DNA of 63,827 nucleotides from positions 1-63,827 of the forward strand of contig JBARIW010000075.1 of the NCBI GenBank assembly GCA_049799955.1. Reading direction: 5' to 3'. This stretch comes from Pyrinomonadaceae bacterium. Its GTDB lineage: Bacteria; Acidobacteriota; Blastocatellia; Pyrinomonadales; Pyrinomonadaceae. Below the pieces are notes generated by a model. That model saw only the letters and a program-made list of their open reading frames with translations. It was not told the origin of the DNA and ran no database searches. Shown piece after piece: positions 1 through 63,827 of this stretch. Numbering within the stretch: position 1 is the first letter of the stretch; every line of letters begins with the position of its first letter. Both the position numbers and the translations under genes were made by a program.

Positions 1-113
1 AAAGTCTTTGAATGATGAATAATGTTCGGTTTTAGAATAACTTAAAAGCGTAATTCCGAACATTATTCACTTTATCAAACTTTTACAGACGAATATTCGG
101 CTCTTCCTGAGTA

Positions 114-875
114 TTGGTGCAAAGCCATAAAGTGATGCTTTATCAAACAATACCGATGCGGTTGTTTCCTTTTAGTGCCAGATTTAAGCTGCGATTAGTG
201 TCGAGAAGCGGACTCGTTGCCGCCGTTGCTCTCGCCTGTTTTTTATCGTTGCCGGTTTGCGCACAGCAGACAGATTCCGGCGAGTCGCCGGTCGTGGTGC
301 AGCCCGGAGCGCCGGGTCAGACAACCCGAATATTGCCGACGACGACGAGAGCAAAACTGCCTGTCCGTTCACCGAAGGATGTGGAGTTTATGCAGGGAAT
401 GATTATGCATCACGCGCAGGCGGTCGAGATGACGGCGCTCATCGAATCGCGCACGGAGAACAAGCATCTTCGCCTTCTCGGAGCGCGCATCAGCCAATCA
501 CAGTCTGACGAAATGAAATTTATGAAACGATGGCTCGAACTGAGGGGCGAGTCGATTTCGATGCCGATGCCGGACATGTCGATGATGGATATGCCGGGCA
601 TGGACATGTCGAGCCATCACCAGCATCTGATGCCCGGAATGCTGACCGCGGAACAAATGGACGCTTTGAAAAAAGCGAAGGGCGCGGAGTTCGACCGTCT
701 GTTTTTGACCGGAATGATTCAGCACCACAACGGCGCGTTGAAGATGGTCAAGGATTTGTTCGAGACGACCGGCGCGGGGCAGGATGCCGAGCTGTTCAAT
801 TTCGCGACGGACGCCGACAGCGGGCAGCGCGCTGAGATTAGGATTATGCAAACCATGTTGGGTGAAAAACCGTAA
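114..875 (+). CDS. DUF305 family secreted protein (ferritin-like; two HH-containing motifs 'MHHAQAVEM' and 'MIQHHNGALKM')
   Basis: 762-nt ORF; N-terminal hydrophobic signal-like segment (LVAAVALACFLSLPVCAQQ); duplicated DUF305-type histidine motifs. The true start may be an internal Met. Confidence 0.7.
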   Translation: MVQSHKVMLYQTIPMRLFPFSARFKLRLVSRSGLVAAVALACFLSLPVCAQQTDSGESPVVVQPGAPGQTTRILPTTTRAKLPVRSPKDVEFMQGMIMHHAQAVEMTALIESRTENKHLRLLGARISQSQSDEMKFMKRWLELRGESISMPMPDMSMMDMPGMDMSSHHQHLMPGMLTAEQMDALKKAKGAEFDRLFLTGMIQHHNGALKMVKDLFETTGAGQDAELFNFATDADSGQRAEIRIMQTMLGEKP

Positions 876-882
876 AAAAACT

Positions 883-2802
883 ATGAATCAAGTACAAAAT
901 ATCGCTTTCCGTTTATTAACAGTTTTCTTTGTTTTGTTCTCGTGTTTTGCCGCCGCGACGCCGGCACAAGGTGAGCTTCAATCGGCACCGCCGCTGCCGG
1001 CGGGGATGACCGGTTCAAATATTAATGACCCGCGCTTCAAACTGTCGCCCGGATTGTACGATGCCGGTGAAGCCGCGATGGGCATCAAGCATCTGATGCT
1101 GCTCAAAAAGCCGGACGCCTTTCAGCTCGGCACCAACGACGCTGATAGTCCGAATGTACAAAAAACACTGGGTCTGCTCGGCATCGGCGACTCCTCGAAG
1201 ATGCCAAAGCCTTTCCAGTTAGTCATTGCCCAGCTCGCTTTTGCCAACTCGGACCTTGCGTTTCAGGGCAATTACCTGTTTCAGGGAAACTTTTACGGCG
1301 TCAGCATTTATGACATCTCTAATCCGTCGATGACCAAATTGCTGACCTCGATGGTGTGTCCGGGCGGGCAGGGCGACGTATCCGTTTACAAAAATCTGAT
1401 GTTTATGTCGGTCGAGATGCCGAACGGACGACTTGATTGCAGCGCGGAAGGTTTTCCGCCCCTGCCTCCGCCCGTTGCGGGACAGGAACACAAGCCGGAC
1501 GTGCAAAAAGACCGTTTCCGCGGAGTCAGAATTTTCGACATTTCCGACATCAGGAGTCCGAAGCAGGTCGGCGCGGTGCAAAGCTGTCGCGGCTCGCACA
1601 CGCATACGCTGGTAGTCGATCCGAAAGATAAGAATAACGTTTACATCTACGTTTCGGGCACATCTTTCGTCCGTCCGGGCGAAGAGCTGGCTGGATGCTC
1701 GGGTGAGACTCCGGACAAAAATCCGAATACGGCGCTCTTTCGCATCGACGTGATTAAGGTGCCGCTCGCGTCGCCGCAAACTGCAAAGATAGTGTCGAGT
1801 CCACGAGTATTTATGGATTCGAGAACCGGTGTTATTAACGGACTCAATAACGGTGGCTCACACGACAACCAAAACCCGTCCGATACCAACCAGTGCCACG
1901 ATATTACCGTGTATTCGGCAATCGGACTCGCTGCCGGCGCCTGTTCGGGCAATGGAATTCTGCTCGACATCAAAGACCCGGTCAATCCGAAGCGCGTTGA
2001 CGCGGTAAACGATCCGAACTACTCGTACTGGCACTCAGCCGCGTTTTCGAACGACGGGAAAAAGGTCGTGTTTACCGATGAATGGGGCGGCGGACTCGGC
2101 GCGCGCTGTCGCGCGAACGATCCGAATGTCTGGGGCGCGAATGCGATTTTCAATTTGGCGAATAATAAGCTGAGCTTCGCGAGCTATTACAAGCTGCCGT
2201 CGGCACAGGGCGACAGCGAGAACTGCGTCGCGCATAACGGCTCGCTCGTTCCGATTCCGGGGCGGGACGTTAAGGTACAAGCCTGGTATCAGGGCGGCAT
2301 CTCCATCATGGATTTCACAGACGCGAGCCATCCGATTGAGATTGCATATTTCGACCGTGGACCGATTGATCCGAAGATGCTCATACTCGGAGGCGACTGG
2401 TCGGCTTACTGGTACAACGGACACATTTACGCGTCGGAAATCGCGCGCGGCTTGGACATCTTTGAGCTGACGCCGACCGAGTTCCTGACGCAAAACGAAA
2501 TCGACGCCGCGAAAGCAGTTCGGGTGGCTGAATTGAACGTGCAGAATCAGCAGAAAATTGAGTATCCGCGAAACTTAGTCGTGGCGAAGGCATACATCGA
2601 CCAGATTGAGCGCTCGCAGGCTTTGCCCGCCGACCGAATCACAGTCCTGCGGGAAGCGATTCAAAAAGCGGAGAGTTCAAAATCTCTCGGAAAACTCAAA
2701 AAACTCGCGTCGCCGTTGGAAAAAGATGCTCTGACCAAGAGCGGAGCGGACTCAACTCGATTGCAGGCATTGGCTGAAATCTTAAAACGACCTGCGCTTT
2801 GA
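883..2802 (+). CDS. secreted beta-propeller protein with LVIVD-type repeats
   Basis: Long ORF. Start chosen at the Met preceding the signal peptide (MNQVQNIAFRLLTVFFVLFSCFAAATPAQG). Recurring 'xDISxPxxPKxV' motifs (YDISNPSMTKL, FDISDIRSPKQV, LDIKDPVNPKRV) are typical of LVIVD repeats. It lies 8 bp after the DUF305 gene. Confidence 0.6.
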   Translation: MNQVQNIAFRLLTVFFVLFSCFAAATPAQGELQSAPPLPAGMTGSNINDPRFKLSPGLYDAGEAAMGIKHLMLLKKPDAFQLGTNDADSPNVQKTLGLLGIGDSSKMPKPFQLVIAQLAFANSDLAFQGNYLFQGNFYGVSIYDISNPSMTKLLTSMVCPGGQGDVSVYKNLMFMSVEMPNGRLDCSAEGFPPLPPPVAGQEHKPDVQKDRFRGVRIFDISDIRSPKQVGAVQSCRGSHTHTLVVDPKDKNNVYIYVSGTSFVRPGEELAGCSGETPDKNPNTALFRIDVIKVPLASPQTAKIVSSPRVFMDSRTGVINGLNNGGSHDNQNPSDTNQCHDITVYSAIGLAAGACSGNGILLDIKDPVNPKRVDAVNDPNYSYWHSAAFSNDGKKVVFTDEWGGGLGARCRANDPNVWGANAIFNLANNKLSFASYYKLPSAQGDSENCVAHNGSLVPIPGRDVKVQAWYQGGISIMDFTDASHPIEIAYFDRGPIDPKMLILGGDWSAYWYNGHIYASEIARGLDIFELTPTEFLTQNEIDAAKAVRVAELNVQNQQKIEYPRNLVVAKAYIDQIERSQALPADRITVLREAIQKAESSKSLGKLKKLASPLEKDALTKSGADSTRLQALAEILKRPAL

Positions 2803-2819
2803 TTTTTTCGGCAGCGAAC

Positions 2820-3647
2820 TTAAATCGGAGACAAATCCGATTCTTTCCGTTGCAGCCAATTTTGCCCGGGATAGAAAGCTTTGCCGTCGATTGTATGAAT
2901 AGAATATGCCTGCCGCGACCGACCGCTCGTGTTGGGCAGGCTGTAATGAGGGAGCAAACCATCGAGAACGATGCAGGCTCCCTTTTTCACTTCGAGAGGT
3001 CGCATGCCTTCCGTTTCGAACGGAGTATTGTCAAAGGTTTGAAATTCCGTTCCGCCCGCATCTTTTCTTTTGAACCACGAACGCAAGTTGGTTCGGTGTC
3101 CTCCCGGCTTTGCCCACAGGCAGCCGTTTTCCGCGCTCGCGTCTTCGAGAGCAAACCAAAATCCGGTGCATGATTTGGGTTCGGTGTATAAAAAGGTAGA
3201 ATCCTGATGAACGTCCACCACGCCGCCGATTTGGGCGTGCTTGAAAATGTACATGCTTTGTATTATCAGAGCCCCGGACAATTCAAGCTCCGCAGCCAGC
3301 CTTTTCATCTGGGGCGACCGTGAAAATTTGTTGAAAACCGGGTCTAAATCATGCATTGCGTGTCCGATTTTGTTGAGCGAATGAAAAAGGTCGTTCTTAA
3401 GCCTGCCATTATCCCCGAATGCGTCCTTTTCGAAAAAGAAAGAGATTCGGTTGCCGGAGTTCAGAAAATAATCATCGCTGGTTCGCTCCTGCGCGGAGGT
3501 CTGAAAAACGGACGGATGCCCGTCATAATCAAAATTGGCTGTCAGTTCTGCCGCCCGATTTATCAGCTCATTACACTCCAATTCCGAATTGAACCCTTCA
3601 AGAATGAGAAACCCATCGCTCTGAAACTGTTCGAACTGTTTACCCAT
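2820..3647 (-). CDS. phytanoyl-CoA dioxygenase (PhyH) family Fe(II)/2-oxoglutarate oxygenase
   Basis: 275-aa ORF; the N-terminal 'FEQFQSDGFLILEGF' and overall pattern are typical of the PhyH family. Confidence 0.7.
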   Translation of the reverse strand: MGKQFEQFQSDGFLILEGFNSELECNELINRAAELTANFDYDGHPSVFQTSAQERTSDDYFLNSGNRISFFFEKDAFGDNGRLKNDLFHSLNKIGHAMHDLDPVFNKFSRSPQMKRLAAELELSGALIIQSMYIFKHAQIGGVVDVHQDSTFLYTEPKSCTGFWFALEDASAENGCLWAKPGGHRTNLRSWFKRKDAGGTEFQTFDNTPFETEGMRPLEVKKGACIVLDGLLPHYSLPNTSGRSRQAYSIHTIDGKAFYPGQNWLQRKESDLSPI

Positions 3648-3814
3648 AATATTTTTATAATAACTGAAACCGGAAAATGATTGCAGGTCAAATCGGGACG
3701 CGCAATCCGGGGCTGCGAGACAACGAATATACTGCTTAAAACTATCAAATGAGTAATCCGATTTAACATTCAGACACTAATATCTTATAACTGAAACTGT
3801 TAATATTAAAGACA

Positions 3815-5203
3815 ATGACTAAAACAAAAACAATTTCGCAAACCGAATCACCTTTAAATATCTCTTCGGAAATTGGTGAGAAAATCGTTCAGGACAATCT
3901 TGATTACACTTTATTTTCCTGGAGTAAACAAAAGGGAATAAATCCAATCGCAGTAAAACACGGCGAAGGAGTTTACCTGTTCGATTATGACGGCAAGCGT
4001 TATCTTGATTTTTCATCGGGGCTGATGAACGTCAATATCGGGCACGGCGACCAGAGAATAACTGAAGCGGTCATTAAACAGATGCGTGAGGTGAGCTATG
4101 TTACACCTTCCTGCGTTACAAAGGCGCGCGGCGAGCTGGGCAGGAAATTGGCGGAAATCTGTCCGGGCGATTTGAATAAGGCATTTTTTACCGTATGCGG
4201 CGCGTCTGCGATTGAAAATGCGATTAAGCTGGCAAGGCTTTATACGGGACGGCACAAGATACTGACGCGCTACCAGTCATACCACGGAGCTTCGAGCGGC
4301 GCGATGACGGCAAGCGGCGACCCGCGCAAACTTCCCGTTGATTCGCAGCAAGCGCCAAACTTCGTTCATTTTGACCTTCCGTATTTATACCGCTGGGAAT
4401 ACGGCGAAGAAAATTTATTGAAAGAAAGCGTAACAAGCCTCGAACGGATAATCGCTTATGAAGGCGCGGGCAACATCGCTGCTATTTTGCTCGAAGGCGA
4501 ATCAGGTTCGTCGGGCTGTCTGAAATATCCGGTCGGATATTTGCGGCAGGTTAGAGAAATATGCGACAAAAACGGCATTCTGCTGATAATAGACGAAGTG
4601 ATGAGCGGCTTTGGCAGGACGGGAAAGTGGTTTGGTTTTGAAAATCACGACATTGTGCCGGATATGATAGCGATGGCAAAAGGACTCACATCGGGTTATT
4701 TGCCTTTCGGCTGTTTGATGGTGTCGGAGAAAATAGCCGCAAAATATGATGAAACTATGCTGGCGTTGGGATTGACTTACTCTGCTCATCCGGTTTGCTG
4801 CGCCGCCGCTTTAGAAACATTGAAAATATATGAGGACGATAATTTAATCTTCAACGCCGCTGCGATGGGCGAATATGTGGATTCACAAGTCGAAAAATTA
4901 AAACAAAGTCATCCGAGCATCGGCGACTGGAGAAATACCGGACTTTTGGGCTGTCTCGAATTGGTAAAAAACAAAACCACCAAAGAGCCGATGGCGCCTT
5001 TTAATGCAAAACCCGACGAAATGAGCGTGATGAACAAAGTCGCGGCAAAAATCAGGGAATTAGGCATGTATACGTTTGTCAGGTGGAATTATATTTTTAT
5101 TGCTCCGCCGCTTTGCATCAGCAAGCCGCAGGTAGATGAAGGATTGGAGATAATCAGCGAGGCAGTCAAGCTTGCCGATGAATATACAAATTCTTTAAGT
5201 TGA
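3815..5203 (+). CDS. class-III (PLP-dependent) aminotransferase
   Basis: 462 aa, aspartate-aminotransferase-fold class III pattern (…DEVMSGFGRTGKWFGFE…, …MAKGLTSGYLP…). Confidence 0.85.
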   Translation: MTKTKTISQTESPLNISSEIGEKIVQDNLDYTLFSWSKQKGINPIAVKHGEGVYLFDYDGKRYLDFSSGLMNVNIGHGDQRITEAVIKQMREVSYVTPSCVTKARGELGRKLAEICPGDLNKAFFTVCGASAIENAIKLARLYTGRHKILTRYQSYHGASSGAMTASGDPRKLPVDSQQAPNFVHFDLPYLYRWEYGEENLLKESVTSLERIIAYEGAGNIAAILLEGESGSSGCLKYPVGYLRQVREICDKNGILLIIDEVMSGFGRTGKWFGFENHDIVPDMIAMAKGLTSGYLPFGCLMVSEKIAAKYDETMLALGLTYSAHPVCCAAALETLKIYEDDNLIFNAAAMGEYVDSQVEKLKQSHPSIGDWRNTGLLGCLELVKNKTTKEPMAPFNAKPDEMSVMNKVAAKIRELGMYTFVRWNYIFIAPPLCISKPQVDEGLEIISEAVKLADEYTNSLS

Positions 5204-5400
5204 AGACGTTCGGGTTAATTAAAAAAGCAAATAAACATCTCCAGCCGAACAACGATTTCCGGTTTTACGAGCTGGAATTTAAGCGCGGGTAAGAGGCGCG
5301 CAGTTTTGTAAACTCGACAAGTCTTGCCCTGTGTGTCAAAATTCGTGTAATATAAACAACTTTATTACACGATTTAATTTAAGGAGATTTTTTAAAATAG

Positions 5401-5637
5401 ATGTCAGCAGAAAACGCAGCAGAAACGGCGACGGACGCGAATAATACAGCCGCCGAAACCACAGAAACTACAGAAACCACAACCGAGCATCAGCAGGATG
5501 TTTCCTATCACGCGGTCGAAAAAGACGGCGACGTAACGGCAATCTGGGAAATGCAGGGACAAAAACACCTTCGCACAATCGACCCGCGCTCGAACGAAGG
5601 AAAACAAATTCTCGCGCTGTTTGAAACGGCAGGGTAA
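5401..5637 (+). CDS. small acidic hypothetical protein (Thr/Glu-rich N-terminus)
   Basis: 78-aa ORF with a good SD (aaggag, 14 nt upstream of ATG), followed directly by the hairpin at 5642-5720. Confidence 0.5.
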   Translation: MSAENAAETATDANNTAAETTETTETTTEHQQDVSYHAVEKDGDVTAIWEMQGQKHLRTIDPRSNEGKQILALFETAG

Positions 5638-5641
5638 AAAT

Positions 5642-5720
5642 AGTGAACAACGAAAAGTGAATAGTGAATAGTGAAGAAAAAATCTTTCACTGTTCACTAT
5701 TCACTTTTCGCTGTTCACTT
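5642..5720. repeat. palindromic hairpin built from tandem heptamers (AGTGAAY x3 / RTTCACT x4); terminator-like between convergent genes
   Basis: agtgaacaacgaaaagtgaatagtgaatagtgaag-aaaaaatc-tttcactgttcactattcacttttcgctgttcactt; overlaps the stop codon of the minus-strand gene 5715..7124. Confidence 0.85.
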
Positions 5721-7124
5721 TCTGAAATTTTCCCAGTCGCCCCAGACCGCGAATGTCGCGCCGACGTTTTGGAGATTGAAGAATAATATTTTGCCGTCTT
5801 TTGAAAAGGTCGAACCGGCAAATTCGCTGGTTTCGAGCTTCGGCGTGATGTTTTTGGCAAAATCGGCAATACGCCCGTCCGGTGTTAAAATTTTCATATA
5901 ATTTTCCGGCGAGCCGCCCGCTCCGGCATAATCGCTGTCTTCGCAGATAAAAAGATGGTTACTTTTCGGGCGCATATACATATTGTCGGGCATATCCAGA
6001 ATTTCGCGGCTCGGCGATTCGAACAGCAAAGTAAGGCGTCCTTCGTCTCTGCTTAAAGGTTCATACATCCAGATTTGCCCGCCGCCGTTGTCGCCGCCGC
6101 TGGTCGAATCAAAATAAATCCTTCCTTTTTTATCGGCAAAACTGCCTTCCAGACGCAGAAATATCGCCGCGTCTTTCGCTTGTCCCTGTTTCTGCACGGC
6201 GAACGGGTCGGTATCTGCTTCCGCCGGGTCGGAATTATCAATCGTTATCCAGTTTGTGATAAGACTTGTTCCGGCTTTCTGACCCTTTCGGGTGTCGTAA
6301 TTCGGTTTATCTTTAACCGCGAGCATCTGCAAAATGCCGCCTTCAGCCAGACGTTTGTTGCGTTTCGGTAAAAAGCGGTAAAATCCGGCGGGCGTCTGGT
6401 CTTCGGTCATGTAAACGACGCCGGAATTTTTATCGACCGCGATGGTTTCGTGTTCAAAACGTCCCATCGCCTTGAGCGGCACAGGCGAGACGGGCGAATT
6501 TGCCGAAGCCGAAACCTCGAAGCAATAACCGTGCGGCTTGGCAAATCCGCCTGTTTGTTTGCCTTTTTTGTCGGTTCTGACGGTTTGTCCGAGCGTCGTT
6601 TCCTCGCACGAAATCCAGCTTCCCCAGGGCGTTCTGCCGCCGCTGCAATTTACCAGAGTTCCGCTCAGGCTGACAAAATCGCGGACGATTTCGCGTGTTT
6701 TCGGATTGATAACGAGCGTCGTCGTGCCGCCGCCAGCCGTTTCGTCGTACGGATTTGCGCCGATTGGCGAACCCGGAATCGGGACTTTTCCGTTTGTAAT
6801 TTCGTGATTGCGAACGACTCGAAGCTCTCCGCGCACCTTAAAAGCCGCCATTCCGTCGTGTTTCGCGGGCGTGCTGTTTTTGTCCGTCATCGGGCTGCCA
6901 ATCTTTCCGATGACGTTGTATTCAAAATCTTTCGGCAACGCAAGGTAAGTTTCGCCCGTATTTTTTGCCGCAACGGGAACGAGCTCGCCGTAGCCGTAAG
7001 CTTTGAAATTCGACAAATCTCCCGTCTGCGCGAAAACTTCGGCGCGCCTTGTCAGACTGCCGCTCGCCAACGCCAAACCGCCCGAAAATAAGCCTAAACG
7101 ATATAAAAATGAGCGTCTGTCCAT
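5715..7124 (-). CDS. phoX: PhoX-family (DUF839) secreted phosphatase with Tat signal
   Basis: N-terminus MDRRSFLYRLGLFSGGLALASG (RRxFL twin-arginine motif). Internal 'NCSGGRTPWGSWISCEE' matches the PhoX/DUF839 signature. Confidence 0.7.
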   Translation of the reverse strand: MDRRSFLYRLGLFSGGLALASGSLTRRAEVFAQTGDLSNFKAYGYGELVPVAAKNTGETYLALPKDFEYNVIGKIGSPMTDKNSTPAKHDGMAAFKVRGELRVVRNHEITNGKVPIPGSPIGANPYDETAGGGTTTLVINPKTREIVRDFVSLSGTLVNCSGGRTPWGSWISCEETTLGQTVRTDKKGKQTGGFAKPHGYCFEVSASANSPVSPVPLKAMGRFEHETIAVDKNSGVVYMTEDQTPAGFYRFLPKRNKRLAEGGILQMLAVKDKPNYDTRKGQKAGTSLITNWITIDNSDPAEADTDPFAVQKQGQAKDAAIFLRLEGSFADKKGRIYFDSTSGGDNGGGQIWMYEPLSRDEGRLTLLFESPSREILDMPDNMYMRPKSNHLFICEDSDYAGAGGSPENYMKILTPDGRIADFAKNITPKLETSEFAGSTFSKDGKILFFNLQNVGATFAVWGDWENFRK

Positions 7125-7125
7125 A

Positions 7126-7223
7126 ATTCAAGATTCAAGATTCAAGATTCAAGATTCAAGATTTAAGATTTAAGATTTTGTCTTTCAATTTTGAATTTTG
7201 AATCTTGAATCTTGAATCTTGAA
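7126..7223. repeat. CAAGATT-family palindromic heptamer-repeat element (copy 1)
   Basis: (ATTCAAG)x5-ATTTAAGATTTAAGATTTT-gtctttc-AATTTTGAATTTTGAATCTTGAATCTTGAATCTTGAA; near-perfect ~45-bp arms. It sits between the stop of 7231..8280 and the start codon of phoX (7122-7124). Confidence 0.9.
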
Positions 7224-7230
7224 CTAGCTA

Positions 7231-8280
7231 CTATTTTACGTCCTCGCGCCTCGTTCCTTCAATCTCCAGAATAAAATCCGCGCCGTAGCATTTCGCCGGA
7301 GTTTGAAAACCGGCGCAAAAATTTCCCGAAAGAATCTTTCCGGCAACTTTTAGCGCGGTCTGGGCGGTCGTTGTGTAGCCTTCCGGTCCCTGCTGTCGCG
7401 CTTCGACTTTGTTTCCCTGCGCGTCCGACGCTTCGCCCCAGAGATACGTTTTGCCTTTGGCGCGTTCTTCGTCGTTCGGTCCGCCCGTCGGAATTTGTTT
7501 TTGCAGGTAACTTTGAAACGGTTTTGTCGCCAGAATCCAGCCGATATAACGGCTCATCTTTAACATTTTCAGATTTGACGCGGGCATCACCGTATAAACT
7601 TCGATGTTCGGAATTCCGGTCGAATAAAACGCGGTCGAAACGTCGCCCCAAGGAATCGTTACACCCGTTTTCTGAATTTCGCCAAAGTCGATTTCGCGTG
7701 TTTTATAAGCCGCCGGAACGCTCGTTATTTCACCATTTTTTCTAATCGCGCCGCCTTTCCCGACGTTCATCGTCATCGTCGCCTGCGTCCCGTGCGAGAT
7801 TCTGCCCATGCCGTAAAAAGCGAGCGTCAAATGCGTCGCTGCCGGCAATTTATCTTTCAGGTATTTTGCCAGACAATCCGACGGTACAACGTCAAACCCG
7901 ACGCCCGGCATAATCATAATTCCGGCTTCTTTCGCCTTTTTATCGAGCCTCGCCATCGTCTCGAAAACGGCGATTTCGCCCGTGATATCGAGATAATGAC
8001 GCTTGTTTCTGAGACACGCTTCGACCATCGGCTTTGAAGTCAAAGAAAAAGGTCCGGCGCAGTGCAGAACAAACTCCGTTTCCTGCAACGCCGCGTCAAG
8101 CTTTGCCGAATCGTTTAAATCAAAAACGCGAAAATCGAAATCGTATCGTTTCGCAAGCTCTTCGACTTTCGCCTGATTTCTGCCCGCCAGAATCGGTTTC
8201 AATCCTTGTTCAGCCGCAAAGCGCGTAATCAATTCGCCCGTGTAACCGTTTGCGCCGTAGATTAGAAAAGTTTTAGACAT
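7231..8280 (-). CDS. saccharopine dehydrogenase-like NAD(P)-binding protein
   Basis: N-terminal Rossmann motif 'LIYGANGYTGELI'; typical size (349 aa). Confidence 0.8.
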   Translation of the reverse strand: MSKTFLIYGANGYTGELITRFAAEQGLKPILAGRNQAKVEELAKRYDFDFRVFDLNDSAKLDAALQETEFVLHCAGPFSLTSKPMVEACLRNKRHYLDITGEIAVFETMARLDKKAKEAGIMIMPGVGFDVVPSDCLAKYLKDKLPAATHLTLAFYGMGRISHGTQATMTMNVGKGGAIRKNGEITSVPAAYKTREIDFGEIQKTGVTIPWGDVSTAFYSTGIPNIEVYTVMPASNLKMLKMSRYIGWILATKPFQSYLQKQIPTGGPNDEERAKGKTYLWGEASDAQGNKVEARQQGPEGYTTTAQTALKVAGKILSGNFCAGFQTPAKCYGADFILEIEGTRREDVK

Positions 8281-8409
8281 AAATTTATATTAAAGTTTTT
8301 TGCGAGATTATTATAAAGCAAAAAGTCGGTTATTTATGATATTTTCACGGTTTTCGGTTTAATCCGAAGTTAATTTGCCCGAAACTCGTTCAGATTAGCA
8401 TTTTCAGCC

Positions 8410-8649
8410 CGTAAATAAACTTTTCAACACGTAAATAGACATTTAATGTCGTAGATGAACTTTTCCACGCGTAGATGGATTTTTCCGCTCATAGATAGAC
8501 TTTGCACGCCGTACATGGAGTTTGCACACCGTAGATAGACTTAGTACGCCGTAGATGGAATAAGTACAGCTTAGATAGACTTAGTACAGTGTATATAGAC
8601 TTTTCCGCTCGTAAATGCGCTTTTCCGTTCGCAGACAGACTTTAATTTT
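8410..8649. repeat. degenerate tandem array, 12 units x 20 bp (consensus CGTAGATAGACTTTTCCACG)
   Basis: Exact 20-bp phasing from 8410 to 8649. The units are cgtaaataaacttttcaaca, cgtaaatagacatttaatgt, cgtagatgaacttttccacg, cgtagatggatttttccgct, catagatagactttgcacgc, cgtacatggagtttgcacac, cgtagatagacttagtacgc, cgtagatggaataagtacag, cttagatagacttagtacag, tgtatatagacttttccgct, cgtaaatgcgcttttccgtt and cgcagacagactttaatttt. The array is non-coding, lying between the 5' region of 7231..8280 and the stop of 8642..8845. Confidence 0.85.
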
Positions 8650-8845
8650 CGTCAGTCAAAATTTCCTGCACGCGCCCGACTTGCCCGTCCGTTAAGCGAA
8701 CTTTTATGCCGTGAGGGTGAAAGTTTGAATTGGTCAGCAAATCTTTTACCGTTCCGATTGTTTGTCTTCCGGTTCGCTGGTCTTGTTTGAGGACGATGGC
8801 GACTTTTAATCCGGCGCGGATGTTTTTTCTTTCACGATGCGGCAT
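8642..8845 (-). CDS. YwbE-like small conserved protein (DUF2196)
   Basis: 67 aa; 'TIGTVKDLLTNSNFHPHGIKVRLTDGQVGRV' resembles the YwbE family. Confidence 0.65.
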   Translation of the reverse strand: MPHRERKNIRAGLKVAIVLKQDQRTGRQTIGTVKDLLTNSNFHPHGIKVRLTDGQVGRVQEILTDEN

Positions 8846-9313
8846 TTATTTTTTCTCCAGAGTTCGCATTAAAAAAGCGATTTGTCCAAGATGATAAGCG
8901 TTGTGGTCGGCGACGAGCAAGGCTTCGCGAAAAACGGTTTGCCCGGTTCCGTGCGGGATTTTGGCGAAAAGGTCGGTTTCGTCGTCCGAGATTAAATCGC
9001 GCATCGCTTGTAAATCGTCCGAAATTTGTTTCGCCGATGTTTGCCAGTCTTCCGGCGTTCCGGTGGATTTATTCCAGTATCCGTCGGGAAATTTCGGCGA
9101 AACGTGATTCGCGTCGCGGCTAAACTCGACAATATCCCACTGCGCGATTCTGAGATGTTCGACGAGTTCCCATGCGGTGTGCGGCGCGTTTTCGAGTCTG
9201 GTGTTGATTTCTTCGACCGGAAATTCGTTCAAAACTTTTTCCAAAGCGATGTGCGCCGATTTGCCTTCGAGAAGTTCGAGCAGATGCTCGCGTATGTTTT
9301 TTTGCGTGTCCAT
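8846..9313 (-). CDS. DinB/YfiT-like four-helix-bundle metalloprotein family
   Basis: 155 aa with DinB_2-like His motifs (…HLRIAQWD…, …DHNAYHLGQIAFLMR…). Confidence 0.65.
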   Translation of the reverse strand: MDTQKNIREHLLELLEGKSAHIALEKVLNEFPVEEINTRLENAPHTAWELVEHLRIAQWDIVEFSRDANHVSPKFPDGYWNKSTGTPEDWQTSAKQISDDLQAMRDLISDDETDLFAKIPHGTGQTVFREALLVADHNAYHLGQIAFLMRTLEKK

Positions 9314-9319
9314 AATTTG

Positions 9320-10009
9320 TCAGAAAAGCTTTAAATTATCCGCCTGAGCTTTCTCCAGTTTATCAAGGAATTCTTCGCGCCGAATCTCGGTCGCGCCGAA
9401 AACTTCAAAATGCGGCGTCATTACCTGAACGTCGAGCCACGTCGCGCCGCGCTGGTTTAAATGCTCGACGAGAAAAAGCAGCGCTAATTTCGATGCGTTC
9501 GGACTCTTAAAAAACATACTTTCGCCGCAGAAAACGCCGCCCGCGTCAACGCCGTAAAGCCCGCCGACAAGCTCATCATTTTCCCAGACTTCGATGCTGT
9601 GCGCGTCGCCCGCCGCGTGAAATTCACAATAAGCGCGGATAAAATCTGCCGTAATCCACGTTCCGTAACCGTCGCTCCGGCGCGTCCGGGCGCAGTTTTC
9701 GATGACGGCGCGAAAATCTTTATCAATCGTGAAAGTAAAATTCGTCTTTTCCCGCGTTTTTCTGAGGCTTTTCGGGATGTGCAGATTGGCAAATTCCAAA
9801 ACGGCGCGCTTCTCAGGGCAAAACCACGGCAAAGGCAGACCGTGGATATGCCACGGAAAAATGCCCTGACGATAAGCGTTCCGCAGATTTTCCGTTGTTA
9901 AAACGCCGCCGAAAAAGATGATGTCGCTGGCGTCGTAATAATATTCGCCGAACAAAGTCCAGTCGGCAAATTCGTGCGTGCGCGGGTTTGGGAAAATTAT
10001 TTCAGTCAT
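9320..10009 (-). CDS. aat: leucyl/phenylalanyl-tRNA--protein transferase
   Basis: Strong L/F-transferase pattern (GIFPWHIHGLPLPWFCPEKRAVL…, …WENDELVGGLYGVDAGGVFCGESMF). Confidence 0.9.
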   Translation of the reverse strand: MTEIIFPNPRTHEFADWTLFGEYYYDASDIIFFGGVLTTENLRNAYRQGIFPWHIHGLPLPWFCPEKRAVLEFANLHIPKSLRKTREKTNFTFTIDKDFRAVIENCARTRRSDGYGTWITADFIRAYCEFHAAGDAHSIEVWENDELVGGLYGVDAGGVFCGESMFFKSPNASKLALLFLVEHLNQRGATWLDVQVMTPHFEVFGATEIRREEFLDKLEKAQADNLKLF

Positions 10010-10072
10010 TTTCGCAACAAAACTTAAAAACCTTTGTGTAACGAAAATAACAAATCTGTGAGGTAAAGAAAA

Positions 10073-10459
10073 ATGAAAAATTTTATAAAAGGTCTGCTTA
10101 CCAATCGTTTCGGAATAGTTTTAGCCGCGCTGAATGTTTGTTATTTTCTTTCCGAAAATACCATCCGCCTTATTTTGCAGCATTCACACGGAGAAAATTG
10201 TCTGACTTCCAGCCGTCATATTTTGTTTTGGATGCAGGCAAGTTTCAGCAAACTGATTTTTGCAAATATAAACTCTCCGGCAATACTTCTTTCCGTCTTG
10301 CCCGGCAAGTTTATGCAGATGAATTTTCCCGATTTGTGCATTTTCACGCTGGCAAAGTTCCAGATTATTTTCTTTATCTTTTTCGTTACGCTTCAATGGC
10401 TTTTCATCGGCTGGCTGGCTAAAACTACTGCCGGGAAGCTCCAATCGATGAAAAGCTAA
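10073..10459 (+). CDS. hypothetical small membrane protein (doubtful)
   Basis: 128-aa ORF with a GAGGT SD-like sequence 8 nt upstream. It is the only plus-strand ORF between two minus-strand genes and overlaps the MATE gene end. Confidence 0.3.
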   Translation: MKNFIKGLLTNRFGIVLAALNVCYFLSENTIRLILQHSHGENCLTSSRHILFWMQASFSKLIFANINSPAILLSVLPGKFMQMNFPDLCIFTLAKFQIIFFIFFVTLQWLFIGWLAKTTAGKLQSMKS

Positions 10460-11880
10460 ATCTTTTTCGTCTTCCATTTCCCGCGCCGGAAAAGAAGCGT
10501 TGCGACGACTGCCAGAACGCAGAAGGCAACCAGAATCGCCCAGAAAATGCCGTGTTCTTTGAGTCCGAAATGATAAGCCAGAATGTATGCGAGCGGAATC
10601 TCTAACAGCCAGAAGATAAAAATATTCAGATAAGTCGGCGTAACGGTGTCGCCCGCGCCGTTGAACGACATCTGCATGACCATTCCGAAAGCGTAAAACG
10701 TAAAACCGAGCGCGACGATGCGCAGGCAGTCCGTTCCGATACTTAAAACAGCCGGTTCGGTCGTGAAAAATCCGATAATCGTGTGCGCGAAAACGGCGAG
10801 CAGGATGCCGATAGCGGTTAAAAAACAGGTGTTGTAAAACGCCGCTTTCCAGACCGCTTCTTCAGAGCGTTCGGGCTTGCCCGCGCCGAGATTTTGCCCG
10901 ACCAGAGTTGCCGCCGCGCTGCTCATTCCGACCGAAGGCAGAAGCGCGAAAACTATCACGCGGATTCCGATTTGATAACCCGCGATAGCGTCGGTTCCGA
11001 AGCCGGAAATGATTTTGACAAGAAACGTCCAGCTCGCCATTCCGATGACGGTTTGAAACGAAGCCGAAGCTGAAAGCTTGGTTAAATGCCAGATTAATTT
11101 CGGTTGAACGGCGAAATGCCGGCGCTCGATTTTTAAGCGTTCTTCGCGCCGGAGAAGATACTGCATCGCGAATAAAACGCCGCATCCGCGACCAATCGTT
11201 GTGCCGACTGCCGCGCCCGTTACGCCCAGTTCGGGAAAAATCCAGACGCCGAAGATAAACATCGGCGCGAGAATGATGTTGAGCGTATTCGACAAAATCA
11301 GAACGCGCATCGCTATCGCCGCATCGCCTGCGCCGCGAAAAATTCCGTTTATCAGAAACAGAAAAACGATAACGATATTTCCGCCGAGCATTATCCGCGC
11401 AAATGTCGTTCCCTGCGCTACGACGTTTGGTTCCGCGCCCATCAAGCCGAGAAGATTCGGCGCGAAAATCACGCCGAATATGCCGAGAATAACTGAAATA
11501 ATCATTCCCAGATAAAGAACCTGAATCGCCGTTTCCGAAGCCGCGTCGCGATTTTTTTCACCGATTCGACGCGCAACCGTCGCCGATGCGCCGATAGAAA
11601 CTCCAATCGCCAGCGCATAGATAATTACAATCATCGCTTCGGTCAAACCGACGACCGCGACCGCGTCAGCGCCGAGTTTTGAGACAAAGAAAATATCGCA
11701 GATAGCGAAAAGGCTTTCCATTCCCATCTCCATAATCATCGGAATGGCGAGAAGAAAAATCGCATACTTAATCGGCGTATTCGTTAAATCGCGTTTTGTT
11801 CCCGCAATGGCTTCGCGGATGATTGCCCAAAAAGAATTATTCTCCGTCTGAACGGAAATATTTTCAGAAGTGTTTAGCAT
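10456..11880 (-). CDS. MATE-family multidrug/sodium efflux transporter
   Basis: 474 aa, 12 TM-like segments, MATE-type sequence. Confidence 0.9.
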   Translation of the reverse strand: MLNTSENISVQTENNSFWAIIREAIAGTKRDLTNTPIKYAIFLLAIPMIMEMGMESLFAICDIFFVSKLGADAVAVVGLTEAMIVIIYALAIGVSIGASATVARRIGEKNRDAASETAIQVLYLGMIISVILGIFGVIFAPNLLGLMGAEPNVVAQGTTFARIMLGGNIVIVFLFLINGIFRGAGDAAIAMRVLILSNTLNIILAPMFIFGVWIFPELGVTGAAVGTTIGRGCGVLFAMQYLLRREERLKIERRHFAVQPKLIWHLTKLSASASFQTVIGMASWTFLVKIISGFGTDAIAGYQIGIRVIVFALLPSVGMSSAAATLVGQNLGAGKPERSEEAVWKAAFYNTCFLTAIGILLAVFAHTIIGFFTTEPAVLSIGTDCLRIVALGFTFYAFGMVMQMSFNGAGDTVTPTYLNIFIFWLLEIPLAYILAYHFGLKEHGIFWAILVAFCVLAVVATLLFRRGKWKTKKI

Positions 11881-12073
11881 AAAAATATTCGATTGTATTT
11901 AAGAAAAAGACCTAAAGCGAGATTTGTTCGTCTGAATTAACACAAACGAAACAAATCGAGAAATTTGCGCGGGCGGTTTTAGCTGACAAGTATTTTCATA
12001 GTGTCTGAAAATATATCACGGATGAAATATCATTTCAACGCCGAAAGTTATTTTTTAAATTCACATATTTTAG

Positions 12074-12673
12074 CTAGATAAAATTAATCATTTTGAGCAG
12101 AAAAATTCCGGCAGCTGCGCCGAGCAAAGCGCCGCTTACGACCTGCGCCGTTGTGTGTCGCTTGAGAATTACGCGCGAGAAACCGACCGTGATTGCGAGC
12201 AAAATAAATCCTACGCCAATCCAAAGACCGACAGCAATTAGCGAAACGGCGCAGTAAAAAGCGAAAATCAGATGAAGCGAAATCTTCGAGCGGCGATTGA
12301 TAATCATTGCCGTGACGAGCAGAAAAAGACTGATTATCATTCCAAGCAGGAGCGGTCGCGGAAAATTTAGAAACCAGAAAAGAACGGACGAAAGCGCGAC
12401 GATAATAATAACAATCGTATAAAAATTGCCGCGCTCCGAGCGTTCGGAAACGTCGTGGTCGCTCCATTTTCCGGCTTTTACCCGCCGGCGAATAATAAAA
12501 AGCAGCGGGAAAACGGTTGCCAGAACGGTTACGCCGCTGATTGTAAAAGCGCGCGCCGGCGAAGCGTTCTGAAGCGTGGCGATAACAGTCGTCAGCGGCA
12601 GCAAAACGAACGGATGACCGATAACCGAAACGATTTGCGCCGCTTTGAATAGATTTGTTTGTTCCGTTTTCAT
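12074..12673 (-). CDS. PAP2-like (acid phosphatase / lipid phosphatase superfamily) membrane protein
   Basis: 199 aa, multi-TM; C-terminal 'SRVILKRHTTAQVVSG' resembles PAP2 motif 3 (SRx5Hx3D, D replaced by Q). ATGA overlap with the upstream gene. Confidence 0.45.
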   Translation of the reverse strand: MKTEQTNLFKAAQIVSVIGHPFVLLPLTTVIATLQNASPARAFTISGVTVLATVFPLLFIIRRRVKAGKWSDHDVSERSERGNFYTIVIIIVALSSVLFWFLNFPRPLLLGMIISLFLLVTAMIINRRSKISLHLIFAFYCAVSLIAVGLWIGVGFILLAITVGFSRVILKRHTTAQVVSGALLGAAAGIFLLKMINFI

Positions 12674-13506
12674 CTATTTTCCGCAGCTTTCTCCGTTACG
12701 ACGATTTGTTTGCCGAGAAGCGGTTTTCCCTTGAGCGCCTGCACAAAAATCAATGTAAAAGACGCCATATAAACGAGCGCGAAAATGATTGTAAAAGCCG
12801 TCGGACGAAGCGGCGAAAAGCGTTTTTGCAGCCAAACGAGCATTAAAGAAAATATAGGAATCGTCTGAAACGCGTGCATTCCGACAAAATGCGCGGCGCG
12901 AAGGTCGCCGCCTTCCGTTGACCAGTTTACAACGGGAAGTCCCGCGCCGCCGTCCGCCACGCCGACCGCGTGTCCAACCTGCGCCGACATATATCCGCCT
13001 TCGACGCTCGCCAGCAGAAACAAAATCAAACCGAGACGCATTCCCCAGACAATCGCTTTCGGCAATTCCGGATTCGCGCGGAAATATATGTAAGTCAGGT
13101 AAACGATTAAAATTGTATTAATCGCAATGAGAAAGCCCATCGTGCTGAAAACCATCGCGTCAAACGGTTTGGCGACGTTAAAATGCGAAGTCGTCCCGCG
13201 AGCCGCCTGCATCACGACCAGAAATATCTCACCCGCAAACAGCGTCGAAATGCCCCAGCCGATAACGCGTTTCGATTTTTCGTAACCGTTTATAAAATTC
13301 AGGTAAACGGCGACTGTCCAGAGATAAACCCACGTCGAAAAGGTAAATTTCATCGGCTTTATCCAGCGATTGATGCCGAGAATCTGCTGCGAATCGAAAA
13401 GCGAAACGATTGCCAAAATCACAAACAATACCAGCATAAACAAGCCTGTCGCCATCAAAGCGCGATGCTTTTGCCATAAATCTTTCCAGAGTTCTTTGAT
13501 ATTCAT
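12670..13506 (-). CDS. hypothetical polytopic membrane protein
   Basis: 278 aa, about 8 hydrophobic segments; translationally coupled to its neighbours by 4-bp overlaps. Confidence 0.6.
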   Translation of the reverse strand: MNIKELWKDLWQKHRALMATGLFMLVLFVILAIVSLFDSQQILGINRWIKPMKFTFSTWVYLWTVAVYLNFINGYEKSKRVIGWGISTLFAGEIFLVVMQAARGTTSHFNVAKPFDAMVFSTMGFLIAINTILIVYLTYIYFRANPELPKAIVWGMRLGLILFLLASVEGGYMSAQVGHAVGVADGGAGLPVVNWSTEGGDLRAAHFVGMHAFQTIPIFSLMLVWLQKRFSPLRPTAFTIIFALVYMASFTLIFVQALKGKPLLGKQIVVTEKAAENR

Positions 13507-13940
13507 TCCGTTTCTCCTTTCGCGTTTTTGTTCACCGCGACGAGCCGCAAAATGTTATAAAGCAGAAATCCGATTGGACCGAGCAGAAATGTCAGAATCA
13601 GACACGGTATGACGAACCAGTGCGAAATTCCGCGAGATTGCGCGTCCTTTACTTCCCAGCTTCCGACGAACAAATCGAACGCGAGATAATGAATCCAGCC
13701 TGCCAGAAGCGCCCATTGATTCGAAAAAAGTTTCGACACGTCGGCGAGCGAGCCGAAACCGCCTTCCGATTTGCCAAAAAATAAAATAATCAAAATCAGA
13801 TAAGCGACCGACAAAAGCAGCGGAAGCGCGCCCGAAAGGACGATTTTCCGCGTCCAGGTCCAGCGCGGCGCAAAGACGAGCAAAATCCAGCCCGCCATAG
13901 CCGTAAAATTCGCGATTGAAAAAATTGTTTCTGCGTTCAT
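13503..13940 (-). CDS. DUF4281 (ABA4-like) membrane protein
   Basis: 145 aa, 4 TM; 'WIHYLAFDLFVGSWEVKD' is characteristic of the DUF4281/ABA4-like family. Confidence 0.6.
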   Translation of the reverse strand: MNAETIFSIANFTAMAGWILLVFAPRWTWTRKIVLSGALPLLLSVAYLILIILFFGKSEGGFGSLADVSKLFSNQWALLAGWIHYLAFDLFVGSWEVKDAQSRGISHWFVIPCLILTFLLGPIGFLLYNILRLVAVNKNAKGETE

Positions 13941-13959
13941 AATTTCTCCTTAAAAAATC

Positions 13960-13977
13960 AATTAACACTGTTAAGTT
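13960..13977. promoter_or_regulatory. TetR operator candidate, palindrome TTAACACTGTTAA, copy 1 (upstream of the DUF4281 operon)
   Basis: The 18-mer aattaacactgttaagtt recurs at 14618..14635. It has a perfect 6-1-6 inverted repeat and lies between the TetR stop and the start of 13503..13940. Confidence 0.6.
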
Positions 13978-13992
13978 GAAAGTCAAAATTTT

Positions 13993-14613
13993 TTATTCTT
14001 TCCTGTCTCCCGTAGTTAAGCCTTTCAGCATCGTATCAATTACCGAATCAATCAAAACTTTTTTATCGACAAACGGAAAACCTTCGTGCCCGATAAGCAG
14101 CGACGTTATGCCGTGAATTCCTGCCCAGAGCGTCTGGCTGATAAGGTCAACGTCGCCTTCCGCAATCTCGCCGCTCGCCATACATTCCGCCACGCCGTTT
14201 CGCAAAAAATCGAACGCCTTTTTTCCCGACGTATCATCGAATCCGGTTTCGCTCAATTTTCCGGTCAAAGGCAGCATAAAAGTTACCTCGTAATGTTTCG
14301 GATGCTCCAAGCCGAACTCGACATAAGCCAATAAACCGGCGCGAAAACCTTCGAGCGTCTTGCCGTGTATTTTGCCGATTGAGTAAATTTTTTGTCCGAG
14401 CCGGGCAAACGTTTCATCGCAAATCTGCCGGAGCAAATCGTTTTTGTCCTTAAAATAAAGATAAATCGTCGTCGGGCTATATTCGATTTTATCGGCGATT
14501 TTCCGCATCGAAACCTGTCCGTAGCCTTCGTCGGCAAACATCTCGCGCGCGGTATCGAGAATCGTCTGCCGCAAGTTTTCCTTTTCTCTCAGTTTTCTTT
14601 GCTTAACGCTCAT
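13993..14613 (-). CDS. TetR/AcrR-family transcriptional repressor
   Basis: N-terminal HTH 'LDTAREMFADEGYGQVSMRKIADKIEYSPTTIYLYFKDKNDLL'. Confidence 0.85.
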   Translation of the reverse strand: MSVKQRKLREKENLRQTILDTAREMFADEGYGQVSMRKIADKIEYSPTTIYLYFKDKNDLLRQICDETFARLGQKIYSIGKIHGKTLEGFRAGLLAYVEFGLEHPKHYEVTFMLPLTGKLSETGFDDTSGKKAFDFLRNGVAECMASGEIAEGDVDLISQTLWAGIHGITSLLIGHEGFPFVDKKVLIDSVIDTMLKGLTTGDRKE

Positions 14614-14617
14614 AAAT

Positions 14618-14635
14618 TAATTAACACTGTTAAGT
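14618..14635. promoter_or_regulatory. TetR operator candidate, copy 2 (8 bp upstream of the TetR start codon)
   Basis: The same 18-mer as at 13960, containing palindrome TTAACACTGTTAA. Confidence 0.6.
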
Positions 14636-14686
14636 TAAATTATAAACAAAACGTTGTCAAGAAGATTTTGAGAAAATCGCATTTGT

Positions 14687-16228
14687 TTAGAAAGTCCGGG
14701 CTAAATAATTTTCGACGACATTCGTTGAAATATCCGAAGAAATCGTTCCGATATAATTGTCCGGTCTGAGCAAAACGCTGAAGCTTTTCTCCGCGCCGAA
14801 GATTTCCGAAACGTGCGGATATAAAGGCAGCTCGTGAAAATCGACCAAATCGGCGTATTTGCTTTGTCCTTCAGCGGTTAATTCCGGCGCTGCGTTTTTC
14901 CCGTCGAGAAATGTCAGAAGATGAAATTTCGGCTCGCGCAGGCGTTCGTAAATGCTCGCGCCTTCGACTTCGAAGTACGGCATTCTGTCGCCTTCGTTCA
15001 CGTCGAAGCTTTCGCTGTTTATGCTCAGAGAGCTGCTCCGGTAATTGATTCCGATTTGCGAAATACGCGGGAAAACGAATTTTTTAACCGCGTCGATACT
15101 AAAGGCGGCACCCGCGATATACGGGAAAACGTGCGTCCGCAGATAGCTCAGAACCGGTTCGGGACTGGCGACGAGATTGAAGAAACGGTCGGTCGTTTTC
15201 AGCAGATTTTCGGCGTTTTCGAGTCGTTCCTGATTATAAGTTTCTAAAATTTTAGCGTCCGCCGCGCCGCGCAAAACCATTGCAGTCTTCCACGCGAGAT
15301 TGTAGCCGTCCTGAATTCCCGTGTTCATTCCCTGCGCTCCGGCGGGCGTGTGAATGTGCGCCGCGTCGCCCGCGAGAAAGCATCTGCCCGAAGAAAATTT
15401 TTCGACGTGGCGCGTGTGAACTTTGTAGGTCGAAAACCAGTTGACGTTTGTTATGTCGAGCTCGGTTTCCGAGTCTTTTTTGATTTGCGCTTCGATTTCT
15501 TCGTACAAAACGTCGCCTTCGTCCCTGGCGAATTCTTCGGGAAAAGTGCCGACGATGCGAAAATGCCTGTCGCTTCCGACCATCGGAAAAAACGCGAGCA
15601 GGTTGTTTTTCATCAAAAAAACCATCAGCGCGTCGTGCGGAAATTTCCAGTCAATCTGCACGTCGGCGACATAAAACATCCGCTCGAACGTGCTTCCTTC
15701 AAACTTGAGTCCGAGCGTGTGTCGAACCGGGCTTTTCGCGCCGTCGCAGCCGACGAGAAATTTGGCTTCGATTGTTTCGGTTTCGCCATTCGAATTTTTA
15801 ATATTCGCGCTGACGCCCGATTCGTTTTGCGTGAAGCTTTCAAGCTCCGTATTCCACAAAACATCTTTGCCGCCGGATTTAATAAAATCGTACAAAAGCT
15901 TTTCGTGCTTGCCCTGTTCGACGAGAAGCACATACGGATAGGCGCTCATTCCTTTGCCGATTTCGCTGAATTCGACTTCGCCGCGCACCTCGCCGCCGAC
16001 AATCATTCGCGCTTTTACGGCAATCGCGCCCTGCTCAATCAATCTGTCAGCCAAATCGATTTGCTCGTAAATTTCGAGCGTTCGCGCCTGAACGCCGATT
16101 GCCTTCGAATGCGGCGTAGTTGTTTCCTTTTTATCGAAAATCACAAAATCGACGCCGTACCTGATAAATTGTCCTGCCAGCGCAAGCCCGGTCGGTCCCG
16201 CGCCGACGATAATCACATCGGTTTTCAT
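14687..16228 (-). CDS. FAD-dependent monooxygenase (PHBH-like aromatic-ring hydroxylase family)
   Basis: N-terminal 'DVIIVGAGPTGLALAGQF' dinucleotide-binding motif, 513 aa. Confidence 0.85.
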   Translation of the reverse strand: MKTDVIIVGAGPTGLALAGQFIRYGVDFVIFDKKETTTPHSKAIGVQARTLEIYEQIDLADRLIEQGAIAVKARMIVGGEVRGEVEFSEIGKGMSAYPYVLLVEQGKHEKLLYDFIKSGGKDVLWNTELESFTQNESGVSANIKNSNGETETIEAKFLVGCDGAKSPVRHTLGLKFEGSTFERMFYVADVQIDWKFPHDALMVFLMKNNLLAFFPMVGSDRHFRIVGTFPEEFARDEGDVLYEEIEAQIKKDSETELDITNVNWFSTYKVHTRHVEKFSSGRCFLAGDAAHIHTPAGAQGMNTGIQDGYNLAWKTAMVLRGAADAKILETYNQERLENAENLLKTTDRFFNLVASPEPVLSYLRTHVFPYIAGAAFSIDAVKKFVFPRISQIGINYRSSSLSINSESFDVNEGDRMPYFEVEGASIYERLREPKFHLLTFLDGKNAAPELTAEGQSKYADLVDFHELPLYPHVSEIFGAEKSFSVLLRPDNYIGTISSDISTNVVENYLARTF

Positions 16229-16352
16229 ATTGGTTTCCTTAAGCTAGAAGTATAACCCGAAATTAAAAATTTGTACCTTTTTTCGCGTTTTTTGTGGTAA
16301 TCTACTGCTGAACTTAGATTTAACTAATACAAACAAGGGGATGGTAAACATA

Positions 16353-16862
16353 ATGGCAGCAAAAAAAGACAGTAAGGCATCGACAACCAAAAAATCGACT
16401 TCGACGAAATCGAAAACAACAAAAAAGAGTTCATCGGGCATCATGGATAAAGTTAAGGATGCGGCGGGTGAAATTCTGACGAATGCGGCGCAGGTTGCGG
16501 CAGCCGGAGCGTTGAATATCGCGGCTGAAGCCGTCAGCGATATGCTGAGCGGCAAAAAGAGCGGCGGAAAAAGCTCTTCGACAAAAGCCAAAACCGGCGG
16601 CGACGCGGGCACGAAGGGAACCGGAAGCGCGGGCAAATCAACAAAAAGCAGCGCAAAGAAACCCGGCGGTGATGCAGGCACAAAAGGTACGGGAAGTGCC
16701 GGAAAATCGACCAAAGCCAAAACCGGCGGAGATGCGGGAACCAAAGGAACGGGCAGCGCAGGCAAATTGACCAAAAGCGACGCAGGTAAAACGGGCGGCG
16801 ACGCCGGAACTAAAGGAACCGGAAGCGCCGGAAAAACATCGAAAAGCGGCAAAGGCAAATAA
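16353..16862 (+). CDS. Lys/Gly/Thr-rich repetitive basic protein (4 x ~19-aa 'KTGGDAGTKGTGSAGKSTK' repeats)
   Basis: SD-like caagggga upstream of ATG at 16353, with an intrinsic terminator directly after. The antisense ORF 16244..16858 is a Pro/Leu shadow of the repeats. Confidence 0.6.
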   Translation: MAAKKDSKASTTKKSTSTKSKTTKKSSSGIMDKVKDAAGEILTNAAQVAAAGALNIAAEAVSDMLSGKKSGGKSSSTKAKTGGDAGTKGTGSAGKSTKSSAKKPGGDAGTKGTGSAGKSTKAKTGGDAGTKGTGSAGKLTKSDAGKTGGDAGTKGTGSAGKTSKSGKGK

Positions 16863-16884
16863 ACCTTCGCCGCAAAAAATAAAA

Positions 16885-16924
16885 ATCCTTAATTCGACAC
16901 AGGTGCGAATTAAGGATTTTTTTA
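16885..16924 (+). terminator. rho-independent terminator (atccttaattcg-loop-cgaattaaggat + T7)
   Basis: Perfect 12-bp stem followed by a T-run. Confidence 0.8.
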
Positions 16925-16944
16925 CTTTCTTCATTTAAAAATTA

Positions 16945-17619
16945 TTACAATTTTAAACCGAGTCTCTCGTCTTTTTCTTTATCGGAAGAAATCCTTAAAG
17001 TGAATTTCATCAGGTTGTTTTTGTGAAATTCGTACCGCGCGAAATAGCTGAAACGATTCGTTTTCGTCGCGTCGGTTTCGTCGGGCAGCTCGACGTTTGC
17101 GAGATTATAGCTCACCGTCTCGTCGTCGCCCGTTTTAACGCGTTCGGTCGGTTCGCCTTTTTTCTTAATCACGTCTTTCGGTCCGATTATGTCGTTGCGC
17201 GTTACGCCCGGCAAGCCGATTAGCATCGACGCAGCCGATTGCTGGTAGCCGATAAAAATCTTCTTTTCGGTCTGGAAAAAACCTATTTTTTCGGCGACAT
17301 AATGCTGCGTTTGATAGCTTTTGTCCACCGCAAAAACCTCGATTTCCATAATAAAAAACGGGTCTTCCGTTGAAGCGCCGGTCAGTTTCATCACCTGCGT
17401 TCCGAATTTGTTGTAAAAGAAAAAGGCGGGTCGCCCGTCGTCCTGTTTGCGCGCCGAATATCCTTCGAGAAAAACCTTCGCCGAAGCGCGGTCGCCGAGC
17501 TTAATTTTCGAAACGCTCAATTCCGGCAGGACATTTTTTTCCTGCGCCGATACGCTAAAACCGAGAACCGCAATCATCGCCGCGCACAGCACGAGGCGAA
17601 AATATCTTTGTTTTGTCAT
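16945..17619 (-). CDS. secreted hypothetical protein
   Basis: 224 aa with signal peptide (MTKQRYFRLVLCAAMIAVLGFSVSAQE). Confidence 0.6.
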   Translation of the reverse strand: MTKQRYFRLVLCAAMIAVLGFSVSAQEKNVLPELSVSKIKLGDRASAKVFLEGYSARKQDDGRPAFFFYNKFGTQVMKLTGASTEDPFFIMEIEVFAVDKSYQTQHYVAEKIGFFQTEKKIFIGYQQSAASMLIGLPGVTRNDIIGPKDVIKKKGEPTERVKTGDDETVSYNLANVELPDETDATKTNRFSYFARYEFHKNNLMKFTLRISSDKEKDERLGLKL

Positions 17620-18110
17620 AAATCAAATACCTTTTGTTGTAAATTTAGGATGCTCTGTGGAAAGAATAAGAGGCTTAAAAAAGGAAAGCTTGTCTTATTG
17701 AAAGAGTCGAAGCAAATGCGTCGGACTAACTATATTTTACCAGATTGAGCGTGCGGCGTTCAATATAAAAAATTCCCCGGATTTACTACTCTTTGACGAG
17801 ATTTCCCGCATTAAATCGCTGGTCTATTTTCGATTTTGTCGAAGCGTCAAGCCTTTTCGCCCGTAAAATGCGCGTCGGAAATGCCCGTTTCGCTTAATAA
17901 AGGCTCTGTGTCTTCAACGTCAATCTCGCCGCTTAAAACCCGCTCCGCCCGCTGCGCGTGCATTTCTGTTTTAGTCGGGATAGAACCGAATTTTAGCAGT
18001 AAAAACGTTAATCGGGAAATTTATTCGGAAAATTAACAGACCGGCAAAATAAAAAAGGCGGAAGTTAATCTGCCTTTTCTTTGTAGAGATTTTTAACAAA
18101 CTATCTGCTA

Positions 18111-18182
18111 AAAATTCAAAACCAGCTCGTTGCTATTCTAATCGACCGAGACGCTTCCGCCATCAGTAGTTTTCAAAGAGAA
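18111..18182. repeat. decayed duplicate (about 80% identity) of the last ~70 bp of clpA, direct repeat of 18649..18725
   Basis: aaaaattcaaaac…tcgaccgaNacgcttccgccatc…agttt is shared. Copy A would encode …TDGGSVSVD* against clpA …TDGGSVSVEEKDGELVLNF*. Confidence 0.7.
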
Positions 18183-18413
18183 TCAAGCCGCAATTCTAAA
18201 ACTTTCCTGAACCGCCTGCGGCAATTCGACCGGATAAAAATAGATTGCGGGATAAAGATAATCTTCGCCCGATTCGTCAATCACGCGGATATAATCGTCT
18301 TCGGCGGCTTTTTCGTCGGGCAGGACTTCGTAGATTTTACGAAGCTGCAAATCTTCGCAGTCATCATTTTTAATACAAACTACAAAGTAAATTTTCGAAT
18401 CTTCGTTTTTCAT
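18183..18413 (-). CDS. small acidic hypothetical protein (antitoxin-like)
   Basis: 76 aa, pI clearly acidic; lies inside the short insertion between the duplicated clpA ends. Confidence 0.4.
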   Translation of the reverse strand: MKNEDSKIYFVVCIKNDDCEDLQLRKIYEVLPDEKAAEDDYIRVIDESGEDYLYPAIYFYPVELPQAVQESFRIAA

Positions 18414-18419
18414 AGTTTT

Positions 18420-18608
18420 AATCCAGATAACTCTTGATTTTCATTTTTCTTTTGCCGATGCCGTGCGCTTCATACCAATGAACTTCGACGCGACGAATTC
18501 TGCCATTTATGAGACGAACGCTTGTTTCGCCTTTCAATTTCCGCCAACGTCCTTGTCCAAACTCCCCGCGCAAACGAGCGATTTCCCTGATTTTATTCCA
18601 ATGGCAAT
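18420..18608 (-). pseudogene. basic toxin-like ORF fragment without ATG start (…RRVEVHWYEAHGIGKRKMKIKSYLD*)
   Basis: 63-codon open frame directly upstream of 18183..18413 on the same strand, with no in-frame ATG/GTG/TTG start; looks like the remnant of a toxin-antitoxin pair. Confidence 0.3.
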
Positions 18609-18652
18609 AACTTTGACATTAATAATTTCGCTGATAATTTCAAAAATCATCT

Positions 18653-20908
18653 TCAAAAATTCAAAACTAATTCGCCGTCTTTCTCTTCGACCGAAACGCT
18701 TCCGCCATCGGTTAGTTTGCCGAAAAGAATTTCCTGCGCGAGCGGCTGTTTGATTTTTTCGTGAATCAGACGCGCCATCGGACGCGCGCCGTATTTGCCG
18801 TCGAAACCGTGTTCGGCGAGCCAGACTTTCGCGCTTTCGGTGAGTTGTACGAGAACGCGTTTTTCGGCAAGCTGACCGTTTAGCTCGTTGATAAATTTAT
18901 CGACGATGAGCGTGATATGTTCGAGTTCGAGCGCTTTGAACGGCACCCACGCGTCGAGACGATTACGGAATTCGGGCGTGAATGTGCGTTCTATCGCTCC
19001 TTTTGCCTGACCTTTCGAGCTTGCCTGATTGCGAAAACCGACGCCGCCCGAAGATAATTCTCTCGCGCCCGCGTTGGTCGTCATAATCAAAATCACGTTG
19101 CGGAAATCGGCTTTTTTGCCGTTGTTGTCGGTCAGAGTCGCCGAATCCATCACCTGCAAGAGCAAATTAAAAAGGTTCGGATGCGCTTTTTCGATTTCGT
19201 CAAGAACGAGAACGGCGTGCGGCGTGCGCATAATCGCTTCGGTAAGAAGCCCGCCCTGGTCGTAGCCGACGTATCCCGGCGGCGCGCCGATGAGCCGCGA
19301 AACGGTGTGCGGCTCGGCATATTCGCTCATGTCGTAGCGCATAAATTCGATGCCGAGCTGTTCCGCTAATTGCTTTGAAAGCTCGGTTTTGCCAACGCCG
19401 GTCGGACCGCTGAAAAGAAACGAGCCGACGGGTTTTGTTTCGTGTCCGAGACCGGCGCGTGAAATCTGAATCGCGTTGACAATCTGGTCAATCGCTTCGT
19501 CCTGACCGAAAATTACGCCTTTCAAATCCGGCTTGAGCGTCTTCAAACGGTCTTTTTCGTCGGCGACAACCGTTTTCGGCGGAATTTTCGCCATCCGCGC
19601 AATCGCGTTTTCGACCATCTGAACGGAAATAAATTTCGGGCGCGTTTCGACGGGCAAAAGCTTCGTCGCCGCGCCGACCTCATCGATTACGTCAATCGCC
19701 TTGTCGGGCAAATGACGGTCGTTGATGTATTTTCCGGCGAGTTCGGCGGCGACTTTTAAAGCTTCGTCCGAATATTTTACGCCGTGATGTTCTTCGTAAA
19801 ATTTCTTTAAGCCTTTTAAGATTTCGTAAGTTTCGTCAATCGTCGGCTCGCCGATTTCGATTTTCTGAAAGCGTCTCGCAAGTGCGCGGTCGCGTTCAAA
19901 AGCGGCTTTGTATTCGCTGTATGTGGTCGAGCCGATACAGCGCAGAGCGCCGTCGGCAAGCGCGGGTTTTAAGATATTCGAAGCGTCCATCGCGCCGCCC
20001 GAAACCGCGCCCGCGCCGACGATTGTATGAATTTCGTCGATAAAAAGAATCGAATTTTCGTGTTTTTGCAGCTCGCTGATAATCGCTTTGAAACGCTGTT
20101 CGAAATCGCCGCGATAACGCGTTCCGGCAAGAACCGCGCCCATATCGAGCGCGAAAACTTTCGCGTCTTTTAAGACTTCCGGCACATTTCCCTCGCTGAT
20201 TTTCAGCGCCAAACCTTCCGCCAGCGCGGTTTTGCCGACGCCCGGCTCGCCGACGTAAAGCGGATTGTTTTTCTTTCGGCGGCAGAGAACCTGAATAGTT
20301 CTTTCGATTTCCTCCATCCGCCCGATTATCGGGTCAATTTCGCCTTTCGCCGCTTTTGCGACCAATTCGACGGTGAAAGATTCGAGCGGTTTTCTCTTTT
20401 TCGGTCGCGCGCGTTCTTCGGCAAATTCCTCGTCTTCCATCCCTTCGCCAATCGGGTCGAAATCCAGACCGTTATCGATTTTCGAGATGCCGTGCGCGAT
20501 ATAATTCATAATATCGAGCCGTGTTATGCTCTGCTGTTTGAGCAGATAAACAGCATAGCTTTGCTCTGCCTGATAAATTGCGGCGAGAATATTTCCGCCG
20601 TCAACGGCTCGCTGACCGCTGCCTTCCGCCTGCAAAACCGCGTATTGAATCGTCGCCTGAAACGTCGAAGTAAGCTCCGGCATCATCTTTGAGCCGTCGG
20701 GCATTTTCTCCAGAACGTCGGTGAAGTATTCCTCTAAAGATTTGGCTATTTCCTCAATTTTCGCGCCGCAGTTAAACAAAATATCGCGCGCGGCGGTGTC
20801 TTCGAGCAAAGCGAAAAGCAGATGCTCAAGCGTTACATATTCGTGTTTGTGCTTGACGGCTTCATCGACCGCAAAGCTTAACGTTTCTTCTAATTCTCTT
20901 GTCAACAT
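18653..20908 (-). CDS. clpA: ATP-dependent Clp protease ATP-binding subunit ClpA
   Basis: 751 aa, N-domain 'MLTRELEETLSFAVDEAVKHKHEYVTLEHLLFALLED', two AAA+ modules. Confidence 0.95.
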   Translation of the reverse strand: MLTRELEETLSFAVDEAVKHKHEYVTLEHLLFALLEDTAARDILFNCGAKIEEIAKSLEEYFTDVLEKMPDGSKMMPELTSTFQATIQYAVLQAEGSGQRAVDGGNILAAIYQAEQSYAVYLLKQQSITRLDIMNYIAHGISKIDNGLDFDPIGEGMEDEEFAEERARPKKRKPLESFTVELVAKAAKGEIDPIIGRMEEIERTIQVLCRRKKNNPLYVGEPGVGKTALAEGLALKISEGNVPEVLKDAKVFALDMGAVLAGTRYRGDFEQRFKAIISELQKHENSILFIDEIHTIVGAGAVSGGAMDASNILKPALADGALRCIGSTTYSEYKAAFERDRALARRFQKIEIGEPTIDETYEILKGLKKFYEEHHGVKYSDEALKVAAELAGKYINDRHLPDKAIDVIDEVGAATKLLPVETRPKFISVQMVENAIARMAKIPPKTVVADEKDRLKTLKPDLKGVIFGQDEAIDQIVNAIQISRAGLGHETKPVGSFLFSGPTGVGKTELSKQLAEQLGIEFMRYDMSEYAEPHTVSRLIGAPPGYVGYDQGGLLTEAIMRTPHAVLVLDEIEKAHPNLFNLLLQVMDSATLTDNNGKKADFRNVILIMTTNAGARELSSGGVGFRNQASSKGQAKGAIERTFTPEFRNRLDAWVPFKALELEHITLIVDKFINELNGQLAEKRVLVQLTESAKVWLAEHGFDGKYGARPMARLIHEKIKQPLAQEILFGKLTDGGSVSVEEKDGELVLNF

Positions 20909-20914
20909 ATGCTA

Positions 20915-21184
20915 CTAATTTTTTGCTGCTTCTTGATTAGCTCTTTCCTCTAACCATAAATTAACTAAAGTTTCCGTTGATACGCCTTTCTTTTCGGCAA
21001 TCGTGTGAAGCTTAGATGAAAGCGAAGTCTCAACCGCGTAATAAAAAACGTCGGATTCTAAATCAATTTCAAATTTCGCTTCCTCGGTTTTATCCCAAAC
21101 TTCGCCCAAATCGTGCGAATCCCAATACTCGCCAATTTCCTGATAAGATTTCGCTTCTGAAATTGAACTTTTATTTTCTGCCAT
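20915..21184 (-). CDS. brnA: BrnA-like antitoxin (RHH C-terminus)
   Basis: 89 aa; '…YQEIGEYWDSHDLGEVWDKTEEAKFEIDL…TLVNLWLEE' is the typical partner of BrnT. Overlaps brnT by 14 bp. Confidence 0.7.
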   Translation of the reverse strand: MAENKSSISEAKSYQEIGEYWDSHDLGEVWDKTEEAKFEIDLESDVFYYAVETSLSSKLHTIAEKKGVSTETLVNLWLEERANQEAAKN

Positions 21185-21455
21185 ACTGTTTTCTTTCCCT
21201 TTCGGTCATATCTCTTGCCGATAAAATCAAAGCGCGTCTGTCATTTTTATAGACGAAAAAACAAATCAAATAACGTCCCGAATCGGTTTGACCAAATGCC
21301 GCATATACATTTTCACCTTTTCGATGCCCTTTTTCAACAAAACGAATACGTGGATTATTGAGAAAAAGCTCGCGCACTTCTTCCGTTTCAACGGAATGTT
21401 TCCAAATCAATTTCTGAACGATTTCTTCGAGCCAAACGAATCCGGTAATTTTCAT
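21171..21455 (-). CDS. brnT: BrnT (DUF497) ribonuclease toxin
   Basis: 94 aa; MKITGFVWLEEIVQKLIWKHSVETEEVRELF … LILSARDMTERERKQY matches the BrnT pattern (W…KHG..F.E…F … IISARKAT..ER..Y). Confidence 0.8.
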   Translation of the reverse strand: MKITGFVWLEEIVQKLIWKHSVETEEVRELFLNNPRIRFVEKGHRKGENVYAAFGQTDSGRYLICFFVYKNDRRALILSARDMTERERKQYGRK

Positions 21456-21456
21456 T

Positions 21457-21789
21457 TTACTCTTCCTCGACCGTGCAGAGAAGCGGGTATTCGTGCGCCT
21501 TTGATAAATTCATCGCTTTTTCGGCTTTCATCGTGGCGACTTCGAACGAATAAACGCCCGCGACGCCAATGCCTTCGTTATGAACCTGGAACATAATCGT
21601 AAAAGCTTCGATGTCGGAGCGCATAAAGACGGTTTTGAGTATAAAAACGACAAAATCCATCGTCGTAAAATCATCGTTGTGAAGGATGACTTTATACATT
21701 TTCGGCTTTTCGAGCTTTGTCTCGCTCTCGGTCAGAACGTCGCTGTCTTGTTCAATATCGGGAAAATCCGGCATATTATCATTTATCAT
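21457..21789 (-). CDS. clpS: ATP-dependent Clp protease adaptor ClpS
   Basis: MYKVILHNDDFTTMDFVVFIL…HEYPLLCTVEEE is canonical ClpS. Confidence 0.9.
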   Translation of the reverse strand: MINDNMPDFPDIEQDSDVLTESETKLEKPKMYKVILHNDDFTTMDFVVFILKTVFMRSDIEAFTIMFQVHNEGIGVAGVYSFEVATMKAEKAMNLSKAHEYPLLCTVEEE

Positions 21790-21850
21790 TTATCATTGAA
21801 CATCTACCAAATGATTTAATAATAAATGATAAATGTTCAATGATAAATGT
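21777..21850. repeat. palindromic heptamer-repeat hairpin (ATCATTT x3 … AAATGAT) overlapping the clpS start codon
   Basis: tcatttatcattgaacat … atgttcaatgataaatg is a 17-bp perfect inverted repeat. The 5' arm encodes the clpS N-terminus MINDN. Confidence 0.85.
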
Positions 21851-22969
21851 TTAGATTTTATTAACTTCAAAATACGCTTTAATGGCGTTGTATTTGCTCG
21901 AATTGTCTAAGATGTCAAAAATCTTTTCATAGTTTTCCAAGCCTTCGACCTTGTGCGTCAGCATACGGGAAAGCCAGCCCGCGTACATCGCTTCGCAGAG
22001 CGCCAAATCTTTTACGCCAAGCTCGAAATGCTCGCGGTTGGCGTTGACCGTTCCGACCATTGCGCGATTTCCCAGAACGAACATCTGATTGATTTTGTCC
22101 GAAGGAACGGCGTCGGTTTTGCGCTCGCCGCCGGTTACGGAAGCGAGAATCAAAATGCCGTTTTCGTTCAAACTCTGCATCGCGTCGAAGATAATCGGCG
22201 AATAGCCCGTGCATTCAAAAACGAGGTCGTATTCGCCGTATTTTTTCGTACTTTCGGCAATCGATACATCGTCGGTCGAATCGTAAGTCGCGCCGATTGC
22301 TTCGATTAAATCCGCGTTCAGATAGCCTTCGCGCTTTTGCTTGCCGAAGCCGTGAACTTCGTAGCCGCGCAGGCGCAAAGCCATTATGGTCAGCAGCCCG
22401 ACGTTTCCCGTTCCGAGAACGGCGGCGGTTTTCGGATGCCAGATTTTCAAGCGTTCCTGGATGTCGCTCGCCTGTTTCAAGCCTTTTTCGATAATCGAAA
22501 GCGGTTCGAGAAGAACGGCGATTTCTTTAATCGCGGGCGGAATTTTTATTAAAAAATCTGCGCTTTCAGCGTAAAATTCCGACATATAGCCGTGCAGACG
22601 CGAGATTCCGCGCTCGTAATATTTGTCGTCGGTCGTAAAATCCTGCTCGCCGATTTTATCGTAAATGCTCGAACCGCGCGGACGCCTGACGGTGGCGACG
22701 ACGAAATCGCCTTTTTGTAATTCCTTTACATTTTCGCCCGTTTCGACGACGCGCCCGAAGTTTTCGTGTCCGAGAACGAGAAAATCGAAGCCTTTCGGCG
22801 CGACGCCGTATTCGCCGTTGTTTATTTCTCTGTCCGTTCCGCACGCTCCGACGCGCAAAACTTCGACCAGAACGCCGCGCCCGTCTTTAATTTCATCAAT
22901 TTCCGGTTTCTTCATTTGAACCAGCTTCACTGATTTCGCCTGTTTCGGCGTAACTGCTACTGCTTTCAT
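21851..22969 (-). CDS. zinc-dependent alcohol dehydrogenase family (glucose 1-dehydrogenase / threonine-DH-like)
   Basis: 372 aa; 'VGACGTDREI' catalytic-zinc motif, Rossmann fold. Confidence 0.8.
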   Translation of the reverse strand: MKAVAVTPKQAKSVKLVQMKKPEIDEIKDGRGVLVEVLRVGACGTDREINNGEYGVAPKGFDFLVLGHENFGRVVETGENVKELQKGDFVVATVRRPRGSSIYDKIGEQDFTTDDKYYERGISRLHGYMSEFYAESADFLIKIPPAIKEIAVLLEPLSIIEKGLKQASDIQERLKIWHPKTAAVLGTGNVGLLTIMALRLRGYEVHGFGKQKREGYLNADLIEAIGATYDSTDDVSIAESTKKYGEYDLVFECTGYSPIIFDAMQSLNENGILILASVTGGERKTDAVPSDKINQMFVLGNRAMVGTVNANREHFELGVKDLALCEAMYAGWLSRMLTHKVEGLENYEKIFDILDNSSKYNAIKAYFEVNKI

Positions 22970-23021
22970 AAATTATCCTCTTTAACTTTAGAGTTTAGCG
23001 TTTGTGCGGAAAAAGATTAAA

Positions 23022-23092
23022 TGCAGAGACGCTGGAGACGCGGAGAAAAGAAAATTTATTTCTTAAAATCTCTGCGTCTCCAGCGTCTTTGC
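23022..23092. repeat. GCAGAGACGC-family palindromic element (intergenic copy), terminator position
   Basis: tgcagagacgctggagacgcggaga-loop-tctctgcgtctccagcgtctttgcg; 22/25 complementary arms, and the loop is itself palindromic (aagaaa…tttctt). Confidence 0.85.
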
Positions 23093-23121
23093 GTTAAAAA
23101 AATACTTAATTTGCAATGACA

Positions 23122-26100
23122 TTAAACTTTTACTGCGACCGTCGCTTTGCGTTCCAGCTTGCCCCAACCGACGAGCGCGCCGCGAATTGCGGTCAGAACC
23201 GATTTGACCATCACCCAATACATTACCTGACGATAACCGAAACGCTGCAAGAGAAGCCAGCCGAGCAATCGTTTCTGCTCGCGTTTCTCCATCATAAACG
23301 CGGCGAACGCGCCGAACCAGTCAACCGCCAGAAAAAGCGCGTAATAAAACATCACCGCGCCCAGATTTGTCGGCGTATGCGCGTATTCTTTTTGATGTTC
23401 GAGATAGCCGATAAGCACGGAAACAAGCGTCCAGACGAACATCAAATCCATAAGCGGCGAAATGAGCGGAAACAAAACCTGAAAAATCCAGACGTTCGGC
23501 ATCGCGACGAAACCGAGCGCGCCGTATTTCGGATTGAGAAACGCCCGTTTGTGTTTCCACATACACTGTAAAGTTCCGAACGACCAGCGAAATCTCTGTT
23601 TTGCAAGCCCGCGAAGCATGTCGGGCGCTTCGGTCAGACCGACTGCGTTTTCTTCATAACCGATGTAATAGCCGAGCTTGCGAACCTGAATCGTTAAATC
23701 CTGGTCTTCGGCGAGCGTGTCGGACGAAAATCCGCCGATTTTTTCCAGAACCTCGCGCCGCCACGCGCCGACCGAACCGGGAACAACCGTGATGCAGTTC
23801 AGGGACGCAAAAGCGCGGCGGTCGAAATTCTGCGAAGTAACGTATTCGAGCGCCTGCCATTTGGTAACGATATTTATACGGTTTCCGACCTTCGCATTTC
23901 CGGCTACCGCGCCGATTGTTTTATCGGCAAAACGGCGCGCGAGCGCGGAAATCGTCTGCGATTCAAAAAGCGTGTCGGCATCGAGCGCGACGATAATCTC
24001 GCCTTTCGCCAGCCGCCAGCCGAAATTCAATGCCTCGGCTTTCCCGCCGTTTTCTTTACGAAAAATCGAAACTTTTTTGTTCGCGCCGAAATTTTCACGG
24101 GCAAGTTCAAACGTGTTATCGCCCGAGCCGTCGTCAACGACGATAACCTCAAAATTCGGGTAATCGGATTCAAGCAGGCTTTCAATAGTTCGGACGATTA
24201 CTTTTCCTTCGTTAAAAGCCGGAACGACGACCGAAACGCGCGGCTCGTATTTTTCGCCGAAATGGTCGTGCTCGCGCCTTCTTGAGCGCAGATATTGAGC
24301 GAAAGCAAGAATGCCGATGAGCGCCATCCGGCTCAAACCCAAAACGATTCCGATGATAAACGTCCACTGCATCAGCCAGCCGCCGATTGATATTCCGTAG
24401 AAAACAAACGAATCGGTTTCGGCGTAAAACGTCCGATTTTCGGGAACTTGCGGCATCGCCTGCTCGCGCGAAATATCCGCTAAATCGGAAACGGTCGTGA
24501 ACTCGAAACCACGCGCTTTTAGTTCGTGAATAATTCGCGGCAAAGCTTCGACGGTCGCCGAACGGTCGCCGCCGCCATCGTGCAGCAAAACTATCTCGCC
24601 GCGCGCTTCGAGCGTTGTAACTGCCGCCGCCGCAAGGGTTTCGTTGACCAAATCATCGGCATTGCGCGGCGTTCCATCGTCGTTTTTCAATTTCCAGTCG
24701 TCCGGGTCGATATGCAAGCCGACGGAAATATAACCTAAATTCTGCGCCTGAATGGTTGGCTCGACCTCGTCCGGCGTGCGCGGCTCGGCATCGCCGAAAT
24801 AAGGCGCGCGGAAAAGACGCGTCGAATGTCCGGTCAGCGATTCGATAAGGCGCTGGGTCGCGTTTAGTTCGATGTCTGTAACCTGACGCGGAACTTCGCC
24901 CAGATTCGGATGCGTGAACGAATGATTGCCGATTTCGTGACCTTCGGCGACGATTCGTTTGATTAAATCGGGATTTGCCTGACCGTTTTCGCCGACGACG
25001 AAAAACGCGGCTTTGACGTTTTCCTGTTTTAGAATATCGAGAATTTTCGGCGTCCAGACCGGGTCGGGTCCGTCATCGAAAGTCAGAACGATTTTCCCGA
25101 TTTTATCGCCCGTTCGCTGGATGACGTAAGACGACGGAACCTGCCGGTAAATTTCATTTGTAACCGCGCCGCCGGCGTCCGATTTCAAATCGCGCACGCC
25201 GTCCTGCGGCTCGGCTTTGACCTGAAGAATCTCGCCCGTTCCTTCAAAATCGACATCGTAGCCGTATTTGATAATTTTTAAATCATCCGACAAAAAACTC
25301 TGATTGTCCGCGCCGAATATTTTCCACAAACTCGGGTCTTCGCTGCCCAGACGCCACAGCGCAAAACCTGCGACTTTATAAGGTTCTGCGGATTGAATTT
25401 CGTTGTAAGCCGTAACCGCGTCGAGAAACCAGACGTTGTGCGTTTTGCCATCGTCCTCGACGTAGCTGAAATACGGATTTTTCGATGCGCTGTCAAACTT
25501 TATTTCGGTCGGGCTGTCCAGAGATTCTTTCGCGGCGAGTACGGACTGCTGAAACGAAATGTCTTCGGCTTCCTTCGCGCCGTTTGTCCAGTTGTAGCCG
25601 TAATTGCCGAAACAGACGACGGTTTTGGCTGGCGCAAGCTCCGTCATACGCTTTTTCAAAATCGTTTCAAACCATTCCTGACCGGCAATCGAACCGGCTT
25701 CGCCCGTCGACCAGTGCTGGTCATAAGCCATCAGCATCAGATAATCGATTACATTTGCGTAAGCGCGATAATTCCAGTCGGGATTGTCGAAGGGAACTGC
25801 CTGCGCGAGCGTCAAATTTCGTTTTTGAAACTCCGCGTGCAGCTCTTCCATAAATGTGAAAAGACTCGTCTGCGCGCTCGCCGGAACTTCCTCGATGTCA
25901 ATCGTGATGCCGCCGAATTTGTATTTCGCAATCGTTTCGAGCAATGATTTTATAAGTTTTTGGCGCGCGTCCTCCGTTGAAACGGCTTTTGCCAGAATTG
26001 CCGAATTCCATTGCTCGTTTTTATAGTTTTGCAAAAGCGGCAGAACCGGCATATCAGGCTTTTCCTGCTGAATCAAATCGAGCGCCTGTTGGTCAATGTC

Positions 26101-26694
26101 CAGAACGAGCGGGTTTTCATCGTCGCCCGAAAGCCGAATCCATTCGGGAACGAGCCAATCAAGCCTGTTGATATTCTGCTTGAGCGAAGCATAGCTGGAA
26201 TCGTCCCAGTTGACGTAAAAACCGATTGCCAGGGGCTTTCCGTTTGTATTTAAAGGCGGCGTCGGCGCGGGCTTGGTCGCCAGAAACATTTCTTTGTCGG
26301 ATAATTTTTGCCGCTTGATTTCGTCTCGTTTGCTCTTTTCAAGCTTTACCTGTTTGAGCAGCGAGTCATGTTTGCCGAGTTTAGGTATTTCGGGAAGCTG
26401 AATCTGCGTGTCTTCCTGCTGCGGCAAAAGCACCGACGGTTTTAAGCGAATTTGCGGAAGAAACGGATTTATCAGGACGCTGACGACGAAAAAGACGAAA
26501 AAAGCCGTTATTACGATTGCCAGCACAAGTCCGAGATAATTAAAAACACGCCAGCGTCTGCCTTTTTTGTCAAAAAAGACAGGTTTTTTGTTGTCCAAAA
26601 GCGAATCGTTTATCATATTTTTTAAAACCAGATAATAGATGCATAAACGAGATTTGGAGGCTAATGTTTTGAGTTTTTTATTCCTCGGAAGCAA
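23122..26694 (-). CDS. tri-domain membrane polysaccharide synthase: GH18-like hydrolase domain + NodB-type (CE4) polysaccharide deacetylase + family-2 glycosyltransferase (PgaC/IcaA/NodC-like)
   Basis: 1190 aa. N-terminal TM then a GH18-like domain ([11 protein letters not shown]…[10 protein letters not shown]); CE4 NodB motifs (TFDDGP…, …[11 protein letters not shown]); GT2 (VVVPAFNEG…VVDDGSGD… with processive 'QRFRWSFG' motif) plus C-terminal TM helices. The start overlaps the upstream GH63-like gene by 17 bp. Confidence 0.8.
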
Positions 26695-29476
26695 TTTCTG
26701 AAGTTTCGATATGCCTGCCGCTTTTTTCGTCTTCGTATTCGCCGATTTGCTGTAATAATTTGCCGATTAAACCTGTCCAGCCCGTCTGATGGCTCGCGCC
26801 GAGACCTGAGCCGCGGTCGCCGTGAAAATATTCGTAAAACAAAATATAGTCGCGCCAATGTTCATCCGTTTGAAATTTTTGGGTGCTGCCGTGAACGGCG
26901 CGGATTCCTTCCTCATCTTTTAAGAAAATGTTTGAAAGACGTTTCGATAATTCCTGCGAAACTTCCCAGAGCGTCAGCATTTTTTCAGAACCTGTCGGAA
27001 ATTCGATTTTAAAGTCTTCGCCGTAAAAGAAATCGAATTTCTGTAAACTCTCGATTAAAAGATAGTTGACCGGAAACCAGATTGGACCGCGCCAGTTCGA
27101 ATTTCCGCCGAACATTCCGCTTCGGGACTCGGCAGGCTCGTATTCGACCGTGTGTTTTGTTCCATCCATTTCTAAAATGTAAGGATTTGTTTTGTGAAAG
27201 CGCGAAAGCGCGCGAATGCCGTAATCGGACAAAAACTCGGTTTCCGAGAGCATATAGCGCAAAATGCTTTGCAGTTTTTCGCGCGTAACGATTGAGAGAA
27301 TCCGCCTTTTTTCTCTGCCTTCTTCCTGCATACAGGCGATGTCGTCGGTCAAATCGGGGCGGTTTTTGAGAAACCATTCGGTTCGTTTTCTGAATTCGGG
27401 CAGATTTTCAAGCCATTCTTCTTCGATGGTTTCGACCGCGAAAAGCGGAATCAGCCCGACCATCGAGCGCAGCTTTATAGGAATATTTCGCTGAGCCGGA
27501 AGGTGCAGAACGTCGTAATAAAAACCGTCGCGCTCGTTCCAAAGCTCGGTATTTTCGTTGCCGAGATTGTTCATCGCGTCGGAAATATAAACGAAATGCT
27601 CGAAAAATTTGCTGGCGACATCTTCATAAACCTTGTCTTCTTTGGCGAGTTCGAGCGCGATTGCGAGCATATTCAGGCAATACATCGCCATCCAGCTCGT
27701 TCCGTCGGATTGTTCCAAAAATCCGCCGCCCGGCAGCTTCGTGCTGCGGTCGAAAACTCCGATATTGTCGAGTCCGAGAAATCCGCCTTCAAAAACGTTA
27801 TTGCCTTCCTCGTCCTTTCGATTCACCCACCACGTAAAATTGAGAAGCAGTTTGTGAAAAACTTTCTCCAGAAAATCACGGTCTGTCGCGCCGCGCCTTT
27901 TTGCTTCGATTTGATAAACTCTGAGCGCCGCCCACGCGTGAACCGGCGGATTGACATCGCCGAAAGCCCATTCATACGCCGGAATCTGACCGTTCGGATG
28001 CATATACCATTCGCGCAGAAGCAGAATAAGCTGCTTTTTCGCAAAATCCGAATCGACCAGCGCGAGCGGAATCGTGTGAAAAGCCAAATCCCAAGCCGCG
28101 TACCACGGATATTCCCATTTGTCGGGCATCGAGACGATATCATCGTTGTAAAGATGTTTCCAATCCTTGTTTCGCCCGCTGAATCTCTCTTTCGGCGGCG
28201 GCGAAAACGCGCTGTCGCCTTCGAGCCAGTCTTTAACGATGTATTGATAAAACTGCTTCGACCAGAGCATTCCGGCTAAGCTTTGCCGCATCACGTTTTT
28301 TTCGTCGTCGGACAAATTATTTGGAATAATTTCAGTATAAAAATCATTGGCTTCGGCAATTCGCCGCTGGAAAATCGCTTCGCAGTCGGCGATGAATTCA
28401 TCGTGGGAAATTTCGCCGCAGAGACGCAGAGACGCGGAGTTTTTTTCAATTATTTCATCTTGATTCGTTTTTGAATTTTCTCTCAGCGTCTCTGCGTCTC
28501 TGCGGTTCAAATCCTTTTTGCACAAGCGCAAGTAAATCGTTTCGCTCGAATCAGGCGCAAGTTCAAAAGCATAATGCGCGGCGGCTTTCGTTCCCGTTTG
28601 CTTTGGATTGACGGCGTTTCTGTTGCCGCCGACGACATAATCGTTGATGCCGTCTTTGGCAAAGGGCGATTTATTTTCGCCGCCGTAAAGTTTTTGAAAG
28701 TTCGTCTCGTTTTCGCAGAAAAGCAAGGTTGAAGAGCCTTCCGCGCAAAGAATATATTCGCCGATTGGAGATTCGAGATGCACTAGCGAGAGATTTTCCG
28801 CGCTCGTTTCCGCTTTTTTCAAAATCGGTTTTTTTGCGCTTTCCGTCCAAGACCAGTTATTGCGAAACCAGACGGTCGGCAAAATATGAAGCGGCGCGGG
28901 TTCTTCCGAGCGATTAAAAGCGGTGATTTTAATGCAAATATCTTCCGCGTCCGCCTTTGCGTATTCTACAAAGACATCGAAATATTTGTTTTCGTCAAAC
29001 GCGCCCGTGTCCATCAATTCAAATTCCGGCTGCGATTTGTCGCGCCGGAGATTTTCGTCTTTGAGAATTTTGTAGGGAAATTCGCTCTGCGGGTATTTGT
29101 AGAGATATTTCATGTAGGAATGCGTCGGCGTGTTGTCGAGATAAAAATAATATTCTTTTACGTCTTCGCCGTGATTTCCCTGATTACCGCCGACGCCGTA
29201 AAGTCTTTCCTTTAGAACCCGGTCTTTGCCGTTCCATAAAGATAAAGCGAAGCAGATGTGCTGTTTGCGGTCGCAAATGCCGGCGATTCCGTCTTCGTTC
29301 CAGCGATAAGTTTTCGAAACTGCCTGCTCGAACGGGAAATAATCCCACGCCGCGCCGTCAGCCGAATAATCTTCGCGCACCGTTCCCCAGGCTCGTTCCG
29401 AAACGTAACAGCCCCATTGCTTCCAGTCTTTTTCTTTTTTTCGTGCTTCTTCGAGCCGTTTTTCTTCCGCCTGCAA
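26678..29476 (-). CDS. GH63-like (MGH1/processing-alpha-glucosidase-like) glycoside hydrolase
   Basis: 932 aa; '…[17 protein letters not shown]…' N-domain and an (alpha/alpha)6-barrel-like C-domain ('[14 protein letters not shown]…'). Family assignment is from memory of the fold pattern. Confidence 0.65.
28416..28506. repeat. GCAGAGACGC-family palindromic element inserted in-frame inside the GH63-like CDS
   Basis: ccgcagagacgcagagacgcggag-43 nt-ctcagcgtctctgcgtctctgcgg; encodes …[30 protein letters not shown]… on the minus strand. Confidence 0.8.
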
Positions 29477-29692
29477 CGCTTTTTCCTCAAAAAAATTAGT
29501 GTATTAAAAGAATGTCATAAAGAATTTTTTACGTCTAGCCTTATTTAGATAAATAAAATTTATGGACGAACGGGAAAAAATCTGTTAAATTTCAATATTG
29601 GATATACCAATTTCTGAGACTACCCCTAAAAAAAAAGATTTTCTTGCTGAAATAAAGATTGGATTAGTAGTTTTATCTCCTTAACTAGAGCA

Positions 29693-32600
29693 ATGAAAAA
29701 AAGTTCCCTTTCGACCAAAGAATATTTCAAGTCGGAAAACGCCTCCCATTTTGGCGCGAAGGCTGACTCGCGCTTTCGTAAAGTGAGAGCCATCTCCGAC
29801 GAGAAATTAGCAGACAATATAACCGAAGTCCGGCTCAAACTGGACGAAGGACTTTCCGGCGCGGCTGAAAAAATCATCCGCGAGACGCTGGAAAATTTTT
29901 CGCTTGACGCCGAGCAGCAGGCGACGTTACAGCATCTTTTGTCTTACACGCTGGAAACGCAGGGACGCTACCCGGAAGCGCTCGAAGTTATCGCGGCTTT
30001 CGAAGACGAAGCGGCTTTAACCAATCTCAAAGACGAAACGCGAATTTACGTCCTTGTTCAGCTCGCCATCTCGCACAACAATCAGACGGATTTTCCGAAA
30101 GCCGTCGCGCTTCTGAAAAAAAGCCGCGAAGAAGCCGAAGCAAAAAAACTGACATCTCTTTTGGGAAGCATTTTCGTCGCGCTGGCGCGTGTTTACCGCA
30201 AGCTTAACGAATTTCCGATTGCCCGCGACCACGCCGAAAAAGCTTTGAATTATTTCCGCGAGCAAGGCGACTGGCGCGGAATGGCGGAAAGCTATTTTCT
30301 GATTGCCACCACGCTTCATCAGGAAGGCGACAGCGCAAAATCTCTGGAATATTTTCAGCAGGCAATCAAAATTATCGGCTCGCGCAGCGCTTTGTTTCTG
30401 CTCGGCAAGATTTATTCCGACCTCTCGGGCGCATACTGGTTTTTGCGCCGCCCGCAGGAAGGCATCGCGTGTCTCGAAAAATCGATTAAATTCTTTGACC
30501 GTACCGAACATAAAATTCACTCAATCGCCGCGTATAACAATCTCGGAATCAACCTGATGCTGCTCGGCGAATGGACAAAAGCCGAAAGCGTCATCAAACG
30601 CGCGCTGGAATTGGCTTTTGAAACGAATCACGTTCACATCGCGGGAATTCTGGATTCACTGGGCGAGCTAAAGCTTCTTAGAGGCGATTTGGATGAAGCG
30701 CAAAAACTTCTGGAACGCGGCGTTACCATCGCGCAGGAGCGCAAAAAGGAATGGTACGAAATTCAGGCTTCGCGCAATCTGGCGAGAACGCTTCTGGCGC
30801 AGGGAAATCTGACCGAAGCAACGGAGCGGGCGCAGGAAACAATCGAGATTTGCCGCCGAATCGGCGAGCGTCAGATTTCCAATATGGCGAGCCTCGTGCT
30901 GGCGGAAGCTTACCTGCAAAAAGGCAAATTTATCGATTGTGAGAGCGAGCTCGAAGCGATTGAAAAAAACGAGCCGAGCTCCGACTTTTTCGTGCTCGGC
31001 AACGTTCAGCGTATTCGCGGGCTTCTTTCGCTCGAATACAGGGACAAGGAGCTTGCTGCTCATCATTTCAGCCGCGCTTTGACGATTTTCGAGACGGCGG
31101 AAGATTTATATCACACGGCTCTGGCGCATTTTCTGGTTGGAAAAACCGTTTTCGCGGGCGAACCGGAACGCGCGCTGAAGCATTTGACTTCGGCAAGCGA
31201 GATTTTCCGCAAGCTCGACGTTAAGCCGCTTCTAAAGGAAACGCAGGAAATTCTCGAAGAACTCAAAACGGTCGAAACGGGAAACAAAACTACTTCGTCA
31301 GCCGGTTCGCAGCTTTTGATGCTTCGTCTGGCGGAAGCGACCGCCTCGCGCGAGCTTCTTTTCCGCGAGCTTGTCGCCATTTTGCAGCAGGAAAGCAAGG
31401 CGAAGAAAATCATCGTCGCCGAGATGAACGACCAGAAAAGATTTTACCCGTTTATTACGCACGGCTATGTTCCCGCCGAGAGTATGGAGCTTGTCTCCAA
31501 ATTTCACGAAGCGCAGATAAAAAATGAAGTAGAAATTTTCGCCAAAACAAAAAATTTACAGGTTTACCAGCTTCGCTCGCCGAGCGCTTCGCCCGCGATT
31601 TTGATGATAAGCCCGCAGTCAGGCGCGGTTTTAAACGACGAAAGCTCGATTCAGCCGCTTCTGCGCGTCGTCGAGCTTGGAATGGACGTTTGCGCTTTGC
31701 GCGATAAAGACAAAACCAACATCGGCGAGCAGGCGACAAGTTCGTTTACTTCCAATAGTTTAATGCCCGGTTTTATTCATTCTTCGCCCGCGATGACATC
31801 TCTGGTCGAAGAAGTTTATAAAATCCGCTCGTCCGACGTAACGGTTTTGGTTACGGGCGAATCGGGAACGGGCAAAGAGCTTGTCTCGCGCGCGATTCAC
31901 ACGATTTCTTCCCGTAAGGATAAAATTTTCGTGCCGTTTAACTGCACCGCCGTTCCCAAAGAATTAGCCGAGGGTCATCTTTTCGGTTATCGCAAAGGCT
32001 CGTTTACCGGCGCGGTAACGGATTCGCAGGGAATGATTCGCGCGGCTGATGGCGGAACTTTGTTTTTAGACGAAGTCGGCGATTTGCCGCTCGACGTTCA
32101 GCCAAAACTATTAAGATTTCTTCAGGAAGGCGAAATTCAGCCGCTCGGCGAAAAACGCCCGATAAAAGTTGACGTTCGCATCATCGCCGCGACCAATATG
32201 CCGCTCGAAGCGAAAGTTGCCGACGGCAGCTTCCGCGAAGATTTATATTATCGCCTGAACGTCATCCGCCTGCGCGTTCCGCCTCTGCGCGAACGTCGCT
32301 CGGAAATTCCGCCGATAATCAATTATTACGTCAATCATTACGCGGCAAAATTCGGTCGGCGCAACATAACGATTACGCCGCAGACGATAGATTTGCTGAT
32401 GGTCTGCGATTGGGACGGCAATGTGCGCCAGCTTTGCAACGAGATTCAGCGCGTCGTCGCCCGCGCCGAAGACGGCGAAACGATAACGCCCGACCATCTC
32501 TCGTCCGAACTGAAACGCAGCGCGACGCCGATTTCGTCGCTCGCAACCAACAGCGGTAACGTGCGTCAGATTGCTTCTTACGACAAATCATACAGCAGCT

Positions 32601-32782
32601 TTAATATCGGCTCGGAAAGCGGAACGCTCGAAGAAGCTGTTTCGGAATTGGAAACGCAGATGATAAACGATTCATTAGGAAGACATAACTGGAACATCTC
32701 AAAAGTCGCCCGTGAATTAGGCTTAACCAGACGCGGTCTGTATATGAAAATCGCCCGCTACGGCATCGAAAAATCGGCGTGA
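29693..32782 (+). CDS. sigma-54-dependent transcriptional activator with a ~650-aa N-terminal TPR-repeat sensor region
   Basis: AAA+ sigma-54 interaction domain (GESGTGKELVSRAIH; 'GSFTGA' variant of GAFTGA; ESELFGH-like) and a C-terminal Fis-type HTH (…NISKVARELGLTRRGLYMKIARYGI). Confidence 0.85.
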   Translation: MKKSSLSTKEYFKSENASHFGAKADSRFRKVRAISDEKLADNITEVRLKLDEGLSGAAEKIIRETLENFSLDAEQQATLQHLLSYTLETQGRYPEALEVIAAFEDEAALTNLKDETRIYVLVQLAISHNNQTDFPKAVALLKKSREEAEAKKLTSLLGSIFVALARVYRKLNEFPIARDHAEKALNYFREQGDWRGMAESYFLIATTLHQEGDSAKSLEYFQQAIKIIGSRSALFLLGKIYSDLSGAYWFLRRPQEGIACLEKSIKFFDRTEHKIHSIAAYNNLGINLMLLGEWTKAESVIKRALELAFETNHVHIAGILDSLGELKLLRGDLDEAQKLLERGVTIAQERKKEWYEIQASRNLARTLLAQGNLTEATERAQETIEICRRIGERQISNMASLVLAEAYLQKGKFIDCESELEAIEKNEPSSDFFVLGNVQRIRGLLSLEYRDKELAAHHFSRALTIFETAEDLYHTALAHFLVGKTVFAGEPERALKHLTSASEIFRKLDVKPLLKETQEILEELKTVETGNKTTSSAGSQLLMLRLAEATASRELLFRELVAILQQESKAKKIIVAEMNDQKRFYPFITHGYVPAESMELVSKFHEAQIKNEVEIFAKTKNLQVYQLRSPSASPAILMISPQSGAVLNDESSIQPLLRVVELGMDVCALRDKDKTNIGEQATSSFTSNSLMPGFIHSSPAMTSLVEEVYKIRSSDVTVLVTGESGTGKELVSRAIHTISSRKDKIFVPFNCTAVPKELAEGHLFGYRKGSFTGAVTDSQGMIRAADGGTLFLDEVGDLPLDVQPKLLRFLQEGEIQPLGEKRPIKVDVRIIAATNMPLEAKVADGSFREDLYYRLNVIRLRVPPLRERRSEIPPIINYYVNHYAAKFGRRNITITPQTIDLLMVCDWDGNVRQLCNEIQRVVARAEDGETITPDHLSSELKRSATPISSLATNSGNVRQIASYDKSYSSFNIGSESGTLEEAVSELETQMINDSLGRHNWNISKVARELGLTRRGLYMKIARYGIEKSA

Positions 32783-32870
32783 AGATTTAAGATTCAAGAT
32801 TTAAGATTCAAGATTTAAGATTTTGTCTTTCAATTTTGAATCTTAAATCTTGAATCTTAAATTTCGAATC
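32783..32870. repeat. CAAGATT-family palindromic heptamer-repeat element (copy 2), convergent-gene terminator position
   Basis: agatttaagattcaagatttaagattcaagatttaagatTTTGTCTTTCAATTTTGAAtcttaaatcttgaatcttaaatttcgaatc. It shares the centre ttttgtctttcaattttgaa with copy 1 and is translated as the C-terminal tail of 32808..34553. Confidence 0.9.
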
Positions 32871-34553
32871 ACAAAGAAATACGCTCAAGCTCATTAAAAT
32901 AAAGAAAACCATTGCAACTTCCTGGTCGCCGAGATTGTAATGTACAAGACCACTCGTAAAAAATCCGACTAAGCCGCCGAGCGAGCCGAGAACTACACCT
33001 TTTTCAATCAGGGAAGAGGAGAAAAGGAGAGGAGGAGAAGAGGAGATTTCTGACCGATTTGCAATAGCCTTTTCTCCTCGTCTCCTTTTCTCCTCGTCTC
33101 CTTTTCTCAAAATCAGCACTTTCGCATAACGCCACAAAATCCAGAGCCAGAGAAGCAGCGCGGGCAAACCGCGTTCGACCAGTAATTGCAAAGGCGTCGA
33201 ATGAAAATGTCCCTGCGGAAGCCGTCCGCTGTCGTATAAATTCCAGTCCTTCCAGTAGCGCTGAATCGAATCCATTCCGACGCCGAGCGTGAAATTTCGC
33301 GCATCTTGCGTCCAGAGTCGAAAACCGTCGCGCCACATCGTTTGCCGGTAAGCGGTCGAATCGTCCTTCGCGTCGAAAAACCCGACATTCCGGCTCTGCT
33401 GAAGAAAAATCAGCCCGCCGACGGCAACCGGCAAAATTATCGCGGCTAGAGCCAAAAGCAATTTGCGTCTGCCGCTTGCCAGCACGATTGCAACAGCCGA
33501 GATGAGAAATGCTAATTGCGAAGCGCGCGTAACGGTCAAAAGCAGCGCGAGCGACATCAATACTACGCAAATAAAAGTGAGAAGTGAGAAGTGAGAAGTG
33601 AAAAGTGAAGAATTAGATTTCTTTTCTTCCTTTGCGCCTTTGCGCCTTTGCGGGAAAAAACTCGCAATGAACAACCCGAATGTTAAAGATAAAATCAACT
33701 GCAAAACTTCCGCATACGTCGCGTAGTGTCCGAAAAATCCGCTTGAGCGCCAGTTTCTGCTTTTTTTCCAGCTTTGGATGCCGAGCCGTTCGAGCGCGTT
33801 CGCGCCGCTTAATAAATTCTCTCGCTTTATATCGACGGCAAATTCAAAATCCGGTCGATAAAATGTAACTTTCGAACTCTCGTTTTGCTCGATTTGCGCG
33901 ACCAAATCTTCGGGCGAGCTTAGTTTTTTGCCGTTGGCGGCGAGCAATGCGTCGCCTTCAATCAAAACGGCTTTTGCCAGAGGACTGTTTGGCGCGACGC
34001 CGTGAATCTCGACGCCGCGCCCGATTATTCGTTGAACCGGCGTCCAAAGAACGTTGACCATACACGAAAAAATCATCGCCAGCGCCAGAAATCGTACCGC
34101 GCGCTTTGTTCGGAGATTATTTATGACAAAATAAAAAATCAGAAAAAGCGCCGCGCCGCGCAGCTTATTCACGGAAATTTCGGGCGCGTAGGAAAATGCG
34201 GACGAAATGACAGACCAGCCGAAAAACGCCCACAAAGGAATGTCCAGAGCCGTCTTGACGAATTTCGGGCGCGGTTTTATAAAAAGGCGAACTATCCAGA
34301 CAAACATTCCGGTTATCCACGCCGTTTGCGAGGCGGCAATCGAATGCGGCGCGGATAAAATCATCAAAATCAGAAAAGCAAACGCGATTCGCTCACACCA
34401 TCGCGCCGCGTTGTTTTCAGTTTCGATTCCGGCTAATTCATCAAATTTTTTGAGAAAATCGCGCATAGAAAGAGAAAGTTTCCCACAAAGCGCAGAAACA
34501 CGCAAAAACAAAGCGATTTTGACATTTCCGGTTTGGCTAAAGTAGTCTGACAA
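32808..34553 (-). CDS. polytopic membrane protein, O-antigen-ligase (Wzy_C)-like with an embedded PDZ domain
   Basis: 581 aa, more than 10 TM segments. The PDZ-like segment is 'GVEIHGVAPNSPLAKAVLIEGDALLAANGKKLSSPEDLVAQIE'. Contains in-frame repeat insertions at 33003-33105 and 33573-33655. Confidence 0.5.
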   Translation of the reverse strand: MSDYFSQTGNVKIALFLRVSALCGKLSLSMRDFLKKFDELAGIETENNAARWCERIAFAFLILMILSAPHSIAASQTAWITGMFVWIVRLFIKPRPKFVKTALDIPLWAFFGWSVISSAFSYAPEISVNKLRGAALFLIFYFVINNLRTKRAVRFLALAMIFSCMVNVLWTPVQRIIGRGVEIHGVAPNSPLAKAVLIEGDALLAANGKKLSSPEDLVAQIEQNESSKVTFYRPDFEFAVDIKRENLLSGANALERLGIQSWKKSRNWRSSGFFGHYATYAEVLQLILSLTFGLFIASFFPQRRKGAKEEKKSNSSLFTSHFSLLTFICVVLMSLALLLTVTRASQLAFLISAVAIVLASGRRKLLLALAAIILPVAVGGLIFLQQSRNVGFFDAKDDSTAYRQTMWRDGFRLWTQDARNFTLGVGMDSIQRYWKDWNLYDSGRLPQGHFHSTPLQLLVERGLPALLLWLWILWRYAKVLILRKGDEEKRRRGEKAIANRSEISSSPPLLFSSSLIEKGVVLGSLGGLVGFFTSGLVHYNLGDQEVAMVFFILMSLSVFLCDSKFKIQDLRFKIERQNLKS

Positions 34554-34567
34554 TTACTCGTCTAGCT

Positions 34568-35377
34568 ATGGAAAAATTCTTAAAAAAACTGCCTGACAAT
34601 TTTGATTCATTTGTCGAAAATTTGCTCAGAGAAGTCGCCGGCGTAGAAGGCTATCTCGCGCCGAACGAGATGCGTTTTCTCGCTCTGATGGCTGCGTGTC
34701 CGACCGCCGACGGAGAAATTCTCGAAATCGGTTCTTTCAAAGGAAAATCGACCGTAATTCTGGCAAAATCAGCCGCTCTAGCCGGAAACTCAAAAGTTAA
34801 CGCGGTTGACCCGATGACCGCGCCTTCGGAAACCGACCCGGATTTGCGCGGCGACGCGAGTTCTTTTAATGATTTTCGAAAGAACATCGAAACGCACGAA
34901 GTTGCCGGCAGAATCGAGTTTCACCAGACATTTTCTTATGAATTGGCAAAGATTTGGGACAAACCGATACGGCTTTTGTGGATTGACGGCGACCATACAT
35001 ACAAGGGAACGAAGCTCGATTTTGACGGTTTCGCGCCGCATTTAAACGACGGCGCGATTGTCGCGATTCACGACGTTCTGCACGAATTCGACGGCGGAAT
35101 CCGCGTTTTTATGGAAGACGTTTTGCTTTCGCCCGATTTCGGCGCGTGCGGTTTTTGCGGCTCGATTGCGTGGGCGCAGTTTCACGCGGACGAGGAGAAA
35201 GGTTTTGATTTTCGGGAAGAAAAACTCGCGCTGTATGAAAAATTGAGCTGGCTCATTCCGTTTGTCGTTTTCAAAAAAGAATTGAAAGGTTTTGAGAAGA
35301 AAAAATATAAATTCTTTCGTTCGCGCGTGCCGCACGGCGCGGTTAATCCGCAGGAATGGCTCAAAAAAGTCAGATAA
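34568..35377 (+). CDS. class I SAM-dependent methyltransferase (Methyltransf_24-like)
   Basis: 269 aa; 'EILEIGSFKGKSTVILAK' glycine-rich SAM motif. Confidence 0.55.
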   Translation: MEKFLKKLPDNFDSFVENLLREVAGVEGYLAPNEMRFLALMAACPTADGEILEIGSFKGKSTVILAKSAALAGNSKVNAVDPMTAPSETDPDLRGDASSFNDFRKNIETHEVAGRIEFHQTFSYELAKIWDKPIRLLWIDGDHTYKGTKLDFDGFAPHLNDGAIVAIHDVLHEFDGGIRVFMEDVLLSPDFGACGFCGSIAWAQFHADEEKGFDFREEKLALYEKLSWLIPFVVFKKELKGFEKKKYKFFRSRVPHGAVNPQEWLKKVR

Positions 35378-36051
35378 ATTTTATGTTGGAAACCGATTTA
35401 TTTTTTAAAACCGAAATCAGGCTTTATTACGATTTGTTCGTTCCCGAAAACGCGCCGCCCGCCGCGCCTTTGCTTTTAACGGTTCACGGCTACGGCGCGA
35501 ACAAACGCTATATGATGAGCGAAGCAAAAAAGGTCGCGCCGGAAAATTTCGTTATCGCGTCGGTTCAAGCGCCTTACCAGCATTTTCGCGAGACGGATAA
35601 AGGTTACAGAACAGGTTTCGGCTGGCTGACCGATTATAAATCGGAAGAATCGGTTTCGATTCATCACAATTTTCTTCTCGAACTTATCGAAAAACTCAGA
35701 AGCGAAAACGTAATCGATATGAATAAAATTTATCTTTACGGATTTTCGCAAGCCTGCGCGCTGAATTTTCGCTTTGCTTTCACGTTTCCGTCGCTTTTGC
35801 GCGGCGTCATCGGCGTTTGCGGCGGAATTCCTTCGGATTTGGAGACGAACGAGATTTATAAACCTCTGGCGGCGGACGTTTTTTATCTATACGCGAACGG
35901 GGACGAGTTTTATCCGCTCGAAAAATACCGGAATTTCAAGGAAAAGCTGAAAAGTCGGCTGAATATTTTTACGTCGAAGGAATATGATGCAAAGCACGAA
36001 ATCACGGACGAGATGCGCGAGGACGTGGAAACATGGCTGAAGGGAAGATAA
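35356..36051 (+). CDS. phospholipase/carboxylesterase-family alpha/beta hydrolase
   Basis: 231 aa; nucleophile elbow 'GFSQA', Abhydrolase_2-like. Confidence 0.7.
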   Translation: MAQKSQINFMLETDLFFKTEIRLYYDLFVPENAPPAAPLLLTVHGYGANKRYMMSEAKKVAPENFVIASVQAPYQHFRETDKGYRTGFGWLTDYKSEESVSIHHNFLLELIEKLRSENVIDMNKIYLYGFSQACALNFRFAFTFPSLLRGVIGVCGGIPSDLETNEIYKPLAADVFYLYANGDEFYPLEKYRNFKEKLKSRLNIFTSKEYDAKHEITDEMREDVETWLKGR

Positions 36052-36061
36052 GAATTAGCCA

Positions 36062-36128
36062 CGAACAAACACGAAAGAACACGAAAAAGAAGTAAATAAT
36101 TTTTCGTGTTCTTTTTGTGTTTGTTCGT
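36062..36128. repeat. long near-perfect hairpin (about 33-bp arms) between convergent genes
   Basis: ttagccacgaacaaacacgaaagaacacgaaaaa-gaagtaaataa-tttttcgtgttctttttgtgtttgttcgtggctaa. Confidence 0.85.
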
Positions 36129-36145
36129 GGCTAATTTCTTAACGC

Positions 36146-37060
36146 TTAATGATTGTAGCGATAAGTCGTGAACTGCGAATCCATTCTCGTGTCCTGTCCG
36201 GTTGTGAACGTGAACATGCAGGAATCGTCCGTGTAGTCCATAAAGTTCGTTATCGGGTCGTTTCCTGTCGTGTTGCAGGTGTTGCGTCCGGTCGGGCAGC
36301 CGAAAGCCGCGCTTTTTTCCGCCGGAGTGTCGGAGACGAAATCGCCGTTTCCGTTGCATCCGCCCTGAAATGTGTGATACAAGCCCATCCAGTGTCCGAC
36401 TTCGTGCGTTGCCGTGTCGCCGAGATTATACGGCGCGGCGCTTCCGCCCGGAAGCGAGCTGTAAAGAATTACAACGCCGTCGATTTTCGGTGCGCTGTTG
36501 TAGCTCGAAGGAAACGTTGCGTAGCCTAAAATTCCCCCCGAAGGATTACAGGTGTAGATATTTAAATCGTCCGCCGTTCCCTGATGCAGCGCGTTTTTCA
36601 TCGCGCTTTCGCTCGAACCGTAGCAGCCGTTGTACCAAGTCGTATTCGTCGTACGATTTGTCGATACAAGATTAAAACTCCAGCCTTTGCTCGAATAAGC
36701 ATTGTTGAGAACGCTCATTTGATTGTTAATCATCGTCGTCGTGATGTCGCCGTTGGCAATGCCGGTTCCTTTATTGATAACGTGGAAATAGACGTTAATC
36801 GTTCCGCCGGTAACGTTGGCGACAGGCTCGCCGCTTCTTGCCGCAAGCTGCCGCCGACTTAGAAAATCTCTCTCCATCTGCGCGATTTTTACGGGGTTAT
36901 GGTCTGTTCCGCAAAAGCGCTCGCCTTTGACAATTAAAGGTTCTTTGATTTGTTTTTCCTGATTGGAAAATTCAGCATTGGCTGTGTATTGAAACGCCAA
37001 AAAGACCAGAGCAAGCGCAAATGCGCCCGCAAAAGCAACTAAAACACGTAATTTGTTCAT
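36146..37060 (-). CDS. secreted zinc metalloprotease, M43 (pappalysin/cytophagalysin-like)
   Basis: Signal peptide, '[13 protein letters not shown]' HExxHxxGxxH motif. Confidence 0.8.
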
Positions 37061-37239
37061 CTGTCGGTTATCTCCCTTGAATGTTTTTTTTTGAATTTAG
37101 GAAAACGATTTGTATAAATTATAAAACACCGACTGCAAAAAGGGTTTTATTAACAATACAAGATTGCGGGCAGAGAGGTCAACACATTTTTTCGCCGCAA
37201 ACGAATTGCAGGATTTTAATTTATAAAAGAAAAATCTAA

Positions 37240-37911
37240 ATGCGTAGTATAAAAATAATTATCGTTTTTTGTCTTTGTCTTATCTTTTTCGCAGCTTGTG
37301 AGAAAATCAATTCTCAGCTCGAAAAATCGACGGAGTCGAGCCTTTTTTCCGGCTCGGAGACGGAGAAGCCGAAAATTGCCGAAATTTCTTCCGCAGAAAT
37401 CCGCAAATTGCTCGAAAGCGCGAACAGGCAGACGGAAATCACCAAAAATTACACTCAGGATTATTATGTAATTCCTTATCCGAACGGCGATGTTCCGGCT
37501 GAGACGGGCGCTTGCACCGATGTCGTCGTTCGCGCATTTCGGGCGGCGGGCATCGATTTGCAAAAGGAAGTTCACGAAGACATGACGCAGAATTTCGCGC
37601 TTTACCCGGCAAAATGGGGCTTGCCGAAACCCGATACGAACATCGACCACCGGAGAGTTCCGAATCTGCAAACCTTTTTCACGCGCAAAGGAAAATCTCT
37701 GCCGGTTACGGACAAAGCGAAAGATTACCAGCCCGGCGATGTTGTTTCGTGGGATTTGGACGGCAAGGGAATGACGCACATCGGGGTCGTTTCAAACATC
37801 TTTAACGAAAAAACGCGCAAATATTCAATCATCCACAACATCGGCGGCGGCGCGCGTCTTGAAGACCGCCTGTTTGAATGGAAAATCACCGGGCATTACA
37901 GGTACTTCTGA
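37240..37911 (+). CDS. DUF1287-family lipoprotein
   Basis: Lipobox (LIFFAAC); the 'DVVSWDLDGKGMTHIGVVSN' region is typical of DUF1287. Confidence 0.6.
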   Translation: MRSIKIIIVFCLCLIFFAACEKINSQLEKSTESSLFSGSETEKPKIAEISSAEIRKLLESANRQTEITKNYTQDYYVIPYPNGDVPAETGACTDVVVRAFRAAGIDLQKEVHEDMTQNFALYPAKWGLPKPDTNIDHRRVPNLQTFFTRKGKSLPVTDKAKDYQPGDVVSWDLDGKGMTHIGVVSNIFNEKTRKYSIIHNIGGGARLEDRLFEWKITGHYRYF

Positions 37912-38375
37912 TTGTTTTTTTCAAATTGATACGCTTTTATCGATAAAACAATCGTCGTCGCATAACCGGAAATAACGGCGAGAACGAAGCCGATTGATGT
38001 CCAATTATCATACGAAGCATATCCGTTAAGAAAATCTTTAACAGTAATCAATGCTATCCCAAGCACCGGAAGCAGCAGAACGCCATTGTAAACGGCACTC
38101 GCAATCCATAGAGCGCGAACCCGTTTTTCCTCAAGTCTGCCGCGCGAATGCTTGAAATATCCGACAAGCAAAACGAAACCGAAGAGGAAAATCGCATAAA
38201 TTAAAAACGTGAACCACGGCGCGTCTTTTATCAACATCGACGCCGCAAACACGCCGAAACCGGCGGGAATCAGCAGCAAATAACCGGCAATTTCAAATGC
38301 TCTCGCAATTTTTTGTGAATAATTCATTTTCAATCTCCTTTGAAGCTTTTCCGGCTTCGCAAAATCTATTCGCAA
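37896..38375 (-). CDS. hypothetical membrane protein
   Basis: 159 aa, 4 hydrophobic segments. Confidence 0.5.
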   Translation of the reverse strand: MRIDFAKPEKLQRRLKMNYSQKIARAFEIAGYLLLIPAGFGVFAASMLIKDAPWFTFLIYAIFLFGFVLLVGYFKHSRGRLEEKRVRALWIASAVYNGVLLLPVLGIALITVKDFLNGYASYDNWTSIGFVLAVISGYATTIVLSIKAYQFEKNNQKYL

Positions 38376-38493
38376 CGCGTGTGCCAGTCGCTAAAAAATA
38401 CAAAACCCCTGTAATTACGACATTTTTGCGCGATTCGTTTTTTGCAAACTGACTAAAGAAAGGTCTTTTATTTTGCAAATTGACAAAAAATGT

Positions 38494-39018
38494 CTAGCGC
38501 TCAAGCAAATTTGTAGTATTTTCGGTAACGCTCGGCGGCTGAATCATTTCCGCCGTATTCAGGTTCGGCATAATCAAATCCGCCGCCGGAATGCCGCGCG
38601 CTTCGGGCAAAGCGTTTTTACCGCGTGAAGTAAATTTGGAAAATGTTTTCGAAACGGAAAAATCGTCCGTCGCAGGCGCAGAATTATCGGCGCGCAGAAA
38701 ATATTGGATTATCGGCTTAATATTTATCAAAAGCGTCAGAATAAGCCACGCTGCGAAGAGCAAAACGATGCGCGAGCTGTGCGAAGGCGGCATATCGACC
38801 GTAATTGCCGCCGCGATAAGCGCGAAAAAGAACATAACGCCCGCGCCGATGGTCATATCGCGCTTGCGCAAACTGCGGTCTGCCTTTTGAATTTCGGCGG
38901 GTTGCGGCGCGTCGTCGCTCGCGAGCAGCGCTTTGACGATGTTTAGCTGAAAACCGCAGCGCGAGCAAAATCTGGTTTCATCGGAAATCTGTTGTTGACT
39001 GCATTTTGGACAGAACAT
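38494..39018 (-). CDS. zinc-ribbon domain membrane protein
   Basis: N-terminal CPKC…CSRCG zinc ribbon followed by 2 TM helices. Confidence 0.55.
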   Translation of the reverse strand: MFCPKCSQQQISDETRFCSRCGFQLNIVKALLASDDAPQPAEIQKADRSLRKRDMTIGAGVMFFFALIAAAITVDMPPSHSSRIVLLFAAWLILTLLINIKPIIQYFLRADNSAPATDDFSVSKTFSKFTSRGKNALPEARGIPAADLIMPNLNTAEMIQPPSVTENTTNLLER

Positions 39019-39088
39019 AAAAACCTCGCAAGTTTTCGAATTTGAGAAGAACCGTTTTAAGAAATTACGAAACGCGGGCGGATAAAGT

Positions 39089-39466
39089 TCATTCGTGAAA
39101 GATTAATTTCTTTTCCAGCCGGAAACGATAAAAAAGAAATGATAAAGCAACACCGGCAAAACTTGCCAGAATGTCGAGATAATCAAACGTTTCCGCGCCT
39201 TCAAAAGGTCTTATAATCTCAAAACCGATTAAAAGCAGAAGCGTCGCAATACACGATAATGCGAAATATTTTCGGGCTTCAGTTAATGTCAAAAGCTTCG
39301 GGCGAATAAGGACGCAAAACGGGAAACAGAATCCGATAATCAAATTTGGAGCCGAATCAAGAAAAACTGAATGAACTCCGAGACGCGGTCGCGCAAATTG
39401 CTGAATAAAAAGCACTATTAAACCGCTCGAAAAAGAAATCAGAAGCGGGAGAATATTAAAATTCAT
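39089..39466 (-). CDS. VanZ-like small membrane protein (tentative)
   Basis: 125 aa, 4 TM, with the 'DYLDILASFAGVALSFL' C-terminal motif seen in the VanZ-like family. Confidence 0.4.
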   Translation of the reverse strand: MNFNILPLLISFSSGLIVLFIQQFARPRLGVHSVFLDSAPNLIIGFCFPFCVLIRPKLLTLTEARKYFALSCIATLLLLIGFEIIRPFEGAETFDYLDILASFAGVALSFLFYRFRLEKKLIFHE

Positions 39467-40468
39467 TTAATTATTTTCGCTCAAACTTAACTCCTCGCCT
39501 GCTTCGATTTGCCTTTTGCTGTCGCGGCAAAAATCCGAGACGACGCGGGCGAAGAGTTCGGGCTTTTCTTCCTGCGGAACGTGCCCGCAGTTTTTGAAAA
39601 AGACGAGGCGCGAATTCAAAATCGAATCAAAAAGCTTTTCGCCGTTGTGAGGATGAATAACCGTGTCTTTTTCGCCCCAGATAATCAAGGTCGGCTGTTT
39701 GATATACTGCGCGTCGTCCTGAATCCGGCAGGCGTCCCACGCGCGAGCCGTTTCCAGAAACGAATGATGCGCGTCCGCCGCCGCCTGCGGGCGATGAACC
39801 GATTCGAGGCGGTCTTTTGTAATAAGATGATGATTTTCCGGCGCGAGCGTATTTTGCATCCGATATTTGAGGAAAAATTTTGAATCGACCAGAAACGGCG
39901 CGAGAAGCTCGCCTACGCCCGGAATCGCCGTAAGTTTCAGAATTGGATGACTCAAAGCTTCGTCATTGCAGACTGCATCGACCAGAACGAGCTTTTCGAC
40001 GCGTTCGGGATAATCGAGCGCGACGGTCGAAGCCACCGCGCCGCCGTAAGAACTGCCGACAATCGTTGCTTTGCCGATGCCGAGACGATTCATAAAACGC
40101 TCGATTACGTGTGCCTGCGAAGCAATCGAATAATCAAACCAAGCGGGTTTGTCCGAGTAGCCGAAGCCGATTAAATCAAGCGCGACGACGTGAAAGCCCT
40201 CGTCAGCGAAAGCCGGCGCAACCGAATGCCATACAAACGTCGAAGCTGTATAGCCGTGAATAAGCAGCAATGTCGGGTCGCTTTCGTCACCAAATTCCTG
40301 AAAATGAATGGTCGCGCCGTCAATTTCCACAAAATGCGAATTTTCCGCGTGATGAATCTTATCGGCATAGTCGCTCCAGTTAACGCTTCCGGCGCGAGTC
40401 AAAAACTTCCAAGCCAAAGCCGCGCCGATTGCGCCGCCGACACCTAAAGCCAAATTTTTCTTGTTCAT
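39467..40468 (-). CDS. alpha/beta-fold hydrolase
   Basis: HGYTASTF…GSSYGG nucleophile motif. Start placed at the first ATG (the ORF-finder TTG start is at 40489). Confidence 0.8.
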   Translation of the reverse strand: MNKKNLALGVGGAIGAALAWKFLTRAGSVNWSDYADKIHHAENSHFVEIDGATIHFQEFGDESDPTLLLIHGYTASTFVWHSVAPAFADEGFHVVALDLIGFGYSDKPAWFDYSIASQAHVIERFMNRLGIGKATIVGSSYGGAVASTVALDYPERVEKLVLVDAVCNDEALSHPILKLTAIPGVGELLAPFLVDSKFFLKYRMQNTLAPENHHLITKDRLESVHRPQAAADAHHSFLETARAWDACRIQDDAQYIKQPTLIIWGEKDTVIHPHNGEKLFDSILNSRLVFFKNCGHVPQEEKPELFARVVSDFCRDSKRQIEAGEELSLSENN

Positions 40469-40475
40469 AATTGTA

Positions 40476-40579
40476 AATTCAAGATTCAAAAGATTTAAGA
40501 TTCAAGATTCAAGATTCAAGATTGGGAATGCTGTTTTCTAATCTTAAATTTTAAATCTTAAATTTTGAATCTTAATTTT
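40476..40579. repeat. CAAGATT-family palindromic heptamer-repeat element (copy 3)
   Basis: aaattcaagattcaaaagatttaagattcaagattcaagattcaagatt-gggaatgctgttttct-aatcttaaattttaaatcttaaattttgaatcttaatttt. It lies between the truB stop and the start of the alpha/beta hydrolase gene. Confidence 0.9.
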
Positions 40580-41477
40580 ATACCAAAACTATTTTCGGCT
40601 GCACAAATTTTTCCGCCGCATTATAGAATCCGACGGCGATTAAATTTTCTTTTTCGTCAATCATCCTGACGGGCTGATTTTCTTCGATTTCAACGCTTTC
40701 AAATTTTAACTTGATTCCGCTTTGAGTTTTTTTGATGTCGGATTCGCTTAAAACGACTTTCGGCAGATGCGAAATCGCTTCGTTCATCGAAATTAAAGCG
40801 TCATCGAGCCGGTTGTCTATAACGATTTCTTCGAGCTTTTCCAGCGTAACCACTTTCGATAAATCAAATTTCCCGGCACGCGTTCGCCTCAGTTCGGCAA
40901 GATGCGCTCCCGTTTTTAATTTTCGTCCGATGTCTTCCGCCAAAGTTCTGATGTAGGTTCCCGCCGAACATAAAACTCTAATCGAAACATCCGAGCTTTG
41001 AACTTTGAACTTTGAACTTTGAACTTCTAATTCGTAAATCGTAATATTCACCGGCTTGCGCTCGATTTCAATGCCTTTTCGCGCCAGTTCGTAAAGCTTT
41101 TTGCCTTCGACTTTTTTCGCCGAATACATCGGCGGCGTTTGCTCGATTTTGCCGCGAAATTCAGGCAAAATATTTTCAATTTCTTCAATCGAAACGTCTC
41201 GTAATTCGTAATTCGTAATTCGTAATTCGCCCGTCCTGTCGCCTGTGTCTGTTTCAGAACCAAACCGAACCATTGCTTCATATTCCTTCGCGTCTTTGTC
41301 GAGAAATCGCGCGAGCCGCGTCGCTCGTCCGACCATAATCACCATCACGCCGGTCGCAAACGGGTCGAGCGTTCCGGTGTGCCCGATGCGTTTTGTACGC
41401 AGAATCCGGCGGCAGCGCGCGACAACATCGTGCGAAGTAAATCCTTCGGGCTTATCTATGATTAAAAATCCGTTCAT
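40578..41477 (-). CDS. truB: tRNA pseudouridine(55) synthase TruB
   Basis: MNGFLIIDKPEGFTSHDVVARCRRILRTKRIGHTGTLDPFATG… is canonical. It contains two in-frame heptamer tandem arrays (40997-41027 TTTGAAC x4; 41199-41226 TCGTAAT x4). Confidence 0.9.
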   Translation of the reverse strand: MNGFLIIDKPEGFTSHDVVARCRRILRTKRIGHTGTLDPFATGVMVIMVGRATRLARFLDKDAKEYEAMVRFGSETDTGDRTGELRITNYELRDVSIEEIENILPEFRGKIEQTPPMYSAKKVEGKKLYELARKGIEIERKPVNITIYELEVQSSKFKVQSSDVSIRVLCSAGTYIRTLAEDIGRKLKTGAHLAELRRTRAGKFDLSKVVTLEKLEEIVIDNRLDDALISMNEAISHLPKVVLSESDIKKTQSGIKLKFESVEIEENQPVRMIDEKENLIAVGFYNAAEKFVQPKIVLV

Positions 41478-41876
41478 CTATAAAAACACTCTGTAAGATA
41501 TACTGAAAAATTCGCCGAGTTCTTCTGCTTTATTTTTGCTGATTCGACGCTTGCCTGAACAAATATCGGAAATAATTCCTTCCGATTTGAAAATCGGTAA
41601 AAGCTCTTTCTGCTTCATTCCGCGTTCTTCCAAAAGCGTTTCGAGCAGTTTGTGCGGTTCAGTGTTAATTGCCGGAAAAATTTTCGCCTCATAATTAGAC
41701 ATCAGCGCTGTGATTAAACGATGAAGTTTTATTTGTTCAGGGGACGGCTCGGCAGTGCGAATCAGCCGCGAGCGAATTTCCTGAGCGCGATTGTATTCGG
41801 CTTTTGTTTCAATTGCCACCGGAATAATTTCCGTCAAAAGCTCGGCATATTTCACTTTGTTAAAATTACTTGTCAT
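41478..41876 (-). CDS. higA: HigA-family antitoxin (XRE HTH at C-terminus)
   Basis: 132 aa; C-terminal HTH '…MKQKELLPIFKSEGIISDICSGKRRISKNKAEELGEFF'. Located downstream of the HigB-like toxin. Confidence 0.65.
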   Translation of the reverse strand: MTSNFNKVKYAELLTEIIPVAIETKAEYNRAQEIRSRLIRTAEPSPEQIKLHRLITALMSNYEAKIFPAINTEPHKLLETLLEERGMKQKELLPIFKSEGIISDICSGKRRISKNKAEELGEFFSISYRVFL

Positions 41877-41971
41877 TTTCTTAGCTCCTTAGTTTTTACT
41901 TTTTATCTTAAACAATTAACAATTAATAATTTATCCCTCTGACGGGAGAGATAGGGTAGTTACCCTACTGG

Positions 41972-42271
41972 CTAACAGTCGCAATCTTTTTTCCATTTGT
42001 CTTTGCTATACTGCGCGTGAGTTAAAACAGTGACAACATCGATAGCCTGAAAAACATAATTGATAACGACTATCAATCTGTAATTATTCCCCCTGATATT
42101 AAAGACCGTACAATCTCCGGCGGCATCTGCCGAAGGGTAAGATTTTTTTACATCCACAATATTATTCCATTCAGTTTCCTGCACAATTTTTACCCAAAGC
42201 TCAAGAACTCTTTTTGAATCTGTATATTTGCTCCAAAACTTTATCAACTTACCATAATTATTAATTGTCAT
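41972..42271 (-). CDS. higB: HigB-family (RelE-fold) mRNA-interferase toxin
   Basis: 99 aa; '…YPSADAAGDCTVFNIRGNNYRLIVVINYV…VVTVLTHAQYSK' matches the HigB_toxin family pattern (…FNI.GN.YRLI..I.Y……HAEYDK). Confidence 0.7.
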   Translation of the reverse strand: MTINNYGKLIKFWSKYTDSKRVLELWVKIVQETEWNNIVDVKKSYPSADAAGDCTVFNIRGNNYRLIVVINYVFQAIDVVTVLTHAQYSKDKWKKDCDC

Positions 42272-42285
42272 ACGTTATTTTACTT

Positions 42286-42307
42286 TATCTAAGATATTAT
42301 TATCTTA
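42286..42307. promoter_or_regulatory. operator-like overlapping palindromes TATCT-A-AGATA-TTAT-TATCTTA upstream of higB
   Basis: Perfect 7-4-7 inverted repeat TAAGATAttatTATCTTA, 19 bp upstream of the higB start codon. Confidence 0.45.
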
Positions 42308-42468
42308 CCTAAAAAAGAGAAGTTTGTCAAGTGCGCATTAAATTCAATCTTCACTCATTTCGAGAAGTTTTGAGGGCATAGGTCAGTAAAGTAAGTTAAC
42401 CGTAAGCTTTTTGAATAAATAGCTTTTGTTTAGCTTAAATTTATATTGTTATTGATTTATCTTTTTTT

Positions 42469-43044
42469 TTGCAGGAAAATTCATATATGTTCAAAAAGCG
42501 AAATAGGTGTAAATCTCAACACGAAGAATCAATCGAGAAAGAGCGCGAAATAAATCCCGAAAGAGCGCGGCGGCGAACCTTTGACCGCGCCGTAAATTTA
42601 CTGACTTACAAGCCGCGCTCGATAAAGGAATTGCGCGAGCGCCTGCTCGAAAAAGACTGGACGAATTCGGCGATTGTTGACGGTGTTATCGAAAAGCTCA
42701 AGGAATATAATTATCTGAACGACGCGCAGTTTGCCAAAAGCTTCGCCGCTTCGCAGATTCGGCAGAAACCAATCGGGAAACGCGTTTTGAAAATGAAGCT
42801 TGCAAACAAAAAACTCGACAAGGAAACGGTCGAAGCCGCCGTCGAAAAAGCTCTGGAAGAAACGCCCGAAGAAGAAATCATCGAACGCGCCATCGAAAAA
42901 CGGTTGAGATTAAAAGGCAAGCCCGAAACGCGCGAAGATGCGAAAAAGTTTTACGATTATCTTTTGCGGCAAGGCTTTTCCTACGATTTGGTCAGCAAAA
43001 AAATGCGCGAAATCGCTTCGGGAAATTACGACGAAGAAGAATAG
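42469..43044 (+). CDS. recX: recombination regulator RecX
   Basis: Three-helix-repeat RecX pattern (…LLTYKPRSIKELRERLLEKDW…AQFAKSFAASQ…YDYLLRQGFSYDLV). Confidence 0.85.
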   Translation: MQENSYMFKKRNRCKSQHEESIEKEREINPERARRRTFDRAVNLLTYKPRSIKELRERLLEKDWTNSAIVDGVIEKLKEYNYLNDAQFAKSFAASQIRQKPIGKRVLKMKLANKKLDKETVEAAVEKALEETPEEEIIERAIEKRLRLKGKPETREDAKKFYDYLLRQGFSYDLVSKKMREIASGNYDEEE

Positions 43045-43090
43045 CCCGCGAATAAGCGCTGATTAGGCGGATTTGCGCGGCTAATTTCTT

Positions 43091-43432
43091 ATGAAAATAA
43101 ATTACGACAATCGAATTTTCAAATCCGTTCAAAACTCGGAAACGGGCGAAGTTTCCGGCGAAACTACGTTTCATTATCACCAAAAGGAAAATCTCGTCTG
43201 GGCGGAATATTCGGGCGGCGAGATTGTTTTCGGCAATTTGATTGCGAAAGTTTTGGAAAATAATTCGCTCGAAATGCGTTACCAGCATTTAAATAAAAAA
43301 GGCGCGCTTATGACCGGAAAATGTTTTTCTGCGCCCGAAATTATGGAAAACGGTAATATTCGCCTGCTTGAGAACTGGCAATGGACGAGCGGAGATTTTT
43401 CAAAAGGCGCTTCTGTAGTTGAAGAAATTTAG
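43091..43432 (+). CDS. hypothetical protein
   Basis: 113-aa ORF, no recognisable family. Confidence 0.45.
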   Translation: MKINYDNRIFKSVQNSETGEVSGETTFHYHQKENLVWAEYSGGEIVFGNLIAKVLENNSLEMRYQHLNKKGALMTGKCFSAPEIMENGNIRLLENWQWTSGDFSKGASVVEEI

Positions 43433-43513
43433 AACTTGGTATAAATTTCCTTCGTATCAGTTTATTACGAGGGCAACGCTCGGAAGAAATTTTTTAACGC
43501 TTCAAAGCGCTGC

Positions 43514-44062
43514 TTGGGCAAAATGCTCATCCTTCTTACAATTTTAGTCGTCATCTCGGCGGTCGTAACTATTTCGGTAATTCTGAAAACTCGGAAAGAC
43601 CGAAATTTTCTTACATCGGAAATTCCAAAACAAATCGAATCGATGCAGTTTCGCGGTTTATTTGAGCCTGACGAAGCGGAAATTCGCGCGCTTGAACGTG
43701 AAGAAAAAGCGCGCGCCGAGGCTGAAAAAGCCGAAGAACTCCGCCTTATTGCGGCTCAAAAAGCGGAAAAACTGCGCGAATTTCAGGAGTTTTGGGAAAT
43801 GTCTCCGAACCGGCGAAACACCGTTCAACTGATTTCGCTTGCGGCGCAAACCGAATCGGGAAATTTATTTTCCGAGACGGCGGAAACTGTGATTGGGCAA
43901 TGGAAAGCGAACAAAATTGAAGGTTTTTCGGCGGAGCATCTGGCACAAATTTTAGAAAGCCACTTCTGGCTTCTCCCAAATGAAGAAAGGACTTCGGGCG
44001 TAAGTTTTTGGATAAAACAGGAGATTGCAGGTTTGCGCGGAAGTTCGATAGGAAAAAATTAA
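43514..44062 (+). CDS. membrane-anchored coiled-coil hypothetical protein
   Basis: N-terminal TM, Glu/Lys/Ala-rich coiled coil; directly upstream of the flotillin-like gene. Confidence 0.5.
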   Translation: MGKMLILLTILVVISAVVTISVILKTRKDRNFLTSEIPKQIESMQFRGLFEPDEAEIRALEREEKARAEAEKAEELRLIAAQKAEKLREFQEFWEMSPNRRNTVQLISLAAQTESGNLFSETAETVIGQWKANKIEGFSAEHLAQILESHFWLLPNEERTSGVSFWIKQEIAGLRGSSIGKN

Positions 44063-44090
44063 ACTTGCAGAAATTTTTAAGGAAAATAAA

Positions 44091-46307
44091 ATGCAGAATC
44101 CAGTATTTTTGATAGTTTTGGGTGTTTTGGCGCTTATCGCTTTAGGTGTCGTGTGGTATATCATCACGCGCTTTCTGGTCAACATCGGCGCGACCGAAGT
44201 TGGCATCAAGGAGCGTCGTTATATGGGAAGCAAAATGGCGCAGGGACGCGTCGTGGCGACCGACGGCGAGGTCGGCATTCAAGCCGATGTCTTAAAACCG
44301 GGGCTTCATTTCGTCTTTTACCCGATTGAGCGCGTAACGCAAAAAGTTCCGCTCGTCGAAATCGGCGCGGACGAGCTCGGCGTTATCGAAGCCATCGACG
44401 GTGAGCCGATGCCGATGGGCAGCAATTTCGCGCCCGACCGCGCGCAGAACGCGCATAACAATTTTCAAGACCCGATTGCGTTTATCAAGCAAGGCGGCGT
44501 GAAAGGTATTCAGTTGCGAACGCTTCCGCCCGGAAAATGGGCGATTCACCCTTATTTGTTCAACGTTTCGATTGCGAAAACGACGATGGTTCCGCCCGGA
44601 AAAATCGGCGTGATAACTTCCGCCGACGGCGCGCAGCTCGAACCCGGACGCCTTCACGGCAGCGCCGTCAAAGGACACAAAAATTTTCAGGACGCCGAAA
44701 GCTTCGTTTACGGCGGCGGGCAGAAAGGTCCACAGGTCGAAACTCTGACGCCCGGAACTTATCGTATTCATACGCAGTCCGTTTCGATTGACGACGGCAG
44801 CGACATCAAACCCGGACTTTTTACCGTTCGCCTTTTTGACGCGACGATGATTTCCGAAAACCAAATCGGTCTGGTCGAAGCACTCGACGGCGCACAATTA
44901 GACCCGCGCGATTACGTCGCGCAAGCCGTTACGGGACACGATAATTTTCAGGATTCGAACACATTTATCACCGGCGGCGGGCAGCGCGGACCGCAGAAAG
45001 ATATTCTTTTGCCCGGAACTTATTACATAAATCCTTTGATGTTCAAGGTGATTATGGAATCGGCGAAGGAAGTAAAACCCGGCGAAGTCGCGGTCATCGT
45101 TTCGAACGTCGGCAAAGACCCGGGCGAGGAAATCCGCAAAGTGATGGCGGCGAAAATCCGCGAACGCCTTGAGCGCGAAGAAGAAGAGCAGGTAACAATC
45201 GCGGCTGAAAAGCTCGACAAAGTTGACGGCGACAATCTTTCGATTGAACAGATAAAAGCCGAGCTCGTCAGCGACCCGGCGGACAAACGGCTCGACAGCG
45301 GCGCGCACGAAGCTTACGTCGTGCCCGAAGGTTATCGCGGTATTCAGGAAACGGTCGTCGGTCCCGGGCGTTATTATATGAATACTCTGGCAACGTCGCC
45401 GATTATTATTCCGACTACGAATATGACCGTCGAATGGACGGCTGAAGAAGTCGGCAATTCGTTCGACCCGTTTGCCGTTATTTCGAAAGACGGTTTTACG
45501 ATGCAGCTCGAAGTGCGCGTAGTTTTCCGCGTCAAACCGGAAGACGCGCCGTTTATGGTGGCGAAAATCGGAAGCACCGAGAAATTAGTACAAAATGTGA
45601 TGCATCCGCTAATCGACTCGATTTTCCGCAATCAGGCGTCCGAATCTTCGGCGATGGCGTATTTGCAAAACCGACACGAAGAACAGGAACGCGCCGAAGC
45701 CCGCGTGAGAATGCATCTTTTGAAATATCACGTCGATGTCGTCAACGTGCTGATTTGCCACATTCACCTGCCCGAAGAATTGATGAAAACGCAGACCGAA
45801 AAGATTTTGGCGGAACAGAAACAATCGATGTTCAACGCTCAGCGCGAAGCCGAAATCAAGCGTATCGAACTGGAAAAAACCAGCTCGCAAGCCGACAACC
45901 AGCGCAGTCTTATGGAAGCGACGGTCGGCGTCGAAATCTCCGCCAAACGCTCGGAACAGCGCAAGCGCGAAGCCGACGGCGAAGCCTACTACATCTCGGA
46001 AACGGGTAAATCCGAAGCCGAAAAAGTTCGCTTGATGGGTGAAGCGCAGGGTGTCGCGTATAAAGAACAGGTCGCCGCGCTCGGCGCAAACGGCGTCGCT
46101 CTGGTCGAAACTCTAAAGGTAATCGGCGAAAAAGGCGTTCGCATCACGCCCGACATAATGGCTTCGGGCGGCGGAAACGGCGAAGGCGGCGGCGGAATCG
46201 GAACGCTTCTGCTTCTGAATCTTTTCCGCGACCAGATGCAGAAAAACGGAAACGGCTCGAACGCTAATGTTCCCGCCGTCGCGCCGACAAACGGCGATAA
46301 AGGCTAA
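44091..46307 (+). CDS. flotillin-like SPFH/band-7 protein with a triplicated ~90-aa N-terminal module
   Basis: 738 aa. N-terminal TM, then three repeats carrying 'GH(D/K)NFQD…F…GG…G(P)Q…L.PG.Y.I', then a C-terminal flotillin-type Ala/Glu-rich coiled coil (…AEQKQSMFNAQREAEIKRIELEK…). Confidence 0.75.
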   Translation: MQNPVFLIVLGVLALIALGVVWYIITRFLVNIGATEVGIKERRYMGSKMAQGRVVATDGEVGIQADVLKPGLHFVFYPIERVTQKVPLVEIGADELGVIEAIDGEPMPMGSNFAPDRAQNAHNNFQDPIAFIKQGGVKGIQLRTLPPGKWAIHPYLFNVSIAKTTMVPPGKIGVITSADGAQLEPGRLHGSAVKGHKNFQDAESFVYGGGQKGPQVETLTPGTYRIHTQSVSIDDGSDIKPGLFTVRLFDATMISENQIGLVEALDGAQLDPRDYVAQAVTGHDNFQDSNTFITGGGQRGPQKDILLPGTYYINPLMFKVIMESAKEVKPGEVAVIVSNVGKDPGEEIRKVMAAKIRERLEREEEEQVTIAAEKLDKVDGDNLSIEQIKAELVSDPADKRLDSGAHEAYVVPEGYRGIQETVVGPGRYYMNTLATSPIIIPTTNMTVEWTAEEVGNSFDPFAVISKDGFTMQLEVRVVFRVKPEDAPFMVAKIGSTEKLVQNVMHPLIDSIFRNQASESSAMAYLQNRHEEQERAEARVRMHLLKYHVDVVNVLICHIHLPEELMKTQTEKILAEQKQSMFNAQREAEIKRIELEKTSSQADNQRSLMEATVGVEISAKRSEQRKREADGEAYYISETGKSEAEKVRLMGEAQGVAYKEQVAALGANGVALVETLKVIGEKGVRITPDIMASGGGNGEGGGGIGTLLLLNLFRDQMQKNGNGSNANVPAVAPTNGDKG

Positions 46308-46322
46308 TACGCAAACGAAAAA

Positions 46323-46352
46323 AAGGCTGGATAAATTTATCCAGCCTTTTCC
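46323..46352. terminator. bidirectional rho-independent terminator (aggctggataa-att-tatccagcct + T-run)
   Basis: Perfect stem between convergent genes. Confidence 0.8.
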
Positions 46353-46354
46353 TT

Positions 46355-46861
46355 TTAGTTATAAGCCGCTTTCAGCGTTTCCGCTATTCCGACGGTTTCT
46401 TTTCTCGATTCTTCAAATCTCTCGTCGGTCGATTTTATCTGACGTTTCCCGATAAGCAGCTTTATCAAATTTCCGCCCGCGAAATACAATCGCTTTTCTT
46501 CGATTTTTACGACTTTTACGGGTTTTTTTAAACCAATCTGCGTGTCGTATTTATTAAGTTTGACGTAGGCGAAAATTAATTCCTCGCCCTGATAATAAAA
46601 CTCGCCGGCGGCGTTATAAGTTTCGCCGTACATTTTCGCCGTGATTTTCAGCAATCCTCTGCCCGAACTGTAATAAGTCGCCTGAGTTCCTTCGACCGAA
46701 ATGTCGGCAACGTCTTTTGTTTTTTTCGTGTATTTTCTTAGATTTTTATTGATTTTACTGACTTCATTGCGGATTGATAAAGTATCTTTTTCGGTTTGCG
46801 CGAAAATATTCTGGAAGCCCAGCAGTAAAGCGACGGTTAAAATTAAAAGTTTGATTTTCAT
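46355..46861 (-). CDS. secreted hypothetical protein
   Basis: Start placed at the Met before the signal peptide (MKIKLLILTVALLLGFQNIFAQ). Confidence 0.55.
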   Translation of the reverse strand: MKIKLLILTVALLLGFQNIFAQTEKDTLSIRNEVSKINKNLRKYTKKTKDVADISVEGTQATYYSSGRGLLKITAKMYGETYNAAGEFYYQGEELIFAYVKLNKYDTQIGLKKPVKVVKIEEKRLYFAGGNLIKLLIGKRQIKSTDERFEESRKETVGIAETLKAAYN

Positions 46862-47238
46862 ATTTTTCTGAGACGCGCGGCGATTATTTGCTTTGCCGTT
46901 TTGCGCCAAGCTGCTTTTAATTTACCACGAAATTTTCTAAATTTCGGAATTTCCGTTCCATTAACAATTTCCTTTAATCAAAATTTGAAAGATTCCGCGC
47001 CGTAAAAAGCGTGGAGTAAAAAGGGAGCGGTTAGTGTTTTTGAAGAGAATTAACTAATTGCTTCCTTATTTTTTGTTTACCTGCCGAAGCCATACTTTAA
47101 ACCGTTTCAGAAAGGTTTTATATAACCGAGCCTGACAAAATTTATATCGCTTTTACTACAATTTTGTCGGAAACTTAAAGTTAATCTACAATTTTATAAG
47201 CTGATAAATCGGTTAAACATAAATTTGACGCAAATTTA

Positions 47239-48762
47239 TTGAGAGAAACTGAAAAACTAAAAATTTTATCTAAGATTGGGAAGGCATTCGCTTCAAATAA
47301 TTCCCCGGCGTCAGCCTTGCCGATACTTCTTGAAATATGTCGTGAAGAACTTGATTTCTCGCGGAGCTTTATCGTTTTATACGATGCGGCAACCGAAAAA
47401 TCACGTCCATACGCAACCGACGGAATCAGCGCAGCCGAATTTCGCCGTCTGGAAAATCACATAGAAAAAAGCTTTATCTGGCGGGTTTTTCAAAACAATA
47501 AACCTGTAACGCTGCCAAAAACAAATTTAGAACCTACATTTTTATCGGTTTTTGAAGATAAAAACAACAAAAACGTAGAAACGAGCTGTATTTGCGTTCC
47601 AATTCGATTGGGTGAAAAGGTTATCGGCGCGTTTGGCGTTGAATTCGTTTATGAGAGTCAGTTTGATTATGAAAATTTGTCGGATTTTTTGTCGGTTGCG
47701 GCGACAATGATTTCCCAAGCCTTAAAGGTTACACGCGTCGTACAGGGAGAGAAGGAAAGACTTCTGGCGGAAAATACGAGCCTGCGGCGCGAATTGCGCG
47801 AAAAATACGATTTCAGTCATATCATCGGCAATTCAAGCGCGATGCGCCGGGTTTATGACCGGGTAACGCAGGTTGCGCGCGCTAATGCGACCGTTTTATT
47901 GCGGGGCGAATCGGGAACGGGCAAAGAATTAATTGCCGGTGTCATTCATTATAATTCGCTCCGGGCGAAGAAACCGATAATAAAAATTAGCTGCGCCGCG
48001 CTGCCGGAAACGCTGATTGAAGCCGAGCTTTTCGGTTATGAGAAAGGCGCGTTTACCGGCGCGCAAGCCAGAAAAAAAGGTCGTTTTGAACTGGCTGAAG
48101 GCGGAACGCTTTTTCTGGATGAAATCGGGGATTTATCCGCGCAGACGCAGGTAAAATTACTGCGTGTTCTTCAGGAGAGGGAGTTTGAACGACTCGGCGG
48201 GACGGAAACCATAAAAGCCAACGTCAGGCTTATTACGGCGACCAATAAAAATCTGGAAGAAGCTATCGGCGACGGTTCTTTTCGTGAAGATTTGTTTTAT
48301 CGTCTGAACGTTTTTACGATTTTTCTGCCGCCTTTGAGAGAGCGCAAAGCGGATATTTTGCTGCTCGCGGAAAATTTTGTCGAAAAATATGAACGAGAAC
48401 ACGGCAAACATATCAAGCGCATTTCGACTCCGGCGATTGATATGCTGACGAGCTATCATTTTCCGGGAAATGTTCGCGAGCTTGAGAACGCCATCGAACG
48501 CGCCGTTCTGGTTTGCGACGGAAATGTCATTCACGGGCATCATCTGCCGCCGACTCTGCAAATGGCGGAAGTTACCGGAACCGTAACGCAGTTTTCGCTT
48601 GTCCGGGCGGTCGAAGCCTTTGAAAAAGATTTGATTACGGACGCGCTGAAAACGACTCGCGGTAATTGCTCGAAAGCCGCCAAATTACTCGATACGACCG
48701 AGCGAATTCTTATTTACAAAATTAAAAAATACGCCATCGCGCCGCGCCGGTTCAAAAACTAA
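47239..48762 (+). CDS. sigma-54-dependent activator with N-terminal GAF domain (NifA/FhlA-like architecture)
   Basis: TTG start. It has a GAF-like N-domain, an AAA+ domain (GESGTGKELIAGVIH, GAFTGA, GGTLFLDEIGDL) and a C-terminal HTH. Confidence 0.85.
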   Translation: MRETEKLKILSKIGKAFASNNSPASALPILLEICREELDFSRSFIVLYDAATEKSRPYATDGISAAEFRRLENHIEKSFIWRVFQNNKPVTLPKTNLEPTFLSVFEDKNNKNVETSCICVPIRLGEKVIGAFGVEFVYESQFDYENLSDFLSVAATMISQALKVTRVVQGEKERLLAENTSLRRELREKYDFSHIIGNSSAMRRVYDRVTQVARANATVLLRGESGTGKELIAGVIHYNSLRAKKPIIKISCAALPETLIEAELFGYEKGAFTGAQARKKGRFELAEGGTLFLDEIGDLSAQTQVKLLRVLQEREFERLGGTETIKANVRLITATNKNLEEAIGDGSFREDLFYRLNVFTIFLPPLRERKADILLLAENFVEKYEREHGKHIKRISTPAIDMLTSYHFPGNVRELENAIERAVLVCDGNVIHGHHLPPTLQMAEVTGTVTQFSLVRAVEAFEKDLITDALKTTRGNCSKAAKLLDTTERILIYKIKKYAIAPRRFKN

Positions 48763-48793
48763 GTCGTTAAAATCTCCGTGTAAATCAAAAATG

Positions 48794-49978
48794 TTATTTA
48801 GCGCCGACTATATAACTGTCGCGCGCTCTGACTGCAACGTTTTGTCGATTTACCCTGACTTTTATTTGCTTGCGCTGCCCGCTTTCTCCGACAATTTGGG
48901 GATAATAACCGATGCTGTATTGACTGCGAAGCTCTTCGGCAATTCCTTCAAAAGCGGCGGTTAATCCGCCCGGAGTAGATTCGGGGCGGAAAACTCTGCC
49001 GCCCGTCGCGCCGGCTAATCCTTCCAGATATGCTCTGCCGCGCGTGTAATCCGCGCTCGAAGCGCCCTGACCGCCGCCGCCCAAAGTCGGCAGTCCGATG
49101 GTCGGCGGCGTGCTCATTACGCCGCCTGTTCCGATACCGCGACTGTTCAGAAACGTATTGTAGTAAATCGGGAAAATTACGGAATCCGATTCTTCGGCAT
49201 CGTCCAGCGTGCTGTCAAAGCTCGCGCCGCGCGAGCTCGTATCGACACCGTCGGTGAACAAAACTATTGCTTTGCGTCCTTCTATTTTAGCGAGGCGTTT
49301 GCGAAGCGAATATTTGACGGCTTCGTAAAGCGAAGTGCCGTTGCCGAAACCTGTTTGACGAATTGCTTTGTAAATTTTCTGGCGGTCGTTCGTCAAGTCC
49401 GTTAAAACGCTGACGGATTCGTCGAATTGAATAACCATTACGCTGTCCTGCGGTTTTAACTGGTTGACAAATGCCATTGCCGCGCTCTGAATCTCTTCGA
49501 TTTTATAAGCCGTCGAAGGGCTGACATCGATTAAAAGAATAACGGTGAAAGGTTTTTCGCTCGTTCCGAAATAAGCTATTTCTTGCTCGACGCCGTCCTC
49601 GAAAATCTTAAAATCCGCCTGTCTTAAATTCGGCAAATAAATACCGCTGCGTTCATAAACCGACACCGGAATCGTTATTAAATTCGTTTCTACCTTCAGT
49701 ACATCTTCATCGGCTACGTCAGTATTTTCGGTGTTCGTCTTCGGAGTTGGCTGAGTTTGCGGTTTAGTTTCTTTTTCGGACTTTTTATCCTTTTTAGAAT
49801 TTCTTACGTTCGGACGCGAAATGCTCGGCACGGATTCGGAATAATCGCCTGAATCCTGTTTGTCGGCAATTTGCGGCGTCGGCGTCGGCGTCGATTGAAC
49901 TCTTCTTCCCGATTGTGCCGCGCCAATAGAGGAAAGTCCTGATATAAACAGCAAAATAATAGTTAATCTTTTCATCAT
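48794..49978 (-). CDS. secreted von Willebrand factor A (VWA) domain protein
   Basis: Signal peptide, Pro/Thr-rich linker, MIDAS 'DVSPSTAY…', and '…TDGVDTSS'. Confidence 0.8.
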   Translation of the reverse strand: MMKRLTIILLFISGLSSIGAAQSGRRVQSTPTPTPQIADKQDSGDYSESVPSISRPNVRNSKKDKKSEKETKPQTQPTPKTNTENTDVADEDVLKVETNLITIPVSVYERSGIYLPNLRQADFKIFEDGVEQEIAYFGTSEKPFTVILLIDVSPSTAYKIEEIQSAAMAFVNQLKPQDSVMVIQFDESVSVLTDLTNDRQKIYKAIRQTGFGNGTSLYEAVKYSLRKRLAKIEGRKAIVLFTDGVDTSSRGASFDSTLDDAEESDSVIFPIYYNTFLNSRGIGTGGVMSTPPTIGLPTLGGGGQGASSADYTRGRAYLEGLAGATGGRVFRPESTPGGLTAAFEGIAEELRSQYSIGYYPQIVGESGQRKQIKVRVNRQNVAVRARDSYIVGAK

Positions 49979-50284
49979 TAAATTCCTTTCGATTTCCCTT
50001 TCCGGTTAGTAAGTTTCCTTAGCATATAAGATGCAGGAGATTGAGGTTTCGAATACTTTTTATTTAGTCAGTTTTACGGAAATGTTTTTGACATTCCTTC
50101 GAATAATTCTCGTTTTGCTGCCTGTAGCTGCTCCCGCGATATTGCCGTTTTAATACTTGAAACAGGTGTCGGATAAGGCGAACAACATAATAAAGCCGCG
50201 GCTTGAGCGGTTTGACGGAGTTTTTCTTTTCCCTCAGAATAATATTGACGGCAAAAGTTTTAAGAAAAAGAGTTATCGATAATA

Positions 50285-52978
50285 ATGACAGGAAACGAAG
50301 TTAGACAAAGATTTATAAAATATTTCAATGAGCGCGGTCACAAAATCGTCCATTCCAGCCCGGTTTACCCGCCGGACGACCCGACGATTTTGTTCACCAA
50401 CGCGGGAATGAACCAGTTCAAAGATGTTTTTCTCGGCAACGAGCGGCGCGATTATAAACGCGCTGTTACAAGTCAGAAGTGTCTTCGCGCGGGCGGAAAG
50501 CACAACGACCTCGACGAAGTCGGGAAAACGGCGCGGCATCTGACATTTTTCGAGATGCTCGGCAATTTTTCCTTCGGCGATTATTTCAAGGAAGATGCGA
50601 TAAATTTCGCGTGGGATTATCTCGTTAATGAATTAAAGCTCGATAAAAACCGCCTCTGGTTCACGGTTTTCGGCGGCGACGAAGAAGTTGCGGCTGATGA
50701 AGAAGCCGTCGAGCTTTGGATAAAAGCCGGCGCATCGCCCGACCGTATTTTGCGTTTCGGACGGAAAGATAATTTCTGGCAGATGGCTGACATCGGACCT
50801 TGCGGACCGAGTTCGGAAATCAATTACTATCTGGGCGAAGAGCCGAAAAATCCCGAAAAAAACCGACCCGAATTTGTCAATGCCGACACGGGCGACACGA
50901 CGATGGAAATCTGGAATCTGGTTTTCATGCAGTACAACCGCCTCGAAGACGGAAACGGCGGCTTTCGCCTTGAGCCTCTGCCCGCGCCGTCGGTTGACAC
51001 GGGAATGGGCTTGGAAAGATTTACGACTGTTATTAACGGCTTTGATAGTGTTTACGAAACCGACATTATCAAGCCGATTATCAATTTTATCGCCGAGCTT
51101 GCGGGCAAAGAATACGTTTACGAATCGACGGAAGGCTTTGCCATGCGCGTCGTCGCCGACCACGCGCGCTCGGCGGCTTTTTCAATCACCGACGGAATTT
51201 TGCCCGGCAACGAAGGCAGAAGCTACGTTCTCCGCAAAATAATGCGCCGCGCCATCTATCACGGGCGCGAGCATCTCGGATTCAGCGATTCGTTTTTTTA
51301 CAAAGTCTGCGATTTTGTCGTTGACCAGATGAAAGACGCTTATCCCGAACTCGAAACACAGCGCGAATTCATCAGTAAAATGGTGCGGTTGGAGGAAGAG
51401 AAATTTGGCGCGACGATGACTGTCGGATTACAAAAGCTCAGCGAGTTTTTTGCTAAAAGCAGCGAAGCTGATTTCACCGAATTTGCCAAACTTTACGATA
51501 CTTTTGGAACGCCGCGCGATTTGGTGCGCGTTAAACTGGAAGAAAAAGGAATCGAAATCGGTGAAGAAGAATTTAACAAAAAATTTGATACGGCTTTGCA
51601 GGAAATTCAATCGCAGAGCGCGGTAGGAAAAACCGAGCGTAAATCGGTTGTAAGTCCGATTTATCACGAAATCGCGGAAAAAGTCGGCGCGAATCAGTTT
51701 CACGGCTATGAAACGACGCAGTTTGAAGAGGCGAAAGTTGTCGCTTTGCTCAAAAATGAACAGGAAGCGCAAGAGCTCGCGGAAGGCGAAGAAGGTTTAA
51801 TCGTTTTGTCTGAGACGCCTTTTTACGCCGAATCGGGCGGGCAGGTCGGCGATACGGGATTTTTGTTGAATGAAGCGACGAAGGCGAAAGTTCAGGACAC
51901 TTTCTCGCCCGTCGCGGGTTTGATTCTGCATAAATCGAAAGTTGAAAAAGGCTCGATTAAGGTCGGCGATGTGGTAATGGCGACGGTTGACACGGAAAAA
52001 CGCGACGCGACAAGGCGTAATCATACGGCGACGCATCTGGTTCACGCGGCGCTCAAGGAAGTCGTCGGAACGCACGTCAAGCAAGCCGGTTCGGTCGTCG
52101 CGCCGAACTATTTAAGATTTGATTTCACGCATTATCAGGCTTTGAGCGAAGACGAGATTAAGGAAATCGAGGATTTGGTCAACCGCGAGATTTTGAAAAA
52201 CGACGCGGTGAACACGAACGTGATGGCGATTGAAGAAGCGATGCGAACCGGCGCGGTCGCGCTTTTCGGCGAAAAATACGGCGCTGACGTTCGCGTTTTG
52301 AGCGTCGGCGAAGGCGTTTTTTCAAAAGAACTTTGCGGCGGAACGCACGTTCGGGCGACGGGCGACATCGGCTCGTTTAAAATCACTTCGGACGAGGCGA
52401 TTGCTTCGGGCGTGCGCCGAATCCGCGCGATTACGGGCTTTGATGCGTTCGAGCGTTTCCGCGAAGACGAAAATTTAATCGACAAATCGCTTCAGGCGCT
52501 CAGAACTCAGCGCGATAATCTGCCGTCGGCGATTGAAAAATTGCAGGAAGAATTAAAACGCTTCAAGCGCGAAAACGACGAGCTGAAAATGAAAATCGCC
52601 ACCGGCGCAATCGGAACGGCTCCATCAAATGGCGATGAGGCGAAAGATGTAAACGGTGTGAAGGTTCTGGCGAAAACGGTCGAAGGCTTGGACAAAGGCG
52701 GAATGCGTCATTTGTCCGACACGCTTCTGGCAAAAATGAAATCCGGCGTGGTCGTTCTGGCGCGAACCGAGGAAGACAAAGTTTCGTTTATCGTGCGCGT
52801 ATCGGACGATTTGACCGACCGCGTGAAAGCAGGAAAAATCGTGCAGGAAATCGCGCCGATTGTCGGCGGTCGCGGCGGCGGCAAACCCGACATGGCGGAA
52901 GGCGGCGGAACGGACGCGAGCAAATTAAACGACGCTTTACAGGCAAGTTACGGTGTCGTCGAGAAAATGTTAGACTAA
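50285..52978 (+). CDS. alaS: alanine--tRNA ligase
   Basis: 897 aa; 'RQRFIKYFNERGHKIVHSSPV…LFTNAGMNQFKDVFLG' is canonical AlaS. Confidence 0.95.
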   Translation: MTGNEVRQRFIKYFNERGHKIVHSSPVYPPDDPTILFTNAGMNQFKDVFLGNERRDYKRAVTSQKCLRAGGKHNDLDEVGKTARHLTFFEMLGNFSFGDYFKEDAINFAWDYLVNELKLDKNRLWFTVFGGDEEVAADEEAVELWIKAGASPDRILRFGRKDNFWQMADIGPCGPSSEINYYLGEEPKNPEKNRPEFVNADTGDTTMEIWNLVFMQYNRLEDGNGGFRLEPLPAPSVDTGMGLERFTTVINGFDSVYETDIIKPIINFIAELAGKEYVYESTEGFAMRVVADHARSAAFSITDGILPGNEGRSYVLRKIMRRAIYHGREHLGFSDSFFYKVCDFVVDQMKDAYPELETQREFISKMVRLEEEKFGATMTVGLQKLSEFFAKSSEADFTEFAKLYDTFGTPRDLVRVKLEEKGIEIGEEEFNKKFDTALQEIQSQSAVGKTERKSVVSPIYHEIAEKVGANQFHGYETTQFEEAKVVALLKNEQEAQELAEGEEGLIVLSETPFYAESGGQVGDTGFLLNEATKAKVQDTFSPVAGLILHKSKVEKGSIKVGDVVMATVDTEKRDATRRNHTATHLVHAALKEVVGTHVKQAGSVVAPNYLRFDFTHYQALSEDEIKEIEDLVNREILKNDAVNTNVMAIEEAMRTGAVALFGEKYGADVRVLSVGEGVFSKELCGGTHVRATGDIGSFKITSDEAIASGVRRIRAITGFDAFERFREDENLIDKSLQALRTQRDNLPSAIEKLQEELKRFKRENDELKMKIATGAIGTAPSNGDEAKDVNGVKVLAKTVEGLDKGGMRHLSDTLLAKMKSGVVVLARTEEDKVSFIVRVSDDLTDRVKAGKIVQEIAPIVGGRGGGKPDMAEGGGTDASKLNDALQASYGVVEKMLD

Positions 52979-52998
52979 TCTCGCAATTTAAAATTTAA

Positions 52999-53053
52999 GG
53001 CTTTGCCTGAGAACTAGCACTTGCCCGAAAAGTGCTTAACCTTGCCCGAAAAC
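52999..53053. repeat. left boundary repeats of the alaS-downstream islet: GGCTTTGCCTGAGAACT (inverted copy at 55967..55983) plus GAGAACT-N-TTGCCCGAAAA(C) direct-repeat units (two TTGCCCGAAAA copies)
   Basis: 52999-53015 ggctttgcctgagaact; 53016-53036 hairpin agcacTTGCCCGAAAagtgct; 53042-53053 ttgcccgaaaac. Confidence 0.7.
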
Positions 53054-53439
53054 TACCATTTAAGATTTAGGTCTGATACTTTTGATGCTCTTATTGCTAT
53101 ATCAAAGCTAATATCATCAGTTCTTGTTGATTCAAGATGACACTCGTTTCTACATTCTGGATGCATATATGAAGCGCAATATTTTGAAACGGTGGCGTAG
53201 AGAGTAGCGAATGGATAAACGGTATCACCTATCCAAATCATACGAAACGCCTTACTTCGCTTTTCGCCTTGCTGATGAGCAATTTTTGCAATTTTTTGCA
53301 GGTCTAAGAGTTGGACTTCAATCCACTCAGGCAAATTATTTATTACTTCTTTCTCGCCAGAAGTATCTTCCTGAGTAAAACAAGGAATCCCGCCTGTTAT
53401 TAAACCCTCAAACGACATTTCAAAAGTGATTTTATCCAT
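53053..53439 (-). CDS. hypothetical protein (128 aa), second gene of a two-gene module with the Zn-ribbon protein
   Basis: ORF 4 bp downstream of 53443..53634 on the same strand; no recognisable family. Confidence 0.45.
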   Translation of the reverse strand: MDKITFEMSFEGLITGGIPCFTQEDTSGEKEVINNLPEWIEVQLLDLQKIAKIAHQQGEKRSKAFRMIWIGDTVYPFATLYATVSKYCASYMHPECRNECHLESTRTDDISFDIAIRASKVSDLNLKW

Positions 53440-53442
53440 AGC

Positions 53443-53634
53443 TTACTTCTCAGATTTTACGATTTTACGCGGTTTGTTCCAATACGGGCTTTTGCACTTC
53501 GGGCAAACCGCAGGCTCGTTCTCAATATCACGCGGAATCCAAACGTGATTGCACCTCTCACAGGTATTTCTCCAGACTGTTATTTTTTCTCTTGCCACAA
53601 AATCAAATATATACCTAAAATAATATACTGTCAA
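53443..53634 (-). CDS. small zinc-ribbon protein (C-x2-C-x15-C-x2-C; YgiT/MqsA-type ribbon-like)
   Basis: 63 aa from a TTG start; 'CERCNHVW…CPKCKSPYW'. A palindrome gtcaacc-aagttctt-ggttgac overlaps its start. Confidence 0.4.
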   Translation of the reverse strand: MTVYYFRYIFDFVAREKITVWRNTCERCNHVWIPRDIENEPAVCPKCKSPYWNKPRKIVKSEK

Positions 53635-53639
53635 CCAAG

Positions 53640-55090
53640 TTCTTAGGTTGACTTACTGCTATACCTATAGTAATATAGTTAAGGTAGTTAAATTAAATCT
53701 TTTGAGGTATTTAAGCGATGAACGAACAACGAATTTTAGAAAGAAAACAACGCGGTTATGACATCTCCCAAAGATACACGATTCGACAAGACGGTAATTT
53801 CTGGTTTGTTCCGTCAAGCAAAAGCGGAAAGTATAAAGTCGATTTGAAACGGCAGACCTGCAACTGTATGGATTTTGAAACACGAAAAATGAAGTGCAAA
53901 CATCTTTGGGCGGCAGAATTTCACTACGAGCGCGAAGTTTTAAAAGCTATTGATGATGTTCCCGAAGCTGTTAAAGAAGTTCCGAAGAAAAGAACTTATG
54001 CGCAACCGAATTGGTCTGCATATCACAAATCGCAGACTTGCGAAAAAGGGCAATTCCTTTACCTTTTGCGAGAACTTACCAAAGGAATTGAAAGCCCGAC
54101 TCAAAAGACTGGCAGAACGCGGCATAATTTCTCGGATTTGATTTTCTCAATGTGTTACAAAGTTTATTCGTGCTTTAGCTCACGCCGCTTTATGACAGAC
54201 CTTAAAACCGCTTTTGATACTAACTACCTTGAACGGCTTCCGAGCTACAATTCACTAATCGAAGCGTTTTCTCTGGAAGAAATCACGCCTTTACTGCATT
54301 ACTTAATCGAAATGAGTTCTTTGCCGCTTGCGGCAATCGAAAAGGATTTCTGCGTTGATTCGACTGGACTTTCAACGTGTCGTTTCTATCGTTGGTTTCA
54401 CGCGAAATACACAGATAAGCGATTGATTGACCACAGAGATTGGGTAAAACTTCACGCGATGTCGGGCGCGAAAACGAACGTCATTACAGCCGTTGAAATT
54501 TCAAACCGATACGAACACGATTCTAATTACTTCAAACCGCTTGTTGATAAAACGGCTCTGAGATTTGCGATTGATGAAGTCAGCGCAGATAAGGCGTATT
54601 CAAGCGAAAAGAATATGCAGACCGTTTTGAATCACGGCGCGATACTCTTTCATCGCTTTCAAGAAAAACGCGACCTCTGGGCACTTCTACACGGGCGAGA
54701 CTTGGAAAAACTGCTTTCACTACTACTCGCTGAATCAAGAGAAATTCCTACAGCACTACCACAAAAGAAGTAACGCCGAAACTGTTTTCAGTATGATAAA
54801 AGCGAAATTTGGTGATTCTTTGAGAAGCAAAACGGAAACGGCTCTGATTAACGAAACTTTAGCGAAAGTCGTTTGTCATAACATCTGCGTTTTAATAACG
54901 AGTATGCACGAATTAGGATTAAAGCCGAAGTTTCGGGAAAACTTAAAGTAGAACGTTAGACTACACTATATGTAGTGTACCACGAATGAGACAACGTATT
55001 GACTTTAAAGGGCTTTGAGAGAATAATAAAGGCTAGGTTGTTGTAGCAACCTAGCCTAGAACCTGTTAGCGGGTGCAAAACAAGTAGGGC
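53640..55090 (+). mobile_element. IS element (IS4/IS5-superfamily DDE transposase with N-terminal SWIM zinc finger), probably inactive; ends uncertain
   Basis: Transposase ORF plus about 150-bp flanks. Imperfect terminal inverted-repeat candidates are …caaGTTCTTAGGTTGac (left, 53636-53652) and caGGTTCTAGGctaggttg (right, reverse complement of about 55040-55075). AT-rich. Confidence 0.45.
53718..54951 (+). pseudogene. frameshifted DDE transposase (SWIM zinc finger 'CNCMDFETRKMKCKHLW' + DDE_Tnp_1-like core)
   Basis: The ORF 53718..54773 carries the D…D region (…FCVDSTGLS…, …ADKAYSS…). The conserved C-terminus (…GHFYTGETWKNCFHYYSLNQEKFLQHYHKRSNAETVFSMIKAKFGDSLRSKTETALINETLAKVVCHNICVL…) is in the +1 frame from about 54636 to the stop at 54949-54951. 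Confidence 0.6.
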
Positions 55091-55348
55091 GCGACCTAAG
55101 CTTAATTTAAGCATTTCGTTCTCTTTTGTCAAGAAGGAATCAACCGCTTCGGTTTATATCTACTCTCTTTAACTAACAGGTTCACCAAAAAGGTAAACAA
55201 CTACAATCAACGGCGACGCTAGTATTTTCACCTGCTTTCTAGGTCAGAAAGTAAAGAACTAGCTTAGCGATGCGTCGGAATTGCTCGACGTTATTGCGAC
55301 AATCGTTTGTGTGTAGGCGACCTATTTTTTAGGGAGAAGAAACATATT

Positions 55349-55688
55349 ATGAAATATGTAAATTTGTACGAAGTGCGAGACTATCTACCCTTTTAAAGGG
55401 ACTGACGAGGCAACTAAACTTGCCGTTTGGGAAAAAGGTGCGCCGCTATCAGACAAGGATGAGAAAGGCAATTTGTTATATCATCCTGCCGTATGGCGGC
55501 GCGATGCGTGTGGACACGCTATGCGTTATACCGACCACGGAAATACTAATTCCGAGTTTGGTTGGGAAATCGACCACATTTACCCAGAAGCGCGTGGCGG
55601 TAAAACTGTATTGGGTAATTTACAGCCTTTATATTGGAAAACTAATCGCCAAAAAAGCGATACTTATCCTTGGTCTTGTGAGGATTGA
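55349..55688 (+). pseudogene. HNH endonuclease (~113 aa) disrupted by a 1-nt frameshift in a T4A3 homopolymer run
   Basis: SD aggga + ATG at 55349 gives MKYVNLYEVRDYLPF*. The HNH domain (…CGHAMRYTDHGNTNSEFGWEIDHIYPEARGGKTVLGNLQPLYWKTNRQKSDTYPW) is open in the +1 frame from 55362. Removing one T in cccTTTTaaaggg (55388-55400) restores one ORF. Confidence 0.6.
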
Positions 55689-55870
55689 ATGACGGACGTA
55701 GATACTTTCAGATACACAATGTCTTGAAAGTCATCGTAAACAGGCTCTACATATAACCCGAAATTAAGTAAGGTTTTGTAGAGCCTTTCATTTCGCGCCC
55801 ATTTATCCAGATGAATCGGAAATGTTTCTTCTATCGGTTTTGTTTCGTTCTGTTCTACTTTGATACTCAT
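55664..55870 (-). CDS. hypothetical small protein
   Basis: 68-aa ORF, no SD; overlaps the HNH 3' end. Confidence 0.3.
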   Translation of the reverse strand: MSIKVEQNETKPIEETFPIHLDKWARNERLYKTLLNFGLYVEPVYDDFQDIVYLKVSTSVIQSSQDQG

Positions 55871-55924
55871 ATTTATTTGTTACGCAAAAACTGTGCTATT
55901 GTTTGAATAAATTGAATTTTGACC

Positions 55925-55983
55925 GAGAACTGTTTAAGATTGCCCGAAAACAAGTGGAATTTTTGGAGTTCTCAGGCAAAGCC
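55925..55983. repeat. right boundary repeats of the islet: GAGAACT-N8-TTGCCCGAAAAC (direct copy of left boundary) followed by AGTTCTCAGGCAAAGCC (inverted copy of 52999..53015)
   Basis: 55925-55931 gagaact; 55940-55951 ttgcccgaaaac; 55967-55983 agttctcaggcaaagcc. Confidence 0.7.
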
Positions 55984-56004
55984 AAAATTTAAGGAGAAAA
56001 AACT

Positions 56005-56334
56005 ATGAATGCAGCAGGTATGACTTTTGTTCTCACCGGGGTTTATTCGGTTCTACAGATGCCGTTTTATCAATCAATCGTAACGAACGGCAGCGTTTCT
56101 CAGAGTGAATTTGACGGAACGGCAAAAGATTTAAACAGTATTATCACGACTTTGAAAAACACGCCCGGAGATAAAATCGAGGCGATGGTTGAACAGTATA
56201 ATAATGAACTGACCAACCACCTTAACAACTTTAACAGCGGATGGGGAAGCGATTTGCTCGCCGCATTCAGAGAAGCGCAGACGATGGTGGGATTTGTTAC
56301 GTCGGTTATGGCAAAATCCGGTATTTCAGATTAG
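56005..56334 (+). CDS. hypothetical small helical protein
   Basis: 109 aa, strong SD (aaggag) 8 nt upstream of ATG. Confidence 0.5.
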   Translation: MNAAGMTFVLTGVYSVLQMPFYQSIVTNGSVSQSEFDGTAKDLNSIITTLKNTPGDKIEAMVEQYNNELTNHLNNFNSGWGSDLLAAFREAQTMVGFVTSVMAKSGISD

Positions 56335-56367
56335 GCGATTTATAGAAATCCAATAAGGTTGGTAAAG

Positions 56368-57387
56368 TTATTCCGAAGCCGGTAATGCCCGGCAGTCTGT
56401 TTTCGACGTTTGAGATTCGTGAATCTCGATTTTCTCTTCCGAATTGCCTTCGTCTTTGTTCTCCGATGTTATCAGCACGACCGAGCCGACAATCACGCCC
56501 GCGCCGACGAGCATTTGTCCCGTAAATGATTCGCCCGCGATGAGCCAGCCGAGAAAAACGGCGATAATCGGGTTGACATAGGCATAAGTCGCAACCATTG
56601 CGGGCTGCGCGTTTTTTAAGAGCCAACTGTAAGCCGTAAAGCTGATGAGCGAGCCGAAAATGATTAGATAAACGAGTCCGAGCCACGAATTTGCCGAAAC
56701 CTGAGCGATATTAAAATTCGACCATTCGCCCAAAATTAAACTCACGAAAAGCAAAACCAAGCCGCCCGAAAACATCTGCATTCCCGCCGTTTGAATCGAA
56801 GATTTGGGAACGGGCGAGCGCAGACCGTAAATCGAGCCGGTCGCCCACGAAAGAGCCGCGACAATGACGGCAATCGTGCCGAAAAGCTGCATCGAACCGG
56901 AATCTGTCGATTCGACGCCTTCCGCCTGACCGTTGATTAAAAACCACACGCCGAAAAATCCGATTGCAATTCCCAAAACTGCTTTCAGATTCGGTCGCGC
57001 GCCTTTCAGCCAGAGCCAGCTTAAAAGTACAATCCAGAAAGGCTCGGTGGCGACGAGAAGCGCGGCGAGACTCGACGAAATATAGTGTTCGGCAAAGACT
57101 ACGCCGCCGTTTCCGCCCAGAAGCAGAAGCGTTCCGACGATAAAGCTCGTTTTCCAATGCGCGGCTTTCGGGCGTTCGTAATCTTTGGCAAATCTCGCCC
57201 AAAGCATCAGAATCGCGCCCGCAAAAGTGAATCTCGCGCCCGCCATCAGAAACGGCGGAAGCGTTTCAATCGCGTATTTAATCGCCAGATAAGTCGAACC
57301 CCAGAAGATATAAACCGCCGCAAACGCCGCGATTAATAAAATCAGGCTGCGGTTAGGATTAATTTTTGTGATTTGTGTGTTCTGCAT
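56368..57387 (-). CDS. EamA/DMT-family transporter
   Basis: 339 aa, 10 TM, two EamA-like halves. Confidence 0.85.
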   Translation of the reverse strand: MQNTQITKINPNRSLILLIAAFAAVYIFWGSTYLAIKYAIETLPPFLMAGARFTFAGAILMLWARFAKDYERPKAAHWKTSFIVGTLLLLGGNGGVVFAEHYISSSLAALLVATEPFWIVLLSWLWLKGARPNLKAVLGIAIGFFGVWFLINGQAEGVESTDSGSMQLFGTIAVIVAALSWATGSIYGLRSPVPKSSIQTAGMQMFSGGLVLLFVSLILGEWSNFNIAQVSANSWLGLVYLIIFGSLISFTAYSWLLKNAQPAMVATYAYVNPIIAVFLGWLIAGESFTGQMLVGAGVIVGSVVLITSENKDEGNSEEKIEIHESQTSKTDCRALPASE

Positions 57388-57411
57388 TTCAAACCCCTTG
57401 TTTCTCTAAAA

Positions 57412-57903
57412 TCATTTGCTCTTCGCGGATTTTTTCGGAGCTTCCACGTCGTCGGAATCCGCAATCGGCAGCGCCGTTGTTTCCTTTATCGTCTGCAAAA
57501 CGACGGTCGTTTTGGTCGATGCCACGTTCGGCACGTTCTTTAGCCTTTCTCTAAGAAGCCGCGACAAGCCTTCCGTATTTTTGACACGCACTTTGAGCAG
57601 GTAAGAATCTTCGCCCGCAACGTCGTGAACTTCCAGAACTTCGGGAATTTCCGCCAGAAATTTATCGGTTTCGCCGCAGCATTCGTGCGTCCGAACGGCG
57701 ACAAACGCCGTCAGACCGAATCCGGCTTCGACCGCGTCGATTTCCGTCGCGTAGCCGCGAATCACGCCGCGCTCTTCGAGTTTTCGCACGCGTTCCAGAA
57801 CGGCGGACGGTGCAAGCCCGACCTGTCGCGCAATTTCCGCATTGCTGATTCGCGCATCTTTCTGAATAATATTCAATATTTGTCTGTCAACTTCGTTAAT
57901 CAT
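57412..57903 (-). CDS. Lrp/AsnC-family transcriptional regulator
   Basis: Start at the internal Met preceded by a gggaga SD. HTH 'ISNAEIARQVGLAPSAVLERVRKLEERGVI' plus a RAM domain. Confidence 0.85.
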   Translation of the reverse strand: MINEVDRQILNIIQKDARISNAEIARQVGLAPSAVLERVRKLEERGVIRGYATEIDAVEAGFGLTAFVAVRTHECCGETDKFLAEIPEVLEVHDVAGEDSYLLKVRVKNTEGLSRLLRERLKNVPNVASTKTTVVLQTIKETTALPIADSDDVEAPKKSAKSK

Positions 57904-58061
57904 TCGGCAAATCTCCCAATTAGAAGAATAATATTCGGTAAACAATTTGTCAAGCAAATAATGAATCCGAAAAATTGATTCCGGCGATTATTAGAATTGA
58001 GATTTTCGATTTATATTTATGAAACAAACGAGTAAGTTTTCATAAACGAAGGAGCAAAACT

Positions 58062-59642
58062 ATGAGCGCGGTACTTTCTTTTCCGCAGGCAGAAGACGAA
58101 ATTATTTCCTATAATCCGGCGACGAACGAGGAAATCGGCAGAGCCCGAAATACTTCCGCCGAAGACGTTCGCGAATCGGTCGAAAAATCGCGCGCGGCTT
58201 TTTCCGGGTGGCGCAAGACTTCGTTTGCCGAACGAAGGCGATTTGTGATGAAAGCGCGCGATGTAATTTTGAACGAGCTCGATGAAATTGCGCGCCTTAT
58301 TTCGGACGAAGCGGGCAAGCCCGTTGCCGAATCGCTCTCGATGGAAATTTCGCCGGTTCTCGATTTAATGCAGTATTTTGCGAAAAACGCGCCGAAAATT
58401 CTCAAGCCGCACAAAATCAATATCGGTCTTTACGTGACGCTCGGACGCACTTCGAAAATCATATACCAGCCGCTCGGCGTAGTCGGCATTATTCCGGCGT
58501 GGAATTACCCGTTTTCGATTCCGCTCGGCGAAATGTCGATGGCTTTGATGGCGGGCAACACGGTCGTTCTAAAACCTTCGGAGCTGACATCGTTTATCGG
58601 TCTGAAAATCGGCGAGATTTTCAAAAAAGCCGGATTGCCGGAAAACGTCGTGCAGGTCGTTACGGGCGACGGACGAACGGGCGCGGCGCTGGTCGATTCC
58701 GCGCCGGATAAAATTATGTTCACCGGAAGCGTGGCGACGGGCAAGAAAATCGCCGAAGCCGCCGCGAAAAATTTAACGTCGGTCGTATTGGAACTCGGCG
58801 GCAAAGACCCGATGATTGTTTTTGAAGACGCAAATCTCGAACTCGCCGCGCAGGGCGCAATCTGGGGCGCGTTTTGCAATTCCGGTCAGTCGTGCTCGTC
58901 GGTCGAAAGATTGTATGTGCAGGAATCGGTCGCGGAAGAATTGACTAAAAAGATAGTCGAAAAAACTAAAGTGTTAAAGCAAAATCTCGGAAGCATTGAT
59001 TCGACCGACATCGGCGCGATGTCTTCGGAAAGACAAGTGCAAATCGTCGAAGACCACGTTGAAGATTTTCGAAGGAGCGGCGCGAAAATTCTCACGGGCG
59101 GCAAGCGAAACACGCGCTTTACGGGAACGTTTTACGAACCGACGGTTATCGGCGGCGCGACGAACGAGATGCGCGGGATGATGGAAGAAACTTTCGGTCC
59201 GACGCTTCCGATTGCCGTTTTCAAAACCGAAGAAGAAGCGATTCGCCTTGCCAACGAAAGCGAATTCGGCTTGACGGCGAGCGTCTGGACAAAAGATTTG
59301 GCAAAAGGAAAACGCGTCGCCGAGCGAATCGAAGCCGGAACGGTCTGCGTCAACGAAGTTTTATACACGCACGGCATCGGGCAAACGCCTTGGGGCGGAT
59401 TCAAAAATTCGGGAAACGGCAGAACTCACGGGCGCGAAGGCTTGATGGAGCTTGTCCAGCCGCAGCACATACACGTCAATCGTTTTGCGGTTCTGCCGAA
59501 CGCGTGGTGGATGCCTTACGGCGCGACGGCTCTCGAAACTTTTCGCGGTTTCGCCAAATATTTCGCCACCGGCTCGCTTTTTCAAACCTCAAAGCTCGCG
59601 CCGCAGCTTTTGAAAAGAATTAAAGAACTGCGAAGAAAATAA
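58062..59642 (+). CDS. NAD(P)+-dependent aldehyde dehydrogenase
   Basis: 526 aa; 'ELGGKDPMIV' and catalytic-Cys region 'FCNSGQSCSSVERLYV'. Divergent from the Lrp gene. Confidence 0.9.
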   Translation: MSAVLSFPQAEDEIISYNPATNEEIGRARNTSAEDVRESVEKSRAAFSGWRKTSFAERRRFVMKARDVILNELDEIARLISDEAGKPVAESLSMEISPVLDLMQYFAKNAPKILKPHKINIGLYVTLGRTSKIIYQPLGVVGIIPAWNYPFSIPLGEMSMALMAGNTVVLKPSELTSFIGLKIGEIFKKAGLPENVVQVVTGDGRTGAALVDSAPDKIMFTGSVATGKKIAEAAAKNLTSVVLELGGKDPMIVFEDANLELAAQGAIWGAFCNSGQSCSSVERLYVQESVAEELTKKIVEKTKVLKQNLGSIDSTDIGAMSSERQVQIVEDHVEDFRRSGAKILTGGKRNTRFTGTFYEPTVIGGATNEMRGMMEETFGPTLPIAVFKTEEEAIRLANESEFGLTASVWTKDLAKGKRVAERIEAGTVCVNEVLYTHGIGQTPWGGFKNSGNGRTHGREGLMELVQPQHIHVNRFAVLPNAWWMPYGATALETFRGFAKYFATGSLFQTSKLAPQLLKRIKELRRK

Positions 59643-59826
59643 ATTCCATCAAGATTAAACTTGCAGGCTTAATAAGGCGCTAAAACCGATTTTTATTGAC
59701 TTTCGTGCTGAATGTCGAGTATAAATGATTCGGTATAACACGAATTTAATCCGGTTTAATACAAAATTACGGGTTGGCTTTTAAATTTAAGCTTGCCTTC
59801 TTTTGCGTGAAGAGGGGAAACACACA

Positions 59827-60243
59827 ATGAAACTTAAGCTAAGCATTTACCCCGACGAAGGATTACTCTACGCAACCTATTCAGGAAAATTCTTATTGGC
59901 GGATTCGGAAAGAATTTTTCTGCAAATCATTGAGGCTGGTAAGCGGCATAAAGTCCAAAAAGTGCTCGTAGACGGCAGAGCGGTTACCGGAAGTCTTCAA
60001 ACCCTGGAAAGGTTTTGCTATGGCGCATTTGTGGCGGAAAAAGCCTTTGAACTTTCCTGCCATGCCAAATTCGCCTATGTTCTTAAAGAGCCGGTGCTCG
60101 ACCCTGAGAGATTTGGCGAAACAGTTGCTATCAACCGGGGTATGTTTGTAAAGGCATTCGACAACATCAAAGACGCTGAGCAATGGCTCGGCACAAACCT
60201 GGATAATAAATCAATCGCACTCGACGACGCCATAAAAAATTGA
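59827..60243 (+). CDS. hypothetical protein
   Basis: SD agagggga then ATG at 59827; 139 aa; no family recognised. Confidence 0.5.
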   Translation: MKLKLSIYPDEGLLYATYSGKFLLADSERIFLQIIEAGKRHKVQKVLVDGRAVTGSLQTLERFCYGAFVAEKAFELSCHAKFAYVLKEPVLDPERFGETVAINRGMFVKAFDNIKDAEQWLGTNLDNKSIALDDAIKN

Positions 60244-60305
60244 TAATTGATAATTGATAATTGGAAGACTCTTTCTTAATTATCAATTATCAATTATCAA
60301 TTATC
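60241..60305. repeat. palindromic heptamer-repeat hairpin (TGATAAT x3.5 … ATTATCA x4) between convergent genes
   Basis: ttgataattgataattgataattgg-aagactctttctt-aattatcaattatcaattatcaattatcaa. Confidence 0.9.
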
Positions 60306-60312
60306 AATTTTC

Positions 60313-61242
60313 TTACTCTTGTTCCGCCATCTGCTTTTTCGCCTGCACGATGAATGAGCGCACCATTGTCGCTTCGTCGGCGTCGGGGAAAACGCGCAGG
60401 AATTCTTCATAAACATTGATGGCTTCCTGAAACATTTTCATTCTCTCAAAAGTGTCGCCGAGCAGTTGATAAACGACAATCGCGTCGGGCGCGCCGGAAA
60501 GCTGCGCGACGGCTTTTTTCAATTCGGCGGCGGCAAGCCCGTAAAATTCCTTCTCGCTTTCAAAATCGCCTGCTCCGGCGAAATCATCAGCCTTTTCGCG
60601 GTAAATTGTGCCGAGTCCCGTGTGCGCTTCGGGCTGAAAGCCTTTGCCTTCGGTGATGGCGCGTTTATAGGCGGCAATCGCTTCTTTTTCTTCGCCGGCG
60701 GCGCTGTAAATTCTGCCTTCGACCGCCGACGTTTCCGCAAAAGCCGGACGCATTTTTCGAGCTTCCCTGACGGCTGCGAGCGCCGCGTCCATATCGCCTG
60801 CGGCAGACAAAACGCGCGCCAGACCGAGCTGCGCGTCGAGATATTTCGGGCGTAATTTGACGGCTTTTTTATACATCTCGACGGCTTTTTCGCGGTCAGT
60901 CGAAGCAAAAGATTCGGCTTGCTGAAAGGCAATCTCGGCTTCGTCAGTGGTTTTTGTCAGGGCGATTTTTATCTCGCCCTTTTGCGCTGGCAAAAGATTT
61001 TGCGCGGTTTCCTTAAAACCGTCGGCGCGGACGCGCAGCTTCTTCGCTCCGTTTGACGCGATTTTTACGGTCAATTTTCCGTCCGCGTCCGTCGTGCCGT
61101 ACCTGAGGTCGTTTACCCAGACAATCGCATTCGGCTCGCTGGAAATCGTGATTGTCCTTGTCTGCGAAAGAGCGGCGGCGGCAAATATCAAACAAAATAA
61201 AAGAGCGAAAAAATGAATTTTGATACGCATAACTTTATTCAT
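60313..61242 (-). CDS. secreted PEGA-domain + TPR-repeat protein
   Basis: Signal peptide, a PEGA-like beta domain (RTITISSEPNAIVWVNDLRYGTTDADGKLTVK), then 4-5 TPR-like Ala-rich repeats. Confidence 0.65.
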   Translation of the reverse strand: MNKVMRIKIHFFALLFCLIFAAAALSQTRTITISSEPNAIVWVNDLRYGTTDADGKLTVKIASNGAKKLRVRADGFKETAQNLLPAQKGEIKIALTKTTDEAEIAFQQAESFASTDREKAVEMYKKAVKLRPKYLDAQLGLARVLSAAGDMDAALAAVREARKMRPAFAETSAVEGRIYSAAGEEKEAIAAYKRAITEGKGFQPEAHTGLGTIYREKADDFAGAGDFESEKEFYGLAAAELKKAVAQLSGAPDAIVVYQLLGDTFERMKMFQEAINVYEEFLRVFPDADEATMVRSFIVQAKKQMAEQE

Positions 61243-61388
61243 CGCAAAGCTTTTGATTATAAATAAGCAATCGTCGGTTGCCTCTCTGGCGGCGTTAAAA
61301 ATATCCTTCGACTTCGATTATTGCTTTAACTTTATGATAAGCAAGCCGGACGATTTGAGGCAAAAGTAGAAATCCGATTGCTGAAAGC

Positions 61389-61416
61389 TTGATTTTTTCA
61401 GGCGAGGATTTATAAT
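61389..61416 (+). promoter_or_regulatory. sigma-70 promoter of the tRNA gene: -35 TTGATT, 16-nt spacer, -10 TATAAT
   Basis: TTGATT at 61389-61394 and TATAAT at 61411-61416; the tRNA 5' end is 12 nt downstream of the -10 box. Confidence 0.7.
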
Positions 61417-61427
61417 CAAATGTTCGT

Positions 61428-61504
61428 GGCTGGGTAGCTCAGCTGGTTAGAGCGTCGGATTCATAACCCGAAGGACGAGTGTTCAAGTCACTCTCCAGCC
61501 ACCA
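61428..61504 (+). tRNA. tRNA-Met (anticodon CAT); could alternatively be tRNA-Ile2 (lysidine)
   Basis: 77 nt including the encoded CCA. The cloverleaf has a 7-bp acceptor stem (GGCTGGG/TCCAGCC with G7·U), a D-arm GCTC/GAGC, anticodon loop TTCATAA and a T-arm GAGTG-TTCAAGT-CACTC. The 1:72 positions are paired, so it is not an initiator. Confidence 0.9.
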
Positions 61505-61518
61505 TATTTAATAGATTC

Positions 61519-61884
61519 TTAGGAGCGATTATGCTCCTTTTCTTTTTGCTTATAATGTTCTTTTCGATGACAGTTTGAGCATAAAACTTGACACTTTGCG
61601 ATTTCTTTTTGTAATAATTTCACACTCAGAAATTTATTAACTCTTCCTAAGGCAAACTCCTTTTCATTTGGATTAATATGATGGAAATCCAGGCAAGCCG
61701 GATGATTTTCTTCGCAAATTTCACATTTTAACGTCGCTTTATATTCTTTCAGCCAAGTCTTAATTTTCTTATCTCTGTTTCTTACGTAGGTAATGTGTTT
61801 TGCTTTATTTTCCTGATACCATTTACGCATGTATTCGCGTTGGTATTCGCGGCGTTTCTGCTTATTTTTAATCGGCATAGACAA
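61519..61884 (-). CDS. HNH endonuclease-family small basic protein
   Basis: 121 aa; 'CEICEENHPACLDFHHINPNEKEF…CQVLCSNCHRKEH' carries the CxxC…HH…N…CxxCH His-Me finger pattern. AT-rich and tRNA-adjacent. Confidence 0.55.
   Translation of the reverse strand: MSMPIKNKQKRREYQREYMRKWYQENKAKHITYVRNRDKKIKTWLKEYKATLKCEICEENHPACLDFHHINPNEKEFALGRVNKFLSVKLLQKEIAKCQVLCSNCHRKEHYKQKEKEHNRS
61521..61548. terminator. rho-independent terminator after the tRNA (aggagc-gattat-gctcct + T-run), shared with the convergent HNH gene
   Basis: 6-bp GC-rich stem followed by tttctttttg. Confidence 0.7.
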
Positions 61885-61997
61885 ATATTATTCAAAATAA
61901 GTTTTATAAACAAGCTAAGTGTTATAAATCTTAAAGCGGTAAGTCTTTGATTCTTACCGTTTTATTTTTGCGCGGAAATCGGTATCATCTTGTATCT

Positions 61998-63320
61998 ATG
62001 AAGCTCTTTTTAACTGCTTTGATTACGCTTTCAATTTTTCTGGCAGGCGCGGAAACATACTCACAGACGCCGAAAGATTTGGCGGAGATGTGGGAAAAGA
62101 AGCATATCACGAACATTTTTCCTTCAAACGTCAGGCATAAAGATTTAAAAAATTATCTCGAACAGCTTAAAAAGCTTGAAATAAAAGTCGAAGAAGTCGG
62201 GCGCAGCTACGGCAACCGCGAGATTTACCAGATGGAATGGGGAAAAGGCGCGACCCGAATTTTTCTGTGGTCGCAGATGCACGGCGACGAGCCGACGGCG
62301 ACTTCCGCGCTGGTTGATATGTTCGCCTTTTTGCAGAAAAACCGCGATAAAGGCTGGGTTAGAAAACTGGAAGAAACGCTGACGATTCGCGCCGTTCCGA
62401 TGCTTAATCCCGACGGTGCGGAACTTTACCAGCGCAGAAATCTGCAATATATTGACATCAACCGCGACGCTTCGAATCTGCAAACGCCCGAAGCGCAGCT
62501 TCTCAAACGTCTGCGCGACGCGTGGCAACCCGTTATCGGTTTTAACCTGCACAATCAACAGTCTTTGACGACCGTTAGCGGCTCGACCAATCAGGCGGCG
62601 ATTTCGTTTCTGGTCGTCGAGGGAAATCCCGAATTTCGTAACAACGAGGGAAACGAGCGTAACAAACGCCTCTGCGCGGCAATGATTATCGCGCTGCAAA
62701 GCTTTATGCGCGGAAACATCGGGCGCTACGTCGATGCGTATAATCCGACCGCTTTCGGCGACAAATTTTCCGATTGGGGCACGCCGACGATTTTGATTGA
62801 AACCGGCGCGCTCTACGGCAAAGATGAAATGTTTCTGGTCAAAATGAATTTTATCGCTTACTTAACCGCGCTGAATTCGCTGGTTGACGGCAGCGAGAAG
62901 ATTTTAAGCCCGATGAATTACGAATTTATTCCGAATAACAGTTCGGGAAATCTTTTCAATTTTATTTTCCGCCGCGCTAACGTCGTCAATAATTCCGCCG
63001 AAACTGTTCAGATTCAATCCGCCGATGTCGCCGTCAATACGCAGCGCCGACGCGCCGGAGAATACACATCGGCATTTGTTCAGACGACGGGCAGCTTACT
63101 AAATTCCAGAGGCTTGGAAGAATACGATGCGAGCAATTTTTATCTCGTTCCGAGATTCAGCGGCGTTACCGTCCGCGCCGGCGCGTTGGGCGAATTTTTC
63201 TTTTACCGCAAAGACCGAGCAATCGATTGGAAAGCGATTGATTTGGAAAAACAGTTTCCGCCCGACGCAATTTTCAGCGGCGGCAAATGGATAAAAGGCG
63301 AGCTGACAAAATTAAAATAA
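61998..63320 (+). CDS. secreted M14-family zinc carboxypeptidase
   Basis: Signal peptide; 'WSQMHGDEPTATSAL' (HxxE zinc site) and 'PMLNPDGAE'. Confidence 0.8.
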   Translation: MKLFLTALITLSIFLAGAETYSQTPKDLAEMWEKKHITNIFPSNVRHKDLKNYLEQLKKLEIKVEEVGRSYGNREIYQMEWGKGATRIFLWSQMHGDEPTATSALVDMFAFLQKNRDKGWVRKLEETLTIRAVPMLNPDGAELYQRRNLQYIDINRDASNLQTPEAQLLKRLRDAWQPVIGFNLHNQQSLTTVSGSTNQAAISFLVVEGNPEFRNNEGNERNKRLCAAMIIALQSFMRGNIGRYVDAYNPTAFGDKFSDWGTPTILIETGALYGKDEMFLVKMNFIAYLTALNSLVDGSEKILSPMNYEFIPNNSSGNLFNFIFRRANVVNNSAETVQIQSADVAVNTQRRRAGEYTSAFVQTTGSLLNSRGLEEYDASNFYLVPRFSGVTVRAGALGEFFFYRKDRAIDWKAIDLEKQFPPDAIFSGGKWIKGELTKLK

Positions 63321-63338
63321 TGGTTTTCGCCGCAGGGG

Positions 63339-63425
63339 AAAAAATTAACAGGGATAACAGGATGAACAGGGATAAAACAAATTATTTAAATATCCCTGTC
63401 TATCTTGTTATCCCTGTTAATTTTT
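63339..63425. repeat. palindromic hairpin built from tandem AACAGGGAT units (terminator position after the M14 gene, upstream of recN)
   Basis: aaaaattaacagggataacaggatgaacagggataaaac-aaattatttaaat-atccctgtctatcttgttatccctgttaattttt; about 31-bp arms with 2 mismatches. Confidence 0.85.
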
Positions 63426-63485
63426 CTTAAAAATCTCTGTGTGCTCTGTGCCTCTGTGGTGAAATTTTCTTATAATCAAAATCGA

Positions 63486-63827
63486 TATGCTTTCTCTGCT
63501 CAAAATCAAAAATATCGCGCTGATTGATGAAATCGGGCTTGAATTTGCCAATGGCTTGAATCTTTTAACGGGCGAAACCGGCTCGGGAAAATCGATTATC
63601 GTTGACAGTCTGGGCGCGCTGACGGGCGAGCGGGTTTCGTCCGATTTAATCAAGGAAGGCGAGAAAAACGCGCAGATTGAAGGACTTTTCAACATATTTT
63701 TAAACAAAGATTTGCGGCGGATTTTTGACGAAAGCGGCATCGAACTCGATGACGCGGAAGAAATCGACATCATCGTTCGACGCGAGCTTTCGGCGACGGG
63801 GAAAAACCGGATTTTTGTTAATAATCA
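63486..63827 (+). CDS. recN: DNA repair protein RecN (N-terminal part; continues beyond the window)
   Basis: MLSLLKIKNIALIDEIGLEFANGLNLLTGETGSGKSIIVDSLGALTGER… is the canonical RecN Walker-A N-terminus. Confidence 0.85.

Follow-up and report, generated by a model that had tools for sequence, protein, structure and literature searches.

A palindromic repeat with tandem-octamer arms, found between genes and in frame inside a glycoside hydrolase gene of a Pyrinomonadaceae bacterium

Introduction

How does a long inverted repeat come to lie inside an open reading frame without interrupting it, and is such a repeat a dispersed element, a structure that serves its host, or the product of local rearrangement? 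The question is raised by a 63,827-nucleotide stretch of DNA from a Pyrinomonadaceae bacterium (Acidobacteriota; GenBank assembly GCA_049799955.1, contig JBARIW010000075.1), here called the window, in which one hairpin-forming sequence lies between two genes and a sibling lies within a gene encoding a GH63-like glycoside hydrolase. A preliminary description of this DNA took the pair for a selfish element that creates new peptide segments in host proteins, comparable to the Rickettsia palindromic elements (RPEs) and some cyanobacterial MITEs. In-frame palindromic repeats are best known from Rickettsia, and a 2013 survey adds a few REP-rich species (PMC3733652).

Results

Two hairpins in the window share one arm

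Both inverted repeats are present where the preliminary description had placed them, the in-ORF copy to within one base (Table 1). The in-ORF copy has 24-nt arms that are 96% complementary and enclose an AT-rich loop of 42 nt (28440–28481), and the intergenic copy has 30-nt arms that are 87% complementary and enclose a loop of 22 nt (23047–23068). The arm common to the two consists of GCRGAGAC octamers, which makes them members of one repeat family, as had been proposed. In the intergenic copy the second unit measures 9 nt (GCTGGAGAC) and has its exact mirror in the opposite arm, a symmetric one-base insertion. With up to one mismatch allowed, 12 instances of the motif GCAGAGACGC are found in the window against a shuffle mean of 3.9, and none of 100 shuffles reached 12.

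Table 1. Positions of the two hairpins, the inserted codons and the adjoining genes in the window
Feature	Position	Strand	Remarks
GCRGAGAC-type hairpin inside GH63-like ORF	28416..28505	.	arms 28416–28439 and 28482–28505
Intergenic sibling hairpin	23017..23098	.	arms 23017–23046 and 23069–23098
Host gene, 932-aa GH63 / MGH1-like glycoside hydrolase, ORF intact	26678..29476	-	PF22422 at 4e-21; PF03200
Codons R325–G354, 30-residue peptide specified by the hairpin	28415..28504	-	translation
GH18 / polysaccharide deacetylase / GT2 fusion, 1190 aa, upstream neighbour of the intergenic copy	23122..26694	-	
Zinc-type alcohol or glucose dehydrogenase-like (ADH-like) gene, downstream neighbour of the intergenic copy	21851..22969	-	

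As RNA, the in-ORF copy folds at −49.9 kcal/mol in the sense and −55.2 kcal/mol in the antisense orientation (z about −9) and the intergenic copy at −43.9 and −53.5 kcal/mol (z −8.8 and −11.7), the antisense strand giving the better fold in both; no fold as stable arose in 200 shuffles of either hairpin. Against Rfam 15, tRNA alone reached the gathering score in the window, and ranking by E-value gave the two hairpins sub-threshold generic miRNA-precursor matches and no family. The in-ORF insert recurs in independent assemblies from NCBI, JGI, ENA and Logan, which excludes an assembly artefact.

The intergenic copy lies between the stop of the 1190-aa ORF and the start of the ADH-like ORF, 24 nt past the GT2-gene stop, and on the minus strand it is followed by the weakly U-rich sequence AUUUAAUCUUUUU. 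The syntenic GT2–ADH junction of locus L007 lacks it and has a spacer of 14 nt. Comparison with L007 hints at an AAAGTT(T)AA duplication flanking the insert, which is not convincing. The absence in L007 suggests that this copy was gained later and in one lineage, at a position resembling that of a terminator.

The in-ORF copy is a true insertion into an interdomain linker

The GH63-like protein has the same sequence as NCBI protein WA584_12930, from a Pyrinomonadaceae MAG, and has thousands of homologues, 902 aa being the commonest length among the closest. The hairpin lies wholly within its ORF and is read through without a stop, so that, as first described, it is translated as about 30 extra residues (R325–G354) with the frame unbroken. 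An indel of this size had been anticipated on alignment and is indeed found: 86 residues separate the GTKAA and ADEFY motifs here, against 51–53 in orthologues from other phyla. These distant orthologues (the matches listed in a protein search of genome contigs, all of 69% identity or less) are without R325–G354, which makes the segment a true insertion. Among close orthologues the linker is 56–64 aa in most, and most show an alignment gap at the insert.

The inserted residues fall in the linker that joins the N-terminal beta domain, a beta-sandwich, to the catalytic domain. In an AlphaFold model of only moderate quality (mean pLDDT 58), residues 323–353 have pLDDT below 50 and lie between a strand (310–320) and a helix (358–383), so that the insert falls in a low-confidence interdomain linker. 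A search of PDB sequences with the GH63-like protein gave no match.

The GH63 site records maintenance, replacement and decay

About ten Pyrinomonadaceae orthologues, loci L001–L005 among them, carry the hairpin at the same codon site and with related loops. The loops of L003 and L005 are 79% identical, and that of L260 resembles the loop of L003. Carriers of the hairpin are scattered over the orthologue tree. A decay series accompanies them: the hairpin of L006 is degenerate, that of L007 and L008 is reduced to its left arm, and L262 has a mini-stem (CCGCCTGC/GCGGGCGG); other orthologues show half-arm remnants or short footprints. At two loci the site has been rebuilt, for in L260 a new (AATCCGC)4 right arm faces the old left arm and in L259 there is a full hairpin built of a related unit. 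The GH63 copy is not recent; it is ancestral to a whole Pyrinomonadaceae clade and was lost or shortened many times. The series shows one insertion into the linker between beta-sandwich and catalytic domain in an ancestor of that clade, followed by vertical inheritance during which the loop drifted at the neutral rate and the arms were held complementary and near the family consensus. In most lineages internal deletions have then cut the copy to a footprint of a few residues, a course that can be followed in three of them.

In comparisons of GH63 orthologues, identity is 84% in the arms but 59% both in the loops and at fourfold-degenerate sites, and 91% of stem cells are paired. Five of the 24 stem pairs have changed on both sides with pairing kept, a number reached in 2 of 500 shuffles. 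Sense-strand mismatches are balanced between G·U and A·C (5 vs 4), which weakly suggests a DNA rather than an mRNA structure. By these comparisons the insert is not merely tolerated junk, its arms being conserved far beyond the neutral level and its pairing kept by compensatory changes. The upkeep was likely due to arm-to-arm templated repair or to conversion against other copies, and possibly also to selection on structure.

The family is dispersed among soil bacteria and occurs in frame inside genes

The family arm is about 28 nt long (consensus TTYAMCGC-RGAGACGC-RGAGACGC-RGAG) and comprises two and a half octamers in direct repeat, with a short clamp on the outer side. A full element runs from arm through a non-conserved spacer to the reverse-complement arm, its outer ends TTYAMCGC and GCGKTRAA being paired. 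Flanks past −10 are not conserved, with T-rich sequence 5' and A-rich sequence 3' of the stem. Single arms fold alone at just −2.9 to −6.9 kcal/mol.

A metagenome scan matched at least 120 contigs, of which 91 hold strong ungapped stems (median stem 25 bp, median loop 21 nt, spacer 4–48 nt), about 21 hold imperfect ones and about 8 resemble chance matches, giving about 110 real hairpins. The preliminary description had staked its reading on further copies of the arm motif; many more exist, both intergenic and intragenic. They occupy unrelated loci with unrelated flanks, save for a few orthologous pairs. The identical arm sequence is found across at least three phyla of soil bacteria, including Longimicrobium (Gemmatimonadota) and Chitinophagaceae (Bacteroidota), and contigs with two or three copies have genome-specific terminal variants. 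In a viral collection, 11 of 13 matches are true hairpins, and two control units of equal base composition gave almost no hairpins there. One control unit, GGACACG, is a poor one: most of its 14 matches share GGACACG repeats around CAACAGAGTAA, and this recurring motif marks them as belonging to a different repeat, not as chance occurrences. A BLAST search of a plasmid collection with the consensus element gave no match, to which the low-complexity filter may contribute.

Copies mostly sit directly 3' of genes. A crude ORF caller placed 39 between tandem, 17 between convergent and 4 between divergent gene pairs. At least eight further copies lie in frame inside unrelated conserved genes at unrelated positions, the hosts besides GH63 being genes for a GT2, a GH92, a biotin carboxylase, the CoaBC linker, UvrA (loci L142/L170), NuoL, a U32 peptidase and an FGGY kinase. 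The GCRGAGAC octamer is free of stop codons in all six frames, so that a copy inside a gene survives provided that it spans a multiple of three nucleotides, with its own loop open and a permissive loop as its site. In contigs of high GC content (L099, L100, L110, L123 and others), long ORFs that span a hairpin are Arg/Ala/Pro-rich and have the look of out-of-frame artefacts; they were left out of the intragenic count.

The window holds two copies only, and apart from the GH63 site there is none in about 80 kb of loci from close relatives in the Pyrinomonadaceae, from which activity in this lineage appears to be low or past. Between closely spaced copies (L192, L204, L205) we found no transposase, RAYT or other mobilising gene, only ordinary genes or spurious high-GC ORFs, and among 20 small ORFs of the window there was no Y1 or DDE transposase and no RAYT gene. 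MITEs have terminal inverted repeats that derive from an IS element and are bordered by a target-site duplication; no parent IS was recognised here, and none of the filled and empty pairs at hand is close enough to define such a duplication or the chemistry of insertion.

Other hairpins in the window have the same architecture

The GCRGAGAC family is one of a broader class of hairpins whose arms are tandem units, and this class fills gene 3' ends in the same genome. The single 64-kb window contains many different units in this one architecture, and its other hairpins of the class adjoin stop codons, just after them. Those at 7126 and 32782 share the loop AAGATTTTGTCTTTCAATTTTGAATCTT, and the hairpin family at 36053 is found again at a different locus in L008. 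Orthologous intergenic sites retain a hairpin even where its sequence differs. At the end of the Wzy gene, the units TTCAAGA, TTCCAGA and TTTCAGA at orthologous sites have changed in concert, in all repeats and in both arms. Arrays such as (AATCCGC)n were also seen at the same sites in orthologues.

Discussion

Taken together, these data make it fairly probable that both elements belong to a dispersed family of hairpin-forming repeats whose behaviour resembles that of REPINs and RPEs. Copies would have spread within genomes by some mechanism, most being retained immediately downstream of ORFs.

A wider reading, which we offer only tentatively and with its parts taken together, is that bacteria have an undescribed class of foldback repeats, with arms of tandem 7–9 nt units, to which the GCRGAGAC family belongs. 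Sharing by at least three soil phyla would then imply a conserved recognition or mobilisation machinery other than RAYT; arm-to-arm templated copying would keep copies palindromic over long periods; and copies would preferentially land in, or replace, earlier hairpins. If so, linkers such as those of GH63 and Wzy_C would be hot spots in which successive families overwrite segments of 10–30 residues and steadily supply new peptide loops. Literature searches with the arm and peptide strings found nothing, and searches on palindromic elements, tandem-armed hairpins, STRR and small dispersed repeats returned general REP, REPIN, MITE and heptamer papers only.

We consider it unlikely that the hairpin is instead a cis-acting structure of the host, with the intragenic copies regulatory: an RNA 3'-end or terminator-like structure, an RNase III or mRNA-stability site, a translational pause between two domains, or a binding site for a conserved protein, kept by selection. 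The level of arm conservation, well above neutral and with compensatory changes, is as compatible with a host function as with homogenisation, and the conserved arm in three phyla, the preference of the family for gene 3' ends, the other window hairpins just past stop codons, the orthologous intergenic sites that hold a hairpin despite differing sequence, and the absence of any enrichment of canonical intrinsic terminators in the region all suit such a function. It is harder to reconcile with the loss of the hairpin in most orthologues, where the gene is unchanged, or with in-ORF sites at unrelated positions of unrelated genes. Neither the lack of preference for G·U over A·C nor the better antisense fold is expected of an mRNA structure; moreover, no U-tract follows the intragenic copy and no Rfam family matches.

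Quite improbable, in our estimation, is an origin in place, in which hairpins are made and remodelled locally and never transposed, replication slippage expanding the units and intrastrand template switching (quasi-palindrome correction) copying one arm onto the other, while like units at different loci reflect mutational bias or ectopic gene conversion. Such steps would leave unexplained how more than 100 unrelated loci in three phyla come to share identical arms of 24–28 nt and a defined outer clamp, together with the loop common to the distant hairpins at 7126 and 32782, the second locus of the 36053 family in L008 and the near absence of hairpins built of the two control units. They would account for arms that are tandem units, the symmetric one-base indel in both arms of the intergenic copy, the concerted changes at the end of the Wzy gene, the rebuilt hairpins of L260 and L259, and the many units sharing one architecture in the window. 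A chance palindrome or assembly artefact behind the resemblance of the two sites, with the extra 30 residues an ordinary lineage-specific loop, might be argued from the variable linker length in all orthologues and is already refuted by the folding z-scores, the motif enrichment over shuffles, the same hairpin in independent assemblies and the more than 100 further copies.

In-frame behaviour of the Rickettsia kind now extends to abundant, mostly uncultured soil phyla in a repeat of different build, and the GH63 codon site offers an unusually clear series of insertion, long stem maintenance, unit replacement and decay to a footprint. The stop-free octamer gives a simple reason why the GCRGAGAC family, rather than the AT-rich families of the same genome, is found inside genes. 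Recurrent peptide segments such as RRDAETQR...SASLRLCGE in unrelated proteins can mislead homology searches, the placing of domain boundaries and gene calling, and the elements could mark permissive insertion sites in enzymes. Should a conserved partner protein exist, the cross-phylum conservation of the arm would be a handle with which to find it.

Comparison with known systems

The likeness to RPEs and cyanobacterial MITEs proposed in the preliminary description survives as regards in-frame tolerated palindromic insertion (in GH63 and eight further genes) but probably does not extend to family membership, the arms being direct octamer arrays with no CGTC or GTAG tag. The family is dispersed and lies in frame in at least eight more genes, in partial support of the element envisaged there; arms conserved above the neutral level, and no transposase between closely spaced copies or among the small window ORFs, speak against it.

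Foldback (FB) elements of Drosophila also have long inverted arms made of short tandem-repeat arrays around a variable centre, but they are eukaryotic, of kilobase scale and in some cases carry coding sequence, so the likeness is architectural only. Intrinsic (Rho-independent) terminators, in which a U-tract on the transcribed strand comes straight after a short GC-rich stem, were rejected as an identity: a consensus scan flagged neither hairpin, and T-rich 5' with A-rich 3' flanks are the reverse of a terminator. Integron attC sites, which have R'' RYYYAAC and R' GTTRRRY boxes in arrays of co-oriented cassettes, were likewise rejected, as in most copies GGTGAA, CGTCGA or CGTGAG stands at the outer ends in place of GTTRRRY, and the loci are syntenic housekeeping genes. 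The STRR heptamers of heterocystous cyanobacteria and the TAACTGA repeats (PMC4679880) are dispersed arrays of 7-nt units at many loci, comparable to the (AATCCGC)n arrays that recur at the same sites in orthologues here. Those repeats form direct arrays, for the most part intergenic or upstream of genes, whereas the GCRGAGAC element is an inverted pair of short octamer arrays that forms a hairpin.

Closest in layout are the REPINs (Bertels and Rainey, 2011; PMC3116915), with which the family shares two highly conserved inverted ends around a poorly conserved, variable spacer, a hairpin of about 70–110 nt, common compensatory changes, genome-specific variants and a mostly extragenic position near gene 3' ends, seen here in the tandem and convergent bias. 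REPIN ends, however, are short self-palindromic REPs with a GTAG tag and their sequences are lineage-specific, whereas the arms here are direct octamer repeats with one sequence in three phyla, a clear share of the copies is intragenic, and no RAYT gene (an IS200/IS605-like Y1 transposase gene, flanked in REP systems by the repeats) was found nearby. A GTAG REP or REPIN identity was rejected on a consensus without GTAG and on arms that, from their weak single-arm folds, are not self-palindromic.

With RPEs and the GTAG and CGTC REPs (Di Nocera et al., 2013; PMC3733652) the family shares residence in frame inside genes for functional proteins, where about 20–30 residues are added at permissive sites. 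Intragenic REPs described there include one in uvrA, a host in both cases, and the CGTC/RPE group too has no dedicated transposase known. CGTC-type REPs, RPE-4 and RPE-6 included, have stems of 8–9 bp, loops of 4–5 nt and an unpaired terminal CGTC tag (PMC3733652), to which the long stems, loops of 4–48 nt and paired outer ends found here do not conform; this identity was rejected, the family being set apart from RPE by description, and its hosts are soil Acidobacteriota, Gemmatimonadota and Bacteroidota. The GCRGAGAC element is REPIN- and RPE-like, falls in neither family, and has an architecture of its own.

Two related hairpins in the window

The hairpin in the GH63-like gene is ancient and actively maintained, and it belongs to a family of hairpins, present in three phyla, whose arms are built of GCRGAGAC-type octamers. 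Both inverted repeats of the preliminary description were located where it had placed them, and both fold stably (−44 to −55 kcal/mol; z-scores −8.8 to −11.7). Their arms are clearly related, one reading GCAGAGAC-GCAGAGAC-GCGGAG and the other GCAGAGAC-GCTGGAGAC-GCGGAGA; the intergenic copy possesses an additional base in its second unit that is mirrored in the opposite arm. The window contains 12 matches to GCAGAGACGC with at most one mismatch; 100 shuffles averaged 3.9, and none of them reached 12. The intergenic copy lies 24 nt past the stop of the GH18/deacetylase/GT2 gene and upstream of the ADH-like gene.

Hairpins and other features located in the window
Feature	Position	Arms or units	Loop	Context
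Intergenic copy	23017-23098	23017-23046 / 23069-23098; 30 nt, 87% complementary	22 nt	intergenic
GH63 copy	28416-28505	28416-28439 / 28482-28505; 24 nt, 96% complementary	42 nt	in frame
GH63/MGH1-like hydrolase ORF (932 aa)	26678-29476 (−)
Further hairpin	5639-5719	tandem units
Further hairpin	7119-7226	tandem units
Further hairpin	21773-21856	tandem units
Further hairpin	32782-32875	tandem units		overlaps last ~22 codons of Wzy_C ORF
Further hairpin	36053-36136	tandem units
Further hairpin	40481-40575	tandem units
Further hairpin	60234-60313	tandem units
Further hairpin	63340-63425	tandem units
Wzy_C hairpin (−50.5 kcal/mol)	33011-33108	GGAGAMGA units		in frame in Wzy_C ORF
Wzy_C/O-antigen ligase-like ORF	32808-34553 (−)
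Stretch of ~1-1.2 kb without ORF ≥100 aa	17620-18652
Stretch of ~1-1.2 kb without ORF ≥100 aa	54774-56004			contains hairpins 55030-55183 and 55742-55786
tRNA gene	61428-61501

An old insertion in the GH63-like gene

The GH63-like protein (P0001) has the same sequence as WA584_12930, an NCBI protein from a Pyrinomonadaceae (Acidobacteriota) MAG, and the hairpin is translated through as residues R325-G354. From GTKAA to ADEFY this protein measures 86 residues, most of the 120 closest orthologues measure 56-64, and the orthologues listed from outside the Acidobacteriota, including those of Cyanobacteria, Chloroflexota, Nitrospirota and Verrucomicrobiota, mostly 49-62, commonest 51-53 with outliers of 70 and 75. 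The alignment bears out the proposed indel of about 30 aa and shows that the segment is a real insertion. In an AlphaFold model, whose mean pLDDT is only 58, residues 323-353 have pLDDT <50; the N-terminal domain's final beta strand (310-320) precedes them and the catalytic domain's initial helix (358-383) follows, so the insert is predicted to sit in an interdomain linker.

A similar peptide occupies the site in about 10 of the 120 closest orthologues, each with a matching hairpin in its DNA. The loops of several of these hairpins are related (79% identical between orthologue contigs L003 and L005, with that of L260 similar), which points to a single ancestral event and not to repeated insertions, and the scattering of carriers across the orthologue tree implies many losses. 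Several stages of decay were found: the hairpin of L006 is degenerate, L007 and L008 have only a left-arm remnant (HQRDTE and HHRDTE, respectively), and L262 retains a mini-stem, CCGCCTGC...GCGGGCGG. The insertion is old; the shared site, related loops and decay intermediates contradict a recent hit.

Maintenance of the arms

Across seven orthologous GH63 copies, 91% of stem cells are paired, and 5 of 24 stem pairs are altered on both sides yet still paired, which only 2 of 500 shuffles matched. The covariation score of 0.171 lies above the shuffle mean of 0.111, and only 1 of 500 shuffles attained it. Among six orthologues, pairwise identity is 0.84 in the arms and 0.59 in the loop, compared with 0.59 at fourfold-degenerate sites in the remainder of the gene and 0.78 across the whole protein. 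The loop is thus effectively neutral. The arms, in contrast, are under nucleotide-level constraint or homogenisation, although the peptide they specify is dispensable. The palindrome is not merely tolerated by its host gene: its arms exceed neutral identity and keep their pairing. Sense-strand mismatches in the stems comprise 5 G.U and 4 A.C, and the antisense strand of each window copy folds better than its sense strand; together these results argue weakly against a constraint at the mRNA level.

A dispersed octamer family

Scanning metagenomes with the pattern GAGACGC-N1-2-GAGACGC-N22-52-GCGTCTC yielded at least 120 matching contigs. Among the matches listed, contig GC runs from 0.36 to 0.73, and 91 have strong ungapped stems (median stem 25 bp, median loop 21 nt), roughly another 21 are imperfect and about 8 are probable chance matches. 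Flanking DNA is unrelated between loci, barring a few orthologous pairs. The arms share the consensus TTYAMCGC-RGAGACGC-RGAGACGC-RGAG, whereas neither the loop nor the sequence beyond the arms is conserved, and terminal variants are genome-specific in contigs with two or three copies. Taxonomy was assigned for two contigs of extreme GC content: L186 (GC 0.72) belongs to Longimicrobium, Gemmatimonadota (ArgG 92% identical to a named protein), and L204 (GC 0.43) to Chitinophagaceae, Bacteroidota (Pcm ~80% identical to named proteins). With Acidobacteriota, the family spans three phyla. In a viral collection, 11 of 13 pattern matches were true hairpins, and two control units of equal base composition gave almost none.

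The control search also found a tandem-armed hairpin of another unit (GGACGAGC) in two contigs of the viral collection, at 3851-3897 of L239 and 9376-9422 of L245, so this architecture is not restricted to the window's units. Contig L151 carries copies at 10931-10997 and 12815-12888, ~1.9 kb apart, whose near-identical flanks (GCGGATAGAGGCGGACTGAGGGTTGTCACGC...) mark them as parts of a larger duplicated unit, not independent insertions.

A crude ORF caller placed the listed metagenome copies between tandem (39), convergent (17) or divergent (4) gene pairs, inside ORFs (33, many of them edge artefacts) or at contig edges or unknown positions (27). For eight copies, Pfam domains on either side of the hairpin or across it confirmed an in-frame position (GT2, GH92, biotin carboxylase, CoaBC linker, UvrA, NuoL, U32 peptidase and FGGY kinase), several of them common to orthologous contigs. 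All six frames of GCRGAGAC are free of stop codons, as are those of the other units that occur within ORFs, so the family is able to reside in genes; AT-rich units, found only between genes, carry stops on one strand, and a hairpin built of them would always bring in a stop.

Other tandem-unit hairpins

The window holds about 11 long hairpins with arms of tandem 7-9 nt units, the intergenic ones each immediately past a stop codon. Eight further hairpins (see table) each lie directly past a stop codon, between tandem or convergent genes, with units GTGAATA, TTCAAGA, ATCATTT, AAGATTY, CACGAAMA, AATTGAT and AACAGGGAT. Those at 7126 and 32782 have an identical loop, so the further hairpins are also multi-copy families. 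The CACGAAMA family occurs at different loci in two species (window 36053-36136; L008 ~4420-4545, in the ADH-ClpS spacer). Just past the L008 hairpin is a GAGACGC-type half-arm remnant (CTCTGCTTTCTCCGCGCCTCTGTGGTAAA).

Hairpin units differ between species at orthologous sites: the GH63 linker, the Wzy_C loop, the ADH-to-ClpS spacer and the Wzy 3' end. The Wzy_C hairpin encodes KGDEEKRRRGEKAIANRSEISSSPPLLFSSS; its place is taken in L007 by a hairpin built of another unit and in L003 by an (AATCCGC)n array. Among GH63 orthologues, L259 (3001-5793) has a perfect GCGGAAT/ATTCCGC hairpin at the same codon site (−60.8 kcal/mol), L260 (6-2717) retains a GAGAC-type left arm and loop with a right arm of (AATCCGC)4, and L261 (3001-5763) has (AGTCCGC)3(AATCCGC)2 adjoining a surviving right arm. 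These differences suggest nested replacement, or overwriting of one arm from the other.

Intrinsic terminators are not enriched in window 20500-34000 (27 consensus terminators versus 28 expected from shuffles) and no gene end there has one; long hairpins occupy those positions instead. At the gathering threshold Rfam found nothing in the two stretches without ORFs, and the tRNA gene is its sole above-threshold match in the window.

Comparison with known elements

Rfam has no family for either window hairpin, and a literature search on arm and peptide strings found no match, nor did BLAST of the consensus element against a plasmid collection, to which the low-complexity filter may have contributed. 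No REP-associated Y1 transposase (RAYT) was found between closely spaced copies (L192, L204, L205) or among 20 small window ORFs. Membership in the Rickettsia palindromic element (RPE) or REP families was rejected: the octamer family lacks a GTAG or CGTC tag, its arms, unlike those of REPs, are not self-palindromic, and its stem and loop sizes do not fit. The RPE-like reading of the preliminary description was nevertheless broadly right, although the GH63 copy is ancient and not a recently tolerated insertion. In architecture and distribution the family resembles REPINs, the REP doublet hairpins (PMC3116915), and, like RPEs and intragenic REPs, which occur in frame within genes including uvrA (PMC3733652), it lies in frame inside genes, with UvrA among its hosts.

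Follow-up and report, generated by a model that had tools for sequence, protein, structure and literature searches.

What does a membrane protein make that carries a glycosidase, a deacetylase and a glycosyltransferase on one chain, and do the genes beside it belong to the same system? Both questions are raised by a locus in the window, i.e. the whole 63,827-nucleotide stretch of soil acidobacterial DNA analysed here. An earlier note had described three open reading frames at 23122-26694 (-), 26678-29476 (-) and 29693-32782 (+), all of which are present, and had read them as a single exopolysaccharide module.

The longest open reading frame for the fusion protein, 23122-26694 (-), begins with a TTG codon at 26694 and encodes 1190 amino acids. 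The deposited gene model (P0001) begins at ATG 26616 and encodes 1164 aa, in agreement with the gene call in locus L001. The comparison covers 120 homologues listed at ≥70% identity. All are 1092-1231 aa long (110 of them 1157-1179 aa), they cover 91-98% of the 1190-aa query (97-98% in 116 of the 120), and the length and N-terminus of P0001 are common to them. Judged from the gene model and these homologues, the true start is almost certainly ATG 26616 and not TTG 26694, which places the gene at 23122-26616 (-). The 17-bp overlap with the upstream GH63-like gene claimed in the earlier note rests on the TTG start of the longest frame and is thus replaced by an intergenic gap of 61 nt (26617-26677, minus strand), in which a consensus scan of 22800-29800 found no promoter-like or terminator-like site.

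Pfam recognises all three domains above its cut-offs (GH18, E 4.7e-19; Polysacc_deac_1, E 4.3e-33; GT2 families, E ~1e-32), which confirms the tri-domain call of the earlier note. Hydropathy and an AlphaFold2 model agree on the proposed topology of TM - GH18 - CE4 - TM - GT2 followed by C-terminal TMs, with a beta-sandwich between GH18 and CE4; pLDDT is ~90 across the whole periplasmic module. At the N-terminus, a cytoplasmic PVFxDxxGRRW motif (aa 12-22), conserved in alignment A1 and in CE4-GT2 forms, precedes TM1 (aa 26-48; 26473-26541, minus strand; Kyte-Doolittle peak 3.1; AlphaFold2 helix 20-49). The periplasmic GH18 (beta/alpha)8 domain (aa 127-435; 25312-26238, minus strand) is matched by PF00704 over aa 205-450 of the long ORF with 69.7 bits (cut-off 29.6), and is modelled at a pLDDT of ~90 or higher. 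The small beta-sandwich linker (aa 450-503; 25108-25269, minus strand) appears in the AlphaFold2 model as five strands at 455-503 (pLDDT ~79-93); it has no match in Pfam, and its residues G459, G461, G473 and R475 are invariant in alignment A1. The periplasmic NodB-type CE4 deacetylase domain (aa 505-720; 24457-25104, minus strand; PF01522 E 4.3e-33) carries the motifs TFDDG (512-516), HSFTH (565-569), RAPY (603-606), DPDDW (637-641) and LLHDG (677-681). A long helix containing TM2 (aa 730-785; 24262-24429, minus strand; hydropathy peak 741-776), a single helix in the model, leads the chain back into the cytoplasm; its last residues are RSRRRE. There the processive GT2 catalytic domain (aa 790-1030; 23527-24249, minus strand; Pfam E ~1e-32) shows the full catalytic set, i.e. 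DDG (828-830), DAD (879-881), AED (969-971) and QRFRW (1007-1011), as expected for the QxxRW-type enzyme proposed earlier. The C-terminal membrane helices (aa 1031-1150; 23167-23526, minus strand; hydropathy peaks 1033-1106) presumably form the polymer channel; confidence is low for the corresponding model helices (1034-1149) and for the GT2 model in its C-terminal half. A non-glycosidase N-terminal domain or an incomplete D,D,D,QxxRW set had been named beforehand as findings that would contradict the assignment; both were examined, and the domain falls into a glycosidase family and the set is complete. Among 45 diverse full-length homologues of 34-64% identity, the catalytic motif residues of both CE4 and GT2 are retained in 45/45.

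For the GH18 domain the question arises whether it hydrolyses anything at all. Its key motifs are D240-I-E242, M296-A-Y-D299 and W421. D240, E242 and W421 are invariant in alignment A1, and in the 45 diverse homologues the residues are kept in 43 (D240), 41 (E242), 39 (Y298), 43 (D299) and 41 (W421) cases. Foldseek places the domain next to SleL/YaaH, YdhD and chitinases (SleL 4s3k, E 4.5e-24; chitinase 5jh8, TM-score 0.86), and the Bacillus spore-cortex glycosylases SleL/YaaH and YdhD are its nearest relatives in both sequence and structure, albeit at just 18-22% identity. Those enzymes are free-standing (~430 residues in SleL, ~320 in YdhD), and nothing in them matches the CE4 or GT2 of the query. 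They act on peptidoglycan as secreted or spore-associated proteins, and SleL carries LysM domains. A domain that does not hydrolyse would fit the replacement of the first two Asp of the canonical DxxDxDxE motif (G236, T238) and the retention of the domain in five diverse homologues without D240 or E242 (L105, L112, L113, L116, L119), a loss of the D-x-E pair which implies that GH18 hydrolysis may be dispensable. The (beta/alpha)8 domain of PgaB offers a parallel, as it was initially described as PNAG-binding and critical for export (PMC5933820). We nevertheless consider such a role unlikely here, as D240, E242, Y298, D299 and W421 constitute the minimal substrate-assisted GH18 catalytic set, conserved at 34-64% identity, and the closest structural relative, SleL, is a spore cortex-lytic enzyme according to its PDB entries.

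Among characterised proteins, the nearest type is MatB/PgaC. Streptomyces MatB (SCO2962) consists of an extracellular CE4, a TM and an intracellular GT2 and makes PNAG (PMC5972031), working with MatA as a PNAG synthase/deacetylase (PMC5972031, PMC4391728). Like MatB, the window protein combines an extracytoplasmic NodB-type CE4, PgdA/NodB-like and not IcaB-like, a membrane helix and a cytoplasmic PgaC-like GT2 in one polypeptide, and it has no PgaA or PgaD partner; its CE4-GT2 relatives share the N-terminal PVFxDxxGRR and TM1 segment. Compared to MatB, here by description, it adds a 300-aa GH18 domain and the beta-sandwich between TM1 and CE4, and a separate MatA-like gene is missing. Its functional plan parallels that of E. 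coli pgaABCD, where a synthase of the GT2 type, a CE4 deacetylase in the periplasm and a glycoside hydrolase with a (beta/alpha)8 fold all act on one polymer chain. The alignment with E. coli PgaC (28% identity, E 1e-33) starts at the TM2 helix, from PgaC residue 41. In contrast to the pga system, the activities of PgaC and PgaB lie on a single polypeptide, the hydrolase precedes the CE4 (the reverse of the PgaB order), a D-x-E-bearing GH18 takes the place of the GH153 hydrolase, comparison of the periplasmic part with PgaB gives nothing significant (E 0.11), and neither a PgaA porin nor PgaD is found. The three-domain protein is a variant of MatB/Pga-type synthase systems.

We consider it likely that the 1164-aa protein is a self-contained enzyme of synthase-dependent exopolysaccharide production, a single membrane protein in which synthesis, partial deacetylation and trimming of a GlcNAc slime polymer are probably combined. 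The cytoplasmic GT2 would polymerise GlcNAc from UDP-GlcNAc, and the growing chain would be threaded through the protein's own C-terminal membrane helices. It would then meet a periplasmic module of ~690 aa, which sits between TM1 and TM2, where PgaC has a short loop, its first in the periplasm. In this module the NodB-type CE4 may strip some of the N-acetyl groups, and the GH18, with its D-x-E pair kept, could cut or trim the chain at GlcNAc in a role like that of the GH153 domain in PgaB, to yield a cationic, partly de-N-acetylated poly-GlcNAc. The proposal of the earlier note that one all-in-one machine produces a GlcNAc polymer with part of its acetyl groups removed is reasonable; layout and catalytic residues are conserved across phyla. 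No outer-membrane export partner was found within the window.

As to the linkage, a beta-1,6 (PNAG-like) polymer appears somewhat more likely than a beta-1,4 (chitin/chitosan-like) one. Of the curated GT2 families, PgaC_IcaA matches best (187 bits, cut-off 422), with twice the score of NodC (91 bits, cut-off 550) and ahead of CelA (69 bits). The PgaC_IcaA alignment runs near end-to-end, reaches residue 1169 in the numbering of the long ORF, and takes in the C-terminal membrane region, whereas the NodC model matches the catalytic core only. By BLAST, the GT2 is only modestly nearer PgaC (119-138 bits) than NodC (94-106 bits; 28-30% identity), and in identity it is about equally far from both (27-31%). 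Rhizobial NodC, a chitooligosaccharide synthase, makes short oligomers, and the deacetylase NodB is a separate soluble protein; the window CE4, in contrast to NodB, is periplasmic and membrane-tethered. In a possible but doubtful alternative, chitin is partly deacetylated to chitosan on emergence, and the GH18, as a genuine chitinase, determines how long the chains become; if true, the protein would be a bacterial one-protein counterpart of the chitin synthase, deacetylase and chitinase of fungi. This reading would agree with the near-equidistance of the GT2, with the intact GH18 D-x-E, xYD and Trp and with the nearest structures (SleL, chitinases), which act on beta-1,4 GlcNAc linkages; we know of no GH18 enzyme that cleaves beta-1,6 linkages. 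It would also agree with the CE4, which resembles NodB, PgdA and PdaA and not PgaB or IcaB. NodB (137 bits, its top curated match), PdaB (136) and PgdA (134) are the leading NCBIfam families, and they use beta-1,4 substrates. Foldseek places the CE4 with the peptidoglycan GlcNAc deacetylase Bc1960 (4l1g, TM-score 0.84). The CE4 of MatB, however, is likewise PgdA/NodB-like, yet its polymer behaved as PNAG, being cut by dispersin B and not by chitinase (PMC5972031). Finally, in favour of beta-1,4, a GH46 chitosanase gene (E 4e-36) adjoins the homologue in the proteobacterial loci L079, L080 and L116; across ~65 diverse loci, however, these are the only 3 such cases, and none is acidobacterial.

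The remaining genes were examined for membership of the same system. The GH63/MGH1-like gene (26678-29476, minus strand) encodes 932 aa and matches MGH1-like_GH (PF22422, E 4e-21) and, marginally, the GH63 C-terminal family (PF03200, 23.5 bits; cut-off 22.4), which bears out the earlier domain call. A PDB profile search gives weak GH63 matches only, and the best fold match, from a low-confidence model, is GH63 glucosidase I. Hydropathy reveals no hydrophobic segment, and the enzyme is, on sequence, predicted to be cytoplasmic and of the alpha-glucosidase type. Its gene adjoins the synthase in ~9 of 74 related loci and is absent from most. A glucose-dehydrogenase-like zinc ADH gene (21851-22969, minus strand; Glu_dehyd_C E 1.9e-49) lies 152 nt downstream of the synthase on the same strand and is present in 15 of the 74 loci. 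In L087, which lacks the synthase, the ADH gene directly follows the GH63-like gene and the regulator is present as well; in L088 the GH63-like gene stands in an unrelated context. The GH63-like gene and the ADH gene occupy a common slot as optional cassettes, outside the polymer machine.

The divergently transcribed gene at 29693-32782 (+) encodes a TPR-rich sigma-54 enhancer-binding protein of 1029 aa (TPR_12, TPR_MalT, Sigma54_activat with E 6.7e-67, HTH_8), as had been proposed. Its loop reads GSFTGA, which is not unusual: most orthologues have GAFTGA at this place, and GSFTGA is a minor variant present in 8 loci. Of the 61 loci whose upstream sequence is long enough to tell, 43 have an orthologue as the divergent neighbour. 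This adjacency occurs only within Pyrinomonadaceae, a family in which ClpS and IleRS are conserved as neighbours to the same degree, and the regulator is absent from 65 diverse loci.

The synthase and the upstream GH63-like gene are probably co-transcribed, with a transcript likely starting at a conserved promoter-like block whose core lies at 29563-29594 (-) (TGAAATTTAACA-N14-CGTCCA). The block comprises 75 nt (TGAAAT...CGTCYA) and has no match in Rfam; its core stops 85 nt short of the GH63-like start codon. The consensus of the block, TGAAATyTAnCArAaAa-N9/10-cGTCyAyatTTTT, recurs in each of the 46 orthologous intergenic regions and also in L087, and it precedes whichever gene comes first, GH63-like or synthase. 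The perfect palindrome ATTGGATATACCAAT (29597-29611) sits where most relatives have a TACTwAGTA palindrome (TTGAATACTwAGTAAACAGCGCA) and is, by its sequence, a candidate operator. By its sequence, the block is not a sigma-54 promoter. No -24/-12 element had been seen by eye in 29477-29692, and the search likewise found none there; GG-N10-GC matches of ≥9/12 are absent from the window, including upstream of the operon, no such element was found in the 46 orthologous intergenic regions, and no match of ≥10/12 occurs in 1.56 Mb of related loci. The proposal that the 9.6-kb stretch is one sigma-54-controlled module, with the GH63-like protein as its dedicated hydrolase and the TPR activator as its switch, draws on the adjacency of the three genes, with GH63-like gene and synthase 61 nt apart on one strand and no terminator between them, on the activator orthologue divergent from the synthase in the 43 of 61 loci, and on an activator family whose AAA+ sigma-54 domain is intact and whose loop reads GAFTGA or GSFTGA. 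We regard it as highly improbable given the missing sigma-54 elements, an activator adjacency confined to the Pyrinomonadaceae clade (0 of 65 diverse loci), and a GH63-like gene that is missing from most loci, occurs apart from the synthase and encodes a cytoplasmic protein of an alpha-glucoside-hydrolysing clan. Since neither the GH63-like gene nor the regulator is a conserved partner outside one bacterial family, the word module is too strong, and neither can be shown to belong to the synthase system.

The synthase itself is widespread, and the all-in-one layout, called non-canonical in the earlier note, is not unique. At least 45 clusters at 50% identity have the three-domain layout, in Acidobacteriota, Deinococcota, Gemmatimonadota and Proteobacteria. 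A search with the GH18 domain returned 417 clusters (50% identity) at E ≤ 1e-30, and 45 of the best 150 are 1000-1250 aa long with the GH18 at about residues 100-430. We found no paper describing this layout and no experimental study of it in the literature. CE4-GT2 fusions are known (PMC5972031; PMC7112194): Bundalovic-Torma et al. (2020) reported divergent Gram-negative PgaB clades fused to GT domains, the CE4-GT fusions lying in operons without pgaA and pgaD, with polymer production unconfirmed (PMC7112194), and their paper mentions neither GH18 nor Acidobacteria. A further CE4-GT2 protein, IgtG, glycosylates a lasso peptide and makes no exopolysaccharide (PMC11912497), a precedent that counts against an exopolysaccharide reading of the synthase. 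Among 100 diverse loci, 53 hold the three-domain form and 11 CE4-GT2 matches, 9 of which begin at the CE4 domain; L102 and L071 end at a contig edge. The relatives include MatB-like CE4-GT2 forms as well as split forms, with a GH18-CE4 protein and a GT2 protein. A full-length homologue of 41% identity is encoded on a Deinococcus plasmid; WP_239051893.1 is a Deinococcus homologue of the three-domain synthase.

The contig stems from a Pyrinomonadaceae (Acidobacteriota) metagenome-assembled genome, and the three open reading frames (ORFs) that the earlier note had combined into an exopolysaccharide module are all present on it, namely a membrane-bound fusion protein (23122-26616, minus strand), a GH63-like gene (26678-29476, minus strand, 932 aa) and a divergently transcribed TPR activator (29693-32782, plus strand, 1029 aa). 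The domains proposed for the fusion were likewise borne out, as Pfam assigns to it a GH18 domain (PF00704; E = 4.7e-19, 69.7 bits against a cut-off of 29.6), a CE4 domain (Polysacc_deac_1; E = 4.3e-33) and a GT2 domain matched by several families with E values of about 1e-32. The suggested 17-bp overlap of the GH63-like gene and the fusion, however, requires a TTG start at 26694, whereas the deposited gene model begins at the ATG at 26616 and encodes 1164 aa. Among the 120 homologues listed, 110 are 1157-1179 aa long (full range 1092-1231 aa), and they cover 91-98% of the long ORF (97-98% in 116 of the 120). Given the ATG start and the lengths of the homologues, the two genes are thus separated by a 61-nt gap (26617-26677) and do not overlap. 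A sigma-70 and terminator scan, in which region-wide counts were at the level of shuffled sequence, revealed neither a terminator-like nor a promoter-like site within this gap.

Hydropathy and an AlphaFold2 model, the latter based on an alignment of 74 homologues, agree on the domain order of the fusion. Hereby, a short, basic, cytoplasmic N-terminus is followed by a first membrane helix (TM1, aa 26-48), a low-complexity linker, a GH18 (beta/alpha)8 barrel (aa 127-435), a small beta-sandwich (aa 450-503), the CE4 domain (aa 505-720), a long single helix that includes TM2 (aa 730-785), the cytoplasmic GT2 domain (aa 790-1030) and C-terminal membrane helices. The pLDDT is about 90 across the periplasmic module; owing to a shallow alignment in that part, the model is poor for the C-terminal half of the GT2 domain. 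Since the alignment with E. coli PgaC begins at TM2, which corresponds to PgaC residue 41, the GH18-CE4 module occupies the place of the short first periplasmic loop of PgaC. The N-terminus carries a conserved PVFxDxxGRRW motif (aa 12-22; 26551-26583) just ahead of TM1, which may be a candidate regulatory site.

On the two points singled out beforehand as decisive, the N-terminal domain belongs to a glycosidase family and the GT2 domain possesses the complete processive catalytic set (DDG 828-830, DAD 879-881, AED 969-971 and QRFRW 1007-1011). All five CE4 motifs are present (TFDDG, HSFTH, RAPY, DPDDW and LLHDG). The key residues of the GH18 domain are D240-I-E242, M-A-Y298-D299 and W421, with only the last D-x-E of the DxxDxDxE motif being there (G236-I-T238-I-D240-I-E242). 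Across 45 aligned full-length proteins with 34-64% identity, the CE4 and GT2 catalytic residues are kept without exception (45/45), and the GH18 residues are kept in 43 (D240), 41 (E242), 39 (Y298), 43 (D299) and 41 (W421) of them. This pattern of conservation points to selection on all three activities; in a few lineages the GH18 site has been allowed to decay.

The three-domain layout is not unique. When 1.84 billion representative proteins were searched with only the GH18 domain, 417 clusters were returned at E <= 1e-30, and 45 of the best 150 of these are 1000-1250 aa long and carry the domain at about residues 100-430. Scans of genomes and metagenomes yielded 74 close and 53 diverse three-domain loci. 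Named records, taken from genome loci and protein hits, belong to Pyrinomonadaceae/Blastocatellia, Gemmatimonadota, a Myxococcales genome bin and Proteobacteria (Hyphomicrobium, Rhodanobacter, Methyloceanibacter and Rhizomicrobium). A full-length homologue (WP_239051893.1, 41% identity end to end) is borne on plasmid NZ_CP092194.1 of the cultured strain Deinococcus sp. KNUC1210 (locus L085, 6691-11858), where a sensor diguanylate cyclase gene follows immediately after it. Related layouts occur as well. Split forms, in which a GH18-CE4 gene precedes a separate GT2 gene, are found in the homologous loci L082, L083 (Anaerolineales) and L084. The scan of diverse loci also gave 11 CE4-GT2 matches, nine of which start at CE4 and two of which (L102 and L071) are truncated at the contig edge; at five of the nine metagenomic loci the adjoining upstream ORF matches only the N-terminal motif and TM1 (the first ~90 residues).

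By both sequence and fold, the GH18 domain is nearest to the spore-cortex proteins SleL/YaaH and YdhD and to chitinases, with Foldseek matches to SleL, YdhD and chitinases reaching E values down to 4.5e-24. The nearest relatives of the CE4 domain are NodB, PdaB and PgdA (137-134 bits); neither the PgaB nor the IcaB family was matched in a family profile search at E <= 1, and BLASTP against E. coli PgaB, which combines a deacetylase with a GH153 domain, reached a best E of 0.11, which is not significant. The best curated family for the GT2 domain is PgaC_IcaA (TIGR03937; E = 5.2e-55, model positions 15-386 of 407), aligned over nearly its full length but with a score of 187 bits that lies far below the curated cut-off of 422.3 bits, and the NodC model scores 91 bits. 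Hereby, tblastn against plasmids retrieved PgaC proteins with 119-138 bits and 27-31% identity, NodC with 94-106 bits and HasA with 89 bits. These scores place the GT2 domain within the PgaC/NodC/HAS superfamily with a leaning to PgaC; judged by sequence, it is a member of no curated family. No PgaD- or IcaD-like small membrane partner was called beside the synthase in the window or its relatives, a search in which small divergent proteins may be missed.

According to hydropathy and the AlphaFold2 model, the fusion is a single chain in which one membrane helix connects a CE4 domain outside the cytoplasm to a PgaC-like GT2 domain inside it. The same layout is found in Streptomyces MatB, with its extracellular CE4 domain, TM helix and intracellular GT2 domain, and the CE4 domain of MatB is also PgdA/NodB-like; its product is PNAG, which was demonstrated with the F598 antibody and by the susceptibility of the polymer to dispersin B and its resistance to chitinase (PMC5972031, PMC4391728). 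A survey of pga operons described Gram-negative PgaB-like deacetylases fused to GT domains at loci without pgaA and pgaD, production being unconfirmed (PMC7112194). The C-terminal (beta/alpha)8 domain of PgaB is classified as GH153, with a GH18/GH20-like structure without the catalytic motifs of these families (PMC5933820). IgtG, a protein with the CE4-GT2 layout, attaches sugar to a lasso peptide (PMC11912497), and the architecture alone is thus no proof of exopolysaccharide synthesis. We found no description of a GH18-CE4-GT2 protein in the open-access literature.

In conclusion, the fusion, known from its sequence, is a real and well-conserved three-domain variant of the MatB/Pga-type synthase systems. 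Synthase-dependent polymers of GlcNAc, PNAG among them, play a central part in biofilm biology, and the systems studied so far are either multi-protein (Pga, Ica) or consist of the two-domain MatB. A single chain that unites a synthase, a deacetylase and a GH18 domain with an intact catalytic pair represents a compact system, from which one could learn how polymerisation, deacetylation and cleavage are linked to one another at the membrane. It may also explain part of the matrix chemistry in abundant, poorly cultured soil phyla. The plasmid-borne homologue in a cultured Deinococcus strain makes this question directly testable.

From the observed topology, domain identity and motif conservation we infer a mechanism of polymerisation, deacetylation and cleavage. 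Hereby, the GT2 domain would polymerise GlcNAc from UDP-GlcNAc and export the chain via its own helices, and the tethered CE4 domain would partly de-N-acetylate the chain on the outer side of the inner membrane. The GH18 domain would cut at the remaining GlcNAc residues by substrate-assisted catalysis, which needs the N-acetyl group, analogous to the action of the PgaB hydrolase domain on dPNAG. With regard to the linkage of the polymer, we give beta-1,6 about an even chance, in line with the leaning of the GT2 domain to PgaC and with the example of MatB. A beta-1,4 linkage, which would agree with the GH18 and NodB-type domains, seems improbable though conceivable to us; it is also suggested by a GH46 chitosanase gene (E = 4e-36) that adjoins the homologue in three proteobacterial loci (L079, 11469-12503; L080, 11268-11891; L116, 10156-10986) and whose products are 50-60% identical to one another. 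If the polymer were beta-1,4-linked, it would constitute a bacterial route to chitosan. Extended to the whole three-domain family, the proposal would be that of a bacterial chitin/chitosan machine, in which one chain makes a beta-1,4-GlcNAc polymer, converts it by deacetylation into a cationic, chitosan-like product and cleaves it with a built-in chitinase. We regard this as rather unlikely; if true, chitosan-type exopolysaccharide would be common and overlooked in the soil bacterial matrices of Acidobacteriota, Gemmatimonadota, Deinococcota and Proteobacteria. The idea that GH46 replaces a dead GH18 domain fits L116 and was rejected, since L079 and L080 retain an intact D-x-E.

The module boundaries drawn in the earlier note, which included the GH63-like gene, could not be upheld. 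The protein matches MGH1-like_GH (PF22422; E = 4e-21, 76.4 bits against a cut-off of 27) and, marginally, the GH63 C-terminal family (PF03200; 23.5 bits against a cut-off of 22.4), and a profile search of the PDB returned GH63 as the sole matches. Its top fold match is GH63 glucosidase I, the expected fold being an (alpha/alpha)6 barrel with an N-terminal beta-sandwich; the model is poor (pLDDT 58), so that the fold matches are only supportive. The database affinities of the protein are only to GH63/MGH1-type alpha-glucosidases. It possesses a hydrophilic N-terminus and no hydrophobic segment (maximum KD 1.28), and is therefore predicted to be cytoplasmic. The protein is very common and highly conserved (8000 hits, more than 120 clusters at at least 72% identity), but its gene is mostly absent beside the synthase: of the 74 close loci, only about nine have it between regulator and synthase. 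Moreover, it occurs without a synthase in L087, a locus of a 5.4-Mb genome with the order regulator, GH63-like gene, glucose-dehydrogenase-like ADH and ClpS, and in an unrelated context in L088. As seen from a comparison of L087 (3703-11546) with the window (21457-32782), what lies in the slot between the TPR activator and clpS varies: the synthase alone, the GH63-like gene with the synthase, the synthase with the ADH, or the GH63-like gene with the ADH but without the synthase. In the window, the GH63-like gene and the synthase are probably co-transcribed, because the 61-nt gap lacks a terminator- or promoter-like site and a conserved block lies ahead of the GH63-like gene. Nevertheless, the GH63-like gene is cargo of a variable slot and stands outside the polymer machine; with the glucose-dehydrogenase-like gene downstream of it, it would rather form a pair for sugar catabolism.

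This conserved, promoter-like block of about 75 nt, aaTTGAATACTwAGTAAACAGCGCA-nn-TGAAATyTAnCArAaAa-N9/10-cGTCyAyatTTTT, is present in all 46 orthologous regions between the regulator and the first operon gene as well as in L087, and the flanking intergenic sequence is unconserved. It is located at 29545-29611 (minus strand) in the window, in the intergenic regions of loci L002-L070 and at 6880-6935 in L087, always ahead of the leading gene of the operon, regardless of which one this is. Its core (29563-29594, minus strand) ends 85 nt ahead of the start codon of the GH63-like gene, and the upstream palindrome of the relatives is swapped in the window for ATTGGATATACCAAT (29597-29611). The hexamers of the block (GAAAT / CGTC) are similar to those of an ECF-type promoter, although 20 nt separate them; a sigma-70-type promoter, TTAACA-N18-yAyATT, would be another fit. 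Rfam gave no match to the intergenic region or the block at E <= 1.

The TPR activator has the make-up of an enhancer-binding protein, with TPR repeats, an AAA+ sigma-54 domain (Sigma54_activat, PF00158; E = 6.7e-67), a GAFTGA-type loop and a C-terminal HTH (HTH_8; E = 1.9e-11). The loop reads GSFTGA in the window, a minor variant seen in eight loci, and GAFTGA in most orthologues. With regard to the proposed sigma-54 control of the synthase, GG-N10-GC sites were scored against TGGCACG-N4-TTGCW. For a -24 GG / -12 GC promoter (TGGCAC-N5-TTGCW) between 29440 and 29720, the best site scored 5/12 and lies inside an ORF; no such element was found in the 46 orthologous regions, and none scoring at least 10/12 in 1.56 Mb of related loci. 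The sigma-54 link is thus without support in both the window and its relatives. An orthologue of the activator is the divergent neighbour in 43 of the 61 loci with enough upstream sequence (42 of 49 where the synthase shares at least 66% identity, one of 12 below that) and is absent from the 65 diverse loci. This adjacency may be mere relatedness: other neighbours are equally conserved within the same clade (ClpS in 51 loci, IleRS in 44), and as both are conserved in Pyrinomonadaceae, we did not count the position of the regulator as functional evidence. A second sigma-54 activator is encoded at 47239-48762 (GAF, AAA+ and HTH_8 with a canonical GAFTGA loop), and no strong sigma-54 promoter was found across the 63.8-kb window.

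Clustering of the neighbouring ORFs in the 74 close and 65 diverse loci gave no universal partner of the synthase, and the rest of the window contains no export porin, Wza/Wzc or sigma factor. Recurrent neighbours are sporadic in the 65 diverse loci, comprising a PMT_2-like membrane protein of the GT-C fold (eight), an MprF-like protein (four) and GH46 (three). The PMT_2-like gene, which adjoins the synthase usually in divergent orientation, is found in L051 (8225-9973), L053 (13520-15193), L090, L091, L104, L106, L109 and L138. In three Gemmatimonadota loci (L066, 13312-16080; L071, 2158-4731; L077, 2007-4463), the synthase is followed directly by an MprF-like gene for a lysyl-phosphatidylglycerol synthase (LPG_synthase_C; E = 6e-96), and L098 has a member of this cluster in the vicinity of the synthase; the product of the MprF-like gene and that of the synthase would both add positive charge to the cell envelope. 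Elsewhere in the window, a pair resembling a BrnT toxin and a CopG antitoxin (20915-21455) is situated between clpS (21457-21774) and clpA (18653-20908). At the 3' end of the TPR activator, a membrane protein with Wzy_C (O-antigen ligase-like) and PDZ domains is encoded (32808-34553, minus strand), and this neighbour recurs in L087, L031 and L032. A DDE_Tnp_1 transposase ORF is located at 53718-54773 in a region of low G+C content (0.41).

What the first reader, a model, noticed from the sequence alone, without database searches (positions are those of the whole stretch)
52999..55983. About 2.9-kb AT-rich islet downstream of alaS bounded by att-like direct repeats and a 17-bp inverted repeat
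Both borders carry GAGAACT-N(6-8)-TTGCCCGAAAA(C): left at 53009-53031, plus a second TTGCCCGAAAAC at 53042; right at 55925-55951. The 17-mer GGCTTTGCCTGAGAACT (52999-53015) also recurs as a perfect inverted copy (55967-55983). Between them lie a Zn-ribbon gene and a 128-aa unknown gene (an operon with a palindrome over the start), a SWIM-DDE transposase, a ~110-aa HNH endonuclease and a 68-aa ORF, all in AT-rich DNA. Both the transposase and the HNH gene are frameshifted. Direct repeats at both ends are what site-specific integration leaves behind, but no integrase is present. The inverted 17-mers could instead mark an invertible segment or a composite element. The gene content (Zn-ribbon + unknown partner, HNH) resembles small defence or toxin-antitoxin cargo modules. 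I do not recognise the Zn-ribbon/128-aa pair as any described system.
Basis: partly seen in the sequence, partly recalled or inferred. Interest (0 to 1): 0.65.

Follow-up and report, generated by a model that had tools for sequence, protein, structure and literature searches.

The report
Decayed IS903-like transposon carrying passenger genes
The AT-rich islet after alaS is one 2,985-bp DDE transposon with 17-bp terminal inverted repeats and a 9-bp target-site duplication; it belongs to an apparently unnamed IS903-related family from Acidobacteria that always carries passenger genes, often defence genes.

Summary
The repeats are real, but they are transposon ends, not att sites. The 17-mer and its inverted copy are the terminal inverted repeats (TIRs) of one element, 52999-55983. 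The "att-like" repeats are subterminal copies of a 12-mer that is also part of the TIR.

Elements with homologous SWIM-DDE transposases (43-70% identity) in 25 other contigs share the terminus GGCTTTGCC, a 9-bp TSD and three sites per end. All are 2.9-6.7 kb, so all carry passengers. These include Rosmer-like RmrA, GmrSD, restriction-modification, MazF and Panacea genes.

The nearest named relatives are IS903-group elements such as ISAba13, with the same GGCTTTG tip and 9-bp duplication (hhalign 97%).

The Zn-ribbon gene is a frequent core partner of the transposase, not a partner of the 128-aa protein. p128 and the HNH/68-aa pair are passengers. The transposase and HNH genes are each frameshifted, so this copy cannot move by itself.

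In other contigs the elements stack in tandem, separated by the same 9 bp.

I found no description of the family in the literature I could search, so I rate it a new variant of a known kind, of moderate interest.

The parts
52990..52998 (.). Left copy of the 9-bp target-site duplication, AAAATTTAA
   Evidence: Identical to 55984-55992 and abuts the TIR. 25 sister elements have their own 9-bp TSDs, 23 of them perfect and 2 with one mismatch.
52999..53015 (+). Left terminal inverted repeat, GGCTTTGCCTGAGAACT. It contains terminal 12-mer site 1 (53003-53014).
   Evidence: Perfect inverted copy at 55967-55983. The tip GGCTTTGCC is conserved in 48 termini and GGCTTTG is shared with ISAba13.
53021..53053 (+). 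Left subterminal sites 2 and 3: TTGCCCGAAAAG at 53021-53032 and TTGCCCGAAAAC at 53042-53053. This is an A-type end, with all three sites in the same orientation.
   Evidence: sites at positions 5, 23 and 44 from the terminus. The same layout is seen across the family.
53053..53439 (-). p128, a passenger gene of unknown function, 4 nt downstream of the Zn-ribbon gene on the same strand
53443..53598 (-). Zn-ribbon protein (51 aa from GTG 53598; the mechanical ORF runs to 53634). It is a frequent core partner of the transposase.
   Evidence: CxxC...CxxC-KSPYWNxPR homologues lie divergent and immediately upstream of the transposase in 29 of 72 loci by strict motif and in 36 loci by tblastn.
53599..53717 (.). 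Divergent control region. The palindrome GTCAACC-N9-GGTTGAC (53630-53652) is two back-to-back -35 boxes. P(zn) is TTGACA-17-TATATT on the minus strand; P(tnp) is TTGACT-17-TAATAT on the plus strand. The direct repeat TATACCTA-N3-TAATATA occurs twice.
   Evidence: 11/12 and 9/12 promoter matches; D8; conserved in L083, L130, L109, L093.
53718..54951 (+). SWIM-DDE transposase pseudogene. One extra base near 54645-54650 splits it into 351-aa and 52-aa ORFs.
   Evidence: PF01609 and SWIM. The repaired 410 aa match 411-aa homologues at 65-70% identity and 100% coverage. NF033579 scores 116 bits over the full profile. hhalign to ISAba13 Tnp gives 97.2%. The YREK motif YHKRSNAETVFSMIK can be read from the sequence.
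54952..55348 (.). 397-nt non-coding spacer between the transposase and HNH genes
   Evidence: No Rfam family. No homologue in the fetched loci. Fold z-scores -3.2 (plus) and -2.8 (minus). Promoter-like and terminator-like sites.
55349..55688 (+). Small HNH endonuclease gene, frameshifted near 55385. A passenger.
   Evidence: PF01844. The intact homologue in L106 reads YVYPFK..LAVW in one frame.
55664..55870 (-). p68, a 68-aa gene convergent with HNH and overlapping it by 25 nt. The passenger partner of HNH.
   Evidence: A 54%-identical homologue sits in the same position next to HNH in L106. No family hit.
55919..55951 (+). Right subterminal sites: TTGACCGAGAAC at 55919-55930 and TTGCCCGAAAAC at 55940-55951. 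This is a B-type end, with these two sites inverted relative to the terminal site.
   Evidence: positions 33 and 54 from the right terminus.
55967..55983 (-). Right terminal inverted repeat (AGTTCTCAGGCAAAGCC on the plus strand)
55984..55992 (.). Right copy of the 9-bp target-site duplication, AAAATTTAA

Best explanation
The islet is a single unit transposon, a 'transporter IS', of 2,985 bp (52999-55983). It inserted by DDE transposition into the 32-nt spacer between the alaS stop codon and the start of a 109-aa gene.

Shown:
- 17-bp perfect TIRs, flanked by a perfect 9-bp TSD.
- A SWIM-DDE transposase homologous to IS903-group transposases.
- Three copies of a 12-mer at each end, arranged differently at the two ends.
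- A Zn-ribbon gene transcribed divergently from the transposase.
- Passenger genes on both sides of this core: p128 on one side, HNH plus p68 on the other.

Inferred mechanism:
- The transposase binds the terminal and subterminal 12-mers, plausibly through its N-terminal SWIM zinc finger.
- It pairs the ends, excises the element and joins it to 9-bp staggered cuts in the target, as in IS903.
- The Zn-ribbon protein probably regulates or assists transposition from the shared promoter region.

This copy has frameshifts in both the transposase and the HNH gene. It is therefore non-autonomous and could move only if an intact transposase were supplied in trans. The perfect TIRs and TSD suggest a fairly recent insertion.
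For: Boundaries:
- TIR 17/17 and TSD 9/9 abutting it.
- The reconstructed empty site is alaS-TAA-...AAAATTTAA-GGAG-N8-ATG.

Family:
- 25 other complete elements, 2,904-6,653 bp, carry transposases 43-70% identical to this one. All have a GGCTTTGCC-type tip and their own 9-bp TSD, 23 perfect and 2 with one mismatch.
- Each has three element-specific sites per end, at positions 5/23/43 or 5/33/53 from the terminus.
- The transposase family is large: 5,389 proteins at E<=1e-10, about 410 aa when intact, mostly annotated PF01609 plus PF04434. C48, C50, C60 and H62 are invariant.

Link to IS903:
- hhalign 97.2% to the ISAba13 transposase.
- The IS903-group model NF033579 matches over its full length, at 116 bits.
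- ISAba13 ends in GGCTTTGTTGCA.
- IS903B makes 9-bp repeats (PMC9769513).

Accessory status:
- L003 and L006 keep alaS-eamA-lrp-aldh without the islet.

Zn-ribbon linkage.
Against: - No empty site from a conspecific genome was available. The closest relative has only 83% AlaS identity.
- The transposase scores below NCBIfam's curated cut-off for the IS903-type model (116 against 140 bits).
- No transposition has been observed.
- DNA binding by the SWIM domain and the role of the Zn-ribbon protein are inferences.
- The rest of the genome could not be searched for an intact copy.
- The Logan contig that confirms the frameshifts is 100% identical over 4,875 bp and comes from one sample, so it is probably not independent evidence.
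Confidence: 0.9

Rival explanations
1. A genomic islet integrated by site-specific recombination. The GAGAACT-N-TTGCCCGAAAAC repeats would be attL and attR cores, and the integrase has been lost.
For: The 33-nt direct repeat near both borders is real (82% identity), and its core occurs nowhere else in the window.
Against: - No integrase or recombinase is present.
- The repeats lie 22-65 nt inside the boundaries set by the TIR and TSD.
- Every sister element has its own version of these repeats, matched to its own TIR and present three times per end. Att cores would not behave this way.
- A functional-type DDE transposase gene sits inside.
Confidence: 0.03
2. An invertible DNA segment bounded by the 17-bp inverted repeats.
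For: A perfect 17-bp inverted repeat 2.95 kb apart.
Against: - No invertase is present.
- The same inverted termini bound 25 other elements, at different sites and with different contents, each flanked by direct 9-bp TSDs.
Confidence: 0.02
3. The Zn-ribbon protein and p128 form a novel two-gene toxin-antitoxin or defence system, and that is the real point of the islet.
For: - The two genes are 4 nt apart on the same strand.
- p128 is a rare family with no annotation.
- Its homologues sit beside a PemK toxin gene or a Dcm/HNH/Vsr cluster.
- Sister elements carry many defence genes.
Against: - The Zn-ribbon gene co-occurs with the transposase in 29-36 loci, whatever gene lies downstream of it.
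- Neither of the two p128 homologue contexts examined has a Zn-ribbon or this transposase.
- p128 has no PADLOC hit.

p128 may still be a defence or toxin-antitoxin component on its own.
Confidence: 0.07

Closest known systems
IS903 group of the IS5 family (IS903/IS903B, ISAba13)
   Same: - The DDE transposase is homologous end to end with the IS903-type model NF033579.
- The termini start GGCTTTG.
- The target duplication is 9 bp.
- The YREK motif is present.
   Different: - The transposase is about 100 aa longer, with an N-terminal SWIM zinc finger, and scores below the curated cut-off (116 against 140 bits).
- The elements are 2.9-6.7 kb, not about 1.05 kb.
- They often carry a second conserved gene (the Zn-ribbon).
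- Each end has three binding-type repeats, arranged asymmetrically, rather than one IR.
- Passenger genes are always present.
Transporter IS (tIS) or unit transposons with passenger genes
   Same: The passenger genes lie inside one pair of IRs, and the whole unit is flanked by one TSD. This matches the definition in PMC9330008 and PMC3129680.
   Different: In the 26 complete elements examined, cargo is the rule rather than the exception, and it is dominated by defence, toxin-antitoxin and regulator genes rather than resistance genes.
Tn7-like transposons and phage Mu ends
   Same: Works alike in three respects:
- Left and right ends differ and each has several transposase-site repeats.
- The cargo is defence-rich.
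- Heterologous elements stack in tandem, separated by the same TSD (Tn7 literature found).
   Different: There are no TnsA/B/C/D or MuA/B homologues. A single IS4/IS5-type DDE protein is present. The TSD is 9 bp, not 5 bp.

Membership tests
IS5 family, IS903 group | DDE (PF01609) transposase that matches the IS903-type model | tested here: inconclusive
   NF033579 aligns over profile positions 2-287 of 289 but scores 116 bits, below the 140 cut-off. ISAba13 scores 400 bits. hhalign gives 97.2% probability and 26% identity over 279 columns.
IS5 family, IS903 group | Terminal inverted repeats beginning GGC(TTTG) | tested here: met
   The window TIR is GGCTTTGCCTGAGAACT. 46 of 48 family termini start with G, and positions 2-3 and 5-7 are invariant (GC, TTG). 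ISAba13 ends in GGCTTTGTTGCA.
IS5 family, IS903 group | 9-bp target-site duplication | tested here: met
   The window has AAAATTTAA twice. The 25 other elements each have a 9-bp TSD. IS903B makes a 9-bp repeat (PMC9769513).
IS5 family, IS903 group | Compact element of about 1 kb with a single transposase ORF (ISfinder description, from memory) | tested here: not met
   This element is 2,985 bp with six genes. Sister elements are 2.9-6.7 kb.
Transporter IS / unit transposon | Passenger genes unrelated to transposition lie inside one pair of IRs, and the whole unit is flanked by one TSD | tested here: met
   p128, HNH and p68 lie between the TIRs, and the TSD flanks the unit. Definition.
   None found among the ORFs of 52999-55983.
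   The 33-nt repeats are internal to the TIRs. The boundary repeat is the 9-bp TSD.
Invertible segment | Invertase gene, or evidence of both orientations | tested here: not met
   No invertase is present. Read-level orientation could not be tested.
Two-gene Zn-ribbon/p128 system | Conserved co-occurrence of the two genes | tested here: not met
   p128 homologues in L170-L173 have no Zn-ribbon neighbour. Zn-ribbon homologues sit beside the transposase, with varied downstream genes.
Known anti-phage defence systems (PADLOC) | A profile match for p128, the Zn-ribbon protein, HNH or p68 | tested here: not met
   Only weak Cas9 HNH-domain hits for the HNH fragment (E about 0.01). Nothing for the other three.

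The most novel reading that the evidence does not exclude
The window element is a decayed member of an undescribed lineage of IS903-related transposons, seen here mainly in Acidobacteria. The lineage has four distinguishing features:
1. A SWIM-domain transposase with a Zn-ribbon partner gene.
2. Asymmetric ends with three sites each.
3. Obligate, defence-rich cargo.
4. A habit of inserting into the very 9 bp that flank a resident element, which builds tandem arrays of different cargo transposons.

If so, these elements would be a transposon-driven route to defence islands, analogous to Tn7-like arrays but achieved with a single IS-type transposase.
Probability: 0.45. Interest if true: 0.6.

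Novelty: new variant of a known kind. Interest (0 to 1): 0.45.

Why it matters
For this window, an apparent integrase-less island becomes a precisely delimited and explained transposon insertion. Annotation can now separate the core genes (transposase and Zn-ribbon) from the passengers (p128, HNH/p68).

More broadly, the window points to a large family, so far named only 'transposase' by source annotations. The family combines IS903-type chemistry with multi-site asymmetric ends, constant cargo and same-site tandem stacking. It could be a significant vehicle for spreading defence and toxin-antitoxin genes among soil Acidobacteria. It is also a tractable single-protein system for studying cargo transposition and reuse of target sites.

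Tried and rejected
- **Split terminator.** My first idea was that the 17-bp inverted repeat was the stem of an alaS terminator hairpin split by an insertion in its loop. This was prompted by long hairpins after alaS in L003 and L006. I rejected it once the same termini, each with its own 9-bp TSD, turned up at unrelated sites.
- **Rfam.** An E-value scan of 52500-56500 gave only a chance hit (E 0.66).
- **Word-indexed protein searches.** Searches with p128 and p68 found only the query itself.
- **Single-sequence AF2 of p128.** The model was useless (pLDDT 41). The model built from an alignment worked.
- **Structure searches with p128.** Foldseek against PDB and BFVD gave nothing at E<=0.001. 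The afdb50 library was unavailable.
- **PDB sequence searches.** Queries with the HNH and Zn-ribbon proteins gave only marginal hits.
- **The 397-nt spacer.** It has no homologue in any fetched locus, so covariation could not be tested.
- **An internal motif.** TTTCGGGAAAACTTAA at 54931-54947 (I7/I17) lies in the conserved C-terminal coding sequence of the transposase. I treat it as coincidental.
- **Literature.** Searches for a SWIM/IS5/IS4 cargo transposon or for tandem arrays with shared TSDs found nothing on this family. ISfinder itself could not be consulted.
Full report
**1. Observation**

- The 17-mer GGCTTTGCCTGAGAACT (52999-53015) and its perfect inverted copy (55967-55983) are the only two matches in the window, even allowing 3 mismatches. 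None of 100 shuffles gave two matches.
- Exact TTGCCCGAAAA occurs only at 53021, 53042 and 55940.
- The direct repeat extends to 33 nt at 82% identity, 53021-53053 against 55919-55951.
- GC drops to 0.34-0.45 inside, against 0.49-0.57 in the flanking genes.
- The ORFs are as listed: a 128-aa ORF, a Zn-ribbon ORF, a DDE_Tnp_1 transposase with a SWIM finger, an HNH fragment and a 68-aa ORF.

The 9 bases just outside each inverted repeat are identical and direct: AAAATTTAA at 52990-52998 and at 55984-55992.

**2. Host and setting**

The window comes from a Pyrinomonadaceae (Acidobacteriota) MAG. The closest available genomes keep the order alaS-eamA-lrp-aldh.
- L003 (AlaS 83% identical) has a Uma2-family gene between alaS and eamA.
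- L006 (69%) has only 116 bp there.

The islet and the adjacent 109-aa gene are therefore accessory, and the alaS-eamA spacer is a variable spot. No genome close enough to give an exact empty site was available.

**3. What it is**

The repaired transposase has thousands of relatives: 5,389 proteins at E<=1e-10. Intact ones are about 410 aa and most carry PF01609 plus PF04434. I fetched DNA around homologues and found the window's border features at unrelated sites.
- I delimited 25 other complete elements, 2,904-6,653 bp long.
- Each starts GGCTTTGCC (or a one-base variant) and ends with the inverted copy.
- Each is flanked by its own 9-bp direct repeat, perfect in 23 and with one mismatch in 2.
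- Examples: L085 1717-5310 with CAATTCTCG, and L088 2273-5944 with AAAAACCTG.

The window islet is therefore one transposon. It has 17-bp TIRs and a 9-bp target-site duplication. It sits in the 32-nt spacer between the alaS stop codon and the ribosome-binding site of the 109-aa gene.

**4. The 'att-like' repeats**

Reading inward from each terminus, family members carry three copies of an element-specific 12-14-mer. The first copy is part of the TIR.
- One end has sites at about positions 5, 23 and 43, all in the same orientation (A-type).
- The other end has sites at about 5, 33 and 53, with the two inner ones inverted (B-type).
- In the window the left end is A-type (53003, 53021, 53042). 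The right end is B-type (55979, 55951 and 55930, reading inward).

On the plus strand, all four subterminal sites therefore point the same way. The transposase gene can lie in either orientation relative to the A and B ends in different elements.

**5. Relationship to known elements**

Several results link the element to the IS903 group.
- The nearest annotated relative in the plasmid collection is ISAba13, an IS5-family element of the IS903 group (25% identity over 85% of the query).
- Profile comparison gives 97.2% probability over 279 columns.
- The NCBIfam model that ISAba13 hits at 400 bits (NF033579) aligns with residues 98-389 of the repaired transposase over its whole length. The score is 116 bits, below the 140-bit cut-off.
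- ISAba13 ends in GGCTTTGTTGCA, and IS903B makes 9-bp target repeats (PMC9769513).
- The transposase carries the Y-x2-R-x3-E-x6-K motif (YHKRSNAETVFSMIK).
- It has invariant C48/C50/C60/H62, the CxC...CxH pattern typical of SWIM fingers (my reading), in its extra N-terminal 95 residues.

The element thus shares transposase type, terminus tip and TSD length with IS903. It differs in domain architecture, size, end structure and gene content. It fits the published concept of a transporter IS, or unit transposon.

**6. Core genes and passengers**

*Zn-ribbon gene.* A homologue (consensus MAKVKxTVWxYxCERCxHxWxPR..EPxxCPxCKSPYWNxPR) lies immediately upstream of the transposase and divergent from it. 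This holds in 29 of 72 loci by a strict motif and in 36 loci by tblastn. It is a frequent core gene, not cargo.

*Control region.* In the window, the Zn-ribbon gene most likely starts at GTG 53598. This lies about 7 nt after a strong promoter match (TTGACA-17-TATATT, 11/12), so the mRNA may be leaderless. The palindrome GTCAACC-N9-GGTTGAC is the two back-to-back -35 boxes of the divergent Zn-ribbon and transposase promoters. The whole control region is conserved in L083, L130, L109 and L093.

*p128.* This is a passenger.
- The family is small: 19 representatives in 1.84 billion proteins.
- The AF2 model is confident (pLDDT 91).
- Homologues elsewhere lie next to a kinase and a PemK toxin gene (L170), or a Dcm/HNH/Vsr cluster (L172). 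No Zn-ribbon or transposase is nearby.

*HNH/p68.* This pair recurs, with HNH intact, in the same position between the transposase and the right end in L106. It is therefore a real two-gene passenger module of unknown role.

*Cargo of sister elements.* It is highly variable; most ORFs have no relative in the other elements. It is rich in defence and toxin-antitoxin functions:
- HTH plus M78 peptidase proteins that match PADLOC RmrA (Rosmer) profiles
- GmrSD
- a 918-aa Eco57I-like methyltransferase
- type II restriction enzymes
- Vsr
- PemK/MazF
- SocA-Panacea
- capP/capH
- HEC-06

One element even carries a tRNA-Ala gene.

**7. State of this copy**

- The transposase has one extra base in the catalytic core, near 54645-54650. 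This is not at a plausible programmed-frameshift site.
- The HNH gene is frameshifted near 55385.
- The element cannot move by itself.
- The perfect TIRs and TSD argue that insertion was fairly recent.
- The only other assembly containing it is 100% identical and comes from one sample, so it does not independently exclude assembly errors.

**8. Mechanism**

Shown: the TIRs, the TSD, the homologous DDE transposase and the multi-site ends.

Inferred from IS903 and IS4/IS5 biology:
- cut-and-paste transposition with 9-bp staggered target cleavage
- recognition of the 12-mers by the SWIM domain
- a regulatory or accessory role for the Zn-ribbon protein, acting at the divergent promoters

**9. Family behaviour seen in passing**

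Different elements of the family are often stacked head to tail, separated by exactly their shared 9-bp TSD.
- 15 junctions of the form CAAAGCC-N9-GGCTTTG have exactly 9 nt, against 0-2 at each other spacing from 0 to 30 nt. Spacings of 17, 18 and 25 nt together account for 5 junctions, each made of two or three copies of the TSD.
- 11 of 25 complete elements have an abutting neighbour.
- The clearest case is L104, with three elements all separated by GTGCCATAG.

Several outermost flanks share conserved sequences directly after the TSD, for example ATAATATGTATTATCAGACGC in 7 loci. This implies reuse of the same 9-bp target next to a resident end or a landing site. It resembles Tn7-like arrays but involves a single IS-type transposase. 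The window element itself is solitary.

**10. Verdict**

- The interpretation as an att-bounded or invertible islet, and as a novel Zn-ribbon/p128 system, is not supported.
- The idea of mobile, defence-like cargo is supported at the family level.
- The element is a decayed member of an IS903-related family of cargo transposons. I found no description of this family in the searchable literature, but ISfinder could not be checked.
- I rate it a new variant of a known kind, with interest 0.45.

Noticed in passing
L104 29-10734; L103 4721-8936; L131 3184-12047; L083 6761-6771; L143 376-7647; L085 1707-1717: Elements of this family stack in tandem, separated by exactly the shared 9-bp TSD. There are 15 CAAAGCC-N9-GGCTTTG junctions, and 11 of 25 complete elements have an abutting neighbour. 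The neighbours are different elements with their own transposases. This implies repeated insertion into the same 9 bp next to a resident end.
   Followed up: partly
L096 9243-9259; L150 5763-5787; L130 457-481; L094 6872-6900; L102 3890-3911; window 52985-52998: Next to some elements lie extra, element-free copies of the TSD, overlapping by 1-2 nt (for example CAAAGAAT-CAAAGAATC). They look like footprints of earlier insertion and excision at the same site. The window's left flank, AATTTAA-AATTTAA, is only a weak hint of the same thing.
   Followed up: partly
L127 7294-7314; L128 4124-4144 (reverse); L131 12048-12068; L146 9317-9337; L150 9569-9589; L167 1769-1789; L136 (reverse of 1560-1580): A conserved sequence of about 21 nt, ATAATATGTATTATCAGACGC, follows directly after the otherwise variable TSD in 7 loci. 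A second motif, GrTACnnnnTACACAGTGGATAC, does so in about 8 others. These could be landing sites or the ends of other element families.
   Followed up: no
window 56005-56334; L003 10814-11302; L006 10754-10870: The alaS-eamA spacer varies between relatives. The window has an orphan 109-aa gene there in addition to the transposon. L003 has a Uma2-family endonuclease gene. L006 has nothing.
   Followed up: partly
window 54952-55348: The 397-nt non-coding spacer between the transposase and HNH genes folds better than shuffles (z -3.2 plus strand, -2.8 minus strand). On the minus strand it holds a promoter-like site (55132-55104) followed by a strong terminator-like hairpin (55057-55030), which could give a transcript of about 75 nt. 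There is no Rfam match and no homologue in the fetched loci.
   Followed up: partly
window 53596-53634: The Zn-ribbon gene appears to be leaderless. Its best promoter match ends about 7 nt before the GTG start that homologues support. The annotated TTG start at 53634 lies inside the -35 box.
   Followed up: partly
[not shown]
   Followed up: no
L088 3483-3556: A tRNA-Ala(TGC) gene lies inside a complete sister element (2273-5944, TSD AAAAACCTG), just upstream of its transposase. This is an unusual passenger.
   Followed up: no
L106 3198-3300: The L106 element that carries the intact HNH/p68 pair ends with a variant tip (GGCTATG...). It is followed, after 9 nt, by the left end of another element.
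   Followed up: no
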